Positions 1 through 32,000 of a stretch of DNA of 32,000 nt are shown here, in pieces. The DNA comes from Promethearchaeota archaeon (GTDB lineage Archaea; Asgardarchaeota; Hermodarchaeia; Hermodarchaeales; Hermodarchaeaceae). Position 1 is the first letter of the stretch, and each line of letters opens with the position of its first letter. The notes under the pieces are model-generated. The model was not told the origin of the DNA. It did no database searches and was given only the letters and a program-made list of their open reading frames with translations. The position numbers and the translations under genes are program-made. Location of the stretch: positions 30,001 to 62,000 of the forward strand of contig JBHLMI010000011.1 of NCBI GenBank assembly GCA_048938295.1. The letters are read 5' to 3'.

Positions 1-181
1 TTTAATTCGAAGACTAAATTTCCATTTTAGCTGATAGCACTTCGTAAGAAACTCAACACCATCAAAGACACCATCCACAAACTCGTCAACCCCTCCTCTA
101 CTCTGAAGTCTTTGCGCCATCATCAATGCGCCATCTGCATGAAAACCGAATAGTATAATGATTTCAATCGGTGGTGGTTGA

Positions 182-772
182 CTAGGGTAGTAGACTTCCG
201 ATGAGCACAAGTACACCTGCAATGATGAAGGCCGCTGCGGCGATATAGGTGATGGTTGTTGAACTTAGGTATTTGCGGGCACGATCACCTACAAAGACGC
301 CAATACCATTCACGAGTGCAAGAGCAAAGAATCCGGCGACGAAGACGAGAAGCAGTTGCCCTGTGGTTGCAGCAATAAGAATTATGATTAATTGAGTTTT
401 GTCACCTAACTCTGCCAAGAACAAGAGAATAAACGCACGCACCCAAACACGTGTTCCATGAGTCTTGGTCTTCTCTTCATCAGGGTCATTGCGTCTTACT
501 CTGTAGATGCTAAAAATGCCAAGAATAATAAACACAAGTCCGGCGATGAGTTGAATCAGCGTAAGCGGTACAAAGAGCCCAATAAGAGAACCCACAAGGA
601 CGCCGAGTGCCGTCACTGTGAATAAGCCGCCTAATACTCCAAGATATACTTGGGCAGGTTTTCCTGTTTCAGCCGCGAGGGCGAAGGTGACAAGTTGTGT
701 CTTATCCGCTAGTTCAGCAAGAAGAACCAATGCAAATACGATAAAAAACAACTGTACTAACACGAGAACCAC
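182..772 (-). CDS. GDT1/TMEM165 (UPF0016) family Ca2+/Mn2+ transporter
   Basis: Two copies of the family motif (ELADKTQ, ELGDKTQ), each in a three-helix hydrophobic repeat. Confidence 0.92.
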   Translation of the reverse strand: MVLVLVQLFFIVFALVLLAELADKTQLVTFALAAETGKPAQVYLGVLGGLFTVTALGVLVGSLIGLFVPLTLIQLIAGLVFIILGIFSIYRVRRNDPDEEKTKTHGTRVWVRAFILLFLAELGDKTQLIIILIAATTGQLLLVFVAGFFALALVNGIGVFVGDRARKYLSSTTITYIAAAAFIIAGVLVLIGSLLP

Positions 773-874
773 AGGTCAAAACTGCTTGGTGAAGATTGGC
801 TGAATAGCATTATAGCATCCTAAAGAGTGTGACGCTGTACTAAAGTTCGAGCTGACATGAGCAATAGCCGAAAA

Positions 875-1291
875 CTAGCGAGCATGAAGATGGACGATAC
901 CATAACCAATTGGAATTAAAATCAAAACTCCCAGAGTGAACGAAATAACTAGATTCGTGTTGAAAATCAAATCTCCAAAGACAGGAAGGTAGTAGAAACT
1001 GTTCCATAGCATAAGCAGGAACCAAAAAATAACAGCAAAAAGGATGCTTCCCCCAAAATTCGCGGCTACCCATTTTCTTCGTTGATTTGTATAATACCAA
1101 ATATCAAAAGCTGGGTTACAACACCAATCCATTCGTTCAACATCTCGAACCCAGGGGTTCATCCCAGCATAGATCATCATAATGACGTACACGAGGAAAA
1201 AGAGCCCCAAGGTCAATCCAATCAAAGCGAGAGCCCCAGCAATTACAAAATCAAGAAGGATTAACGGAAAGAATTGGAGCAACCAATACAC
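875..1291 (-). CDS. Hypothetical membrane protein
   Basis: 138 aa ORF with 3-4 hydrophobic segments, co-oriented with the GDT1 gene. No family recognised and the start is uncertain. Confidence 0.55.
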   Translation of the reverse strand: MYWLLQFFPLILLDFVIAGALALIGLTLGLFFLVYVIMMIYAGMNPWVRDVERMDWCCNPAFDIWYYTNQRRKWVAANFGGSILFAVIFWFLLMLWNSFYYLPVFGDLIFNTNLVISFTLGVLILIPIGYGIVHLHAR

Positions 1292-1328
1292 CTCGCTAAC
1301 AACAGCACTGTATCAGCTAAATAAATTC

Positions 1329-1449
1329 ATGGAGAATATGGTTTTCGAGGATCTTTCCATTCCCCGGGTTTTCAGTTGAAGCAATCGTATTAGGATTACT
1401 TCTAACGCTTAGTCTAGGAGTTCTCGTTCGACGTCACAGAAGGAAGTAG
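1329..1449 (+). pseudogene. Frameshifted remnant or mini-gene ending in a PGF-CTERM-like sorting signal
   Basis: Removing one C from ATTCCCCGGG (1359-1368) gives MENMVFEDLS-IPGF-SVEAIVLGLLLTLSLGVLV-RRHRRK-stop (TAG 1447-1449). A pyrimidine tract and T7 run (1470-1476) follow. Confidence 0.55.
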
Positions 1450-1518
1450 CACCGCTTCCTTCTCTCCTCTTTTTTTGCGAAGAAGCTTTTCCAAGGTGTT
1501 AATCGCCTTTCTTCCCAA

Positions 1519-1576
1519 TTTCGAAGACATACATGCCTGGAATCTTTCAAATGATGTGAAAGAAAGATGTGTTTCA
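1519..1576. repeat. Dispersed intergenic repeat, copy 1
   Basis: 1519-1561 matches 14748-14790 at 39/43 positions (48/58 over the longer span), counted by hand. Confidence 0.85.
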
Positions 1577-1644
1577 CTCCACAGAAGGGAGCGGGATACC
1601 TTAGAGATTCTAGCGATTTCAGCTGTTCAAGATATGTGTGAACT

Positions 1645-3162
1645 TTACTTGTCTTCCCATACACCGGCTGTTTCACAAATCGCTTTTCCTGCTAAAAATC
1701 CCGAAGCTTGACAGGGATAGAATCCGTGACCTGGTTGAGTCCACTGACCCGCGAGCCAAAGATTCGTAATGGGCGATTTTTGGGCAGGCCGCATCGGACC
1801 GATCTGGTCAGGCGTCGCATCATACCCATATGCCGTGCCCCACTCCGTCCAAAGGTACCGCTCATATGTCCGTGGTGTAGCCAGTTCCATGAGTTCTATC
1901 TGCCCAGCAAAATTAAGTCCCAATCTTTGTTGCAGGAAAGCCACAAGTTGATCGGTGGTTTGCTGCTTCATCTGTTTATATTCCGGTGTATTCCGTGTTG
2001 GCCACCGCTCGATGGCATCAAAAAGAGTGATTACAACATTACTTTTTCCGGTAGGGGCAAACCAAGGACTCCCAAGCCGTGAATAGTTGGTAATCAGGAA
2101 ACCGCCGGCTTCGGGACTACCCATATTAATGCTCTTCCGGAGGCTAGCCGCTGAAACCTTCCCTAAATACCAAATCCGTTCATAATCTGGCAGCTGGTCA
2201 CTCACATCTCCCTCTATCCCTAAAAAGAGGGAAGTAAAGCTTATGGTGCCTTTCAATTGGTTTAATTTCTGCCCGTACTCCATAATCCTCGGTACGGGTT
2301 TGCCTTGAAGGTGCTCCCGAAAGAGTGGACCTGCTGATCCATTCCAAACGAAGTAGCGTGCCCGCATCTGTTCTCCACCGGTTAGAACGACATGTGTTGC
2401 TTGGTTATCCTCCACGTGCACCTTTTCAACTGGGGTGTTCAATCGAATCTCAGCACCCGCTTCGGTAAGTCGAGTGGCGTAGGCCTGGGCCAGTGATTGT
2501 GACCCTTCGTGGAGTTGCCAACCGCCCTCCTTCAAGTAAGCCTGAAAGCCTTGGGCGAAGTTGATAATGCTCAGAGTATCGGGACTCTGTCCTAGCCAAT
2601 TCCAAGCGGCGCTTGTGGCCAGTTTCGCGCCCTCATGCCCCTTGAAGAAATGATCGAGCGCTTCTTGGAGCGTCTTCATCCCCCAGTCCATAAGAAATCG
2701 TGGCGTCCCCTTGGCTTGAGCATACCCCATGAGCATCATAATTTCCTGCATGAGTGTTTCGGTGAACTCAAACCATGCCAGAACATTCTTCTTTGCCTTC
2801 GGAAACGCCTCCACCATCGCATTCTGGGCTGCCTCCCAACCCATGGGCATCGTAAAATCTAGGCTCCCTCCACCAGGCACCGATTCCACTTGGACCCGAT
2901 ACCATTCTTTAAGCTGAATAGGCTGAATTAGTGGTAGGATATCAAAAAACTGCAGTATCTGGTTGTCCACTGCTCGCCCATTAATTGCATGTAGCGCCGT
3001 TTCAAAGTTGTACCCCTTCTGACGAAAACTCGACGCACATCCACCAACCTTCCGATGTTGCTCAAACAGCACCACATCCAATCCCCGCTTCGCACAGGTT
3101 AAGGCGGCGGACAATCCACCTAGGCCACTTCCAACCACGATAACATCTCGAACCACACTCAT
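1645..3162 (-). CDS. Phytoene desaturase/CrtI-like FAD-dependent oxidoreductase (COG1233-type)
   Basis: N-terminal GSGLGG Rossmann motif with FEQH..VGG, a TP.TY motif, and C-terminal LWLAGQWTQPGHG. Strong SD (AGGTGA). Confidence 0.85.
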   Translation of the reverse strand: MSVVRDVIVVGSGLGGLSAALTCAKRGLDVVLFEQHRKVGGCASSFRQKGYNFETALHAINGRAVDNQILQFFDILPLIQPIQLKEWYRVQVESVPGGGSLDFTMPMGWEAAQNAMVEAFPKAKKNVLAWFEFTETLMQEIMMLMGYAQAKGTPRFLMDWGMKTLQEALDHFFKGHEGAKLATSAAWNWLGQSPDTLSIINFAQGFQAYLKEGGWQLHEGSQSLAQAYATRLTEAGAEIRLNTPVEKVHVEDNQATHVVLTGGEQMRARYFVWNGSAGPLFREHLQGKPVPRIMEYGQKLNQLKGTISFTSLFLGIEGDVSDQLPDYERIWYLGKVSAASLRKSINMGSPEAGGFLITNYSRLGSPWFAPTGKSNVVITLFDAIERWPTRNTPEYKQMKQQTTDQLVAFLQQRLGLNFAGQIELMELATPRTYERYLWTEWGTAYGYDATPDQIGPMRPAQKSPITNLWLAGQWTQPGHGFYPCQASGFLAGKAICETAGVWEDK

Positions 3163-3289
3163 TCAATCACCTGAATTGCTTCCTGATTTTTTCGCTCATA
3201 GTCACCGAAAGAATTCAAAGGCCATAATAAACGCCTTCCTTTGAAGCGGATTCAATAAGCATTGGATGAACTTAACTTTATTTTATTCC

Positions 3290-3331
3290 TATACTATTTG
3301 TATAAAATTGATTTTATAACAAAATAGTATA
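3290..3331. promoter_or_regulatory. 42-bp imperfect palindrome in a divergent promoter region
   Basis: Outer arms TATACTATTT/AAATAGTATA and inner arms TATAAAAT/ATTTTATA, with two single-base bulges. Confidence 0.5.
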
Positions 3332-3400
3332 AAAAAACGAATCAAAAAATTATGAAGAGCGTGCGTGTATAGCTAGAAGCGAATCATTCTTGGTTTGTTA

Positions 3401-3454
3401 TAGGCAATCCTGATTGATTTCGAAGACGTATGTGCAATTGTCGGCAAATGATGT
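3401..3454. repeat. Dispersed intergenic repeat, diverged copy 3
   Basis: Shares TTTCGAAGAC-RTAYRTGC and CAAATGATG with copies 1 and 2 (spacer 2 nt shorter). Shares TAGGC at the same -17 offset with copy 2. Confidence 0.65.
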
Positions 3455-3620
3455 AACGGGCTGATTTTTTCTTCTGTTAATTGTCGTTTGGATCGGGTTT
3501 GACGACGAACATGAGCTTCCATGTCAAAGTAGTTGCGTCAGTGTTATTATAGGAATAAGTTTATAAAAATAATCTTGGATTTGTATTAGTCTCTGACTAC
3601 ATAAAAAATAGTGAATTCCT

Positions 3621-4871
3621 ATGCTACAACTTGTAATTGATCTTCCACTTCTGTTAGTCGTTAGCCTAGTTGTAGTTCTGACCGTAATCAGTGCGGAAAT
3701 CCAACGGCGCTTAGGCATACCCCAAGTGTTGGGGTTTATTTTAACAGGAATTTTTCTTGGTCCTCTCCTTTTGGGTCTGATAGACGAAAGGCTTCTAGCT
3801 CTATCACCTGTTGTTACGGCGGTGGCGTTGGGGTTCATCGGCTATAACATTGGAAATGAGCTCAAGTTCAGTAAAATTCGACAACAGTCACGGAACCTGA
3901 TACCCATCATCTTAGCCGAAAGTCTTGGGTCAGCGCTCCTCGTATTTTGTCTTGTCTTCTTCTGGCTTCGTGACCCAATACCTGCCATTCTATTAGCCGG
4001 TTTAGCCAGTGCTACTGCTCCTGCAGCAACAGCCGATGTAATCTGGGAATTCAAAAGCCGTGGTCCGGTCACAGATGCAGTTATGTTCACATTAATCATC
4101 GATGATGTTATCGCGATTATCCTTACCAGCATTACGATGAGTATTGTTTTGCTGTTTATTGCCCCAGTAGTGCTGCCACTGCCTTTTCTAATTGCAGCAC
4201 CAGTAATTGAAATCAGCATGTCTTTGGCCTTGGGTGCCGGTGTAGGGTTTCTTCTTGCCTTTGGATTAAGTCGTGTAGAAGATCACGGACGGTATATCCT
4301 TTTGCTAGTTAGTGTGATTCTTCTCGTTATTGGGGTTGCTGAATTTTTCCACTTTAGTTCTCTACTCTCTTGTATGATTTTAGGTATAGTGATTGGTAAC
4401 CGAGTTCCGAAGCAGGCTCAAGAACTGAGTCATGAGGCAGAAAAAATCATCAGTCCCGTAATCCTCTTTTTCTTCGTTCTCTTCGGTGCCGGGATGATCG
4501 ACCCGGTCGTGATAACAATCGGAGGCCTATTCATTGTTACGACGACCATCCTTTACGTAATGGGGCGAGGTTTGGCGAAATATTTCGGAACGCGTTTAGT
4601 CGCCACTCTTGGTGACAACCCTCCATCAGTTAAACGTTACCTCGGATTATGCCTCTTTAGTCAAGCTGGCGTTGCGGTGGGATTGAGCGTGGTGATCGCG
4701 GAGCAGCTAAATCAGCTCGGGTTCCCCAGTTACGCGTTTCTAATTATTGGTGTTATTGGAATCTCAACGCTTATTTTCCAAATCTTTGGACCCCTAGCGC
4801 TAAAATTTGCCATCCATCGCGCTGGTGAAGCCAATAGTAATTCTGATCAAAATCTCATAAATCCGGGTTGA
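3621..4871 (+). CDS. Cation:proton antiporter (Na_H_Exchanger, CPA2-like)
   Basis: About 12 TM segments, with SATAPA and IIDD motifs and C-terminal SQAGVAVGL. TATA-like TTTATAAA at ~3560. Confidence 0.9.
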   Translation: MLQLVIDLPLLLVVSLVVVLTVISAEIQRRLGIPQVLGFILTGIFLGPLLLGLIDERLLALSPVVTAVALGFIGYNIGNELKFSKIRQQSRNLIPIILAESLGSALLVFCLVFFWLRDPIPAILLAGLASATAPAATADVIWEFKSRGPVTDAVMFTLIIDDVIAIILTSITMSIVLLFIAPVVLPLPFLIAAPVIEISMSLALGAGVGFLLAFGLSRVEDHGRYILLLVSVILLVIGVAEFFHFSSLLSCMILGIVIGNRVPKQAQELSHEAEKIISPVILFFFVLFGAGMIDPVVITIGGLFIVTTTILYVMGRGLAKYFGTRLVATLGDNPPSVKRYLGLCLFSQAGVAVGLSVVIAEQLNQLGFPSYAFLIIGVIGISTLIFQIFGPLALKFAIHRAGEANSNSDQNLINPG

Positions 4872-7092
4872 GTTTTCGGAACCGCATTCGCCACAATGCA
4901 TAGGTTGCTATTACGCCTATGACACTGACTATACCGATAATGGGGATGAGAGGTCCAAAGAGTGAGGGGGGATGCACGTAAATGTTGATATGGGTTTCGC
5001 CTACTCCACCATCGTCATCAGTGACTGTAAGACTAACACGATATAATCTTGGGGCGGAGGCGAGGATTCCCATTTCAGGTCCTTCAAAGGTTACTGTGGG
5101 GTAATGACTGGTGCTGGTTTCGGGCGTTGCTCCGTCTCCAAACTCCCAGTAATAGGTGAAGGTATCTGCGGTTCCCGGGTCTGTGACCGTTAATCCGAAT
5201 CCGATGGTATCTCCGGCTGCGATATGCGTGTCGGCCGTCAGCGTTAAGGTGGGCGCTACGTTATGTATCACAAAGGGTTGGGTCTGGACTTCACTATAGC
5301 AGAGTCCATCGGAGGCTTGGACATGAACATCAACCTCTTGGTTGTCTGGATAGGTGTGGGCGATTAGCGTAGTTATCCACCCCGTATCCCAAACGGCGTC
5401 GCCGTCCAGATCCCAGCGGAAGGTGAGGGAGGGGCTGTCATAGTCCATGAAGTGCCACCAGTCGGGGTCAAAGGTGCATTCTTCGCCTTCATCTAACTCA
5501 TTGGGGCCTGAATAATAATAGGGGTTGGTCGGTGGGAAATTCGCTAGGGATTTAACACGCAATGAGGGGTCGCCATAAAGCAGGAATTTTAGGGGTTGGT
5601 GATAGCCGGCTACCTTGAACCAGGCGCCACCGGAGGTAATACTGGTTTCTCCTCGTCCAATCGCCCCCAAATTAGTGCCGTCCATCGTTTTGGGCGTATC
5701 GCAGTAGCGGGTTACCATATCCCGCCACATATCACCTAATAGACAATGATCGGTATAGTTCTGGAAGAAGAACAAATCCAGGTATGAATTCCAGGCTTGA
5801 GCACCGGACACACACGCAAAGTACCCCATGGCACCACGCCATCGTGTCCGCGTCAATAAGTGTTCAGCGAATGAATCTACCGTGTCCGCTTGAAGGCAGG
5901 CGGGTGGGGGAAGGGTGGGGTCACCGGCCACAGGCCATAATTCTCCGTTGTTAATTCCCAAATGGGCTGTTCCGTATACATCCAGATAGGCTTCGTAGGG
6001 CGGTTCCGGACCGATCTTACCTGTCCCACATCCAGCACTGAAGACCACAGGCCACTTTGTGGTGGTGAGTGTTGGAGAGCTAATCGAGGACGTGAAGAAG
6101 CAGTTCGCCCAGGCCTGAGGATTACCATGACCACCAAAATTCACAAATCCCACGCCTGTATTTAGGCGGGCAATAATATTGGCTTCAGTTGGTGCACCAT
6201 CAGTCAATGAGGCCGCTAATCCATTGATGCTAGCGTTGTAGAGCCGAATTGGATTGAAACCTTCATCTTTGGTCAGGGCAGTGGCGTTAATGGCTTCTTT
6301 CGTCGTCAGGTAAGTTTCATCCAAATCATCATCGGGTGAGTTAGGAACAATAAAAAGCACATTGTTAAACCAGCTCCCCAAGTTAAACCCCTCATATTGG
6401 AGGATTTTTTCAACGTAATTTCGCACCTCTAGGGTGGTGGATGCTGGAACACGACCAATTGCTAAATCGGGGATCAAGTCGAGTCCTTCAAAATTAATGG
6501 GATCCGAAGTAAAATATTCGCCATGGAACTCACCATAGATATGGTTAGCATTAGGGTCCCAATCATAGTAAGTGCCAGCAGGGCCAATTAGATCGGCGTA
6601 GTATAAGTCACAGGGAAAATAACACCCATACCCGTCCACATCATTGGAATCATTCTGTAGGCGATCTGTACATTGATACCGCACGGGAAACATCTCACAA
6701 TCACCAACTAACATCACATAATCAGCTCGTCCTGTCTGGTGACGGAGCTGTATACCCTTGCGAATTCGGGCTGCCTCATCCCACCCATAAAACGAGTTGT
6801 TGAAGTATTGCCAACTGGTTAGCTCAACGTCAAATCCAGTACGGGCTTTCCACTCGGCTAACGGCTCTAATTCAGCCAAAAAATCCTCATGGGCAATAAT
6901 AAGCAACGAGGGCAAACCATTAACAAAAGCCACCGCTGGTTCTTCCCTTTCGCAGGTATCAGTCAATACTAACTGCCCATATCCATCGCTTCCAACTATT
7001 ACACATGCTGTTTCCGAGTTACCCGCGGAAAACAAAAGTAGTCCAAGAAGACTCAACAATAACACTGATACTATGCCGGATCGATTCCACAC
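4855..7092 (-). CDS. Secreted C25 (gingipain) family cysteine peptidase with PKD-like domains and C-terminal TM anchor
   Basis: His motif VNFGGHG and Cys motif FSAGC, plus DLAIGRVP and LLYGDPSLR. PKD-like segments (FRWDLDGD, YYWEFGDG) and a C-terminal hydrophobic helix with basic tail. Likely start is GTG 7092 (SD GGGGAG, signal-peptide-like); the ORF is open to 7176. Confidence 0.88.
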   Translation of the reverse strand: MWNRSGIVSVLLLSLLGLLLFSAGNSETACVIVGSDGYGQLVLTDTCEREEPAVAFVNGLPSLLIIAHEDFLAELEPLAEWKARTGFDVELTSWQYFNNSFYGWDEAARIRKGIQLRHQTGRADYVMLVGDCEMFPVRYQCTDRLQNDSNDVDGYGCYFPCDLYYADLIGPAGTYYDWDPNANHIYGEFHGEYFTSDPINFEGLDLIPDLAIGRVPASTTLEVRNYVEKILQYEGFNLGSWFNNVLFIVPNSPDDDLDETYLTTKEAINATALTKDEGFNPIRLYNASINGLAASLTDGAPTEANIIARLNTGVGFVNFGGHGNPQAWANCFFTSSISSPTLTTTKWPVVFSAGCGTGKIGPEPPYEAYLDVYGTAHLGINNGELWPVAGDPTLPPPACLQADTVDSFAEHLLTRTRWRGAMGYFACVSGAQAWNSYLDLFFFQNYTDHCLLGDMWRDMVTRYCDTPKTMDGTNLGAIGRGETSITSGGAWFKVAGYHQPLKFLLYGDPSLRVKSLANFPPTNPYYYSGPNELDEGEECTFDPDWWHFMDYDSPSLTFRWDLDGDAVWDTGWITTLIAHTYPDNQEVDVHVQASDGLCYSEVQTQPFVIHNVAPTLTLTADTHIAAGDTIGFGLTVTDPGTADTFTYYWEFGDGATPETSTSHYPTVTFEGPEMGILASAPRLYRVSLTVTDDDGGVGETHINIYVHPPSLFGPLIPIIGIVSVIGVIATYALWRMRFRKLNPDL

Positions 7093-7172
7093 CGTTAATA
7101 CTCCCCTATAACGGGTATCGATAGGCTTTACTGCTATTCCCAAAATAAATCTCTTGTCATAAAGGGCGTGTA

Positions 7173-8021
7173 TCAAGTCGAAGATTTACAGTATTTTTTG
7201 AATAGAGAACTGGCCTCAGCTAAGGTCATAGGGAGTGGCTCGTGACCCATTTGAGGAATAAGTTTCGTGGCATTGTGAAATAGTTGGGTAACTATCGGAG
7301 GGGCTAAGTGTGCATTATCCAGCATTTTCGCATTGGAGAAGATTTCTGCGACAGATCCCGCCCCGATGAATTTGCCTTCATAAAGAACGTAAGCGCGGTC
7401 TGCAATTAATGGGACGATATTGACATCATGTGTAGCGGTGATGATGGTGAGATTGCCTTCTGAATAAAGCTTAGATAAGAACTTGGCAAATTCATTTCGC
7501 GTACGTGGGTCCATATGGGCGGTGGGCTCGTCAAAGACTAGAATTTGGGGGCGCATGGCAAGCACTGATGCGATAGCTGCTCGTTTCTTTTCTCCAACGC
7601 TTAGATGATGCGGAGGCTTTTCCTTTAAATGGCTTAAATCCACCACATTCAATGCTTCGTCGACACGCTGGTTCACCTCTTCGTCTGTAAGCCCCATATT
7701 GAGTGGCCCAAAGGCAATGTCTTCCCAAAGTGTTGGCATGAACAGCTGGTTATCCGGTTCCTGAAAAACTAACCCAATGGCTACCCGAAATTCATGGACA
7801 TTTTTCGCCGTGAGCTCCCTATTGAGAATTTTAATAGTTCCCTTGGTCGCTTCAAGGATTCCACACATTATTGAAAGTAGGGTGGATTTTCCCGCTCCAT
7901 TTGCACCAAGAATTACAGCGCGTTCGTGTAAACCCACTTCAAAATCGATATCTTGTAGGGCAATGTGCCCATCTGGATACCGATATTGCACATTCTTCAT
8001 ATTTACAGCACAATGAACCAT
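7173..8021 (-). CDS. nikO: ECF transporter ATPase NikO/CbiO
   Basis: Walker A GANGAGKST, VFQEPDNQLF, LSVGEKKR, Walker B VFDEPT, and H-loop. Confidence 0.9.
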   Translation of the reverse strand: MVHCAVNMKNVQYRYPDGHIALQDIDFEVGLHERAVILGANGAGKSTLLSIMCGILEATKGTIKILNRELTAKNVHEFRVAIGLVFQEPDNQLFMPTLWEDIAFGPLNMGLTDEEVNQRVDEALNVVDLSHLKEKPPHHLSVGEKKRAAIASVLAMRPQILVFDEPTAHMDPRTRNEFAKFLSKLYSEGNLTIITATHDVNIVPLIADRAYVLYEGKFIGAGSVAEIFSNAKMLDNAHLAPPIVTQLFHNATKLIPQMGHEPLPMTLAEASSLFKKYCKSST

Positions 8022-8023
8022 TT

Positions 8024-8857
8024 CTAAAACCAACCTCCAAACAAGGTAACCGGGAACAGAAGGGGTGCGAAGAAGACAAGAGCGGTGATGCCCAACAGGC
8101 CGATGACAAATCCGTAATCCTTCAGCCCCATTTTCAGATGGGTTAATAGGTGGAACTGTCCCGTAAAGCCTCGGGCGATCATTGTTTGATAGACTCTTTC
8201 TCCCCGTTCATAAGCCCGGATAAAGAGTGTTCCAATCATACTTGATATGGTGCGCCATGTTCGCAATCGGAAAACCCGTTCCTTCTTCACCATTCGGGCT
8301 TCTCGGGCTAGCCCCATGCGATAGGCTTCATCCGTAAAAAGGAAAATGTAACGATACGTGAGGGCTGTTAGTGAAACGAAAAGGCTAGGCAATCGGAGCC
8401 GTTGCATTCCGTGTAGTAAAACTGGAAACCGGGTTGAAAGAGTCAGTAAGCTCAAAGCCGCGACACAGACCCATATGCGCATCCCAAAAATCGCGGCTCG
8501 AAGAAGTCCTTCAACAGTTATCCCTATTAGCCAGGTTCCAAGTGGAATGACAAATATGAGCGTTCCCGGGGTAATGAATGGCAAAGGAATGATAATAATC
8601 ACTGAAAAGATTATCACCATTGATTGACGACTAAAAAACGCTCGCAAGGGGATTCGGGAAGCAACGGCTAGCCCTGTCAAGAACAATAATAGAATCGCAA
8701 ATTGTAGGAGATTTTGCATCAGAACTGTGAAGATGATAACACAAGTTAGTCCAATAAGCTTGACGCGAGGATCAATGCGTTGAAGTAGTCCATTTCGACT
8801 CGCATACTTCTCAATGGCGAGGCTCTCACCCAGCACCTTCAATAATTCTTTAAACAT
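8024..8857 (-). CDS. nikQ: ECF transporter T component NikQ/CbiQ
   Basis: IDPRVKL, TYRYIFLF..EA.RM..AR and LFIRAYERGERVYQTMIARGF motifs. Likely start is ATG 8857. Confidence 0.9.
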   Translation of the reverse strand: MFKELLKVLGESLAIEKYASRNGLLQRIDPRVKLIGLTCVIIFTVLMQNLLQFAILLLFLTGLAVASRIPLRAFFSRQSMVIIFSVIIIIPLPFITPGTLIFVIPLGTWLIGITVEGLLRAAIFGMRIWVCVAALSLLTLSTRFPVLLHGMQRLRLPSLFVSLTALTYRYIFLFTDEAYRMGLAREARMVKKERVFRLRTWRTISSMIGTLFIRAYERGERVYQTMIARGFTGQFHLLTHLKMGLKDYGFVIGLLGITALVFFAPLLFPVTLFGGWF

Positions 8858-8886
8858 ACCCGTTCGATTCCTTCTTGCCACGAATG

Positions 8887-9177
8887 TTATTCTTTTCGTC
8901 GTAACCTGACTAGTAACCACATGAGCCCAAAGGTTATCCCAAGGATGAGCACAACAAAAACCATACCTAACAGGAAATTGGAGAGTAGTACGCCTTCAAG
9001 TCCAGGAATCTCATAATCGGGGAAAAGGGGAATCCATAATTCCCATTCTGGGGCTCCAAACAAGTTGGCAATGACATCAAGGGTTTCGTTTGCAAAACCC
9101 AACCAGATAACTCCAATCGCCACGAATATGATGGCGATGAGAACACCACCCAGCATGAGCTTATATTTTTGGTCCAT
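8887..9177 (-). CDS. nikN: NikN/PDGLE-type auxiliary membrane component
   Basis: Two TM helices flanking a PLFPDYEIPGLEG loop, located between the M and Q genes. SD GGAGGTG precedes ATG 9177. Confidence 0.8.
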   Translation of the reverse strand: MDQKYKLMLGGVLIAIIFVAIGVIWLGFANETLDVIANLFGAPEWELWIPLFPDYEIPGLEGVLLSNFLLGMVFVVLILGITFGLMWLLVRLRRKE

Positions 9178-9179
9178 GG

Positions 9180-9872
9180 TTAGAGCACCTCCTCTAATTT
9201 GGGGCTCCAATCTCCTGTGATGGATGGGACCACACGCTCAATGACCAGAAGGTCAGGACGTACACCATCAATGACCAACAGAATAACTACTGTAGCACCC
9301 CCTTCAATGACTCCGATAACAGAATGATGTACTCCCATCGCAATTAACGCAATGGGGGTTGAGTAGGGGAAGAGGGGATAGGAAAATCCGAGCATAATCG
9401 CAGCAGAAATTGCCGCCAAAAAATCACCAAAAAACGCGGCAGCAAACCCACCGACAATCATGCCTGTGCGGTTGGGTGAGATTCGATAGATCAGAACGAA
9501 GATAACCCAGGGGATAAAAACTCCAACAATACCCATGTTGACGATATTAGCCCCTAGCGTAAGGATGCCTCCGTCGCCAAAGACCAAGGCTTGAATCACC
9601 AGAATAACGGTCATGGAAACAAGTGCCGCATAGGGCCCGAGGGTAATGGCAAGAATAGGTCCTCCTAAGAGGTGGGCGGTTGTTCCGCCAATTATGGGGT
9701 AGTTCATCATTTGGGCAGCAAAAAACATGGCCGTTAAAGTTGCCATCAGTGGGATTTGTTTCTCGTTGAAGTTCCGTTCAAGGCGCCAGAAAGCGAATGC
9801 CAGTAGAATGATCGCAATTGCCCACATGATGGCGGAGAGGAGGATGGTGAGAAAACCGTCCGGGATATGCAT
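9180..9872 (-). CDS. nikM: ECF S component NikM (nickel-type)
   Basis: N-terminus MHIPDG (nickel-type; CbiM typically has MHIMEG), with GGTTAHLLGG and NIVNMG. The start is placed at 9872 so that Met1-His2 can bind metal. Confidence 0.88.
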   Translation of the reverse strand: MHIPDGFLTILLSAIMWAIAIILLAFAFWRLERNFNEKQIPLMATLTAMFFAAQMMNYPIIGGTTAHLLGGPILAITLGPYAALVSMTVILVIQALVFGDGGILTLGANIVNMGIVGVFIPWVIFVLIYRISPNRTGMIVGGFAAAFFGDFLAAISAAIMLGFSYPLFPYSTPIALIAMGVHHSVIGVIEGGATVVILLVIDGVRPDLLVIERVVPSITGDWSPKLEEVL

Positions 9873-9890
9873 GGTCATCTACTTCTCCAA

Positions 9891-9918
9891 GTAATACTTT
9901 TTTACATTTTTTTAATAC
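9891..9918. promoter_or_regulatory. Candidate NikR operator upstream of nikM
   Basis: GTAATA-N16-TAATAC, with the same geometry as the E. coli NikR site GTATGA-N16-TCATAC. Confidence 0.6.
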
Positions 9919-10068
9919 CTCAATTTAAATGTAACTACATAATCAAGGCTCCTACCCCAAGTGCGTTGAGAACCCGGATTCAGCTGTTTTTTCGAGTCTT
10001 CTCGTTGAGAAAGAGGTGTAGAGAAAGGTTCAAAGAGGTTCGCCTCCGAATAGATGCGGGTGACATGA

Positions 10069-10494
10069 ATGGTGGGAGCACCACACGAGATTGCCATTGG
10101 TTTGTTTTTTCTTTCCGGCCTGGTGATGCTGATTATCATGGCCTTCATTGCGGCAGGAATATGGAGTGTGCAGAAGCGACGCTATCAAAAGAAAGCTACT
10201 GAACTTGGTGTTGTGGTGGATCTCTCGAGTAAAGAATCATCAATTGATCCCTATGCGATTGAAGGATGTGGGTATTGTGTAGCGTTTGTGATCATTATTA
10301 TTTTAGCAGCGTTAGGCGTTTCGTTACCCATTATTTTACCGGGAGATGTCCAGACCCTTCTTGTCCTTATTGTGTCCCTTGTGTTGGGCGGTATGTGTTG
10401 GGGCGCCTCAATCTGGAGTTTCTATTATATTTACAAGATTCCAGCGAAATTTCAATCAATCATTGATGAAGCACTTGATATGACTGAAAAATAA
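10069..10494 (+). CDS. Hypothetical membrane protein
   Basis: 141 aa with 3 hydrophobic segments, divergent from nikM. No family recognised. Confidence 0.6.
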   Translation: MVGAPHEIAIGLFFLSGLVMLIIMAFIAAGIWSVQKRRYQKKATELGVVVDLSSKESSIDPYAIEGCGYCVAFVIIIILAALGVSLPIILPGDVQTLLVLIVSLVLGGMCWGASIWSFYYIYKIPAKFQSIIDEALDMTEK

Positions 10495-10640
10495 CTCACC
10501 TTCTAGCCACAGATTATATCTCTGGGTTACTAAATTTGGGCTTTCTTCAAGGCTAAGGAACCCGTTCTAATTCCATCTTCTAGAAGCGGCCCGTAGAGCA
10601 CCAATCAATCCGGGAAGGTGCTGGTAGGGCGAGAACGTTG

Positions 10641-11855
10641 TTACAGTGTTTTGCGCTGCATTGTTTCTTTGAGAAGGATTGAGATGAGTAACGCGAGCAG
10701 GTCGAGGACGAGAAGGAGCATCATGGCCCAGAAGAAGGAGTAGAATAGCGAATTTACCAAATCCATTGCGAGAATAAGGACGATGCCACCGGCTTGCCCA
10801 AAGATCATAAGAACGCCAGCAGAGGTGCCTTCAGGAATGGGTTTTGTCATTTCAGCCCCCGTTTGCAGTCCCAAGGGTAATGCGGGCATGAGGAAAAATC
10901 CTAACAGGAAGGCGGATACTAGTAGTACGATGTAATCGGGATGATAGGCTAGCATGAAGGTGAAAGGTGCGGCAAGTAAGAGGGCGAGGATGATAAACGG
11001 TTTACGACGCTGATATTTATCGGACAAAGTGGGAATGATTACCGCTCCGATGATGCCCCCAAGAATGATGATGGCACCTACTATTCCTGCTTGAGTGATA
11101 TCAATAACTCGTCCTGCAAGAATTTGTTCAATCCATGTAGCAATGCCGTTAAAGATGCCCAAACCAACGAAGAAGAGCACTATCAGAATAATGAATTGTC
11201 TGATTCCGATGATTTGACGAAGCCCTTTGAGCATCTTTTCGTCTTCGGGTTCATCGAGTTCCGGAGGAGACGGCGGGTGCTCTTTAGCGACGAATAGAAA
11301 CAAAACCGCTGCGATGACAGCGATCACCGCATAGCTGAGCATGGTATAAAAGAACCCAATGCCGACAACCGCAAAGGGGGTGACTAATAATCCAAGCATA
11401 ATTCCAAGAAAAATGGCCATTGTACCTAATCCCGTGGCAAGGCCCCGCTCCTTTGCCGGAAACCAACGGCGCGCAATTTTGGTAGGGCTGTTAAAGACAA
11501 AGGGTTGTCCAATTGCGATACCGCCTGATAAGGCCAATAAGAGAAGATAGTTGGGGGCAAATACGCGAAATACAGCAAATACTGCGGTGATTATTGCACC
11601 GACACCAGCGGCGTATCGAAAGCCTTTACTGTCGATTAGATACGCCGAGGGGATCGAGACCGGGATGTAGACAGCCATGAAAATTAGTGAAAGCAGTGCC
11701 ACATCGAGCTCGGTCACCCCGTAGAGACTGGCGACCATTGAAGAAATCGGTGCAAAGGTGATCCATAAGATCTGTGTAACTGCTGCAATGAACATAAACA
11801 CTAACAAAACAATCCAGCGATATCCATAAACAGGCGCTTCTGTTGCTTTAGTCAC
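10641..11855 (-). CDS. MFS transporter (FLVCR/SLC49-like N-terminus)
   Basis: 12 TM segments, YGYRWIVL and WITFAPI motifs, and MFS loop motifs. SD AGGTGG precedes the GTG start. Confidence 0.88.
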   Translation of the reverse strand: MTKATEAPVYGYRWIVLLVFMFIAAVTQILWITFAPISSMVASLYGVTELDVALLSLIFMAVYIPVSIPSAYLIDSKGFRYAAGVGAIITAVFAVFRVFAPNYLLLLALSGGIAIGQPFVFNSPTKIARRWFPAKERGLATGLGTMAIFLGIMLGLLVTPFAVVGIGFFYTMLSYAVIAVIAAVLFLFVAKEHPPSPPELDEPEDEKMLKGLRQIIGIRQFIILIVLFFVGLGIFNGIATWIEQILAGRVIDITQAGIVGAIIILGGIIGAVIIPTLSDKYQRRKPFIILALLLAAPFTFMLAYHPDYIVLLVSAFLLGFFLMPALPLGLQTGAEMTKPIPEGTSAGVLMIFGQAGGIVLILAMDLVNSLFYSFFWAMMLLLVLDLLALLISILLKETMQRKTL

Positions 11856-11953
11856 GAAATAACCACCTAGACAACCTGGTCTACGATTCGAATCAATAGA
11901 CTACTAGTCACAAATGGGCTAGGACTTTCTAATATACCTAGCTATCTTCGTGT

Positions 11954-12649
11954 TCACAGGGATTCAGGCTGCTCTTTTTTCAGCCATTCTCGTAAGAAGC
12001 TAAGCATCCGCTTGTTGGCTAGAGAAGCTGCAGCTGCATTGTAAGCGTCTTTTACATCTTCTTCGAAGAACCAATGAGACGTGTGGGGATATTCATGAAA
12101 GTCGATTACCCCTCGTCCCGCAGCTAAGCGTGTTCGCAGTTTTTGCATGGCCTCCGGTCCTGACCCCCATTCATCATTTTCCGCAAAATGCCCTTGAACG
12201 GGAATCGTAAATTCTCGGAATAGACCTCCTGCAACACCATAGAACAAAACCACCGCACCGACATCTTTTGCCTTTGTTCGAGCAAGATTCATTGCAAAGC
12301 GCACACCCAACGAAAAGCCAATAATGCCGATTTTCTCACCATCCACTGCAGGATGGGATTTCATGAACTCCGCAGCCATTTTGACCTGTTTCTCTGCCTC
12401 CTTTCGATCCAGTTGGCCACTGAGCGCTTTCGCCGTTTCTACGCTAGTGGCTACCTGCCCATTATAATAATCTGGAGCAAACGTGATAAACCCCTCTCCG
12501 GCCAACCGCTTGGCAAGACCTTTAAAGAATTCATTCAGGCCCCACCATGCAGGTAACAGCAAGAGACCAGGTCCTGACTGATTCTTTGGGAACGTTAGAA
12601 CACCGGCGACTGGGCTCTCAAGAAACTGGAAAATTACAGTAGAAGTCAT
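11954..12649 (-). CDS. Dienelactone hydrolase family protein
   Basis: WWGLNEF, APDYY, nucleophile elbow GFSLG, HFAENDEW and YP.TSHWF. Confidence 0.85.
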   Translation of the reverse strand: MTSTVIFQFLESPVAGVLTFPKNQSGPGLLLLPAWWGLNEFFKGLAKRLAGEGFITFAPDYYNGQVATSVETAKALSGQLDRKEAEKQVKMAAEFMKSHPAVDGEKIGIIGFSLGVRFAMNLARTKAKDVGAVVLFYGVAGGLFREFTIPVQGHFAENDEWGSGPEAMQKLRTRLAAGRGVIDFHEYPHTSHWFFEEDVKDAYNAAAASLANKRMLSFLREWLKKEQPESL

Positions 12650-12722
12650 GATATTGTTCCCTCCCTCAAACCGTTATCTACTTTTTCCACTAGATTTTGA
12701 AGACAGTGCGGTTGGTCCAACT

Positions 12723-13547
12723 TTATCGGTGCCTGGTTTCTACTCTATCGAGCCATTCGTTCACTAGACTGTTGAACAGTGTTGGTTGTTCCAGTTGGAG
12801 CGCATGACCGGCTTGGTCGAGTACCGCGAAGGTCGCTCGGGGGTAATTTTCAAGGATAGTCCAAGCATCGCGGTAACCCACCCAATGATCTTGGCGGCCT
12901 ACAATAATCAGAGTTGGTTTGTCAAAACGAAATTCGGGGGGATTGAGCGTGAAGCTGAATTTATCCTTTCGTGGGTCCAATCGTGCTAGAAACGTCGTGT
13001 CAGCGATTTTCACAGCGGGAGTGATTTCTTGGGAATAGCGGTGCCAATGATTGCGTGTCTGTATCACCGCTACTTCCATGAACCCTTCACGGTCTTGCGG
13101 GGGTAATTCTGCTAAGAAATCCTTCTCCCGTACAATCACGGTTTTTGTGGGAAGGGCTCTTTGTTTGGGATTCCCAATGGTGCGGGGCACGATTAAGAGA
13201 AGCCCGTTTACCCGGTCAGGTTTCTTATTGACTAGCCCTTGCGCAAGATACCCTCCATAGGAAAGCCCAGCTACGACAAATTGCTCCTTGGGAATTATTT
13301 TGTCGATAAAACCAAACAAGAGCTCTAATACGTCATTCGAGGTTTTTATCCAGTCAATTCCGGGTGTTTTTCCATGTCCCGGTAAATCAGGATAGATTCG
13401 CTGCCATCTCTTTCGGGACTTGAATATTGGCTCCAATGATCCAACCATTGAGCGATGGTCAAGGGTAGAACCATGAAGTGAGATAATTGGGGTGCCTTCT
13501 CCAAAGACTTTGTAGTGAATAGGGACATCTCGCACTTCGCATATCAT
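12723..13547 (-). CDS. Alpha/beta fold hydrolase
   Basis: LHG oxyanion motif, DLPGHG, GLSYGG (Ser nucleophile), GRQD (Asp) and AGH (His). Confidence 0.9.
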   Translation of the reverse strand: MICEVRDVPIHYKVFGEGTPIISLHGSTLDHRSMVGSLEPIFKSRKRWQRIYPDLPGHGKTPGIDWIKTSNDVLELLFGFIDKIIPKEQFVVAGLSYGGYLAQGLVNKKPDRVNGLLLIVPRTIGNPKQRALPTKTVIVREKDFLAELPPQDREGFMEVAVIQTRNHWHRYSQEITPAVKIADTTFLARLDPRKDKFSFTLNPPEFRFDKPTLIIVGRQDHWVGYRDAWTILENYPRATFAVLDQAGHALQLEQPTLFNSLVNEWLDRVETRHR

Positions 13548-13723
13548 CGATTACACCTCACTTGATGAAATGGGTAACAGACACAGGTAATCTATCTTGT
13601 GATACATACTATTGGACTTTTCTTAAACCATAATCTGATTTCATTTGCCAGATAGATGAAAACGACGACTAGCGTGATGAACAGGATAACACAGCACTCA
13701 AGAAGCTATTGACCAGCAAAGGA

Positions 13724-14659
13724 TTACCGTGGTTTGTAAAGGTCTGTGCTCAAGTATTTTAGCCCTGAATCGTTTAGCAACGTGACGACGGTGGCTTTCG
13801 GTCCTAATGTTTTCGCGATCCTAATGGCTGCTACCACATTGGCACCTGACGAAGTACCTGCGAAGAGTCCTTCCTCTCGTGCTAAGTGTTGAGCCATCTC
13901 TTTGGCTTCCTGTGTGGAAACTCGCATTATCTCATCAATCAAACTGGGCTTCCACAACGGGGGTATAAACCCAATACCGATTCCATCGATACCATGAGCT
14001 CCCCTGCTCCCACCAGACAACACAGGTGATTCGTTCGGTTCAACAGCTACTATTTTCACATCTGGATGCTGCTTTTTCAAAACCATCGCGGTTCCCATGA
14101 GCGATCCTGCCGTCCCAACGACTTGGACAAAGGCATCAACCGTTCCCTCTGTTTGCTCCCAAATTTCTTCACCGAGGGCAAAATATCCGGAGATCTGGTC
14201 TTGGTTATACAGTTGATTTGTCCAGTAGGTTTCAGGTGTTTCACTAATTTTGCGCGCTTTTTCAATCATTGCCTCAATTAATTCCTTGGTTATCCCGCGT
14301 CCATGACTCGGAATAACTGTTACTTCCGCACCTAAAGCCTGCATATGATCCAGTTTATCACGACTAAAGGCATCCGAAGAGATTATCCGAAGCCGATACC
14401 CTTTCGCTGCACAAATAAATGCTAACGATGTGCCCGTACTTCCCCCGGTATATTCAACTACCGTTCCACCCGGTTTCAACCGCCCATCTTGTTCGGCTTT
14501 AACAATCATTGCTTGTGCCATACGATCTTTCATGCTCCCCGTTGGGTTTTCCCACTCCAACTTTACAAGCACACGGGCATATCCCTTTGGAACCACTTGC
14601 TGCAACTGCACCAATGAAGTATTCCCAATGGCGGCTAGAATATTCGCTTCACTTTTCAC
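13724..14659 (-). CDS. Cysteine synthase family PLP enzyme with atypical substrate loop
   Basis: IGNTSLV, NPTGSMKDR (PLP Lys) and DSGLKYLST. EYTGGSTG replaces the canonical EPTSGNTG. Confidence 0.88.
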   Translation of the reverse strand: MKSEANILAAIGNTSLVQLQQVVPKGYARVLVKLEWENPTGSMKDRMAQAMIVKAEQDGRLKPGGTVVEYTGGSTGTSLAFICAAKGYRLRIISSDAFSRDKLDHMQALGAEVTVIPSHGRGITKELIEAMIEKARKISETPETYWTNQLYNQDQISGYFALGEEIWEQTEGTVDAFVQVVGTAGSLMGTAMVLKKQHPDVKIVAVEPNESPVLSGGSRGAHGIDGIGIGFIPPLWKPSLIDEIMRVSTQEAKEMAQHLAREEGLFAGTSSGANVVAAIRIAKTLGPKATVVTLLNDSGLKYLSTDLYKPR

Positions 14660-14730
14660 GCAGCCAACCAGCTACCTCCAACTGCGTCTCTAAAGCCTAA
14701 ATATCTTATTCCAAGTTAATGACGCAACAG

Positions 14731-14805
14731 TAGGCCATTATGTTGCGTTTCGAAGACATACATGCCTAGGATTTTTCAAATGATGCGAAAATTAGCGTTG
14801 TTTCA
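14731..14805. repeat. Dispersed intergenic repeat, copy 2
   Basis: Direct match to 1519-1576. 14731-14768 can fold as a hairpin (TAGGC/GCCTA, TATGT/ACATA). Confidence 0.85.
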
Positions 14806-14807
14806 AG

Positions 14808-16037
14808 TCATTCAGTGGGTTTTATGCGTAATCTGTAGAGGAGTAACAAAAGGGGAATTAACAGGAGGCTGCCACTAGCAATAAGGAATGCATAGAGGTA
14901 ATTATTTCCACTGGCTGCAAGGAGAAAACCAACAGTGATTGGTCCCAGGACTTGTCCTACATCCATAATGGTGCTGAGAAGCCCGAGTGCTGTGCCTTTC
15001 AATTTGTGGTGCACCACCTCGGTGATAAACGGGATAGTTGCAGAAACTACCCCTGCCATCGCTAACGCCATGGGAACGATTACACCGATTTGAATCAGAG
15101 GATAGGGAAGCAACACCAGCAAGATAGTGAATACACACATCGCAATAAGTCCCCCAATAATGAATACCTGTCGCCCATATCGATCGGATAACGCTCCGAG
15201 GGCTGGGCTTGAAAACAGGAGTATAGCGGTAAATAGGGATAAGAGGGGGCCGGTCATCCACTCAGCAATTCCGGCGTTGGTCGTCCAGTAGAGGGGCATG
15301 AAAAATTCGAAAGCCCCATACAGGAAGAACACAGCCGCTTGAGCCAAGCAAATTAACAACACCTGGACGGTTGTGACCTGTCGTAACATTGCAAAGTTCA
15401 TTCTTTCTTCAGAAACCGGCTCAAAATCCTGCCTGTGCTTCGTGGTAAGTGAGAACACAAGCGTTAATCCAAGCGCAATGAGGCCGAATACGCCACATGC
15501 CAAGTAGACTCCTTGGTACACATTGAGGCTCAGTACAGCGAATATCGGGAACGCCAGTAACAGTCCTCCTACGAGGGGAGCCAGCATGCGACCCACACGT
15601 GTTGATGAGGAATAGGTAGCCATCCGCTCTCCACGACGGCTCGTATACAAACCCGCCACTATTGCTAGGGCAATCGGACCAAGAATAGCGGTCGCGAATC
15701 CGTGTAGAAATCGCACCCAGAAGAGCTGCTGCGGTGTAATAATGGGGAGATACAAGAAGGGAACAAATGCTACAAGTAGGATTGAAATCCAAAGCATCCC
15801 GCGTGGTCCTTTTCGATCTGCTACCATTCCTGCCGGGATACTGACGAGAATTCCTGGAATTGTCGAAGCAGCTGCAATGAATCCCATCTGCTCAGGGGAA
15901 GCACCCAGAAATCCAGCAAAAAAGGGCAGCACAGGTGACTTGGACATCGTCGTACTCAAAATTGCGACTGCACCAATAGCCGAAAGCAGCACCATGGGGG
16001 TGAAGGTCTGAGATTTCGACCCCGATTCCTGTGCCAT
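14808..16037 (-). CDS. MFS transporter
   Basis: 12 TM segments, with GMVADRKG and GALSDRYGR loop motifs. The start overlaps the upstream stop (TAATG). Confidence 0.9.
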   Translation of the reverse strand: MAQESGSKSQTFTPMVLLSAIGAVAILSTTMSKSPVLPFFAGFLGASPEQMGFIAAASTIPGILVSIPAGMVADRKGPRGMLWISILLVAFVPFLYLPIITPQQLFWVRFLHGFATAILGPIALAIVAGLYTSRRGERMATYSSSTRVGRMLAPLVGGLLLAFPIFAVLSLNVYQGVYLACGVFGLIALGLTLVFSLTTKHRQDFEPVSEERMNFAMLRQVTTVQVLLICLAQAAVFFLYGAFEFFMPLYWTTNAGIAEWMTGPLLSLFTAILLFSSPALGALSDRYGRQVFIIGGLIAMCVFTILLVLLPYPLIQIGVIVPMALAMAGVVSATIPFITEVVHHKLKGTALGLLSTIMDVGQVLGPITVGFLLAASGNNYLYAFLIASGSLLLIPLLLLLYRLRIKPTE

Positions 16038-16576
16038 TATAAAGATCCCCCCGGAATTGATGGAGGCAATCGCTCACGCAACGTGGTATAGATCAGGTGG
16101 AACCGCTCTTCACGGTTCAACGGAACCAATTGTTCATGAAGTTCTTCACGAACCCGACGCAACAGCAACCCAGCATATAATGCATCCAATACAGTCAAGC
16201 CCTTTTGTACCGCGTCCTGGTCGTTGTCACCCAGAAACGCTAAACCACTCAATGTCAACTCCACTCCACGCGCATCCGGAGCCCTATCCAAATCTTTCTG
16301 AATATCCGCTGAATGAATTATTGCGGCCATATCCTGCAACACCGGATCTGTCAGCGCATAGTGCTTCACTAACACCTCGAAGGTACACATGTTATCGTGA
16401 TGGGTAAAAGGAATATCTAGGTCAGGAAAATCAAACGGCGTTCCATCCTCCTCAGCAAGTACTGCACCTGGCCACGACACAAACTTGAACTCCGCATCTA
16501 GATCAATAAACCGTTTTATCAACCACGGACATGCCACCCGATCTACATGTACATGGGCACGCGTAACCCAACGCAT
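16037..16576 (-). CDS. Chromate-resistance ChrB C-terminal domain protein (ChrB/ChrF-like)
   Basis: MRWVTR..VHVDRVACPWLIKRFID and FTH...CTFEVL...Y.L.DP motifs. No N-terminal DNA-binding domain. Confidence 0.85.
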   Translation of the reverse strand: MRWVTRAHVHVDRVACPWLIKRFIDLDAEFKFVSWPGAVLAEEDGTPFDFPDLDIPFTHHDNMCTFEVLVKHYALTDPVLQDMAAIIHSADIQKDLDRAPDARGVELTLSGLAFLGDNDQDAVQKGLTVLDALYAGLLLRRVREELHEQLVPLNREERFHLIYTTLRERLPPSIPGGSL

Positions 16577-16727
16577 AACAAGACCTCTAACAAATCAGGA
16601 AATACGATGACGCTACTTATACTCCTGAAATTAATAAAGCCAGCAGTTAGTATCCAATGATACCAATGACGTGAAAGATGATTTGTATTAAATCGCATTC
16701 TGAGAAAAATGCATAGACACAGCGGTT

Positions 16728-17354
16728 TTACTTTGGATATCCTATTGTTTGTGCGAATAGTACCCTTTGGTTGGGTCGCAGGTTGAATTCCGTTGCGATA
16801 CTAGCCGTATCACAATTATGGAACCAAGTTGCGAGTCCTTCTGACGCTGCAAAGAGGTAGATGTTTTGGGCAATAAAGCCGGTATCAGTGTAATAGTACG
16901 ATTTCTGAACTTCAGAGTCTCCAATGCTTGGGTCTGGTTGGTTGGGTCCCAAATCATAGCGGGAAAAATTGACAACATAGAAGATATTTACGGGCGTTTT
17001 ACTTGTGAGGCTCGCGGCCCGAGGGCTGCAGGAGAGGCTGCGAAAGTCCTTTGCGGAAATGGGGGTCAGTTGATGCGGACTTGCTTCGTACAAATAGAGG
17101 CCATCTTTCAATGCTACGTACAGGTCAATTTCTTGCGAATTGCTTGCTGAAGGCGCTGTCCGTCCAGGTTTGCTAAAAGCTCCCGTTTTACGGTTTACGC
17201 CAAAGGCTGCCCAAAGCAAGTTGGAAAGCACCTGAAGTGGGAGCTCTCTTGAGCTAATATTTCGGTCCGTCTGCCTGAGGTGCAAAGCCTCCAGTAACGT
17301 TTTCCCACCTGTTTTCTCAGGTTTTGGTAGAATAATTGGTTCCATTTTACTCAT
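16728..17354 (-). CDS. Nitroreductase family protein (SagB/ThcOx-like)
   Basis: EAL..R.T.R, LSNLLWAAFG, RTAPSASNSQ and GFIAQNIYL.A motifs. Start is 17354 or 17345. Confidence 0.85.
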   Translation of the reverse strand: MSKMEPIILPKPEKTGGKTLLEALHLRQTDRNISSRELPLQVLSNLLWAAFGVNRKTGAFSKPGRTAPSASNSQEIDLYVALKDGLYLYEASPHQLTPISAKDFRSLSCSPRAASLTSKTPVNIFYVVNFSRYDLGPNQPDPSIGDSEVQKSYYYTDTGFIAQNIYLFAASEGLATWFHNCDTASIATEFNLRPNQRVLFAQTIGYPK

Positions 17355-17362
17355 CTTGTCTC

Positions 17363-18187
17363 CTAATTTTGTTCCCATTTTTGGTAGACCGCTTCGATGC
17401 CATCGCCTACGACTTCAATGTCGGTAATCTCGCCTATGCCGGCTTCATGGAGCCACCTAACATGATCGATGGTATGGGGGTCGATGCCAATGCACCGGGC
17501 GGCGGTGGCGTCGGCAGCGACTGGGTCGACACTGGCGATGATGGTGTCCATCTTCACAGGGGTTCCACTCCATGGACCCGGACCTGATTTGCCGTAGAAG
17601 CCATCGATGACGCTGAGCGTGGGGGGGAGGGTCTTACAGATATCGTAAACAAAGTTGTTCGTGCCGAGTGGGTGCAAGCCATATTTGTTCCGAATGGTGA
17701 GCATCCCGAACATATTCTTCAACCCCATCGTAATCGTGGTATGCTGCAAGGTCTTCATGGAAGGCACAGTGATAATGGCAGATTCGACGGCGAGTCGAGC
17801 CACTTTAAACTTCGCTAGCGCCTGGTGGTCTGTGACCTCGAGTTCCACCTTATCTTTGAGCTTACGCATGTTGATGTACTCGGACCCCAAGCGTTCAATG
17901 ACCTCCATCATTCCGGTCTCAACAATCGCGTCATCCGGTGAGGTGGTTCCTCCTTCGGTCTCTACCACGATCGCCTTTTTGTCTAGGTCCTGAACTTTCC
18001 TAATCACCGCCTCCACCACGACAGGATCCGTGGTGATGCCGGTCTCAAAGGTGTGGTCAGTGATTAGATTGGGCTTAACTAAGACCGTATCATACGGCTT
18101 AAGGGCTTCTTGGAATGGAATTAGATCTATTGCCCGAAAGACCGGTTTAAGACTTCGTTCTCCCTTAACGACTGCGACCAATGACAT
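17363..18187 (-). CDS. DUF362 domain protein
   Basis: VLVKPNL, TTDPVVV.AV, MGLKNMFG and DPVAADA motifs. Confidence 0.85.
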   Translation of the reverse strand: MSLVAVVKGERSLKPVFRAIDLIPFQEALKPYDTVLVKPNLITDHTFETGITTDPVVVEAVIRKVQDLDKKAIVVETEGGTTSPDDAIVETGMMEVIERLGSEYINMRKLKDKVELEVTDHQALAKFKVARLAVESAIITVPSMKTLQHTTITMGLKNMFGMLTIRNKYGLHPLGTNNFVYDICKTLPPTLSVIDGFYGKSGPGPWSGTPVKMDTIIASVDPVAADATAARCIGIDPHTIDHVRWLHEAGIGEITDIEVVGDGIEAVYQKWEQN

Positions 18188-18278
18188 AACTCAATTTACA
18201 GACCATTAGCTATTAAAATTCAACATTGATGAGAATGTCATTCTAAACCGTTCTTATTGTATTCAGCTAACCACAATT

Positions 18279-18683
18279 TTAGTCTTTGAGTGGCATAATT
18301 GTATACTTCACCTGAAGAAGGCCACGCATGGCACGGATCCGACTTATGAACTCGGTTATGTCCTCGGCTTCTCCCTCGGCAATGAATACCTCAAGGCAAT
18401 AGGCTTCACCGAGGTGCAAATGCATGTTACCCGACACAATATGGCTGTAAGCATGACGGAGACGAGTTAATCGCTCATCCACTCCCTGCTGCTCGTGGGT
18501 CGAGATGGCCGTGATGGTGGCCGTAACCCGTCCTCCTTCAAACTTTTCAAGTTCAAATTCAGAAAGTGCGGTACGAACCGCATCTCGAATAGCCTCCGAA
18601 CGACTAGAATAACCCCGTTCCTGCATGAATTGATCCAATTGCTTTAGGAGTTTGGTGGTCAGAGAAATGCTAATAATGGGCAT
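18279..18683 (-). CDS. nikR: NikR family metal-responsive regulator
   Basis: N-terminal ribbon-helix-helix (SRSEAIRDAVR) and the exact Ni-site spacing H-x10-H-x-H-x5-C. SD AGGTGA. Confidence 0.88.
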   Translation of the reverse strand: MPIISISLTTKLLKQLDQFMQERGYSSRSEAIRDAVRTALSEFELEKFEGGRVTATITAISTHEQQGVDERLTRLRHAYSHIVSGNMHLHLGEAYCLEVFIAEGEAEDITEFISRIRAMRGLLQVKYTIMPLKD

Positions 18684-18692
18684 GCCATCACC

Positions 18693-18730
18693 TTATTAAT
18701 TCTTAGCATCGATTTTAATAAATATTATTA
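18693..18730. promoter_or_regulatory. Candidate operator(s) in the nikR / P1B-ATPase divergent promoter
   Basis: TTATTAA-N15-TTAATAA (18693-18721) overlapping TAATAA-N3-TTATTA (18716-18730). The region is AT-rich, so chance is possible. Confidence 0.35.
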
Positions 18731-18822
18731 GGAATTTGCATTTTAATTAGCACTACCTTAATAGATTATACCAGCATCAGGTGAATTCAGACTAGACGTA
18801 TTATGTCCTGGGGAAATCACTA

Positions 18823-20769
18823 GTGCCAGACCAGCGTTACGAAAATGGGAATAATTGCACAGTGTGCGAAGTAGCCTTTGAACCTGCCATTCACAGATCT
18901 TCGTTTTGGCGTGATTACCGGGTTCTCATTATTCTTGTCTCAACTGCGTTGTTTGCCTTGGGACTCATCGTCGATTTCGTCCTGCACCAGCAGCTCATCG
19001 CCTTTGCCCTGTACCTATTTGCGGTGGGTATTGCAGGGTATTCCATTGCTAAAGAGGGAATCAAAGCATTGATCTTCAAGCGACGGCTGAACATCGCCTT
19101 TCTAATGACAATCGCGGCCGTGGCCAGCTTCTTCATTGGACATCCAGCGGAAGGTGCTGCTGTAATGGTGCTGTACTTCATTGCGGAGTTTCTTGAAATT
19201 AAGGCGAATGAGAATGCCCAGCGATCCGTCGCTTCCCTGATGAAGTTGGCACCGGAAACGGCGACTATAAAACGTGATGGCAAAGAATCCCGCGTTCATG
19301 TTCACGAAGTAAACCTCGATGAAATAGTGGTGGTTCGACCCGGTGAAAAAATCCCGTTAGATGGAATCGTTATCCAGGGATCGTCTAGTGTCAATCAAGC
19401 CCCCATTACTGGTGAATCGCTTCCAGTCGAAAAAGAAGCCAATGATGAGGTGTACGCAGGGACCATAAACAATGAAGGCTATCTCGAAATTCGAGTAACC
19501 CGATTATCGAATGAAACCGTGCTTGCCAAGATTTTGACCATGGTTGAGGAGGCGCAAAAATCCAAATCTCCTATTGAACACTTCGTGGACAAGTTTGCGA
19601 AATATTATACACCCTCAGTCGTTGTCGTTGCGGTTGTTGTTGCAACGATTCCATCAATTCTTTTGGGTGCTCTTTGGATAGACTGGATCTATCGAGCCCT
19701 TATTCTTCTGGTAATATCTTGTCCTTGTGCTCTCGCTATCGGAACGCCGGTGGCGATGGTGTCAGCTTTGACGAGTGCAACGAAGCAAGGGGTGCTGATT
19801 AAAGGAAGTCGGTATATCGAAGCATTGGGCAACGTGAAGGTGGTCGCATTCGATAAGACCGGAACCTTGACTTCGGGTCAATTAGCGGTGACCGACGTTA
19901 TTTCCTTTGACGAATCTGACGAATCGGTTCTCCGAGTGGCAGCGTCAATTGAGAGCTTCTCGGAGCACCCAATTAGTAAAGCAATTGTAGCGAAAGCCTT
20001 GAATCCCGGATTACAAGTCAGCGACGTGGATGATTTCACAACTATCACTGGACAAGGCGTCTCGGGCAGAATCGACACCGTACAATATTTTGTTGGAAGT
20101 GAACGGCTTTTCACTAAATTAGCTATCCCGTATCCTAAGAATCAAGTTCGGCATCTAGAGGAAGAAGGAAAAACAGTTATCCTGGTCGGTGATTCAGCGC
20201 GAGCGATTGGCGTAATTGCAATTCAGGATACGATTCGACCCTCCAGTATGAGTACCATTGCAACTCTGAAACAAATGGGGATCAAAACCGTCATGGTGAC
20301 CGGCGATAATGAACACACTGCCGCGTTTATCGCCAAACAAATCGGCATCGATGCGTTCTATGCAAATCTGATGCCTGAAGATAAAGTCAAGATTCTCGAA
20401 GAGTTGCAGCAACATTACGGGGCCATCGCAATGGTGGGAGATGGGGTGAATGATGCCCCCTCGCTAGCCACCGCGGATGTAGGCATTGCGATGGGAGCTA
20501 TTGGAAGTGACGCGGCTATCGAAACCGCCGACATTGCATTAATGCATGATGATCTCGCAAAATTGCCCTATCTATTTGAACTGAGCCAAAAAACGCGAAG
20601 TATTGTTCGTCAAAATATCGGAACCGCATTAATTGTAAAATTTAGTCTGGCCGCTCTGGTCTTCCCGGGCTTAATCACTCTCTGGTTGGCGGTAGCCATC
20701 GGAGATATGGGCTTATCTTTAGCAGTTATACTCAACGCGATGCGACTTTCCCGAGTAAGAGCTGAATGA
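18823..20769 (+). CDS. Heavy-metal P1B-type ATPase (P1B-2, Zn/Cd/Pb ZntA/CadA-like)
   Basis: TGES, SCPCAL, DKTGTLT, SEHP, TGDN and GDGVNDAP. Lys and DMG in the last two TM helices are the P1B-2 signature. A short CxxC N-terminus replaces an HMA domain. Confidence 0.92.
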   Translation: MPDQRYENGNNCTVCEVAFEPAIHRSSFWRDYRVLIILVSTALFALGLIVDFVLHQQLIAFALYLFAVGIAGYSIAKEGIKALIFKRRLNIAFLMTIAAVASFFIGHPAEGAAVMVLYFIAEFLEIKANENAQRSVASLMKLAPETATIKRDGKESRVHVHEVNLDEIVVVRPGEKIPLDGIVIQGSSSVNQAPITGESLPVEKEANDEVYAGTINNEGYLEIRVTRLSNETVLAKILTMVEEAQKSKSPIEHFVDKFAKYYTPSVVVVAVVVATIPSILLGALWIDWIYRALILLVISCPCALAIGTPVAMVSALTSATKQGVLIKGSRYIEALGNVKVVAFDKTGTLTSGQLAVTDVISFDESDESVLRVAASIESFSEHPISKAIVAKALNPGLQVSDVDDFTTITGQGVSGRIDTVQYFVGSERLFTKLAIPYPKNQVRHLEEEGKTVILVGDSARAIGVIAIQDTIRPSSMSTIATLKQMGIKTVMVTGDNEHTAAFIAKQIGIDAFYANLMPEDKVKILEELQQHYGAIAMVGDGVNDAPSLATADVGIAMGAIGSDAAIETADIALMHDDLAKLPYLFELSQKTRSIVRQNIGTALIVKFSLAALVFPGLITLWLAVAIGDMGLSLAVILNAMRLSRVRAE

Positions 20770-20961
20770 ACCATTTAGATAAAAAGTGCTCAAAGGAAGG
20801 AAAGAGCCTTTCACTACCGTAGGCGTTATCCGCTATTCTCTTGGCCTTCGAAGACAAAATTCTTCGCGTATCACGGATTGCTGCCTTTTGAGGACCTTTT
20901 TTATACCAGCGTGACTTAACACTGTTAATACTAAATACTGTTAGGTTCATGGCGGCTTGCT

Positions 20962-21933
20962 GTGTTAGCTAAGAATCCGATTGATCTTATCGGTAATACA
21001 CCCATGGTGCTTGTGCGTAGCCTTAATCCAAATCCAAAGGTGCGTTTTTACCTGAAGCTTGAAAAATTCAATCCAGGTGGCTCGGTTAAGGACCGCATTG
21101 CCAAGTATATGATCGAAGATGCAGAACAACGCGGGGTACTGACTAAAGATAAGATTGTCGTGGAACCTACGAGTGGGAATACGGGTATTGGTCTGGCGAT
21201 GGTGTGTGGCGTTAAGGAGCATCGGCTTGTGCTGGTGATGCCCGAATCGATGACTCGAGAACGTCGACAGATGCTGATTGCGTATGGGGCGCACCTTATC
21301 CTAACCCCCGCGAAAAAGGGTATGGATGGTGCAGAAGATGAAGCCCATCGTATTGCCAACGAGAATCCGGATACCTATTTCATGCCCAACCAGTTCGCCA
21401 ATGAAGCGAATGTACGGGCTCACCGAGAAACGACAGCCGAGGAAATCTGGCGGGATACAAGAGGAAAGATCACCCATTTTGTTGCTGGATTAGGAACGAC
21501 GGGGACTGTCATGGGCGTAGGTTCCGCATTGAAACCTAGAAATAAAGAATTACAACTCATTTGTGTGGAAGCGGATGCCAAAACGCCGATACCCGGGCTC
21601 AAGAACCTCACAACGCAATATGTGCCCAAAATCTTTCAGAAGGAATTGATTGATGGACGAACAACTGTCTGCTTAGATGAGGCCCAAGAAGCTGTACGAC
21701 TTTTGGCGTTACGCGAAGGAGTGTTTGTAGGTCCCAGTTCAGGGGCAATTTTCATTAGGGCACACGAACTGGCAAAGTCAATTAAATCAGGGACAATCGT
21801 GGCTTTAATGCCAGACGGAGGAGAACGATACCTTAGTACACAGGAATGTGATCTCAACAAGTGCAGTGAATGCGTCCAACGATACGGAATTGAATGCATA
21901 CTACCTTCGCTACGATCCCCCAAATCACTGTAG
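20962..21933 (+). CDS. cysM: Cysteine synthase (CysM-like) with Cys-rich C-terminal tail
   Basis: NPGGSVKDR, EPTSGNTG, GTTGT and DGGERYLST, followed by the tail ECDLNKCSECVQRYGIEC. Confidence 0.85.
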   Translation: MLAKNPIDLIGNTPMVLVRSLNPNPKVRFYLKLEKFNPGGSVKDRIAKYMIEDAEQRGVLTKDKIVVEPTSGNTGIGLAMVCGVKEHRLVLVMPESMTRERRQMLIAYGAHLILTPAKKGMDGAEDEAHRIANENPDTYFMPNQFANEANVRAHRETTAEEIWRDTRGKITHFVAGLGTTGTVMGVGSALKPRNKELQLICVEADAKTPIPGLKNLTTQYVPKIFQKELIDGRTTVCLDEAQEAVRLLALREGVFVGPSSGAIFIRAHELAKSIKSGTIVALMPDGGERYLSTQECDLNKCSECVQRYGIECILPSLRSPKSL

Positions 21934-22204
21934 AATTGGTTAGTGGGTAATTCGCTGGTTTTAACTCGTATTAAAGCCACGATTGTAAAAAGGATATTCT
22001 TCCGATCGTCCTTGTTGCTAATAACCACTATTCCTCTGGTCATTCGCCTCGTACAGTTTAACCTGCAACACATGCCACTGTGTACATGTCGAATAAATTG
22101 TATATATTATTCCGAAAGGCTTTTACGTCGTCACAATGGGAAGGTGTCGTTCTTCACGCAGGCGTTGAATAAATGAAAGCGCGAGATTGTAAGGGGTGAA
22201 ATGA

Positions 22205-22633
22205 TTGAGTTCGTCCAAACATGTTATTGATGTGGCTCGCAGAAAAGTGGTTTCAGGGCTTCCGAACGACTCGCTCCAGTCGATAGCCAAGAGTATGGTG
22301 GACCATTGGATTACTAGTGTTGTCATCGTGGAAGCGGGGAAACCCGTGGGAATCGTGACTGATGGCATAATATTCAGGCTAATAGCTAAGGGGCATAATC
22401 CATTGAAGCTTATGGCAAAGGATGTAATGGCTCACCCAGTGGAAACAATCCATGAAGATGTAGATCTGGAAGATGCCGAAGACGCTTTTCGAAAATCCAA
22501 GGTGAGCCGGTTAGTAATAGTAAATGATAAAGGACAGGTTAAAGGCATCGTCAGCAAAAAAGACGTGGATCGGTTTGCCGCCTATTCGCTGGCAGAAAAG
22601 CTCCTTCAACATCGACACGAAGTCATGGACTAA
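22205..22633 (+). CDS. Tandem CBS domain protein
   Basis: VGIVTDG and VKGIVSKKD CBS motifs. SD GGGGTGA precedes the TTG start. Confidence 0.88.
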   Translation: MSSSKHVIDVARRKVVSGLPNDSLQSIAKSMVDHWITSVVIVEAGKPVGIVTDGIIFRLIAKGHNPLKLMAKDVMAHPVETIHEDVDLEDAEDAFRKSKVSRLVIVNDKGQVKGIVSKKDVDRFAAYSLAEKLLQHRHEVMD

Positions 22634-22904
22634 TCTTCAACTCCCTATGACAAATAGTAAAGCTAGCGTGAGACGTGGTTTTACAGTCGATAAATACCAC
22701 TAGCATTGGCTTCGTAGACATGAGCGCAACACTTGAAAAAGGACGTGAGAATAGTAGTCGTGGCTACCCAACATTTAGCCTATGAGTGGCGTGATCGTGT
22801 ACTTTGGTATTCTACTCTAGGCAATTGGTGACTTGTGTTAGGAATTAAACACTAGTAGTATTTTCATACTATCGTGTTGAAAAAAAGAGGAGAAGGGGAT
22901 CAAG

Positions 22905-23456
22905 CTAGTGTAGCTTGATCTGCTTCATTTTTCGTTGGGGGCTAGGTTCCCGTTTGGGTATTTCCAGGTTTAAGACACCATTTTCCATGGTGCCTTCCGC
23001 GAGGTCGGGGTCGACTTCTTCGGGGAAGTTGATGGTTCGTTGGCTAGCAGAATAGCTTCGTTCGCGGTGCACAAATTCTTGGTCGTTTGCTGCTTTTTCT
23101 AATTTTCTTTCTGCGCGGATGTTCAATGTGTCATTGTTCAACTCGATTTTGACCATTTCCTTGCTATATCCGGGGAGTTCTGCTTTGATCAAGTATTGGT
23201 GGCCCTGATCGATGATATCGACAAGGGCTGCTCGAGTCGGCAAGGCATCCATTCTACTTGGCTCCCATGCTCGCATCGGGAGGAAGGGCGCCATCATATT
23301 GTCGAAAGATCTCTTGAAGTCGTCGAAGAGGGAATCAAATCCGCGGTAGAGGCGGTTATCGTTTCTCGGTTCAACCGCTACTCGTTGTTCGTTCATAGGA
23401 GAAGTTACGATGGCTTTTTTAGCTGCTGTTTGTCTCGACGTGTTTACTACCTTCAA
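22905..23456 (-). CDS. hsp20: Small heat shock protein Hsp20
   Basis: Alpha-crystallin motifs AELPG, ERSYS...R.I.FP and MENGVL.L.IPK. Start is TTG 23456 or ATG 23396; the ORF extension to 23552 overlaps the promoter. A T7 run (minus strand) lies at 22880-22886. Confidence 0.9.
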   Translation of the reverse strand: MKVVNTSRQTAAKKAIVTSPMNEQRVAVEPRNDNRLYRGFDSLFDDFKRSFDNMMAPFLPMRAWEPSRMDALPTRAALVDIIDQGHQYLIKAELPGYSKEMVKIELNNDTLNIRAERKLEKAANDQEFVHRERSYSASQRTINFPEEVDPDLAEGTMENGVLNLEIPKREPSPQRKMKQIKLH

Positions 23457-23503
23457 TTTACAACTTTTTGTAGTAAACCTTATATTACTAACTTGCTTAT
23501 AAA
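23457..23503 (-). promoter_or_regulatory. hsp20 promoter: TATA-like box plus palindromic operator
   Basis: TTTATAAG (minus strand, 23503-23496) and TTTACAAC-N5-GTAGTAAA (23457-23477). Confidence 0.7.
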
Positions 23504-23602
23504 TATATCGGTAAAACACATCTCTCATAGCGAATAATTGCCCAAAGATCAATCAAATCCAAGAATTACTCTAATGAAATGGGGCCTTGAGGTTCGTTAG
23601 TT

Positions 23603-24349
23603 TTATTCGAACAGGGTGGTGTCCAGGCTTGCTTTTAATTCGCTAATTATCTCTTTTACAGTGGCTTCCCGCAGATTCAACACTTCAGAAATACGTCTTA
23701 TGCTGTCGTCATGGGAATCAATGGCATGGTGCAAGACGCGGCGGGCATCGGGGCTATCAATTTGCTGCACCATCTTGCGGGTTTCTTTCATCACGCTGTT
23801 TCGAATGTAAAGGAGAACCAGTTTTTCTTCTTCGAGGTAATCGAGGTGTTCATCTATATCTGTTAGAATCTCTGCTAAGTGATCGATTTTCCTCTCTTCT
23901 TTAGGATATTTGAAAAGTTCCTTCACTCGATTCAGGAAGGCTGCTGCCTTTTCAGAAAGGGTTTCTTGGTCTGGCTCTACATCAAAGGCTATTACTTTCT
24001 CTTTGAAGAGATGTGGACCGATGTTCACCATGATAGCGAGGCTCTTGTTTAAGAAGTAGATTCGCCGTTTGGGTCCTTGAGGGCTTGTTTCTTTAGCAGA
24101 CTCAACGAGCTGTGCCTTTTCCATGATTTTAAGATGTTTGGCGACAAGTTGTTGACTTAAATTGAGGTCTTTGGCAAGCTGGAGAGGGTAATTGGGTTCT
24201 TGGCTTAAACGTTGGATAACTAGTCGGCGAATGGGGCTGTCTAAAATTCGCAAAATTGAATCGAGCTCGGTATCGCGTCTCGGTTTGACTCCAGTTTCCT
24301 TTCCTTTTTTGGAAGTTGATACAATCTTTTTTTTGCTCTTACTATTCAT
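23603..24349 (-). CDS. ArsR-type winged-HTH heat-shock repressor (Phr/HSR1-like)
   Basis: ILDSPIRR...LSQEPNYPLQLA..L...VAKHL..ME and GPKRRIY motifs, with a C-terminal coiled region. Adjacent to hsp20. Confidence 0.8.
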   Translation of the reverse strand: MNSKSKKKIVSTSKKGKETGVKPRRDTELDSILRILDSPIRRLVIQRLSQEPNYPLQLAKDLNLSQQLVAKHLKIMEKAQLVESAKETSPQGPKRRIYFLNKSLAIMVNIGPHLFKEKVIAFDVEPDQETLSEKAAAFLNRVKELFKYPKEERKIDHLAEILTDIDEHLDYLEEEKLVLLYIRNSVMKETRKMVQQIDSPDARRVLHHAIDSHDDSIRRISEVLNLREATVKEIISELKASLDTTLFE

Positions 24350-24368
24350 CGCTATGTAAACTCTTCAA

Positions 24369-24389
24369 TATACTACTAAATGTTGTATA
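24369..24389. promoter_or_regulatory. Second copy of the heat-shock operator (autoregulatory site)
   Basis: TATACTAC-N5-GTTGTATA, 20-40 nt upstream of the regulator ATG. Confidence 0.7.
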
Positions 24390-24445
24390 ATTAAAGTTAT
24401 TTATTGTGCAGTTGCATAGAAGCCATCGTCTTTAGTCGAGGTAGT

Positions 24446-26140
24446 TCACGCTGTAACAACCTCAATTTTGAGTTTGGGTTTACTAATCACTTCACGTTGT
24501 TCTTTGAGGATGTTTCGGGCAATGTCTAAGGCTGTTTCATCATCGTAGACGCCTTGAGCGTTTTTCCGTGCTTCTTGGAGCATCTGACGCTGCACCTTGA
24601 GTTTCAAATCCCCAATGGTCAACGCACCAATACCATAGTTTTCAGGAATTAGCTCACGAAAATCATCTGTAGGAGTTAGAGATTCGATTCCACTTGGAGG
24701 TACAGCATTTACATCCAATAGAATTTTTGTCCCTAAAACAGATTGCAGCTGTTCGAGTGATACTAATTGAATACCCGGAGAGCCAACAGCGAAAATAAGG
24801 TTAGCATCCTCTAGAAGTTCATGAAGGTCATCAGGTGAAGTTGATTGCACGCCTTCCACTTTATTACTCTCGATTGAGGCCCGGTGCGCTACTTCTCTGG
24901 CCCGGTCAATATTTCGTGAGGTTAATACTGTCAGCGCTCCACTCTTGGAAAGTAAATGAGCCACACTTTCTCCAACTGGTCCTGTACCTGCAAGAACTAA
25001 CGCAATGTTACTTTTGAGTGAACCTTGGTTAAGTCTGCGCAGAGCTTCCTCAGCTTTGGCAACCATAGCCGCCGCCGTGGAAAATGCACCGTGTGGATCA
25101 ATAATTACTGCCGTTTCGAAAGGTTTCACCATGGCCTTTTGAATTCTGTCTGCCATTTGACGAGCAAGGGAAACCTGACGTCCTCCAACAAAGAAGCAAA
25201 GATGCTTTACTCCCTTGGTTCCCCTTGAAAAGATAGCATCTTGGACTAAGTCTTGAATCCGATCAAGCGACACTCCAGAATATGGAACTACAACATCAAA
25301 TCCTGCGTCGTACGCTACACAGATATCAAACGGGCTAGCGTGGTCATCCGCTTCTAGGAAAAAAAGAATGTCACTTAGTTTTGTTTTTGGGCGCTTAATC
25401 ACTGGCACAACAGAAACCGAAGAAACTCCTGTGAGCTCCGTCATGCCTTTCATTTCCTCTTTTGGCACTTCTGAAAGAATTCGTTTGAAGCTTATAGGGA
25501 CCACATCTACCTCCAAGGATTGCAAAAGTTCCATTAAACCTTGGAAATGTCTGGGGCTGCTCAAGTGAAACGTGGTTATTCGCTTCTTCTTAAGAAGTTC
25601 AGCTTGTTGTAAAATCCCCATAGTAATCCAGCTTTCACGGATTCCAAATTGTACTTGTCTAATTTCCTCTTCAAGTTCATCGTGCAAGTACTGACCATAG
25701 GCGACAAGCCGATCTATTTTGTCTTGCACACTTGGAGTTATTTTTTCATCTGATAGGATTCTTAACCCGTCTAAGACCTCATTGCGCTTTTCCAGTTTCA
25801 ACTTGATACTCCGTGAGAGGTATGAGTGAGCGAACTCGTCCATTTCAACCGCATAAAAAGGGATCTTTAATTTTGAGAATACATCCGCTACTGGGTTGTC
25901 TTCACGGAATTCCTTCAAGCTCCGCAGACCCAATTCATCGGTGGCAAAATCTGGTGACTCTGATTCAGCAATCTGCTTGATCATATCGCAATAAGCCATT
26001 GAAGGGCGTTTTATTGCAGAAATCTTCGATTCAGATTCAGAAGGAGGGGAATGAATGAGCCAAGGTTCGTCATAGGCCTTTCTAATTAGGAAGACCCGCA
26101 ATTTTTTCCCACTTAAAGGGGCAAGCTCTAACGTTTTCAA
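24446..26140 (-). CDS. mtd: NAD(P)-dependent methylene-H4MPT/H4F dehydrogenase (MtdA/MtdB-type) fused to an N-terminal ~220 aa domain
   Basis: The C-terminal ~310 aa carry SPFDICVAYDAG, QDAIFSRG, TAAAMVAK, LAGTGPVG, DVNAVPP.GI and GIGALTIGDLK. SD AGGTGA precedes the TTG start. Confidence 0.85.
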   Translation of the reverse strand: MKTLELAPLSGKKLRVFLIRKAYDEPWLIHSPPSESESKISAIKRPSMAYCDMIKQIAESESPDFATDELGLRSLKEFREDNPVADVFSKLKIPFYAVEMDEFAHSYLSRSIKLKLEKRNEVLDGLRILSDEKITPSVQDKIDRLVAYGQYLHDELEEEIRQVQFGIRESWITMGILQQAELLKKKRITTFHLSSPRHFQGLMELLQSLEVDVVPISFKRILSEVPKEEMKGMTELTGVSSVSVVPVIKRPKTKLSDILFFLEADDHASPFDICVAYDAGFDVVVPYSGVSLDRIQDLVQDAIFSRGTKGVKHLCFFVGGRQVSLARQMADRIQKAMVKPFETAVIIDPHGAFSTAAAMVAKAEEALRRLNQGSLKSNIALVLAGTGPVGESVAHLLSKSGALTVLTSRNIDRAREVAHRASIESNKVEGVQSTSPDDLHELLEDANLIFAVGSPGIQLVSLEQLQSVLGTKILLDVNAVPPSGIESLTPTDDFRELIPENYGIGALTIGDLKLKVQRQMLQEARKNAQGVYDDETALDIARNILKEQREVISKPKLKIEVVTA

Positions 26141-26296
26141 TTAATCACCTGCCTATATTAGGCAGTTAAGGCTTCTTCCCATCTGAGAAAAAGGCGATGA
26201 AAATTTATTTTAGATGAAAAAAGACAATTTTTATAGTCAAGCTCGTTGCCCAAGGCAAATTGTGAACTAGATCGGGGCAGATATCTTAAGTTCAAA

Positions 26297-27640
26297 TCAT
26301 GTTTTTCGTTCTCCAGCTTCTCTAAATCTATAATCTGTATGAGCTGCACAAGAAACGCAGGGATCAAAACATCGAACAGCCATCATAGCCCGTTCAAGGA
26401 TTTTTTCATTTGGCCAACCAAGATTTATGCAAGCACTCATGACGTTTTGTACAATCACCGCTATCGCACGGGCATTAAGCTCTGTTGGCACTCGAATGTC
26501 GATATCTTTGATTCTGTTGCTACTATTTGTACTTACTCGGTAAAGGAGAATTCCCCGTGGAGCTTCAACTGCACTAGCTCCGATTCTAGTTCCTGGTGTC
26601 AACCCAATTGAAGAGTCTTCATCTTTCGACCATTCTGTTTCCAACAGGTTGATTGCATTTGTGAGAGCGAATTCCATTTCGTCAATTCGAAGAAGCCCGG
26701 TTTGGAACAGGTTAGGCACTCCTATGTACGATTTCTTACTTTTCGTTGGCTTAGACTGAAGTACAGCTAGTCGGGCATAAGGCCCCGCTAAGAGATTCTT
26801 GGATTCGTCGTTTGATTTGATGTAGACAACTTTTGTGGGGGCATCTAACAGGTCCTGCTCCACTAAGTATTCAGAGAAATCATCACAGGCAACGGTTTCA
26901 TGTGTTCCATCATCAGAAATGAAATGGACCTGATTAAGACCAGAAAACCGGTTGGCCTTTGTTTCAAAGGAGCTAATATAAAGTGGAAGAGGAAGTGCAT
27001 AGTGTTGGATTTCCTCTTCGATTTCATCTAGTAGCGAATTGTAGTATTCTTTAGTCCATTTCACTCCCGAGAGCGTTGAAGAAAGTTGTTGGATAAGATC
27101 TTGCTGTTGAGTGCTATTGATGTTTTGAACGACTCCACCTGGAATCAGGTTAAAGGCTAAATTAGTATTACCTGCTGTTGCGGTGATTAACGCTTCTGCA
27201 CACTCGTATAATTTTGTAGCAATTGGTAGAACTCGTGGTTGCATGCGATCAATGCCAAGGATGTCTTGTCGAGAGATTTGGTTTGTAAGATACATCAAAT
27301 CAGCCAAAGTAGAAAAGAACACACTATATGTGTGCGATCGGATGATTTCTCCCAAGAGCGCCAGTTCGCGGATTAACTCGGCAATTGGGGGAATTGATAC
27401 ATCTGTAGTCGATTCAATTGCTTTTATTGCTCCTATTCTATGGGCAACTGGACAAATTCCACAGATCCGCGGAACAATTTTTGGTAAGTCATTAATGTGT
27501 TGTCCAATTAGAACGTTCAAAAAGTCCCGTGCCGTTGGCATGTTATATACAACATTTGTTATGCGATCTTTGTCTCGCGTTACAATGAGCTTGCTTTCGC
27601 CTTCTATCCGTGTCATTGGTAAGGATAGTCGAATTTTCAT
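26297..27640 (-). CDS. mvhA: Group 3 [NiFe]-hydrogenase large subunit (MvhA-like)
   Basis: L1 RICGICPVAH, L2 DPCVSCAAH plus a 13 aa cleavable extension, EAPRG and VPT..N. ATGA overlap with the small-subunit gene. Confidence 0.88.
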   Translation of the reverse strand: MKIRLSLPMTRIEGESKLIVTRDKDRITNVVYNMPTARDFLNVLIGQHINDLPKIVPRICGICPVAHRIGAIKAIESTTDVSIPPIAELIRELALLGEIIRSHTYSVFFSTLADLMYLTNQISRQDILGIDRMQPRVLPIATKLYECAEALITATAGNTNLAFNLIPGGVVQNINSTQQQDLIQQLSSTLSGVKWTKEYYNSLLDEIEEEIQHYALPLPLYISSFETKANRFSGLNQVHFISDDGTHETVACDDFSEYLVEQDLLDAPTKVVYIKSNDESKNLLAGPYARLAVLQSKPTKSKKSYIGVPNLFQTGLLRIDEMEFALTNAINLLETEWSKDEDSSIGLTPGTRIGASAVEAPRGILLYRVSTNSSNRIKDIDIRVPTELNARAIAVIVQNVMSACINLGWPNEKILERAMMAVRCFDPCVSCAAHTDYRFREAGERKT

Positions 27641-28371
27641 TGTTTAAACTTCAGCTCCGGTTTTTGATATCTAAAAGCGAGAGCCGCATACTTACGAATG
27701 GCGTCGCTGACTTTTATGAGAGAGAAGAAATTAGCGAGAGTCGAGGGTAGATTCCGGTCTATGGCACCCATACAGCCATCACAGGGAGTGGCTCCCTTAA
27801 TACAAAGGGCTTCACACCCTGCACGGGTTATTGGGCCTAAACAGAGTATTCCCTCGCGTAAAAAACAGCTTTGGGGAGGGCGTACGTTATGTAAGGACGT
27901 TATCTCAACATCAAATGCTTGATCTTGGGCAAACGGGCATTCTCCACACACGTTTTTGTCAGGGAGTTCGATTTCAGAACCATCAATTGCGCTCATCAAC
28001 AGATTTCCAAGTAACTTTCGTGGTGGCGGACAGCCAGGTAATGACATGTATAAGTCAACGAATTTACTGATGGGATCTATACGCATGTTGGGGGATTGGC
28101 TCATTATTCCACCGAGAACGGCACAGCTTCCCAAAGCGATGATTTTGGTTCCTGCGGTCCATAGTCTTCGAAGAAGTTCCGCGTCTTCATCTCGAGTGAC
28201 TCCACCTTCTACAAATGCGATATCTAAATCCGTGTCAACTTGAACATCAGAGATTAATCGAAACACACGAATATCAACTGATTTAAGGAGTTCAGGGAAT
28301 AGGGCGCTACCAAGTATGGCAAACATACACCCGCTACAGGAGTTTAGTTGAAGAAAACCAATCTTAGTCAT
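27637..28371 (-). CDS. mvhG: Group 3 [NiFe]-hydrogenase small subunit (MvhG/HydD-like)
   Basis: SCSGC, VEGG, GSC, PGCPP, VCGECP and CLGPITRAGCEALC...PCDGCMG. TAATG overlap with the upstream gene. Confidence 0.88.
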   Translation of the reverse strand: MTKIGFLQLNSCSGCMFAILGSALFPELLKSVDIRVFRLISDVQVDTDLDIAFVEGGVTRDEDAELLRRLWTAGTKIIALGSCAVLGGIMSQSPNMRIDPISKFVDLYMSLPGCPPPRKLLGNLLMSAIDGSEIELPDKNVCGECPFAQDQAFDVEITSLHNVRPPQSCFLREGILCLGPITRAGCEALCIKGATPCDGCMGAIDRNLPSTLANFFSLIKVSDAIRKYAALAFRYQKPELKFKQ

Positions 28372-30899
28372 TAGCCTAATAGCTCCTCTAATTCAGTGGA
28401 AAATTGATTGACCTGGTTCGCGAACACGTGACCTTCAACGGCTGACACATTCAATACGCGTACACGTTTTTGTAGTTCGTCTCCATAAAAATCTGCGAGA
28501 ACACCAATTCGTGTCTGAGCCTTCTTGATACCCTCAAAGAACCGGCAAGCTGTTTCATGACAGCCAACAACCATAACACCATCAAATCCGTGGTTTAACG
28601 CTGTTATTACATAATTTGCATCGATTGAACCCGCGCATGGCAGTCTAATGACCATTGCACCAGGATCATAGTCCAGTCGACGAATGCCTGCATTATCCAC
28701 TGCCGGGTATCCACATGAGTTGCAGGAAAACACAATTATTCGGGGGGAGGCTGTGCTCATTGAGAGGGCATTCATTGCAGCTTGAACCTCCTCCTGAATT
28801 GGAGGGGAAGCCAGAGCTCCGGTTGGGCATATTGCGATGCAGGCTCCACAGCCTTCACATTTTAGCGTATCGATACGAAGTGTGTCAGCTATGATGGCGA
28901 GAGCGTTAAAGGGACAGGACTCTACACAGAGATTACAAAGCCCACATTTTTCTTGATTAATTTGAATTGGTATGTCCCCTGCAGGGAGGCTATCTTTTCC
29001 TAATAGAAGAAGAACTTCTAATGCGGTATCTCGAGAATCTGCTACTAAGTCGGCATAAGCTTTAGGACCAGTTATAGACCCACAAGCCCAAATACCTGAG
29101 GATAAGCTCTTTGGGTCAATGAAACCTCGTCTATCCAAGGAAAAATTCGTCATACTACGAAGGGTTAGCTGTTGGTCTCCTGGCGTCATACCCATATTGA
29201 GAACAATAAGATCTGCTGGGAATGAATTTGAATCAGTTTGGATTAAGCGTTTATGCCCCCGATGAATGATCTTAATGCTTTCACAAAAGTGAATATGAGA
29301 ATATTCTGGGATGAAGGTGCTTCGATCAGGGGGAATTAAGGCTATCTGGTAAAGGACATTGATGGAAGTATTGGGCGCCTTTTTTTCTACAATCTCTAGG
29401 TATTTGAGCGCGAGGTTACAGCAGTAGTTTGAACAAGCCTTGGTTCGGTTCTGACATTGAAGAACAATTATGGAACGGGCAGGTTGGCCGGTTGTTGGGC
29501 AGATTATATTGCCTCCTGTTGGTCCATCAGGCGCTAGCATACGTTCAAATTCGGATGAAGTGATAATATCCTTAGCAGGGTTATATTGAATTGCTCCTTG
29601 AGATGGCAAGGTTTTAGGATCGCATACTTCTGCGCCTGTTGCAAGAATTATGGCACCAACCGTGAACTTCTTGGTTACAGGTTCTTGATCAAGATTAATC
29701 GCTTTAGATGGGCATGCTTTTTCGCATTTTCGGCATGTCCGGCAAAAATCAATATCCTCCTGTTCAATGACGGGTCTACTAGGATATGCGGCAGGGCAAG
29801 GCACATGGATGAGTTTACGTTGGCTAATATGGTACTCAAATGCATCTGGACGAGACTCAGGACACGTATCGACACAAGAGCCGCACATTATGCATTTTGA
29901 TAAATCGACATATCGGGGCTGTTGCAGAGCAGTAATCTCATAATTGCCAATTGTTCCTGAAATATCGGAGAGTTCGGTATTAGTAAGAATTCGTATGTTC
30001 CCTGAAAGCATAACTGAGGATACATCCTCAGCAATCATACATGGACCACAATCGATAGCCCCATAGATGCTTTCCCATCGCCGCGCGATTCCACCTAGAC
30101 ATGACTCTTTCTCTAGCAGAATAATGGAATAGTTGGATTGAGCCAAAACCTTGGCAACCTCTACTCCAGCTAGTCCACCACCAATGATGGCGGCACTTTT
30201 CCGAATTGGTAACGTACGCTTTGGAATTGAGACCCGATGCCGGAGCATCTCAGCGCTGGCCCGTATTAGAAGTAACGCTTTTTCTGTGGCTTGCTCGGGT
30301 TTATTTCTATGAACCCAAGCACAATGTTCACGTATGTTCGCGAATTCAATGGGTATATCCAATTGCATTCGAATAGCGGTAAACATTTGGCTGTGAAGGT
30401 GAGGGGAGCAGGCTGCAATTACAAGATTATTCAGAAAATACCGATCACACCATGCTTTTAGTTTCTCAACGTTTTCTAACAAACATAAATGCTGAAACAC
30501 CATTGTACGTTCAACATATGGCAGATCATTGACTTTCTCCATAAGCTCCCCGACATTAATGGCTTGATGAATTTCCTCCCCACAAGAACAGACAATTACG
30601 CCAATACGGAAAATTGCTCCTCGTGAATCCGCTTCGCTCAGATCGATTGCCTCTCCGGCCATCAATTGTTCCTTGGCGGTCATTAGGCGGATTGCATTTG
30701 TTCCTGCGGCGGAAAGTTGATAGAAGCCATTCCGTTTCTCTATGAACCCCTCCAGTTTTTTGAGATGATAATTGAAGAGACCTGTTTTCGTGAGCCCTAA
30801 TCTTTTCATCAAATCATTATAGGTGATTAGTCGTTCAGCGTCTAATATTCGAAGAATTTGTTCGCGGAGTGGATGGGCCAAAGCCGCATATACATTCAT
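28371..30899 (-). CDS. hdrA: Winged-HTH - HdrA - MvhD fusion protein
   Basis: Residues 1-75 are wHTH-like (HPLREQILRIL...FNYHLKKL...YQLS..G). HdrA motifs follow: CSCG, AACSP, NIREHCAWVH, GGGLAG, DCGPC, two ferredoxin pairs, EFERML and CSNYCC...K. The C-terminus is MvhD-like (CNSCGY, RLPCAG, GCH...CRF). Confidence 0.9.
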   Translation of the reverse strand: MNVYAALAHPLREQILRILDAERLITYNDLMKRLGLTKTGLFNYHLKKLEGFIEKRNGFYQLSAAGTNAIRLMTAKEQLMAGEAIDLSEADSRGAIFRIGVIVCSCGEEIHQAINVGELMEKVNDLPYVERTMVFQHLCLLENVEKLKAWCDRYFLNNLVIAACSPHLHSQMFTAIRMQLDIPIEFANIREHCAWVHRNKPEQATEKALLLIRASAEMLRHRVSIPKRTLPIRKSAAIIGGGLAGVEVAKVLAQSNYSIILLEKESCLGGIARRWESIYGAIDCGPCMIAEDVSSVMLSGNIRILTNTELSDISGTIGNYEITALQQPRYVDLSKCIMCGSCVDTCPESRPDAFEYHISQRKLIHVPCPAAYPSRPVIEQEDIDFCRTCRKCEKACPSKAINLDQEPVTKKFTVGAIILATGAEVCDPKTLPSQGAIQYNPAKDIITSSEFERMLAPDGPTGGNIICPTTGQPARSIIVLQCQNRTKACSNYCCNLALKYLEIVEKKAPNTSINVLYQIALIPPDRSTFIPEYSHIHFCESIKIIHRGHKRLIQTDSNSFPADLIVLNMGMTPGDQQLTLRSMTNFSLDRRGFIDPKSLSSGIWACGSITGPKAYADLVADSRDTALEVLLLLGKDSLPAGDIPIQINQEKCGLCNLCVESCPFNALAIIADTLRIDTLKCEGCGACIAICPTGALASPPIQEEVQAAMNALSMSTASPRIIVFSCNSCGYPAVDNAGIRRLDYDPGAMVIRLPCAGSIDANYVITALNHGFDGVMVVGCHETACRFFEGIKKAQTRIGVLADFYGDELQKRVRVLNVSAVEGHVFANQVNQFSTELEELLG

Positions 30900-30973
30900 C
30901 TTGGGGTCCTTCTCGTGATTTCTGTGGAGAAATACCTTAGATAACTCTAATTGTCAAGAAACATAACTTAGAC

Positions 30974-31004
30974 AAAAAAGCTTGCCCTGTTTAAAAAGGC
31001 AAGC
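30974..31004 (-). terminator. Stem-loop plus T6 run (terminator of the zinc-finger gene, or an operator flanking the hdrA TATA box)
   Basis: Minus strand GCTTGCC-N11-GGCAAGC-TTTTTT. The loop contains TTTTTAAA. Confidence 0.45.
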
Positions 31005-31041
31005 AATGGCTGCAACTATTCTTGCTACTTCTGATGAGAAA

Positions 31042-31272
31042 TTACATCTTTTTACTCTCAGAAGTAGGAATGGGAGCACGATAGCGCGTTTGATAGCAAT
31101 TGCGGCAAATGTAGCGAGGCATAACGTTAAGCGCACCACACCATGGGCATTTCCAAAAATCGATCGTTGTTAGTGTCACATCGGCCTCACGTCGGATATA
31201 ACGACAATGCTGGCATAAACGTAAATGAATAAAATTTGATACTCCACATTTCGGACACGTCCAATACTTCAA
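31042..31272 (-). CDS. Small protein with two RanBP2/NZF-type zinc fingers
   Basis: WTCPKCGVSNFIHLRLCQHC and WKCPWCGALNVMPRYICRNC both fit W-x-C-x2-C-x3-N-x6-C-x2-C exactly. Likely start is TTG 31272 after GGGGTG; the ORF is open to 31287. Confidence 0.82.
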   Translation of the reverse strand: MKYWTCPKCGVSNFIHLRLCQHCRYIRREADVTLTTIDFWKCPWCGALNVMPRYICRNCYQTRYRAPIPTSESKKM

Positions 31273-31580
31273 ATTCCACCACCCCACGAGGATCTCTTAT
31301 TGCTACTTTCTCATTAAATCTCCTAAGTTGTGCTATAGGATGCGCGGGTTTCATAGCGACTCTATATTGATTTCAGCCGAATCTTCACATCCTAGCATAT
31401 AGTAGGAGGGAACGAAAAAACAAAAACACTCTGAAAAACATCATTTCCAAAGTGTGACAAATAATTTTATCTTGAGCTTGTTGTCAATCTTGACAAACGC
31501 TTTCCAAATATCAGCAGAAACGCGATTCTGTGATGGTTTTTCGTAGTATTATGAAAATTAAGCTTTCATAGTGTTAGACT

Positions 31581-31907
31581 TCATTTTATTTGTTCAAGTT
31601 TCTCTAGCATTTGTTGGCGATATCGTTCTAAAGCGGTTTTCCCCTCATCAGAGAGTTGGATGAGCGTGTGGGGAATTTTATCAACGAATTCTTTGGTGAT
31701 CCTAACATAGCCGACGGTTTCCAGTTTGCTGAGATGAGAAGAGAGATTACCGCGCGTGAGGCCCGTGCGGCGTAAGATGAACAGGAAATCTGCACTCTCG
31801 ACTTCTTTGAGAATGGTGAGGATTTTCAGACGTGCTGGCGAATGGACAATAGGATCAACATCCTCATCCTCGATGGAAGAGAATGGGGGGGAGTTAGAGG
31901 AGGGCAT
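31581..31907 (-). CDS. Winged-HTH transcriptional regulator (MarR-like/HTH_34-type)
   Basis: DPIVHSPARL.IL..L, TGLTRGNLSSHLSKLE..GYV and LS.EG motifs. SD AGGTGA precedes ATG 31907. Confidence 0.88.
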   Translation of the reverse strand: MPSSNSPPFSSIEDEDVDPIVHSPARLKILTILKEVESADFLFILRRTGLTRGNLSSHLSKLETVGYVRITKEFVDKIPHTLIQLSDEGKTALERYRQQMLEKLEQIK

Positions 31908-32000
31908 GGGGCGTCTCACCTTCAATGGACTCGGTGTGTTCGACTGGATAGTGGTGCAGGAATCGGAGAAACAGGATAGTGCCGAATAAGAGAGCGAGGA
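31894..32000 (-). CDS. C-terminal fragment of a probable membrane protein, truncated by the window edge
   Basis: Open frame LALLFGTILFLRFLHHYPVEHTESIEGETPHALL-stop, overlapping the start of the regulator gene. Confidence 0.5.
   Translation of the reverse strand, partial: LALLFGTILFLRFLHHYPVEHTESIEGETPHALL

Follow-up and report, generated by a model that had tools for sequence, protein, structure and literature searches.

The window analysed here is the whole 32,000-nucleotide stretch of the Promethearchaeota contig, and all positions refer to it. On its minus strand lies a gene (24446..26140) that a preliminary description had read as one continuous ORF of 564 aa. This reading is correct: the ORF is uninterrupted, and orthologues of 557-580 aa occur in other Asgard archaea. 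The start codon is TTG, and we judge it to be the true start because the orthologues share the N-terminus MKTLELAPL with this protein and, in one congener, the aligned codon is ATG. A ribosome-binding-type motif, GGTGAT, lies 4 nt before the TTG (26144..26149, minus strand); its GTGAT part is invariant in four of four congeners, and the first G differs in one. The proposed three-part layout of the protein is also borne out, with an N-domain (residues 1 to about 220), a linker and a complete MtdA-type domain (residues 258-544). Upstream on the same strand is a conserved syntenic cluster (26297..30899) that consists of mvhA (26297-27640), mvhG (27637-28371) and wHTH-hdrA/mvhD (28371-30899). The last of these is an hdrA-mvhD fusion whose product has an N-terminal winged-helix domain (DUF7347/HTH_20), and a small Zn-ribbon gene stands before it. 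Downstream of the fusion gene are ArsR-like and Hsp20 genes; these were considered as parts of the N-domain/MtdA module and ruled out, as their adjacency to it is not kept in congeners.

The C-terminal domain (24509..25369, minus strand) is an MtdA/B-type NAD(P)-dependent methylene-H4MPT dehydrogenase domain. It aligns end to end with the solved MtdA structures 6tlk, 6tge and 1lu9 (E 5e-40, chain residues 5-287), and Pfam's Mpt_N (PF09176) matches residues 270-349 with 101.2 bits, against a cut-off of 27, over profile positions 1-80 of 81. Identity to stand-alone enzymes of about 300 aa is 40-45%. The closest known enzyme is MtdA of Methylorubrum extorquens AM1 (PDB 1LU9, 1LUA, 6TLK, 6TGE), an NADP-dependent methylene-H4MPT/methylene-H4F dehydrogenase, and the whole of that enzyme is matched by residues 258-544. 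Mpt_N, a basic residue after the second Rossmann strand and the dinucleotide-binding motif GTGPVG (residues 385-390; 24971..24988, minus strand; aligned to AGTGPVG of MtdA) are common to the two. However, the fusion protein is about twice as long, as it adds an N-terminal partner domain of about 220 aa and a linker; it therefore departs from the single-domain size of about 290-300 aa that is typical of MtdA and MtdB, which is a matter of architecture and not of catalysis. It also differs from the Methylorubrum enzyme in being archaeal and in standing in an anaerobic H4MPT Wood-Ljungdahl context beside an F420-dependent Mtd.

It had been proposed that TSR after the second Rossmann strand indicates NADP. 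The tripeptide is indeed at the end of strand 2 (residues 407-409; 24914..24922, minus strand), where it aligns with GRK of MtdA. As a general rule for Rossmann folds, a site here without an acidic residue fits NADP. Because TSR contains no acidic residue, we predict that the domain is probably NADP-dependent as well as MtdA-type, with the caveat that this is a hint from the sequence.

The linker (residues 221-257; 25370..25480, minus strand) begins with a disordered part (pLDDT below 50 at residues 221-244) and ends in the conserved VSVVPVIKRP, in which P246 is invariant. When the domains are encoded separately, the MtdA domain is preceded by an extension of 27-48 residues, roughly as long as the linker; this comparison is one of lengths only.

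The N-domain (residues 1-220; 25481..26140, minus strand) is an Asgard-restricted alpha/beta domain, possibly with a degenerate TraB/ChaN-like fold. An AlphaFold2 model of residues 1-255, built on 22 orthologues (pLDDT 78, pTM 0.73), predicts an alpha/beta core, a long helical hairpin and the disordered linker. The modelled order is strand 13-20, a disordered insertion, helix 48-61, strand 65-69, short helices, strand 95-98, the hairpin, strand 187-194, helix 196-208 and strand 212-223. The hairpin, which is antiparallel by DSSP assignment on the model (residues 102-182; 25595..25837, minus strand), is placed between strands 3 and 4 and carries the invariant R168-E169-x-W171.

This domain matches no Mtd-associated domain in the databases searched, which had been one concern. 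For residues 1-255, Pfam gives no hit even when the threshold is relaxed to E 10, NCBIfam gives none either, 26 members of the family have no Pfam match at E 1, and neither phmmer nor the family profile finds a sequence match in the PDB. The family is small, with 58 clusters found in an exhaustive phmmer search of 1.84 billion representative proteins. Named members are almost all from Asgard archaea (Hod-, Hermod-, Thor- and Promethearchaeota), with a few labelled Bathyarchaeota or Bathyarchaeia, and the domain is present in 142 of 400 Asgard genomes from several families. Public records name such proteins simply NAD(P)-dependent methylene-H4MPT dehydrogenase, and our literature search found no description of the fusion, the N-domain, its paralogs or the linkage to a hydrogenase. 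The N-domain is thus an undescribed domain family without a Pfam model, and with a clear functional partner.

That partner is constant, as an MtdA-like domain accompanies the N-domain in every locus examined. We observed three arrangements. The N-domain may be fused N-terminally, in proteins of about 557-580 aa found across the Asgard phylum; it may be fused C-terminally, i.e., in reversed order, as in a protein of 496 aa (P0072); or it may be encoded by a gene of about 242 aa directly upstream of an MtdA-like gene of about 330 aa, as is the case in all 14 stand-alone loci. In most lineages, profile searches of the loci also detect a second N-domain paralog (about 205-226 aa), whose gene comes just before the fusion or split pair; the fusion occurs without it in f1 (the family of the window), f31, f3 and f13. 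In a quick maximum-likelihood tree of the Mtd domain, which has a midpoint root only and includes no characterised methylotroph sequences, the split forms are nested within the fused clade (support 99), P0072 is on a different branch, and the sampled stand-alone enzymes of proteobacteria form a separate clade. When two domains have been fused independently, separated and permuted, this is a classic sign that they act in physical contact. The pairing of N-domain and MtdA is obligate.

To survey synteny, we compared the proteins of the window with 34 loci of other genomes by tblastn. Since some of these genomes are related, the loci do not count as independent samples, and contig edges cut off four of them. 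The hdrA/mvhD-mvhG-mvhA cluster adjoins the module in 17 of the 34 loci, which belong to five families, so the linkage is not unique to this genome, as it might have been. In one further locus, the wHTH part alone is present. The cluster is co-directional with the module in f1 and f31, and divergent from it in f14, f20 and f21. Eight more f20 loci have other HdrA-like genes about 3 kb away; the one of these that was annotated encodes MvhD together with proteins that resemble HdrBC, HdrA (1037 aa) and FrhB. In f3 and f13, neither a wHTH-hdrA/mvh cluster nor any Mvh or HdrA homologue was found within about 9 kb of the module. Synteny with the hydrogenase is therefore conserved, but it is not obligatory.

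The gap of 156 nt that had been noted between the fusion gene and mvhA (26141-26296) is real. In an alignment of this spacer from four congeners, the arms TTGAC and TTGTC are invariant around a variable stretch of 8 nt, as is an A/T box, AAAATAAATTTT (26200..26211, minus strand), which is likely the TATA/BRE region of the fusion gene's promoter. The arms belong to an operator-like palindrome, TGACTA-N6-TTGTCT (26222..26239, minus strand), whose centre is about 91 nt upstream of the start codon. The TATA-like box proposed in the preliminary description, TATAAAAA (26228-26235), falls within the palindrome's variable spacer and is not conserved in congeners, and is probably not a TATA element. 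A scan for sigma-70 promoters and terminators is not meaningful for an archaeon. The alignment suggests that the fusion gene is its own transcription unit with a conserved promoter region.

A second operator-like site, TGACAA-N6-TTATCT (30939..30956, minus strand), is proximal to hdrA. In two of three scanned congener loci, the corresponding site precedes hdrA by 48 and 54 nt, and its arms are largely conserved across all four aligned sequences. The N6 palindrome was first recognised in f14 loci. Allowing at most one mismatch, a core of the TGACAA-N6-TTGTCA type occurs 37 times in the 596 kb of the 34 loci, where 1.3 occurrences are expected under uniform composition. Their placement is not random. 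Upstream of the fused gene, sites are found at 91-152 nt in f1, f31 and one f20 locus, with those of f1 and f31 at 91-95 nt; in f31, the palindrome is perfect and is 93-95 nt upstream of the fusion's start, a position like that in the window. Upstream of hdrA, sites are at 48-135 nt in f1 and f31, and at up to about 250 nt or more in divergent loci. In most other loci, a site precedes the N-domain gene next to MtdA by 760-930 nt, which is roughly 90-270 nt before the intervening paralog gene. Sites also occur at modules without an adjacent hydrogenase and before small ORFs that encode only the hairpin part of the N-domain.

The window's two sites each have 2 mismatches out of 12 positions, and 130 such sites are found genome-wide; at 2-3 mismatches, the palindrome is not enriched in this genome. 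Because of this, the regulatory link in this genome depends on the orthologous position of the sites and on their conserved arms in relatives. With this dependence, the site looks like a candidate operator common to the fusion gene and the hdrA cluster. A perfect palindrome upstream of the Zn-ribbon gene, TTGTCAANNTTGACAA, was also considered as a shared site and rejected, as it has no copy at the Mtd promoter.

The metabolic context of the enzyme can be described from the genome, which is 2.5 Mb in size and 91.6% complete. It encodes Ftr, Mch, F420-dependent Mtd, F420-dependent Mer and CdhC; searches for FolD and Fno gave no match at this level of completeness. As context, the presence of the former genes and the lack of a detected FolD would fit a fusion enzyme that acts on methylene-H4MPT. 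The F420-dependent Mtd (C17:15813-16628) adjoins an FrhB-like gene. Its counterpart in methanogens (PF01993) acts at the same node as the fusion, i.e., between methylene-H4MPT and methenyl-H4MPT, but is unrelated to the fusion's MtdA domain in fold and cofactor. We considered whether the fusion replaces the F420-dependent enzyme and rejected this idea. Of 400 Asgard genomes, 282 encode the F420-dependent Mtd, and no family with the module is without it; families that lack it mostly lack the module too, the sole exception being a single marginal match in f19. Since this genome keeps both the F420-dependent Mtd and Mer, the fusion is an additional enzyme at this node and not an alternative methyl branch.

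The origin and role of the N-domain allow more than one explanation. The preliminary description had recognised in it the motif order of the TraB/Tiki/ChaN/EreA fold, and the strings on which this was based are all present (SPDFATDELG at residues 62-71, KIPFYAVEMD at 92-101, IRESWI at 167-172 and SSPRHFQGLMELL at 194-206). The N-domain family aligns weakly but colinearly with TraB, and the N-domain fails the model of the TraB/PrgY/GumN family (PF01963), which has no match anywhere in the genome at E 1. When the N-domain family was compared with 12-14 Asgard TraB proteins profile to profile, P values were 0.007-0.013, and reversed controls gave 0.54 and 0.66, i.e., chance level. The aligned blocks are PDFxTEELG with PDVVAVELD, RExWI with RDxYIA, and HLSSPRHFQG with VLGAGHIxG, so that E69, R168 and H198 are paired (P ~0.01) with three TraB residues: the Glu of VAVELD at the end of strand 2, the Arg of the RDxY helix and the second His, that of GxGH. 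The first TraB His, that of GTxH (H18), is invariant in 12 Asgard TraB proteins and, as the preliminary description had stated, has no counterpart in the N-domain, where IRKAYDEPW follows strand 1. The N-domain further differs from the TraB family in its helical insert, which is a simple two-helix hairpin, in a disordered insertion of about 25 residues after strand 1, and in that no member is known apart from an MtdA partner. It could instead be a new or different Rossmann-like domain, e.g., one similar to the N-domain of tetrapyrrole methylases, that acquired a hairpin and resembles TraB by convergence or chance. A Foldseek search of the model against the PDB gives no match at E<=0.001. In a wide VIA search, the hairpin draws coiled-coil-type matches that dominate the results; ChaN and EreC are not among the best 50 rows, which shows nothing either way. 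Against a non-TraB origin, the only solved TraB-family protein (a Tetrahymena complex IV subunit, PDB 7W5Z chain E and 8B6H chain DQ) gives the best whole-domain match, which extends over more residues and takes in part of the helical insert. Two separate motif blocks are colinear, with the controls at chance. An Atlas search returned only Asgard hypothetical proteins, and the nearest named cluster by language-model features was TraB/GumN, although its score of 0.80 is at chance level. We consider a non-TraB origin plausible at somewhat less than even odds, and TraB/ChaN ancestry most likely, at slightly better than even odds. A non-TraB origin concerns ancestry alone, and the functional reading given below fits it too. 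As to function, the domain might be an active hydrolase of the TraB/Tiki/EreA kind, or else a new enzyme acting on C1 carriers (e.g., cyclohydrolase-like), in which case the fusion, like FolD, would channel substrate through two successive steps. The fusion subfamily does have invariant polar residues (K21, E25, T67, E69, R168, E169, H192, S195 and H198) in the RESW helix and where strands 1, 2 and 4 reach their C-terminal ends, among them the three that align with invariant residues of TraB, and these could equally reflect an undiscovered catalytic activity. However, in the family as a whole near-invariance is limited to L4, Y107 and W171, and entire subgroups have lost H192 or H198, with H198 missing from some of the stand-alone ones, a pattern unlike that of a conserved active site. 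Moreover, the genome has a normal Mch cyclohydrolase, and two or three N-domain paralogs per MtdA are more in keeping with a subunit of structural or regulatory function. Given that the catalytic motif lacks a part and varies across the family, we regard a bifunctional enzyme as very improbable. The restriction of near-invariance to three positions argues for a structural or regulatory role.

The relation of the fusion to the hydrogenase must also be weighed, as the preliminary description had suggested a scaffolded enzyme that carries electrons from H2 to an NAD(P)-based methyl branch. In such a physical coupling, the N-domain would dock the dehydrogenase on MvhAGD-HdrA, and H2 oxidation, possibly with flavin-based bifurcation, would drive reduction of NADP+ or methenyl-H4MPT in the manner of MetFV or formylmethanofuran dehydrogenase. 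Established precedents for such attachment to Hdr complexes are MetFV-HdrABC-MvhD in Moorella and, in methanogens, the Fwd-Hdr-Mvh supercomplexes. The fusion shares with MvhAGD-HdrABC and MetFV-HdrABC-MvhD that a gene of the C1 pathway is kept beside hdrA/mvhD and a [NiFe] hydrogenase, and adjacency in half of the surveyed loci favours coupling. So do the HdrBC-like, HdrA-like, MvhD and FrhB-like genes beside the module in the annotated f20 locus that lacks the usual cluster, and the fact that the window's cluster encodes no HdrBC, which bears on its high-potential acceptor. However, the known complexes differ in that here HdrA bears a DNA-binding wHTH, the cluster is without HdrBC, and the C1 enzyme has its own promoter and operator-like site and no electron-transfer cofactor. 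In MtdA, hydride moves straight from NADP(H) to the pterin or back, and the enzyme lacks any flavin or Fe-S centre that could take up single electrons; no redox cofactor motif is found in the fusion protein. The constant partners of the N-domain are MtdA and its own paralogs rather than Hdr. Direct electron wiring is thus not indicated, and we consider it doubtful, because a cofactor is lacking, the gene is a separate and often divergent unit (f14, f20, f21), and the module exists without the hydrogenase (f3, f13). The fusion does not look like a subunit of the hydrogenase-HdrA complex; its link to that complex is most likely regulatory, as a palindrome of the same type precedes both the fusion gene and the hdrA cluster.

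The explanation that we prefer, with a probability of roughly 0.6, is that the fusion is an extra, NADP-linked Mtd with a non-catalytic TraB-like partner domain, and that it is co-regulated with the HdrA-hydrogenase cluster without being a wired hydrogenase subunit. According to this explanation, a soluble MtdA/B-type dehydrogenase would interconvert methylene-H4MPT and methenyl-H4MPT with NADP(H), while permanently paired with an Asgard-specific domain that has a Rossmann-like alpha/beta core and a long hairpin. This partner, most likely a degenerate relative of TraB/ChaN that lost its first metal or catalytic His, would probably control the assembly or activity of the dehydrogenase. It might do so by assembling into homo-oligomers, or into hetero-oligomers together with its paralogs; alternatively, a small ligand might bind in the pocket of conserved residues (K21, E25, T67, E69, H192, S195, P196, H198) where strands 1, 2 and 4 end C-terminally, which is the usual place for ligand binding in such folds. 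The gene would be transcribed from its own promoter with a TGACAA-N6-TTGTCA-type palindrome, the kind that also precedes wHTH-hdrA/mvhD-mvhG-mvhA, and a DNA-binding HdrA complex that senses H2 or redox state may set its expression. An NADP(H) port would thereby be added at the methylene/methenyl node of a full H4MPT Wood-Ljungdahl methyl branch. C1 flux or F420H2 could then supply NADPH, or the reverse, and two Mtds that act on one pterin pair could pass reducing equivalents between F420H2 and NADPH or draw NADPH from the oxidation of C1 units. Beyond this, one can imagine that N-domain proteins, whether fused, split or hairpin-only, are adaptor or signal subunits of the wHTH-HdrA/Mvh complex, to which they bind and which they inform of C1 or NADPH status, or from which they take an H2 signal. 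We regard this idea as decidedly unlikely, but if true, it would mean mutual regulation between a C1 dehydrogenase and a hydrogenase-flavoprotein "trigger enzyme", a kind of circuit not known so far from archaea.

No known prokaryotes are more closely related to eukaryotes than the Asgard archaea, whose hydrogen and C1 metabolism is central to models of eukaryogenesis. Reconstructions from genomes usually give a single "Mtd" step. Our analysis indicates that many Asgard lineages hold a second enzyme of MtdA type, probably NADP-linked, besides the F420-dependent one. This second enzyme is tied to an undescribed family of partner domains, is encoded near redox modules of the Hdr/Mvh/FrhB type, and is located behind what appears to be a shared operator. 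Under the preferred explanation, these organisms probably control an NADP-linked step of carbon fixation according to hydrogen or redox state, and the locus offers a testable handle on the balance among H2, F420H2 and NADPH and on the targets of a DNA-binding HdrA-hydrogenase complex.

The hdrA gene near the fusion (window 28371-30899, reverse strand) encodes HdrA joined to MvhD, and a winged-helix domain (DUF7347/HTH_20) occupies residues 3-71 at the N-terminus of this protein. This architecture, winged helix included, is kept in 17 other Asgard loci at 37-94% identity. Neither HdrB nor HdrC is encoded within the window's hdrA cluster. Just upstream of hdrA lies a gene for an 81-aa double Zn-ribbon protein (31042-31287, reverse strand), which is found at the same position in all three of the close relatives examined, with 70-94% identity. 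Downstream of the Mtd fusion (22905-24349, reverse strand) are genes for a 248-aa ArsR-type regulator and for Hsp20, neither of which is kept beside the module in congeners.

Two DNA elements lie near the Zn-ribbon gene. Approximately 200 nt upstream of it is the perfect 16-nt palindrome TTGTCAATCTTGACAA (31481-31496), whose half-sites are those of the N6 operator (the TGACAA-N6-TTGTCA-type palindrome) in reversed order and with a spacing of 2 nt; no other perfect copy of it occurs in the window. The second element, located between hdrA and the Zn-ribbon gene, is a hairpin, GCTTGCC...GGGCAAGC, that is followed by a T run (approximately 30975-31004). In this region, AAACAGGGCAAGC and, after it, TTTTTGTCT are unchanged across four species. 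The hairpin could be a terminator or attenuator, or it could be a second protein site.

Operator-like sites were also found near small ORFs of 80-92 aa, which match the N-domain profile over its helical-hairpin part only. Such ORFs are present in five of the Asgard module loci: L068 (5074-5316), L069 (12724-12984), L077 (12877-13143), L080 (4544-4822) and L081 (4939-5199). In L068 and L080, an operator-like site lies approximately 100 nt upstream of the small ORF, while in L077 the sites are located just downstream of it, preceding a 196-aa N-domain-like ORF. For L069 and L081, a scan at one mismatch detected no such site.

The module also occurs in unusual arrangements. In locus L063 (G148:C8:254000-273900), it is duplicated in tandem (7314-13149), such that an N-domain paralog and a fusion are followed by two N-domain paralogs and a second fusion. 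Every module gene there is divergent from the wHTH-hdrA/mvh genes, and there are four operator-like sites. A 496-aa metagenomic protein, P0072, has the reverse domain order, with the MtdA-like domain first and an N-domain-like region at residues 318-486; in the Mtd tree, it is placed outside the Asgard fusion clades. One N-domain copy (G182:C72:9674-10438) is broken by one TGA and one TAA, and is either a pseudogene or, as regards the TGA, may contain a recoded codon.

In the window's own genome, the gene for the F420-dependent Mtd directly adjoins an FrhB-like gene (C17:15813-17270). The distance between F420-Mtd and the module is 4-12 kb in some other Asgard genomes (G241, G240, G114 and G112). 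In a complete Loki-type genome (L065, G188:C1:2046000-2065900), the two flanks of the module (12048-18109 and 7270-8706) each contain an FrhB-like gene, one of which is accompanied by genes for MvhD, for a double HdrA-like protein of 1037 aa and for an HdrBC-like protein (CCG plus Fe-S). This neighbourhood looks like an F420-linked Hdr system that replaces the hydrogenase.

What the first reader, a model, noticed from the sequence alone, without database searches (positions are those of the whole stretch)
26297..30899. Candidate new system: translationally coupled wHTH-HdrA-MvhD / MvhG / MvhA complex with no HdrBC
Seen: three genes joined by TAATG and ATGA overlaps, implying stoichiometric synthesis, and no hdrB, hdrC or other acceptor module in the window. 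Known: MvhADG-HdrABC bifurcates electrons from H2 to ferredoxin and heterodisulfide, while known H2 sensors (HupUV/HoxBC) signal through separate kinases. Inference: a soluble hydrogenase-flavoprotein complex that carries its own DNA-binding domain, i.e. a possible one-component H2/redox-sensing transcription factor. Alternatively it is an orphan bifurcating module whose high-potential partner is unknown, with the adjacent Mtd fusion as a candidate.
Basis: partly seen in the sequence, partly recalled or inferred. Interest (0 to 1): 0.78.

Follow-up and report, generated by a model that had tools for sequence, protein, structure and literature searches.

The report
Asgard hydrogenase carrying its own DNA-binding domain
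A hydrogen-metabolising enzyme module found in many Asgard archaea has an ArsR-type DNA-binding domain fused to its flavoprotein subunit, and a matching 18-base palindrome sits in front of its own genes and of a co-inherited C1-pathway gene, so the enzyme probably controls its own genes, which can now be tested directly.

Summary
Three minus-strand genes (28371-30899, 27637-28371, 26297-27640) encode wHTH-HdrA-MvhD, MvhG and MvhA, joined by TAATG and ATGA overlaps. No hdrB or hdrC lies on the contig.

- The fusion is not an oddity. About 115-120 of 400 Asgard genomes carry it, with an invariant recognition helix.
- All Fe-S, FAD and Ni-Fe ligands are kept, so this looks like a working enzyme rather than a degenerate sensor.
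- "No HdrBC" holds for the cassette only. The genome has six CCG-domain (HdrB-like) loci and several other HdrA copies elsewhere.

New here:
- A fourth gene (24446-26140), an unknown N-domain fused to the NADP-dependent dehydrogenase MtdA, is syntenic in several lineages and co-inherited within the genus.
- An 18-bp palindrome, TGAYAA-N6-TTRTCA, lies upstream of wHTH-hdrA in 20 of 34 loci and in 0 of 19 paralogue controls. It also lies upstream of the MtdA-fusion gene. It is otherwise rare: in three near-complete genomes, 2 of 3, 3 of 4 and 2 of 7 perfect sites fall at this locus.

Best reading: a trigger enzyme that regulates its own operon and the mtdA-fusion gene. DNA binding and any H2 or redox dependence remain untested.

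The scan had noted this stretch before, but only on this same genome.

The parts
28371..30899 (-). wHTH-HdrA-MvhD fusion (P0001, 842 aa). It has an ArsR-type wHTH at residues 3-80, a flexible linker at 81-97, an HdrA flavo-Fe-S core at 98-710 and an MvhD [2Fe-2S] domain at 714-840.
   Evidence: Pfam and NCBIfam. PDB: HdrA 8rvu/5odc at E 1e-91 over residues 98-709, and MvhD 5odc_D at E 1e-19. ArsR 1y0u at E 1.5e-3 for residues 6-58. AF2 mean pLDDT 87.3, with a low-confidence linker at 88-94. All cluster cysteines and GxGxxG are invariant in 35 homologues.
27637..28371 (-). MvhG-like [NiFe] hydrogenase small subunit (P0002, 244 aa), with 12 cysteines placed for three Fe-S clusters.
   Evidence: Oxidored_q6 at 2e-16 and VhuG at 4e-35. 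Sequence. 1-nt overlap with P0001.
26297..27640 (-). MvhA-like [NiFe] hydrogenase large subunit (P0003, 447 aa). It has RxCGxC and DPCxxC motifs and a 13-residue C-terminal extension after the His of the DPCxxCxxH motif.
   Evidence: Best solved relative is MvhA 5odc_F at E 1.7e-35 over residues 4-435. 4-nt overlap with P0002.
24446..26140 (-). Fourth gene of the cassette (P0004, 564 aa). An uncharacterised N-domain (about 13-222) and a disordered linker (223-255) precede a full-length NADP-type methylene-H4MPT dehydrogenase, MtdA (258-544).
   Evidence: MtdA 1lu9/6tlk at E 1e-40. Z 37.5, rmsd 2.2 over 287 residues. TMt 0.90. AF2 pLDDT 79. Syntenic in L024, L026, L027 and L028. Co-inherited within the genus.
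30939..30956 (.). Candidate operator O1. It reads TGACAATTAGAGTTATCT on the gene strand (11/12 to TGAYAA-N6-TTRTCA) and lies 40 nt upstream of the P0001 ATG. It sits inside the roughly 75-nt gap between a terminator-like hairpin and the start codon.
   Evidence: Sites of 11/12 or 12/12 occur at the same place in genus relatives L033-L037.
26222..26239 (.). Candidate operator O2. It reads TGACTATAAAAATTGTCT on the gene strand (10/12) and lies 82 nt upstream of the P0004 TTG start.
   Evidence: Perfect 12/12 sites occupy the same mvhA-to-mtdA gap in L026, L027 and L028, and two 11/12 sites in L024.
31455..31472 (.). Candidate operator O3, TGACAAATAATTTTATCT (11/12), about 170 nt upstream of the small zinc-ribbon gene.
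   Evidence: Equivalent 11/12 sites occur in L033, L034 and L035.
31042..31287 (-). 81-aa double zinc-ribbon protein gene. It lies directly upstream of the cassette, in the same orientation, and is conserved there within the genus only.
   Evidence: Weak zinc-ribbon Pfam hits. tblastn at 65-92% identity at the same position in L033-L036 and L024.
30977..31006 (-). Terminator-like hairpin (GCTTGCC-N11-GGCAAGC followed by T6) after the zinc-ribbon gene. It confines the hdrA promoter to about 75 nt.
   Evidence: Read directly from the sequence. No terminator program was run for archaea.

Best explanation
The cassette encodes a cytoplasmic, group-3c-like [NiFe] hydrogenase (MvhA and MvhG) wired through a fused MvhD domain to an HdrA flavo-Fe-S protein. 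By homology, this is a working electron-transfer or flavin-based bifurcating (or confurcating) module. Its HdrA subunit also carries an ArsR-type winged helix on a roughly 15-residue flexible tether. I infer that two such domains, brought together by the HdrA dimer, bind the 18-bp palindrome TGAYAA-N6-TTRTCA. That palindrome overlaps the core promoter of the enzyme's own operon and also precedes the co-inherited gene for an N-domain-MtdA fusion, an NADP-linked methylene-H4MPT dehydrogenase. On this reading the enzyme is a 'trigger enzyme': it feeds back on its own synthesis and on an NADP-linked branch point of the H4MPT C1 pathway. Shown here: the domain architecture, intact cofactor ligands, conservation of the fusion, synteny and co-inheritance with the MtdA fusion, and the existence and locus specificity of the palindrome. 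Inferred: that the wHTH is the protein that binds the palindrome, and that binding represses. Speculative: that binding depends on H2, on the redox state of the FAD and Fe-S clusters, or on assembly state; the nature of the second electron acceptor; and whether the MtdA fusion docks physically.
For: 1. The fusion is real and conserved. 26 clusters at 58-86% identity and representatives at 38-41% identity all cover residue 1 onwards. About 115-120 of 400 Asgard genomes match residues 1-240. The start codon is conserved in 37 loci.
2. The wHTH has ArsR topology (AF2). Its best solved relatives are ArsR proteins. The recognition helix is invariant (T39 G40 N43 H45 L46), while the linker varies.
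3. The enzyme is intact. It aligns over the full length of solved HdrA and MvhD, and all cluster cysteines are invariant. The MvhA Ni-Fe motifs are present.
4. The palindrome scores at least 11/12 within 200 nt upstream in 20 of 34 non-redundant loci, 11 of them perfect, with variable spacers. GACAA-N6-TTGTC is the top exact palindrome in an unbiased enumeration. None of 19 upstream regions of wHTH-less hdrA paralogues reaches 11/12. All 24 perfect sites in 220 kb of fetched loci lie upstream of either the hdrA operon or the MtdA-fusion gene.
5. In near-complete genomes, 2 of 3 (G187), 3 of 4 (G188) and 2 of 7 (G148) perfect sites fall at this locus. A genome lacking the fusion has none.
6. 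No other DNA-binding gene is conserved in the neighbourhoods, whose flanks all differ.
7. The MtdA fusion is adjacent in four lineages. Within the genus it is present in 5 of 5 genomes that have wHTH-HdrA and absent in 5 of 5 that lack it.
Against: - No binding experiment or DNA-protein model exists.
- I noticed the motif by eye in these same sequences before testing it.
- 14 of 34 loci have no site of 11/12 or better within 200 nt. Some of these sit behind an frhB-like gene whose upstream region does carry perfect sites (L030; probably L059 and L060).
- The clade with the most divergent wHTH (f28, G307) has no perfect site.
- The window's own O2 site scores only 10/12.
- Related genomes are not independent, so the counts overstate the number of events.
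- An abundant enzyme of about 170 kDa per protomer is an unusual transcription factor.
- The genome has three other DUF7347 proteins that could bind similar sites. One 11/12 site lies beside the C17 copy.
- MtdA has no Fe-S cluster or flavin, so no obvious electron path links it to HdrA.
Confidence: 0.55

Rival explanations
1. The wHTH does not bind DNA. It is a structural, dimerisation or docking module of the hydrogenase-HdrA complex, for example for a partner such as the MtdA-fusion N-domain. A separate transcription factor encoded elsewhere binds the palindrome.
For: Winged helices often mediate protein contacts in archaea and eukaryotes (general knowledge). The genome has three other DUF7347 copies, and one 11/12 site lies next to the C17 DUF7347-RDD gene. 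14 of 34 loci lack a strong site near the start codon.
Against: The most conserved residues lie in the ArsR-type recognition helix. The domain hangs on a variable, low-confidence tether rather than being packed into the core. The palindrome tracks the wHTH-bearing paralogue specifically, at 20 of 34 loci against 0 of 19 controls. No other regulator gene is conserved nearby.
Confidence: 0.2
2. The module is a dedicated H2 or redox sensor with little metabolic turnover: a one-component regulatory hydrogenase. Its only output is transcription of its own operon and of the mtdA-fusion gene.
For: The cassette has no acceptor module with Fe-S clusters. MvhA is divergent, scoring 116 bits against the VhuA cut-off of 800. 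The motif-defined regulon is very small.
Against: The full complement of six-plus Fe-S sites, FAD and both ferredoxin domains is conserved, as in catalytic HdrA. The large subunit keeps a C-terminal extension, unlike known sensor hydrogenases (the comparison with sensors is from general knowledge). In other clades the same core sits with FrhB-like, HdrCB-like or NuoEF-like modules, which fits a working redox enzyme.
Confidence: 0.12
3. The wHTH binds the operator only in unassembled or cofactor-free HdrA. This gives assembly-state feedback that matches subunit synthesis to Ni, Fe-S and flavin supply, with no H2 sensing.
For: The operator overlaps the only place available for the hdrA core promoter. 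The three genes are translationally coupled. NikR and a CbiMNQO-type transporter lie in the same window.
Against: This does not explain why the separately transcribed mtdA-fusion gene carries the same site. No data distinguish it from redox control.
Confidence: 0.13

Closest known systems
MvhAGD-HdrABC of methanogens (group 3c [NiFe] hydrogenase:heterodisulfide reductase; PDB 5odc, 8rvu)
   Same: MvhA, MvhG, MvhD and HdrA are all present and align over their full lengths with cofactor ligands kept. HdrA-MvhD fusions in Asgard genomes are already noted in the literature (PMC11237513).
   Different: No HdrB or HdrC is in the cassette. MvhD is fused to the C-terminus of HdrA. HdrA has an extra N-terminal ArsR-type wHTH. 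The cassette is linked to an MtdA fusion instead of a heterodisulfide-reducing module.
Trigger enzymes with a fused DNA-binding domain (PutA, BirA, NadR)
   Same: An intact enzyme and a DNA-binding domain share one polypeptide, and an operator sits at the enzyme's own promoter. PutA is also a flavoenzyme (general knowledge).
   Different: The enzyme here is a multi-subunit hydrogenase and flavo-Fe-S complex. The DNA-binding fold is ArsR-type rather than RHH or BirA-type. Binding and switching are not shown.
Regulatory [NiFe] hydrogenases HupUV/HoxBC with HoxJ/HoxA (group 2b)
   Same: A hydrogenase would be coupled to transcription of hydrogen-related genes.
   Different: Those signal through a separate kinase and response regulator. 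Here there is no kinase, the large subunit is group-3c-like with a C-terminal extension, and the DNA-binding domain is on the flavoprotein.
HdrR, the wHTH activator of hdrBCA in Methanosarcina barkeri (PMC11218639)
   Same: A winged-helix regulator acts on a palindrome in an hdr operon promoter.
   Different: HdrR is a separate protein. Here the wHTH is part of HdrA itself.
MtdA of Methylorubrum extorquens (PDB 1lu9, 6tlk)
   Same: The C-terminal 290 residues of P0004 are a full-length homologue (E 1e-40, Z 37.5, 32% identity) with the GTGPVG Rossmann motif.
   Different: A conserved N-terminal domain of about 220 residues with no Pfam family is fused on. The gene is tied to a hydrogenase cassette, in a genome that also has F420-dependent Mtd.

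Membership tests
MvhADG-HdrABC (group 3c hydrogenase:heterodisulfide reductase) | [NiFe] large subunit with RxCGxC and DPCxxC cysteine pairs, closest to MvhA | tested here: met
   RICGIC and DPCVSC are present. Best solved relative is MvhA 5odc_F at E 1.7e-35. The score is far below the NCBIfam VhuA cut-off, so it is divergent.
MvhADG-HdrABC (group 3c hydrogenase:heterodisulfide reductase) | HdrA with FAD site and Fe-S cysteines, plus the MvhD [2Fe-2S] adaptor | tested here: met
   Full-length alignment to 8rvu/5odc HdrA and to MvhD. Cysteines and glycines are invariant in A3.
MvhADG-HdrABC (group 3c hydrogenase:heterodisulfide reductase) | HdrB (two CCG domains, catalytic site) and HdrC encoded with or bound to the complex | tested here: not met
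   No CCG match lies on contig C66. CCG genes lie on C5, C7, C22, C23, C43 and C51, next to other hdrA copies. MtdA-type cassettes in relatives also lack them. Binding in trans is not testable here.
ArsR/SmtB-type winged-helix transcription factors | a1-a2-a3-aR-b-b-a5 fold with a conserved recognition helix | tested here: met
   DUF7347 at 1.5e-13 and HTH_20. ArsR 1y0u at E 1.5e-3. AF2 secondary structure over residues 3-80. Invariant T39 G40 N43 H45 L46.
ArsR/SmtB-type winged-helix transcription factors | Palindromic operator at or near the regulator's own promoter | tested here: met
   TGAYAA-N6-TTRTCA in 20 of 34 loci, against 0 of 19 controls, and locus-specific genome-wide.
ArsR/SmtB-type winged-helix transcription factors | Demonstrated DNA binding by the domain | not testable with these tools
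   Needs EMSA, footprinting or a protein-DNA structure.
ArsR/SmtB-type winged-helix transcription factors | Own metal or ligand sensing site (Cys/His at a3N or a5) | tested here: not met
   There is no cysteine in residues 1-97. Any signal would have to come from the fused enzyme.
Regulatory (sensor) [NiFe] hydrogenases, group 2b | Group 2b large subunit without a C-terminal extension, signalling to a histidine kinase | tested here: not met
   13 residues follow the His of the DPCxxCxxH motif. The nearest relatives are group 3 enzymes. No kinase was found among the window ORFs scanned.
MtdA (NADP-dependent methylene-H4MPT/H4F dehydrogenase) | Full-length MtdA fold with an NADP-type Rossmann motif | tested here: met
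   E 1e-40 to 1lu9. Z 37.5, rmsd 2.2, 287 residues aligned. GTGPVG and TSR are conserved. Substrate and cofactor specificity are not testable here.
TraB/GumN/ChaN-like fold (lead for the P0004 N-domain) | Sequence or fold match to PF01963 | tested here: inconclusive
   No Pfam hit even at E 5 in eight homologues. The Atlas feature score is only 0.76. The domain was not folded or searched alone, and whole-model searches were filled by the MtdA half.

The most novel reading that the evidence does not exclude
A one-component hydrogen sensor-enzyme. H2 turnover at MvhA sets the redox state of the HdrA flavin and Fe-S chain, and this controls DNA binding by the wHTH fused to HdrA. Many Asgard archaea would then gate their own hydrogenase, and an NADP-linked step of the H4MPT C1 pathway, directly by H2 availability, without a kinase or a separate regulator.
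Probability: 0.25. Interest if true: 0.9.

Novelty: new variant of a known kind. Interest (0 to 1): 0.72.

Why it matters
Hydrogen exchange is central to current models of Asgard physiology and of the origin of eukaryotes, yet nothing is known about how these archaea regulate hydrogen metabolism. This work gives a defined protein domain, a defined 18-bp operator and a small predicted regulon (the hydrogenase operon and an NADP-linked methylene-H4MPT dehydrogenase), conserved across many Asgard lineages. The idea can therefore be tested with recombinant protein and short DNA duplexes, without a culture. If binding holds and responds to H2 or redox state, it would be the first hydrogenase complex that is itself a transcription factor. 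It would also be a new member of the small class of trigger enzymes. The MtdA fusion also points to an undescribed link between an HdrA-type hydrogenase and NADP(H)/H4MPT chemistry.

Tried and rejected
- **Complex prediction.** P0001 residues 1-715 with the P0004 N-domain (1-230) gave no verdict (score 0.00). This is no evidence either way.
- **Expression.** No RNA holder is listed among public runs; only sediment-metagenome DNA runs hold the stretch. I therefore did not lay reads.
- **P0004 N-domain.** There is no Pfam family at E up to 5 in eight homologues. The nearest Atlas clusters are unnamed Asgard proteins of 205-243 aa, and TraB/GumN scores only 0.76. Foldseek, VIA-wide and Atlas searches of the whole model were filled by the MtdA half, so the N-domain fold remains untested.
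- **Rex-type operator.** The half-site orientation differs from the Rex consensus as I recall it, and no Rex N-terminal domain is found in this 91.6%-complete genome.
- **Wider regulon in G000.** There are only three perfect sites, two of them inside ORFs. The other intergenic 11/12 sites lie next to unrelated genes (aminotransferase, DUF362, DAP dehydrogenase, DUF7347-RDD). The count of sites scoring 11/12 or better (36) is close to the reversed-pattern control (26).
- **Stand-alone close homologues of the wHTH.** Only one truncated fragment of the same fusion was found.
- **Literature.** Searches for the HdrA-wHTH fusion, DUF7347, and MtdA in Asgard found nothing describing this.
- **Degenerate sensor.** I rejected this reading because all cofactor ligands are conserved.


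Full report
**What is there.** On the minus strand of the window lie three genes: 28371-30899 (P0001, 842 aa), 27637-28371 (P0002, 244 aa) and 26297-27640 (P0003, 447 aa). Read on the coding strand, the junctions are GGCTAATGACT and AACAATGAAAA.

- **P0001** has an N-terminal DUF7347/HTH_20 winged helix (residues 3-71). An HdrA body follows; the NCBIfam HdrA profiles align from residue 98. It ends in a C-terminal FlpD/MvhD domain (721-840).
- **P0002** is an MvhG/VhuG-type small subunit.
- **P0003** is a [NiFe] large subunit with RICGIC and DPCVSC motifs. Its best solved relative is MvhA.
- No CCG-domain gene lies on the contig.

**Is the enzyme intact?**
- P0001 residues 98-709 align end to end with solved HdrA (8rvu, 5odc; E about 1e-91), and residues 714-840 align with MvhD.
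- In an alignment of 35 HdrA-MvhD proteins with and without the wHTH, every cluster cysteine and the GxGxxG motif are invariant or nearly so.
- An earlier scan note said the second flavin-binding half is eroded. The local divergences it lists are visible in the alignment, but the ligands and overall length are kept.
- I therefore read this as a working redox module, not a degenerate one.

**Is the fusion real and conserved?**
- The start codon sits at the homologous position in 37 loci.
- 26 clusters at 58-86% identity, and representatives at 38-41% identity, all begin with the wHTH.
- In 400 genomes of the phylum, roughly 115-120 have a match covering residues 1-240. The distribution within families is patchy, for example 6 of 19 in the window's own family.
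- Source names on close hits are Hodarchaeota, Hermodarchaeota, Thorarchaeota and Promethearchaeota, so this is an Asgard genome.
- The wHTH alignment has invariant L7 H9 P10 R12 I15 Y27 T39 G40 N43 H45 L46 Y60 L62 G66. The segment 83-97 varies.
- The AF2 model (pLDDT 87.3) gives ArsR/SmtB topology for residues 3-80 and a low-confidence tether at 81-97.
- The only solved sequence relatives of the domain are ArsR proteins.
- There is no cysteine in residues 1-97, so the domain has no sensing site of its own.

**Genomic context.**
- The neighbourhoods of relatives differ completely outside a four-gene block: wHTH-HdrA-MvhD, MvhG, MvhA, and a protein of about 565 aa with an Mpt_N domain.
- In the window that fourth protein is P0004 (24446-26140). 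Residues 258-544 are a full-length homologue of NADP-dependent MtdA: E 1e-40; Z 37.5 at rmsd 2.2 over 287 residues; TMt 0.90.
- Residues 13-222 form a conserved folded domain with no Pfam family.
- Within the genus, five genomes with the wHTH fusion all have the MtdA fusion on the same contig. Five genomes without it (75-88% complete) have no MtdA homologue at all. These genomes are close kin, so this may reflect a single gain or loss.
- The genome also has Mch, Ftr and the F420-dependent Mtd. The cassette therefore adds a second, NADP-linked methylene-H4MPT dehydrogenase rather than filling a gap.
- More distant clades keep the wHTH core but change the company:
  - one has an FrhB-like gene upstream, an HdrCB-like fusion and a double HdrA-MvhD downstream, and the MtdA fusion a few kb away;
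  - another has NuoE/F/G-like genes upstream and no MtdA.
- The genome itself has six CCG loci and several other hdrA and [NiFe] loci. "No HdrBC" therefore describes the cassette, not the organism.

**The palindrome.** I aligned the regions upstream of the conserved start by eye and saw TGAYAA-N6-TTRTCA. I then tested it.

| Test | Result |
|---|---|
| 34 non-redundant upstream regions, 200 nt each | 20 score at least 11/12, 11 are perfect; each p ≤ 0.017 against a first-order Markov null; spacers differ, half-sites are kept |
| Unbiased count of exact k-mer palindromes at all spacings | GACAA-N6-TTGTC ranks first |
| 19 upstream regions of wHTH-less hdrA paralogues, same phylum, similar GC | none reaches 11/12 |
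| 220 kb of fetched loci | all 24 perfect sites lie upstream of the wHTH-hdrA operon or of the MtdA-fusion gene |
| Genome-wide perfect sites, G187 | 3 sites, 2 at this locus |
| Genome-wide perfect sites, G188 | 4 sites, 3 at this locus (one before the MtdA-fusion operon) |
| Genome-wide perfect sites, G148 | 7 sites, 2 in the divergent gap between the two operons |
| Complete genome lacking both genes (G116) | no site |

- In L026, L027 and L028 the perfect sites sit in the mvhA-to-mtdA gap. In L030 they lie upstream of the frhB-like gene and of the mtdA operon.
- In the window the three best intergenic sites are O1 at 30939-30956 (11/12), O3 at 31455-31472 (11/12) and O2 at 26222-26239 (10/12). 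They lie before hdrA, before a genus-specific zinc-ribbon gene, and before P0004.
- O1 sits in the roughly 75 nt between a terminator-like hairpin (30977-31006) and the ATG at 30899. It must therefore overlap the core promoter.

**Reading.**
- The conserved recognition helix, the conserved palindrome, their exclusive association and the absence of any other conserved regulator gene make the wHTH the obvious binder. A palindrome also fits a domain presented in pairs by a dimeric HdrA; dimerisation is inferred from the solved complexes.
- This makes the complex a trigger enzyme in the sense of PutA or BirA.
- What signal, if any, modulates binding is unknown. H2 or redox state, assembly state and partner binding are all open.
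- The physiological acceptors are also open. MtdA carries no Fe-S cluster or flavin, so I treat it as a co-regulated partner, not a proven subunit. A complex prediction gave no verdict.

**Limits.**
- I found the motif by eye in the sequences I later tested.
- Related genomes are not independent.
- 14 of 34 loci lack a strong nearby site. Some of these have it further upstream, behind an extra gene.
- The most divergent clade (f28) has no perfect site and a slightly different helix.
- Three other DUF7347 proteins exist in the genome.
- There is no expression data.
- I found no paper describing an HdrA-wHTH fusion or this operator in the library searched. A paper on archaeal fusions notes HdrA-MvhD fusions in Asgard genomes but no HTH.

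**Verdict.** The transcription-factor idea now rests on a concrete operator that can be tested. The H2-sensing part remains speculative, and the "no HdrBC" claim applies to the locus only. I rate this a new variant of known kinds (an Mvh/HdrA-type hydrogenase combined with a trigger enzyme), of high interest for Asgard hydrogen physiology.

Noticed in passing
window 7173-9878, 18279-18683, 18823-20769: A CbiM/CbiQ/ABC-ATPase (Ni/Co uptake type) transporter, a NikR-family regulator and a P-type ATPase lie in the same window as the [NiFe] hydrogenase cassette. This could be a local nickel-supply context.
   Followed up: no
window 31042-31287 and 31455-31472: An 81-aa double zinc-ribbon protein gene is conserved directly upstream of the cassette within the genus only. 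It has its own operator-like site about 170 nt upstream.
   Followed up: partly
window 26149-26165: A perfect hairpin, CTGCCTA-ATA-TAGGCAG, lies in the leader of P0004. Its 3' arm runs into the GGTGA Shine-Dalgarno-like sequence before the TTG start. It may control translation.
   Followed up: no
G000:C51:20423-22387 (outside the window): Another hdrA copy has an in-frame TGA (and one TAA within the match) and is followed by mvhD and a [NiFe] large subunit. It may be a selenocysteine HdrA, as described for Asgard selenoproteomes (PMC11227280, title only).
   Followed up: no
G000:C17:35222-35968 (L073:1222-1968): A second DUF7347 wHTH is fused to an RDD membrane domain. An 11/12 match to the same palindrome lies just downstream, 48 nt before an unannotated 478-aa gene.
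   Followed up: partly
window 23603-24349 and 31581-32000: Two further winged-helix regulator genes (HTH_5, 248 aa; HTH_34) flank the cassette here. They are not conserved next to it in other lineages.
   Followed up: partly
protein P0272: A 96%-identical copy of P0004 is labelled 'Candidatus Bathyarchaeota archaeon' by its source, whereas other close hits are labelled as Asgard lineages. The label is probably a binning or taxonomy error. Atlas clusters of the same fusion are also mostly labelled Bathyarchaeota.
   Followed up: no
G148:C8:261986-267115: One Loki-type genome has two MtdA-fusion paralogues and a stand-alone copy of the N-domain (233 aa) in a row, divergent from wHTH-hdrA. L030 likewise has a 213-aa gene directly before the MtdA fusion.
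   Followed up: no

Follow-up and report, generated by a model that had tools for sequence, protein, structure and literature searches.

Locus and fused gene

We analysed a window of 32,000 nt from Promethearchaeota archaeon (assembly GCA_048938295.1, contig JBHLMI010000011.1, positions 30,001–62,000), and all positions below follow the numbering of this window. Its minus strand carries a gene for a three-part protein, in which an N-terminal winged-helix domain (wHTH) is joined through a linker to an HdrA part and an MvhD part, followed by genes for MvhG-like and MvhA-like [NiFe] hydrogenase subunits and for a protein with an MtdA-like domain (Table 1). The fused gene has an ATG start and encodes 842 amino acids with no internal stops, matching the initial annotation, which had described one reading frame without stop or frameshift. 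The start of mvhG overlaps the stop of the upstream fusion gene, and mvhG follows the fusion gene in 18 of 20 orthologous loci, the other two being cut or lacking mvhG.

Table 1. Features of the locus, in window numbering.
Feature	Positions	Strand	Basis or location
wHTH-HdrA-MvhD gene (P0001)	28371..30899	-	ORF list and translation; Pfam and NCBIfam matches; orthologues
ArsR-like winged-helix domain, residues 1-80	30660..30899	-	DUF7347, ArsR profile match, models, invariant residues
Variable flexible linker, residues 81-97	30609..30659	-	pLDDT, low identity
HdrA part, residues 98-709	28773..30608	-	8RVU/5ODC alignment, NCBIfam HdrA2, Cys conservation
MvhD (FlpD) domain, residues 721-840 (MvhD part from about 714)	28380..28739	-	PF02662, 5ODC
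MvhG-like [NiFe] hydrogenase small subunit, 244 aa	27637..28371	-	Oxidored_q6; VhuG E 4e-35
MvhA-like [NiFe] hydrogenase large subunit, 447 aa	26297..27640	-	NiFeSe_Hases; VhuA E 1e-33
MtdA-fusion gene, 564 aa	24446..26140	-	Mpt_N; 1LU9, 6TGE, 6TLK at E ~5e-40
81-aa double zinc-ribbon gene, between operators 1 and 2	31042..31287	-	conserved within genus only
Operator 1 (candidate), TGACAA-N6-TTATCT, 11/12 specified positions	30939..30956	.	40-57 nt upstream of start codon
Operator 2 (candidate), AGATAA-N6-TTGTCA, 11/12	31455..31472	.	168 nt upstream of Zn-ribbon gene
Operator 3 (candidate, weaker), TGACTA-N6-TTGTCT, 10/12	26222..26239	.	between mvhA and MtdA-fusion gene

MvhA orthologues retain the RICGIC and DPCVSC motifs, with all four Ni-Fe cysteines present. 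Three observations set the hydrogenase of the window apart from group 2b regulatory enzymes: its MvhA matches the VhuA and FrhA families best rather than group 2, this MvhA has a 13-residue tail behind DPCVSCAAH, and no kinase was found when the flanking genes of the window were scanned with Pfam. The C-terminal extension is absent from the MvhA of family f20, where DPCxSCATH is the very end of the protein. MvhA is the fastest-evolving subunit, with 23–28% identity between deep clades compared to 37–40% for HdrA and MvhG.

The MtdA-fusion protein combines an N-domain of no known family (residues 1–257, for which no Pfam family was matched even at E 5) with an MtdA-like NADP-dependent methylene-H4MPT/H4F dehydrogenase (residues 258–544). 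Its gene accompanies the operon, downstream or divergent. A search of five congeners without wHTH-HdrA (83–88% complete) gave no match to the MtdA-fusion query; although a missing match is no proof of absence, this distribution suggests that the module is gained or lost as a unit. Some lineages have the MtdA fusion in the operon, and others have an FrhB-like subunit. The only genes conserved at the locus across lineages are hdrA-mvhD, mvhG, mvhA, and the MtdA-fusion gene. Two wHTH genes that flank the operon in the window are not conserved at the locus, and their recognition helices differ from that of the fused wHTH.

The fused architecture is common to ~68 protein clusters, and ~117 of 400 sampled Asgard genomes match residues 1–240 within one ~850-codon frame, with mvhG and mvhA next in order after the fusion gene. 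In a tree built from the HdrA-MvhD part with the wHTH left out, the wHTH bearers all fall on one side of a 100/100 branch. These results show that the fusion is conserved and of single origin. Current annotations name the proteins only 'hydrogenase iron-sulfur subunit' or 'heterodisulfide reductase subunit A', and annotators should be aware that these names leave the wHTH unmentioned. Our literature searches found no description of a wHTH-HdrA fusion, in line with the initial annotation, which knew of no characterised example; papers on Asgard HdrA/MvhD note HdrA-HdrA and HdrA-MvhD fusions, with no HTH, and no literature mention of DUF7347, the Pfam family of the N-terminal domain, was found.

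The probability that the fused gene reflects an assembly chimera or a mis-called start is negligible, as nothing was found in favour of either and conservation already refutes both. Misassembly is excluded because the identical junction occurs in 117 independent assemblies and ~68 protein clusters, and a mis-called start is ruled out by the conserved protein start, MN(V/I)Y or MD(I/L)Y, together with the lack of a conserved internal Met ahead of the HdrA part (among 62 sequences, 39 have Leu at position 80, 22 have Met, and 1 has Ile).

Winged-helix domain and redox modules

The N-terminal domain matches Pfam DUF7347 (PF24038, HTH clan; residues 3–71, E 1.5e-13, 51.2 bits vs a cut-off of 27.6); matches to HTH_20 (24.1 bits, just below the cut-off of 27) and HTH_24 (weak) fall below their cut-offs. 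A PDB profile search with the domain retrieved the ArsR protein 1Y0U (E 6e-7). The model of the isolated domain (pLDDT 86) has a helix-helix-helix-wing-helix topology according to DSSP, with helices at residues 10–22, 27–34, and 39–48 (the recognition helix), a beta-hairpin wing at 53–62, and a C-terminal helix at 64–80. In Foldseek searches with the isolated N-domain, the top matches listed were almost all ArsR/SmtB- or MarR-type wHTH regulators, and DNA-bound NolR (ArsR/SmtB, probability 1.0) was among the top PDB matches; 3F6O, 1Y0U, 1U2W, and 4OMY matched with probability 1.0, TM 0.5–0.69, and, owing to the shortness of the domain, E values no better than 1e-3 to 1e-2. Thus, HMM, PDB profile search, and predicted fold all agree on an ArsR-type wHTH at the N-terminus, as initially proposed. 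Its proposed end at residue 75 was too early, as the conserved C-terminal helix belongs to the domain, and the proposed linker of ~20 residues exists, with a true extent of residues 81–97. This linker has pLDDT <50 at residues 87–94 and an identity to distant orthologues of 0.25, compared to 0.36–0.45 for the domains.

We aligned 62 full-length orthologues with identities of 37–80% to the fusion protein. R12, T39, G40, N43, H45, L46, Y60, L62, and G66 are invariant among them, so that T39, G40, N43, and H45 of the recognition helix are all included. The wHTH has identities of 0.84 to near, 0.66 to middle, and 0.39 to far orthologues; the corresponding values for the FAD domain are 0.71, 0.52, and 0.36. 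Judged by comparison of the orthologues, the wHTH is under purifying selection and, given its conservation across genomes, the earlier claim of a genuine wHTH-HdrA fusion holds. The wHTH has a net charge of +4.1, compared to +0.8 for the whole protein; residues 1–97 contain no cysteines, and the wHTH has no metal or thiol sensing site. A complex prediction with two copies of the wHTH domain (alignment A2) scored 0.37 against a mark of 0.42, a result that we count neither for nor against pairing. Like ArsR/SmtB repressors (A. fulgidus 1Y0U, CadC, NolR, BigR, SqrR), the domain combines the fold with an HLxxL recognition-helix signature and a C-terminal helix behind the wing, and its candidate target is likewise palindromic with an A+T-rich centre; unlike them, the fusion is no stand-alone 100-aa repressor, and its sensor would be a 750-aa redox enzyme.

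Every genome encodes several DUF7347 paralogues. The recognition helix of one of them, encoded on contig C17 of the genome that contains the window, is similar (SGxxNFHL), and this paralogue could bind a similar site.

Residues 98–709 align to HdrA of the solved Mvh-Hdr complexes 8RVU and 5ODC (E ~1e-91), and the first 97 residues are an add-on, because the alignment begins at chain residue 5–13. The HdrA part consists of an N-terminal Fe-S domain, an FAD domain with an inserted ferredoxin, and a C-terminal ferredoxin, in that order. NCBIfam HdrA2 matches residues 98–517 (E 7e-158), with a score of 527 bits that misses the equivalog cut-off of 1100 widely. The FAD domain contains the GGGLAG motif at residues 240–245, matches Pyr_redox_2, and is covered by a full-length alignment to 8RVU chain a. 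C104, C106, C139, C164, C284, C287, C336-C346, C386-C396, C652-C662, and C681-C691 are 100% conserved, and F451-E452-R453 and K499 do not vary within the family; the FAD motif, the Fe-S cysteines, the Glu of EFER, and the Lys of CC...K, which the initial annotation had listed as retained, are all present in the fusion protein. The cysteines of the CS..CC group (C482, C489, C493, and C494) are present here and are kept in only 42–55% of the wHTH clade. Opposite DKTFPTLDCSMC of 8RVU, the alignment places WESIYGAIDCGPC of the fusion protein, which bears out the reported change of DKTFP to ESIYG; the reported shortening of the second half of the flavin domain is also seen, in the form of a few short deletions (612 query residues aligned to 637 chain residues).

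The MvhD domain matches PF02662 (FlpD/MvhD; residues 721–840, E 3.8e-32) and 5ODC chain D (E 1.3e-19), and of its [2Fe-2S] cysteines C726, C729, C755, and C785 show no variation, with C780 kept in 95%. No HdrB/HdrC partner was found among the locus genes used as probes, and no CCG protein in Pfam scans of the window's flanking genes; CCG/HdrB-like genes lie on six other contigs. Because HdrB/HdrC is missing from the locus and the NCBIfam equivalog cut-offs are not reached, we call the fusion an HdrA-family flavoprotein only; it is not established as a heterodisulfide reductase. HdrA domain order, cofactor cysteines, the MvhD module, MvhG, and MvhA are shared with MvhAGD-HdrABC of hydrogenotrophic methanogens (5ODC, 8RVU, 7BKB), whereas the MvhD joined to HdrA, the extra N-terminal wHTH, the lack of hdrBC at the locus, and ESIYG in place of DKTFP distinguish the Asgard protein.

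A palindrome at the locus

The DNA upstream of the operon contains an 18-bp palindrome, TGAYAA-N6-TTRTCA. Among 31 non-identical orthologous upstream regions, 11 contain a perfect site and 18 contain a site with at most one mismatch, compared to 0.01 and 0.35, respectively, for dinucleotide shuffles. Other spacer lengths from 2 to 10 gave no perfect site in the 31 regions, and an unbiased count of 5-mer palindromes ranked GACAA-N6-TTGTC first. The spacers are richer in A+T (83%) than the upstream DNA around them (69%). We found sites in 7 of 13 genera, frequently two to four of them together; in 6 of 13 genera no site with at most one mismatch is present within 1.6 kb, which counts against the self-regulation that we favour below.

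The palindrome is found at none of 74 HdrA loci without a wHTH. Genome G121 (3.8 Mb) contains one perfect site in total, upstream of its wHTH-hdrA gene, and the 2.5-Mb genome of the window contains 14 core sites, of which 12 lie inside ORFs and only two are intergenic, both at this locus. The motif is not in excess over other spacer lengths in the latter genome, a further point against self-regulation, and we regard the regulon as only local, because core sites are not enriched genome-wide. Within the genus, each of the six genomes with the fusion gene has operator 1, at −44 to −64. Operator 2, with extra TTGTCA/TGACAA half-sites just upstream, is kept by four members of the genus, at −488 to −581. 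In operator 3, the left half-site together with the spacer reads TATAAAAA, which we take as promoter overlap, and genome G377 has a perfect site at the same mvhA/MtdA-fusion intergenic position. Taken together, these comparisons show the palindrome to be a conserved, locus-specific putative operator, and its apparent placement on the operon's own promoters agrees with the palindrome binding that the initial annotation had predicted. The invariance of the recognition helix makes protein-DNA covariation unattainable, and the tie between wHTH and site counts as weaker for this reason.

Probable self-regulation and its alternatives

From the sequence comparisons, we consider it probable that wHTH-HdrA-MvhD is a self-regulating subunit, or 'trigger enzyme'. 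The textbook trigger enzyme is proline utilisation A (PutA) of E. coli and Salmonella, a bacterial, membrane-associating flavoenzyme with an N-terminal ribbon-helix-helix DNA-binding domain and operators in its own control region, for which a flavin-dependent switch has been shown experimentally. PutA-like self-regulation is the best reading because the palindrome lies on the operon's own promoters and because no DNA-binding domain of the locus is conserved apart from the fused wHTH. In the working model, the likeness to PutA lies in a flavoenzyme and an N-terminal DNA-binding domain within one polypeptide and in candidate operators, identified comparatively, in its own control region; the differences are the ArsR-type wHTH and its attachment to an Fe-S flavoprotein of an archaeal hydrogenase complex, here known from sequence alone.

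In the mechanism that we propose, a [NiFe] hydrogenase operon of group-3c type (hdrA-mvhD, mvhG, mvhA) begins with a gene that encodes an HdrA flavoprotein of the electron-bifurcation type, C-terminally fused to MvhD and linked by a flexible tether of ~17 residues to the N-terminal ArsR-type wHTH. We infer that dimerisation of the protein pairs two wHTH domains in a suitable geometry and that these, and not another protein, bind TGAYAA-N6-TTRTCA on or beside the core promoters of the operon itself, the upstream Zn-ribbon gene, and the MtdA-fusion gene. Binding would most likely occlude TBP/TFB, causing repression rather than activation, and flavin/Fe-S occupancy (reduced by H2 via MvhAG, or assembled vs free) would most likely alter access of the wHTH pair to DNA, such that the cell would express its H2-handling and C1 module in keeping with its redox or H2 state. 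A stronger version, in which the [NiFe] hydrogenase/flavoprotein complex is itself the transcription factor and H2, acting via MvhAG, sets the reduction state of HdrA and thereby switches the tethered ArsR-type domains on the operator, is possible but doubtful.

Plain negative autoregulation, with the wHTH binding always or only when unassembled and buffering subunit amount or stoichiometry with no redox signal, draws on the same operator evidence, and we regard it as somewhat unlikely. The wHTH has neither a cysteine nor a ligand site and no relay is visible, so a redox signal would have to pass through the disordered linker, which speaks for this simpler scheme; retention of the fusion across deep Asgard lineages is nevertheless more easily explained if the state of the enzyme is the signal, an argument by analogy to PutA only. 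It is unlikely that MvhAG-(wHTH)HdrA-MvhD is a dedicated DNA-binding H2/redox sensor, and not a metabolic enzyme, with the MtdA-fusion (C1 pathway) gene as its main target. Such a role would fit the absence of hdrBC from the locus, with CCG/HdrB-like genes on other contigs, the fast evolution of MvhA, the loss of the CS..CC cluster cysteines in more than half of the family, and an apparent regulon that comprises the locus itself only. It would also fit the f20 MvhA, as a missing C-terminal extension of the large subunit is a trait of regulatory hydrogenases. Conversely, the four Ni-Fe cysteines and all Fe-S cysteines outside the CS..CC group are kept, the window MvhA has its tail, the lineage-specific redox partners (MtdA fusion or FrhB-like) fit a working enzyme with exchangeable modules, and four cofactor-rich genes would be a costly means of controlling one target gene. 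The group 2b regulatory [NiFe] hydrogenases HoxBC/HupUV signal via HoxJ-HoxA, a histidine kinase and a response regulator; the system proposed here would similarly couple a hydrogenase to transcription control of H2-related genes, and shares with them the unextended large subunit of f20, but it has no histidine kinase/response regulator, is 3c-like rather than 2b, and carries its output domain fused to HdrA.

We think it very unlikely that the wHTH is a structural adaptor that docks HdrA to a partner protein and binds no DNA, with the palindrome serving a separately encoded regulator. DUF7347 has no characterised member, its several paralogues per genome include one with a similar recognition helix, and one HdrA-containing complex already uses a wHTH as a protein interface: in class II benzoyl-CoA reductase, whose complex is HdrA-like, the MvhD-type adaptor BamF contains a wHTH that contacts BamI and for which no DNA role was proposed (bioRxiv 10.64898/2026.04.10.717634). 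Unlike that of BamF, the wHTH of the fusion is on a flexible N-terminal tether and is accompanied by a conserved candidate operator, which is absent from the 74 HdrA loci without a wHTH. Moreover, its nearest relatives in sequence and fold are DNA-binding ArsR repressors, its net charge is positive, the recognition helix is where its invariant residues are concentrated, its linker is poorly conserved and flexible, unlike a packed interface, and the locus has no further conserved regulator gene.

Self-regulation by the fused enzyme would bear on organisms whose gene regulation is, to our knowledge, almost entirely undescribed. Among prokaryotes, Asgard archaea are the most closely related to eukaryotes, and models of eukaryogenesis give H2 metabolism a central place. 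The defined 18-bp site and the defined 97-residue domain provide a testable candidate regulator-operator pair, which in many Asgard lineages would control a hydrogenase/HdrA module together with a gene of the C1 pathway. We know of no hydrogenase or electron-bifurcating enzyme for which one-component H2/redox sensing, with the complex itself as the transcription factor, has been described. If redox state gates binding, this would be the first HdrA-type flavoprotein or hydrogenase complex to act directly as a transcription factor, and the trigger-enzyme concept would extend to archaeal energy metabolism; if the complex is itself the transcription factor, Asgard archaea would possess a one-component H2/redox switch for a Wood-Ljungdahl-linked module.

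An ArsR-type winged helix on HdrA-MvhD

In the fusion protein wHTH-HdrA-MvhD, Pfam placed the uncharacterized winged-helix family DUF7347 at residues 3–71 (above the curated cut-off, with weak matches to HTH_20 and HTH_24 on the same N-domain) and FlpD/MvhD at residues 721–840; the HdrA part begins at residue 98 (NCBIfam HdrA2, E 7e-158). PDB sequence searches aligned residues 98–709 with HdrA from Mvh-Hdr complexes of methanogens (8RVU and 5ODC, E about 1e-91) and residues 714–840 with MvhD of solved structures. Because residue 98 pairs with chain residue 5–13 of the solved HdrA proteins, residues 1–97 extend an HdrA-MvhD fusion at its N-terminus. Conservation and structure alignment bore out the initial annotation's reading of the enzyme part: the FAD motif and all cluster cysteines are retained, F451-E452-R453 of the EFER motif and K499 of the CC...K motif are invariant, ESIYG replaces DKTFP, and the shortening of the second thioredoxin-reductase-like domain takes the form of a few short deletions in the latter half of the flavin domain.

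Pfam, profile and structure searches agree that the N-domain is, as had been proposed, a winged helix of the ArsR type. A profile built from 31 orthologous N-domains and searched against solved structures matched the A. fulgidus ArsR-like repressor 1Y0U (E 6e-7) and PagR (0.0035). In AlphaFold models (pLDDT 87 in the full-length model and 86 for the isolated N-domain), helices at residues 10–22, 27–34, and 39–48 are followed by a hairpin wing (53–62) and a long helix (64–80), after which pLDDT drops below 50 at residues 87–94. The top Foldseek matches listed from the PDB were nearly all ArsR/SmtB- and MarR-type wHTH regulators, including 3F6O, 1Y0U, CadC, DNA-bound NolR, SrnR, BigR, SqrR, and YodB, with probability 1.0, TM 0.5–0.69, and E values only between 1e-3 and 1e-2, in keeping with the domain's length of 80 residues. 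An exhaustive search found 558 cluster representatives matching residues 1–95, most of them archaeal proteins of 90–540 aa in which the domain is N-terminal and the C-terminal parts are diverse (RDD, LiaF-like, second wHTH), an arrangement that is the pattern of one-component regulators.

About 68 clusters from a word-index protein search combine DUF7347, HdrA, and FlpD (838–885 aa, 37–80% identity); their source names are Hod-, Hermod-, Loki-, Thor-, Odin-, and Jordarchaeia, and public names of the proteins ignore the wHTH domain. Among 400 sampled genomes of the phylum, 117 encode residues 1–240 (wHTH plus HdrA N-domain) in one ~850-codon frame, and the fusion occurs in 6 of the 15 genomes from the window's own genus. 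This conservation excludes an assembly chimera, and the in-frame fusion originally reported is real. In a maximum-likelihood tree of the HdrA-MvhD part with the wHTH removed, which took in 33 wHTH bearers and 17 HdrA(-MvhD) proteins without wHTH and left out many more distant HdrA2-type matches, all 33 bearers fell on one side of a 100/100 branch, and thus one gain of the wHTH suffices.

By pairwise identity, the wHTH is conserved at least as well as the catalytic parts: near orthologues give 0.84, middle ones 0.66, and far ones 0.39, versus 0.71, 0.52, and 0.36 for the FAD domain; linker identity falls to 0.25. Nine positions are invariant in 62 sequences (R12, T39, G40, N43, H45, L46, Y60, L62, and G66), concentrated on the recognition helix TGxxN(Y/F)HLKKL, and the mean net charge of the wHTH is +4.1 versus +0.8 for the whole protein. 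The orthologue alignment contains no conserved Met shortly ahead of the HdrA part. At three loci of one genus (L086–L088, g79), the orthologues as called are about 42 codons longer, with an additional ATG that directly abuts the candidate operator described below (…TTGTC-ATG), and the longer start is therefore probably a mis-call.

A candidate operator at the fusion locus

Pairing of wHTH domains through the HdrA dimer had been expected to favor palindrome binding, and a conserved, locus-specific candidate palindrome, TGAYAA-N6-TTRTCA, recurs when upstream regions of the orthologous fusion genes are set side by side. Its recognition by eye preceded the controls, which covered spacer length, shuffles, enumeration, and whole genomes. 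Across 31 non-identical 300-nt upstream regions, in which related genomes are not independent samples, perfect palindromes with a spacer of 6 occurred in 11, compared to 0 for other spacers (2–10) and 0.01 for dinucleotide shuffles; allowing up to one mismatch, the corresponding values were 18, at most 3, and 0.35. When every inverted repeat of 5-mers separated by 0–12 nt was enumerated without bias, GACAA-N6-TTGTC ranked first and was the only non-homopolymeric entry near the top. The palindrome is present in 7 of the 13 genera compared, representing four families, and no recognizable site was found in the other 6. Sites are often clustered, two to four per control region, and their spacers are 83% A+T versus 69% in the surrounding upstream DNA.

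On the genome scale the palindrome is rare and local. The window's 2.5-Mb genome contains 14 core sites, 12 within ORFs and only two intergenic, both at the fusion locus. One 3.8-Mb genome (G121) has a single perfect site, 97 nt upstream of the fusion gene, and of the two in another genome (G377), one lies in the interval that separates mvhA from the MtdA-fusion gene. No palindrome was found within 660 nt at 74 HdrA(-MvhD) loci without wHTH, which come mostly from other phyla and have higher G+C. In the window, the left half-site and spacer of operator 3 read TATAAAAA. An everted half-site pair, TTTGTCA-AGAT-TGACAA, lies just upstream of operator 2 (31473–31500, minus-strand reading), giving this control region at least four half-sites.

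Genes and predicted operator sites at the fusion locus (window coordinates)
Feature	Coordinates	Strand	Remarks
wHTH gene, ArsR HTH_5, 248 aa	23603–24349	−	Flanks cluster
MtdA-fusion gene, 564 aa	24446–26140	−	
Predicted operator 3, weaker	26222–26239		Upstream of MtdA-fusion gene
mvhA	26297–27640	−	Product has 13-residue tail
wHTH-HdrA-MvhD gene	28371–30899	−	Single 842-codon ORF, ATG start, 0 internal stops
Predicted operator 1	30939–30956		40–57 nt upstream of fusion gene start codon
Zn-ribbon gene, 81 aa	31042–31287	−	Two zinc-ribbon (RanBP/treble-clef-like) fingers; between operators 1 and 2
Predicted operator 2	31455–31472		Upstream of Zn-ribbon gene; extra half-sites beside
wHTH gene, HTH_34, ~155 aa	31581–32048 (past window end, genome C66:62048)	−	Flanks cluster

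Operon partners

Searches with the window's proteins (tblastn) found the order hdrA-mvhD, mvhG, mvhA in 18 of 20 orthologous loci, the other two being cut or without these genes. The MtdA-fusion gene accompanies the operon: two families have it downstream, and three have it upstream in divergent orientation. The first 257 residues of its product, an N-domain that contains a single Cys and matches no Pfam family, are joined to an MtdA-like NADP-dependent methylene-H4MPT/H4F dehydrogenase (1LU9, 6TGE, E about 5e-40); at L121 and L122 two separate genes encode the halves, and L119 has a duplication of the gene. Searches of five congeners without wHTH-HdrA did not find the MtdA-fusion gene, and the module thus seems to be gained and lost as a unit.

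The two flanking wHTH genes, whose recognition helices differ from that of the fused wHTH, and the window's HSP20 gene are not conserved at the 20 orthologous loci, and conservation of the Zn-ribbon gene is limited to the genus. A G+C-rich hairpin and T run follow the Zn-ribbon gene (about 30975–31005). In genus g53, an FrhB/FdhB-like gene precedes the wHTH-HdrA gene and an HdrA paralogue is divergent; at L123:5330–5772 (also L105, L107, L108, and L126), the interval between the FrhB/FdhB-like gene and this paralogue holds two perfect operators separated by 168 nt. The alignment of this paralogue runs through a stop codon, possibly encoding selenocysteine.

A putative self-regulating enzyme

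The operator is confined to the locus, the fused wHTH is the module's only conserved DNA-binding domain, and relatives without the domain lack the operator; the most economical explanation of these sequence patterns is that the fused wHTH binds the operator. In class II benzoyl-CoA reductase, BamF (bioRxiv 10.64898/2026.04.10.717634) offers a precedent for a purely structural wHTH, but both the operator data and the linker's flexibility argue against such a role here. It is possible that a separate protein binds the operator, as the recognition helix SGKLNFHLQRL of a 251-aa DUF7347 paralogue elsewhere in the genome (C17:35236–35442, +) closely resembles that of the fused domain.

We consider it unlikely that the complex is a dedicated H2/redox sensor rather than an enzyme. 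Such a role would fit the lack of hdrBC at the locus (CCG/HdrB-like genes are present in the genome, but on other contigs) and the fast evolution of MvhA, the least conserved subunit (23–28% identity between deep clades). It would also fit family f20, whose MvhA orthologues (L119–L126) lack a C-terminal maturation extension and end with the His of DPCxSCATH, and the loss of the CS..CC cysteines from the flavin domain of HdrA (residues 482–494) in over half of the wHTH clade. These cysteines are kept in the window's sub-clade and replaced in 45–58% of all wHTH-HdrA sequences, namely those of the Loki/Thor-type clade, suggesting loss of one Fe-S cluster there. However, all remaining cofactor ligands are kept, including the four Ni-Fe cysteines of MvhA in all orthologues, and the redox partner subunits are exchangeable.

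Full-text literature searches turned up discussion of HdrA-HdrA and HdrA-MvhD fusions in Asgard archaea, as well as expression of group 3c hydrogenase/Hdr. They turned up nothing on an HTH joined to HdrA, and 'DUF7347' was found in no paper, consistent with the earlier statement that no characterized wHTH-HdrA is known. The combination of an ArsR-type wHTH with an HdrA/hydrogenase complex in archaea is new.

If the fused wHTH binds the operator of its own locus, the protein would be a self-regulating enzyme and, in kind, a trigger enzyme. A palindromic operator demands a dimer; HdrA is a dimer in solved complexes, and the ArsR-like C-terminal helix could add a dimer contact. Overlap of the operator with A+T-rich, TATA-like sequence suggests that a bound wHTH pair would repress by promoter occlusion. 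Because the wHTH has no cysteine, any signal must come from the HdrA body via the flexible tether. This signal could be redox state, with H2 acting via MvhAG, or the state of assembly, or there may be no signal. By analogy with PutA, redox or H2 gating of the fused wHTH would be most likely.
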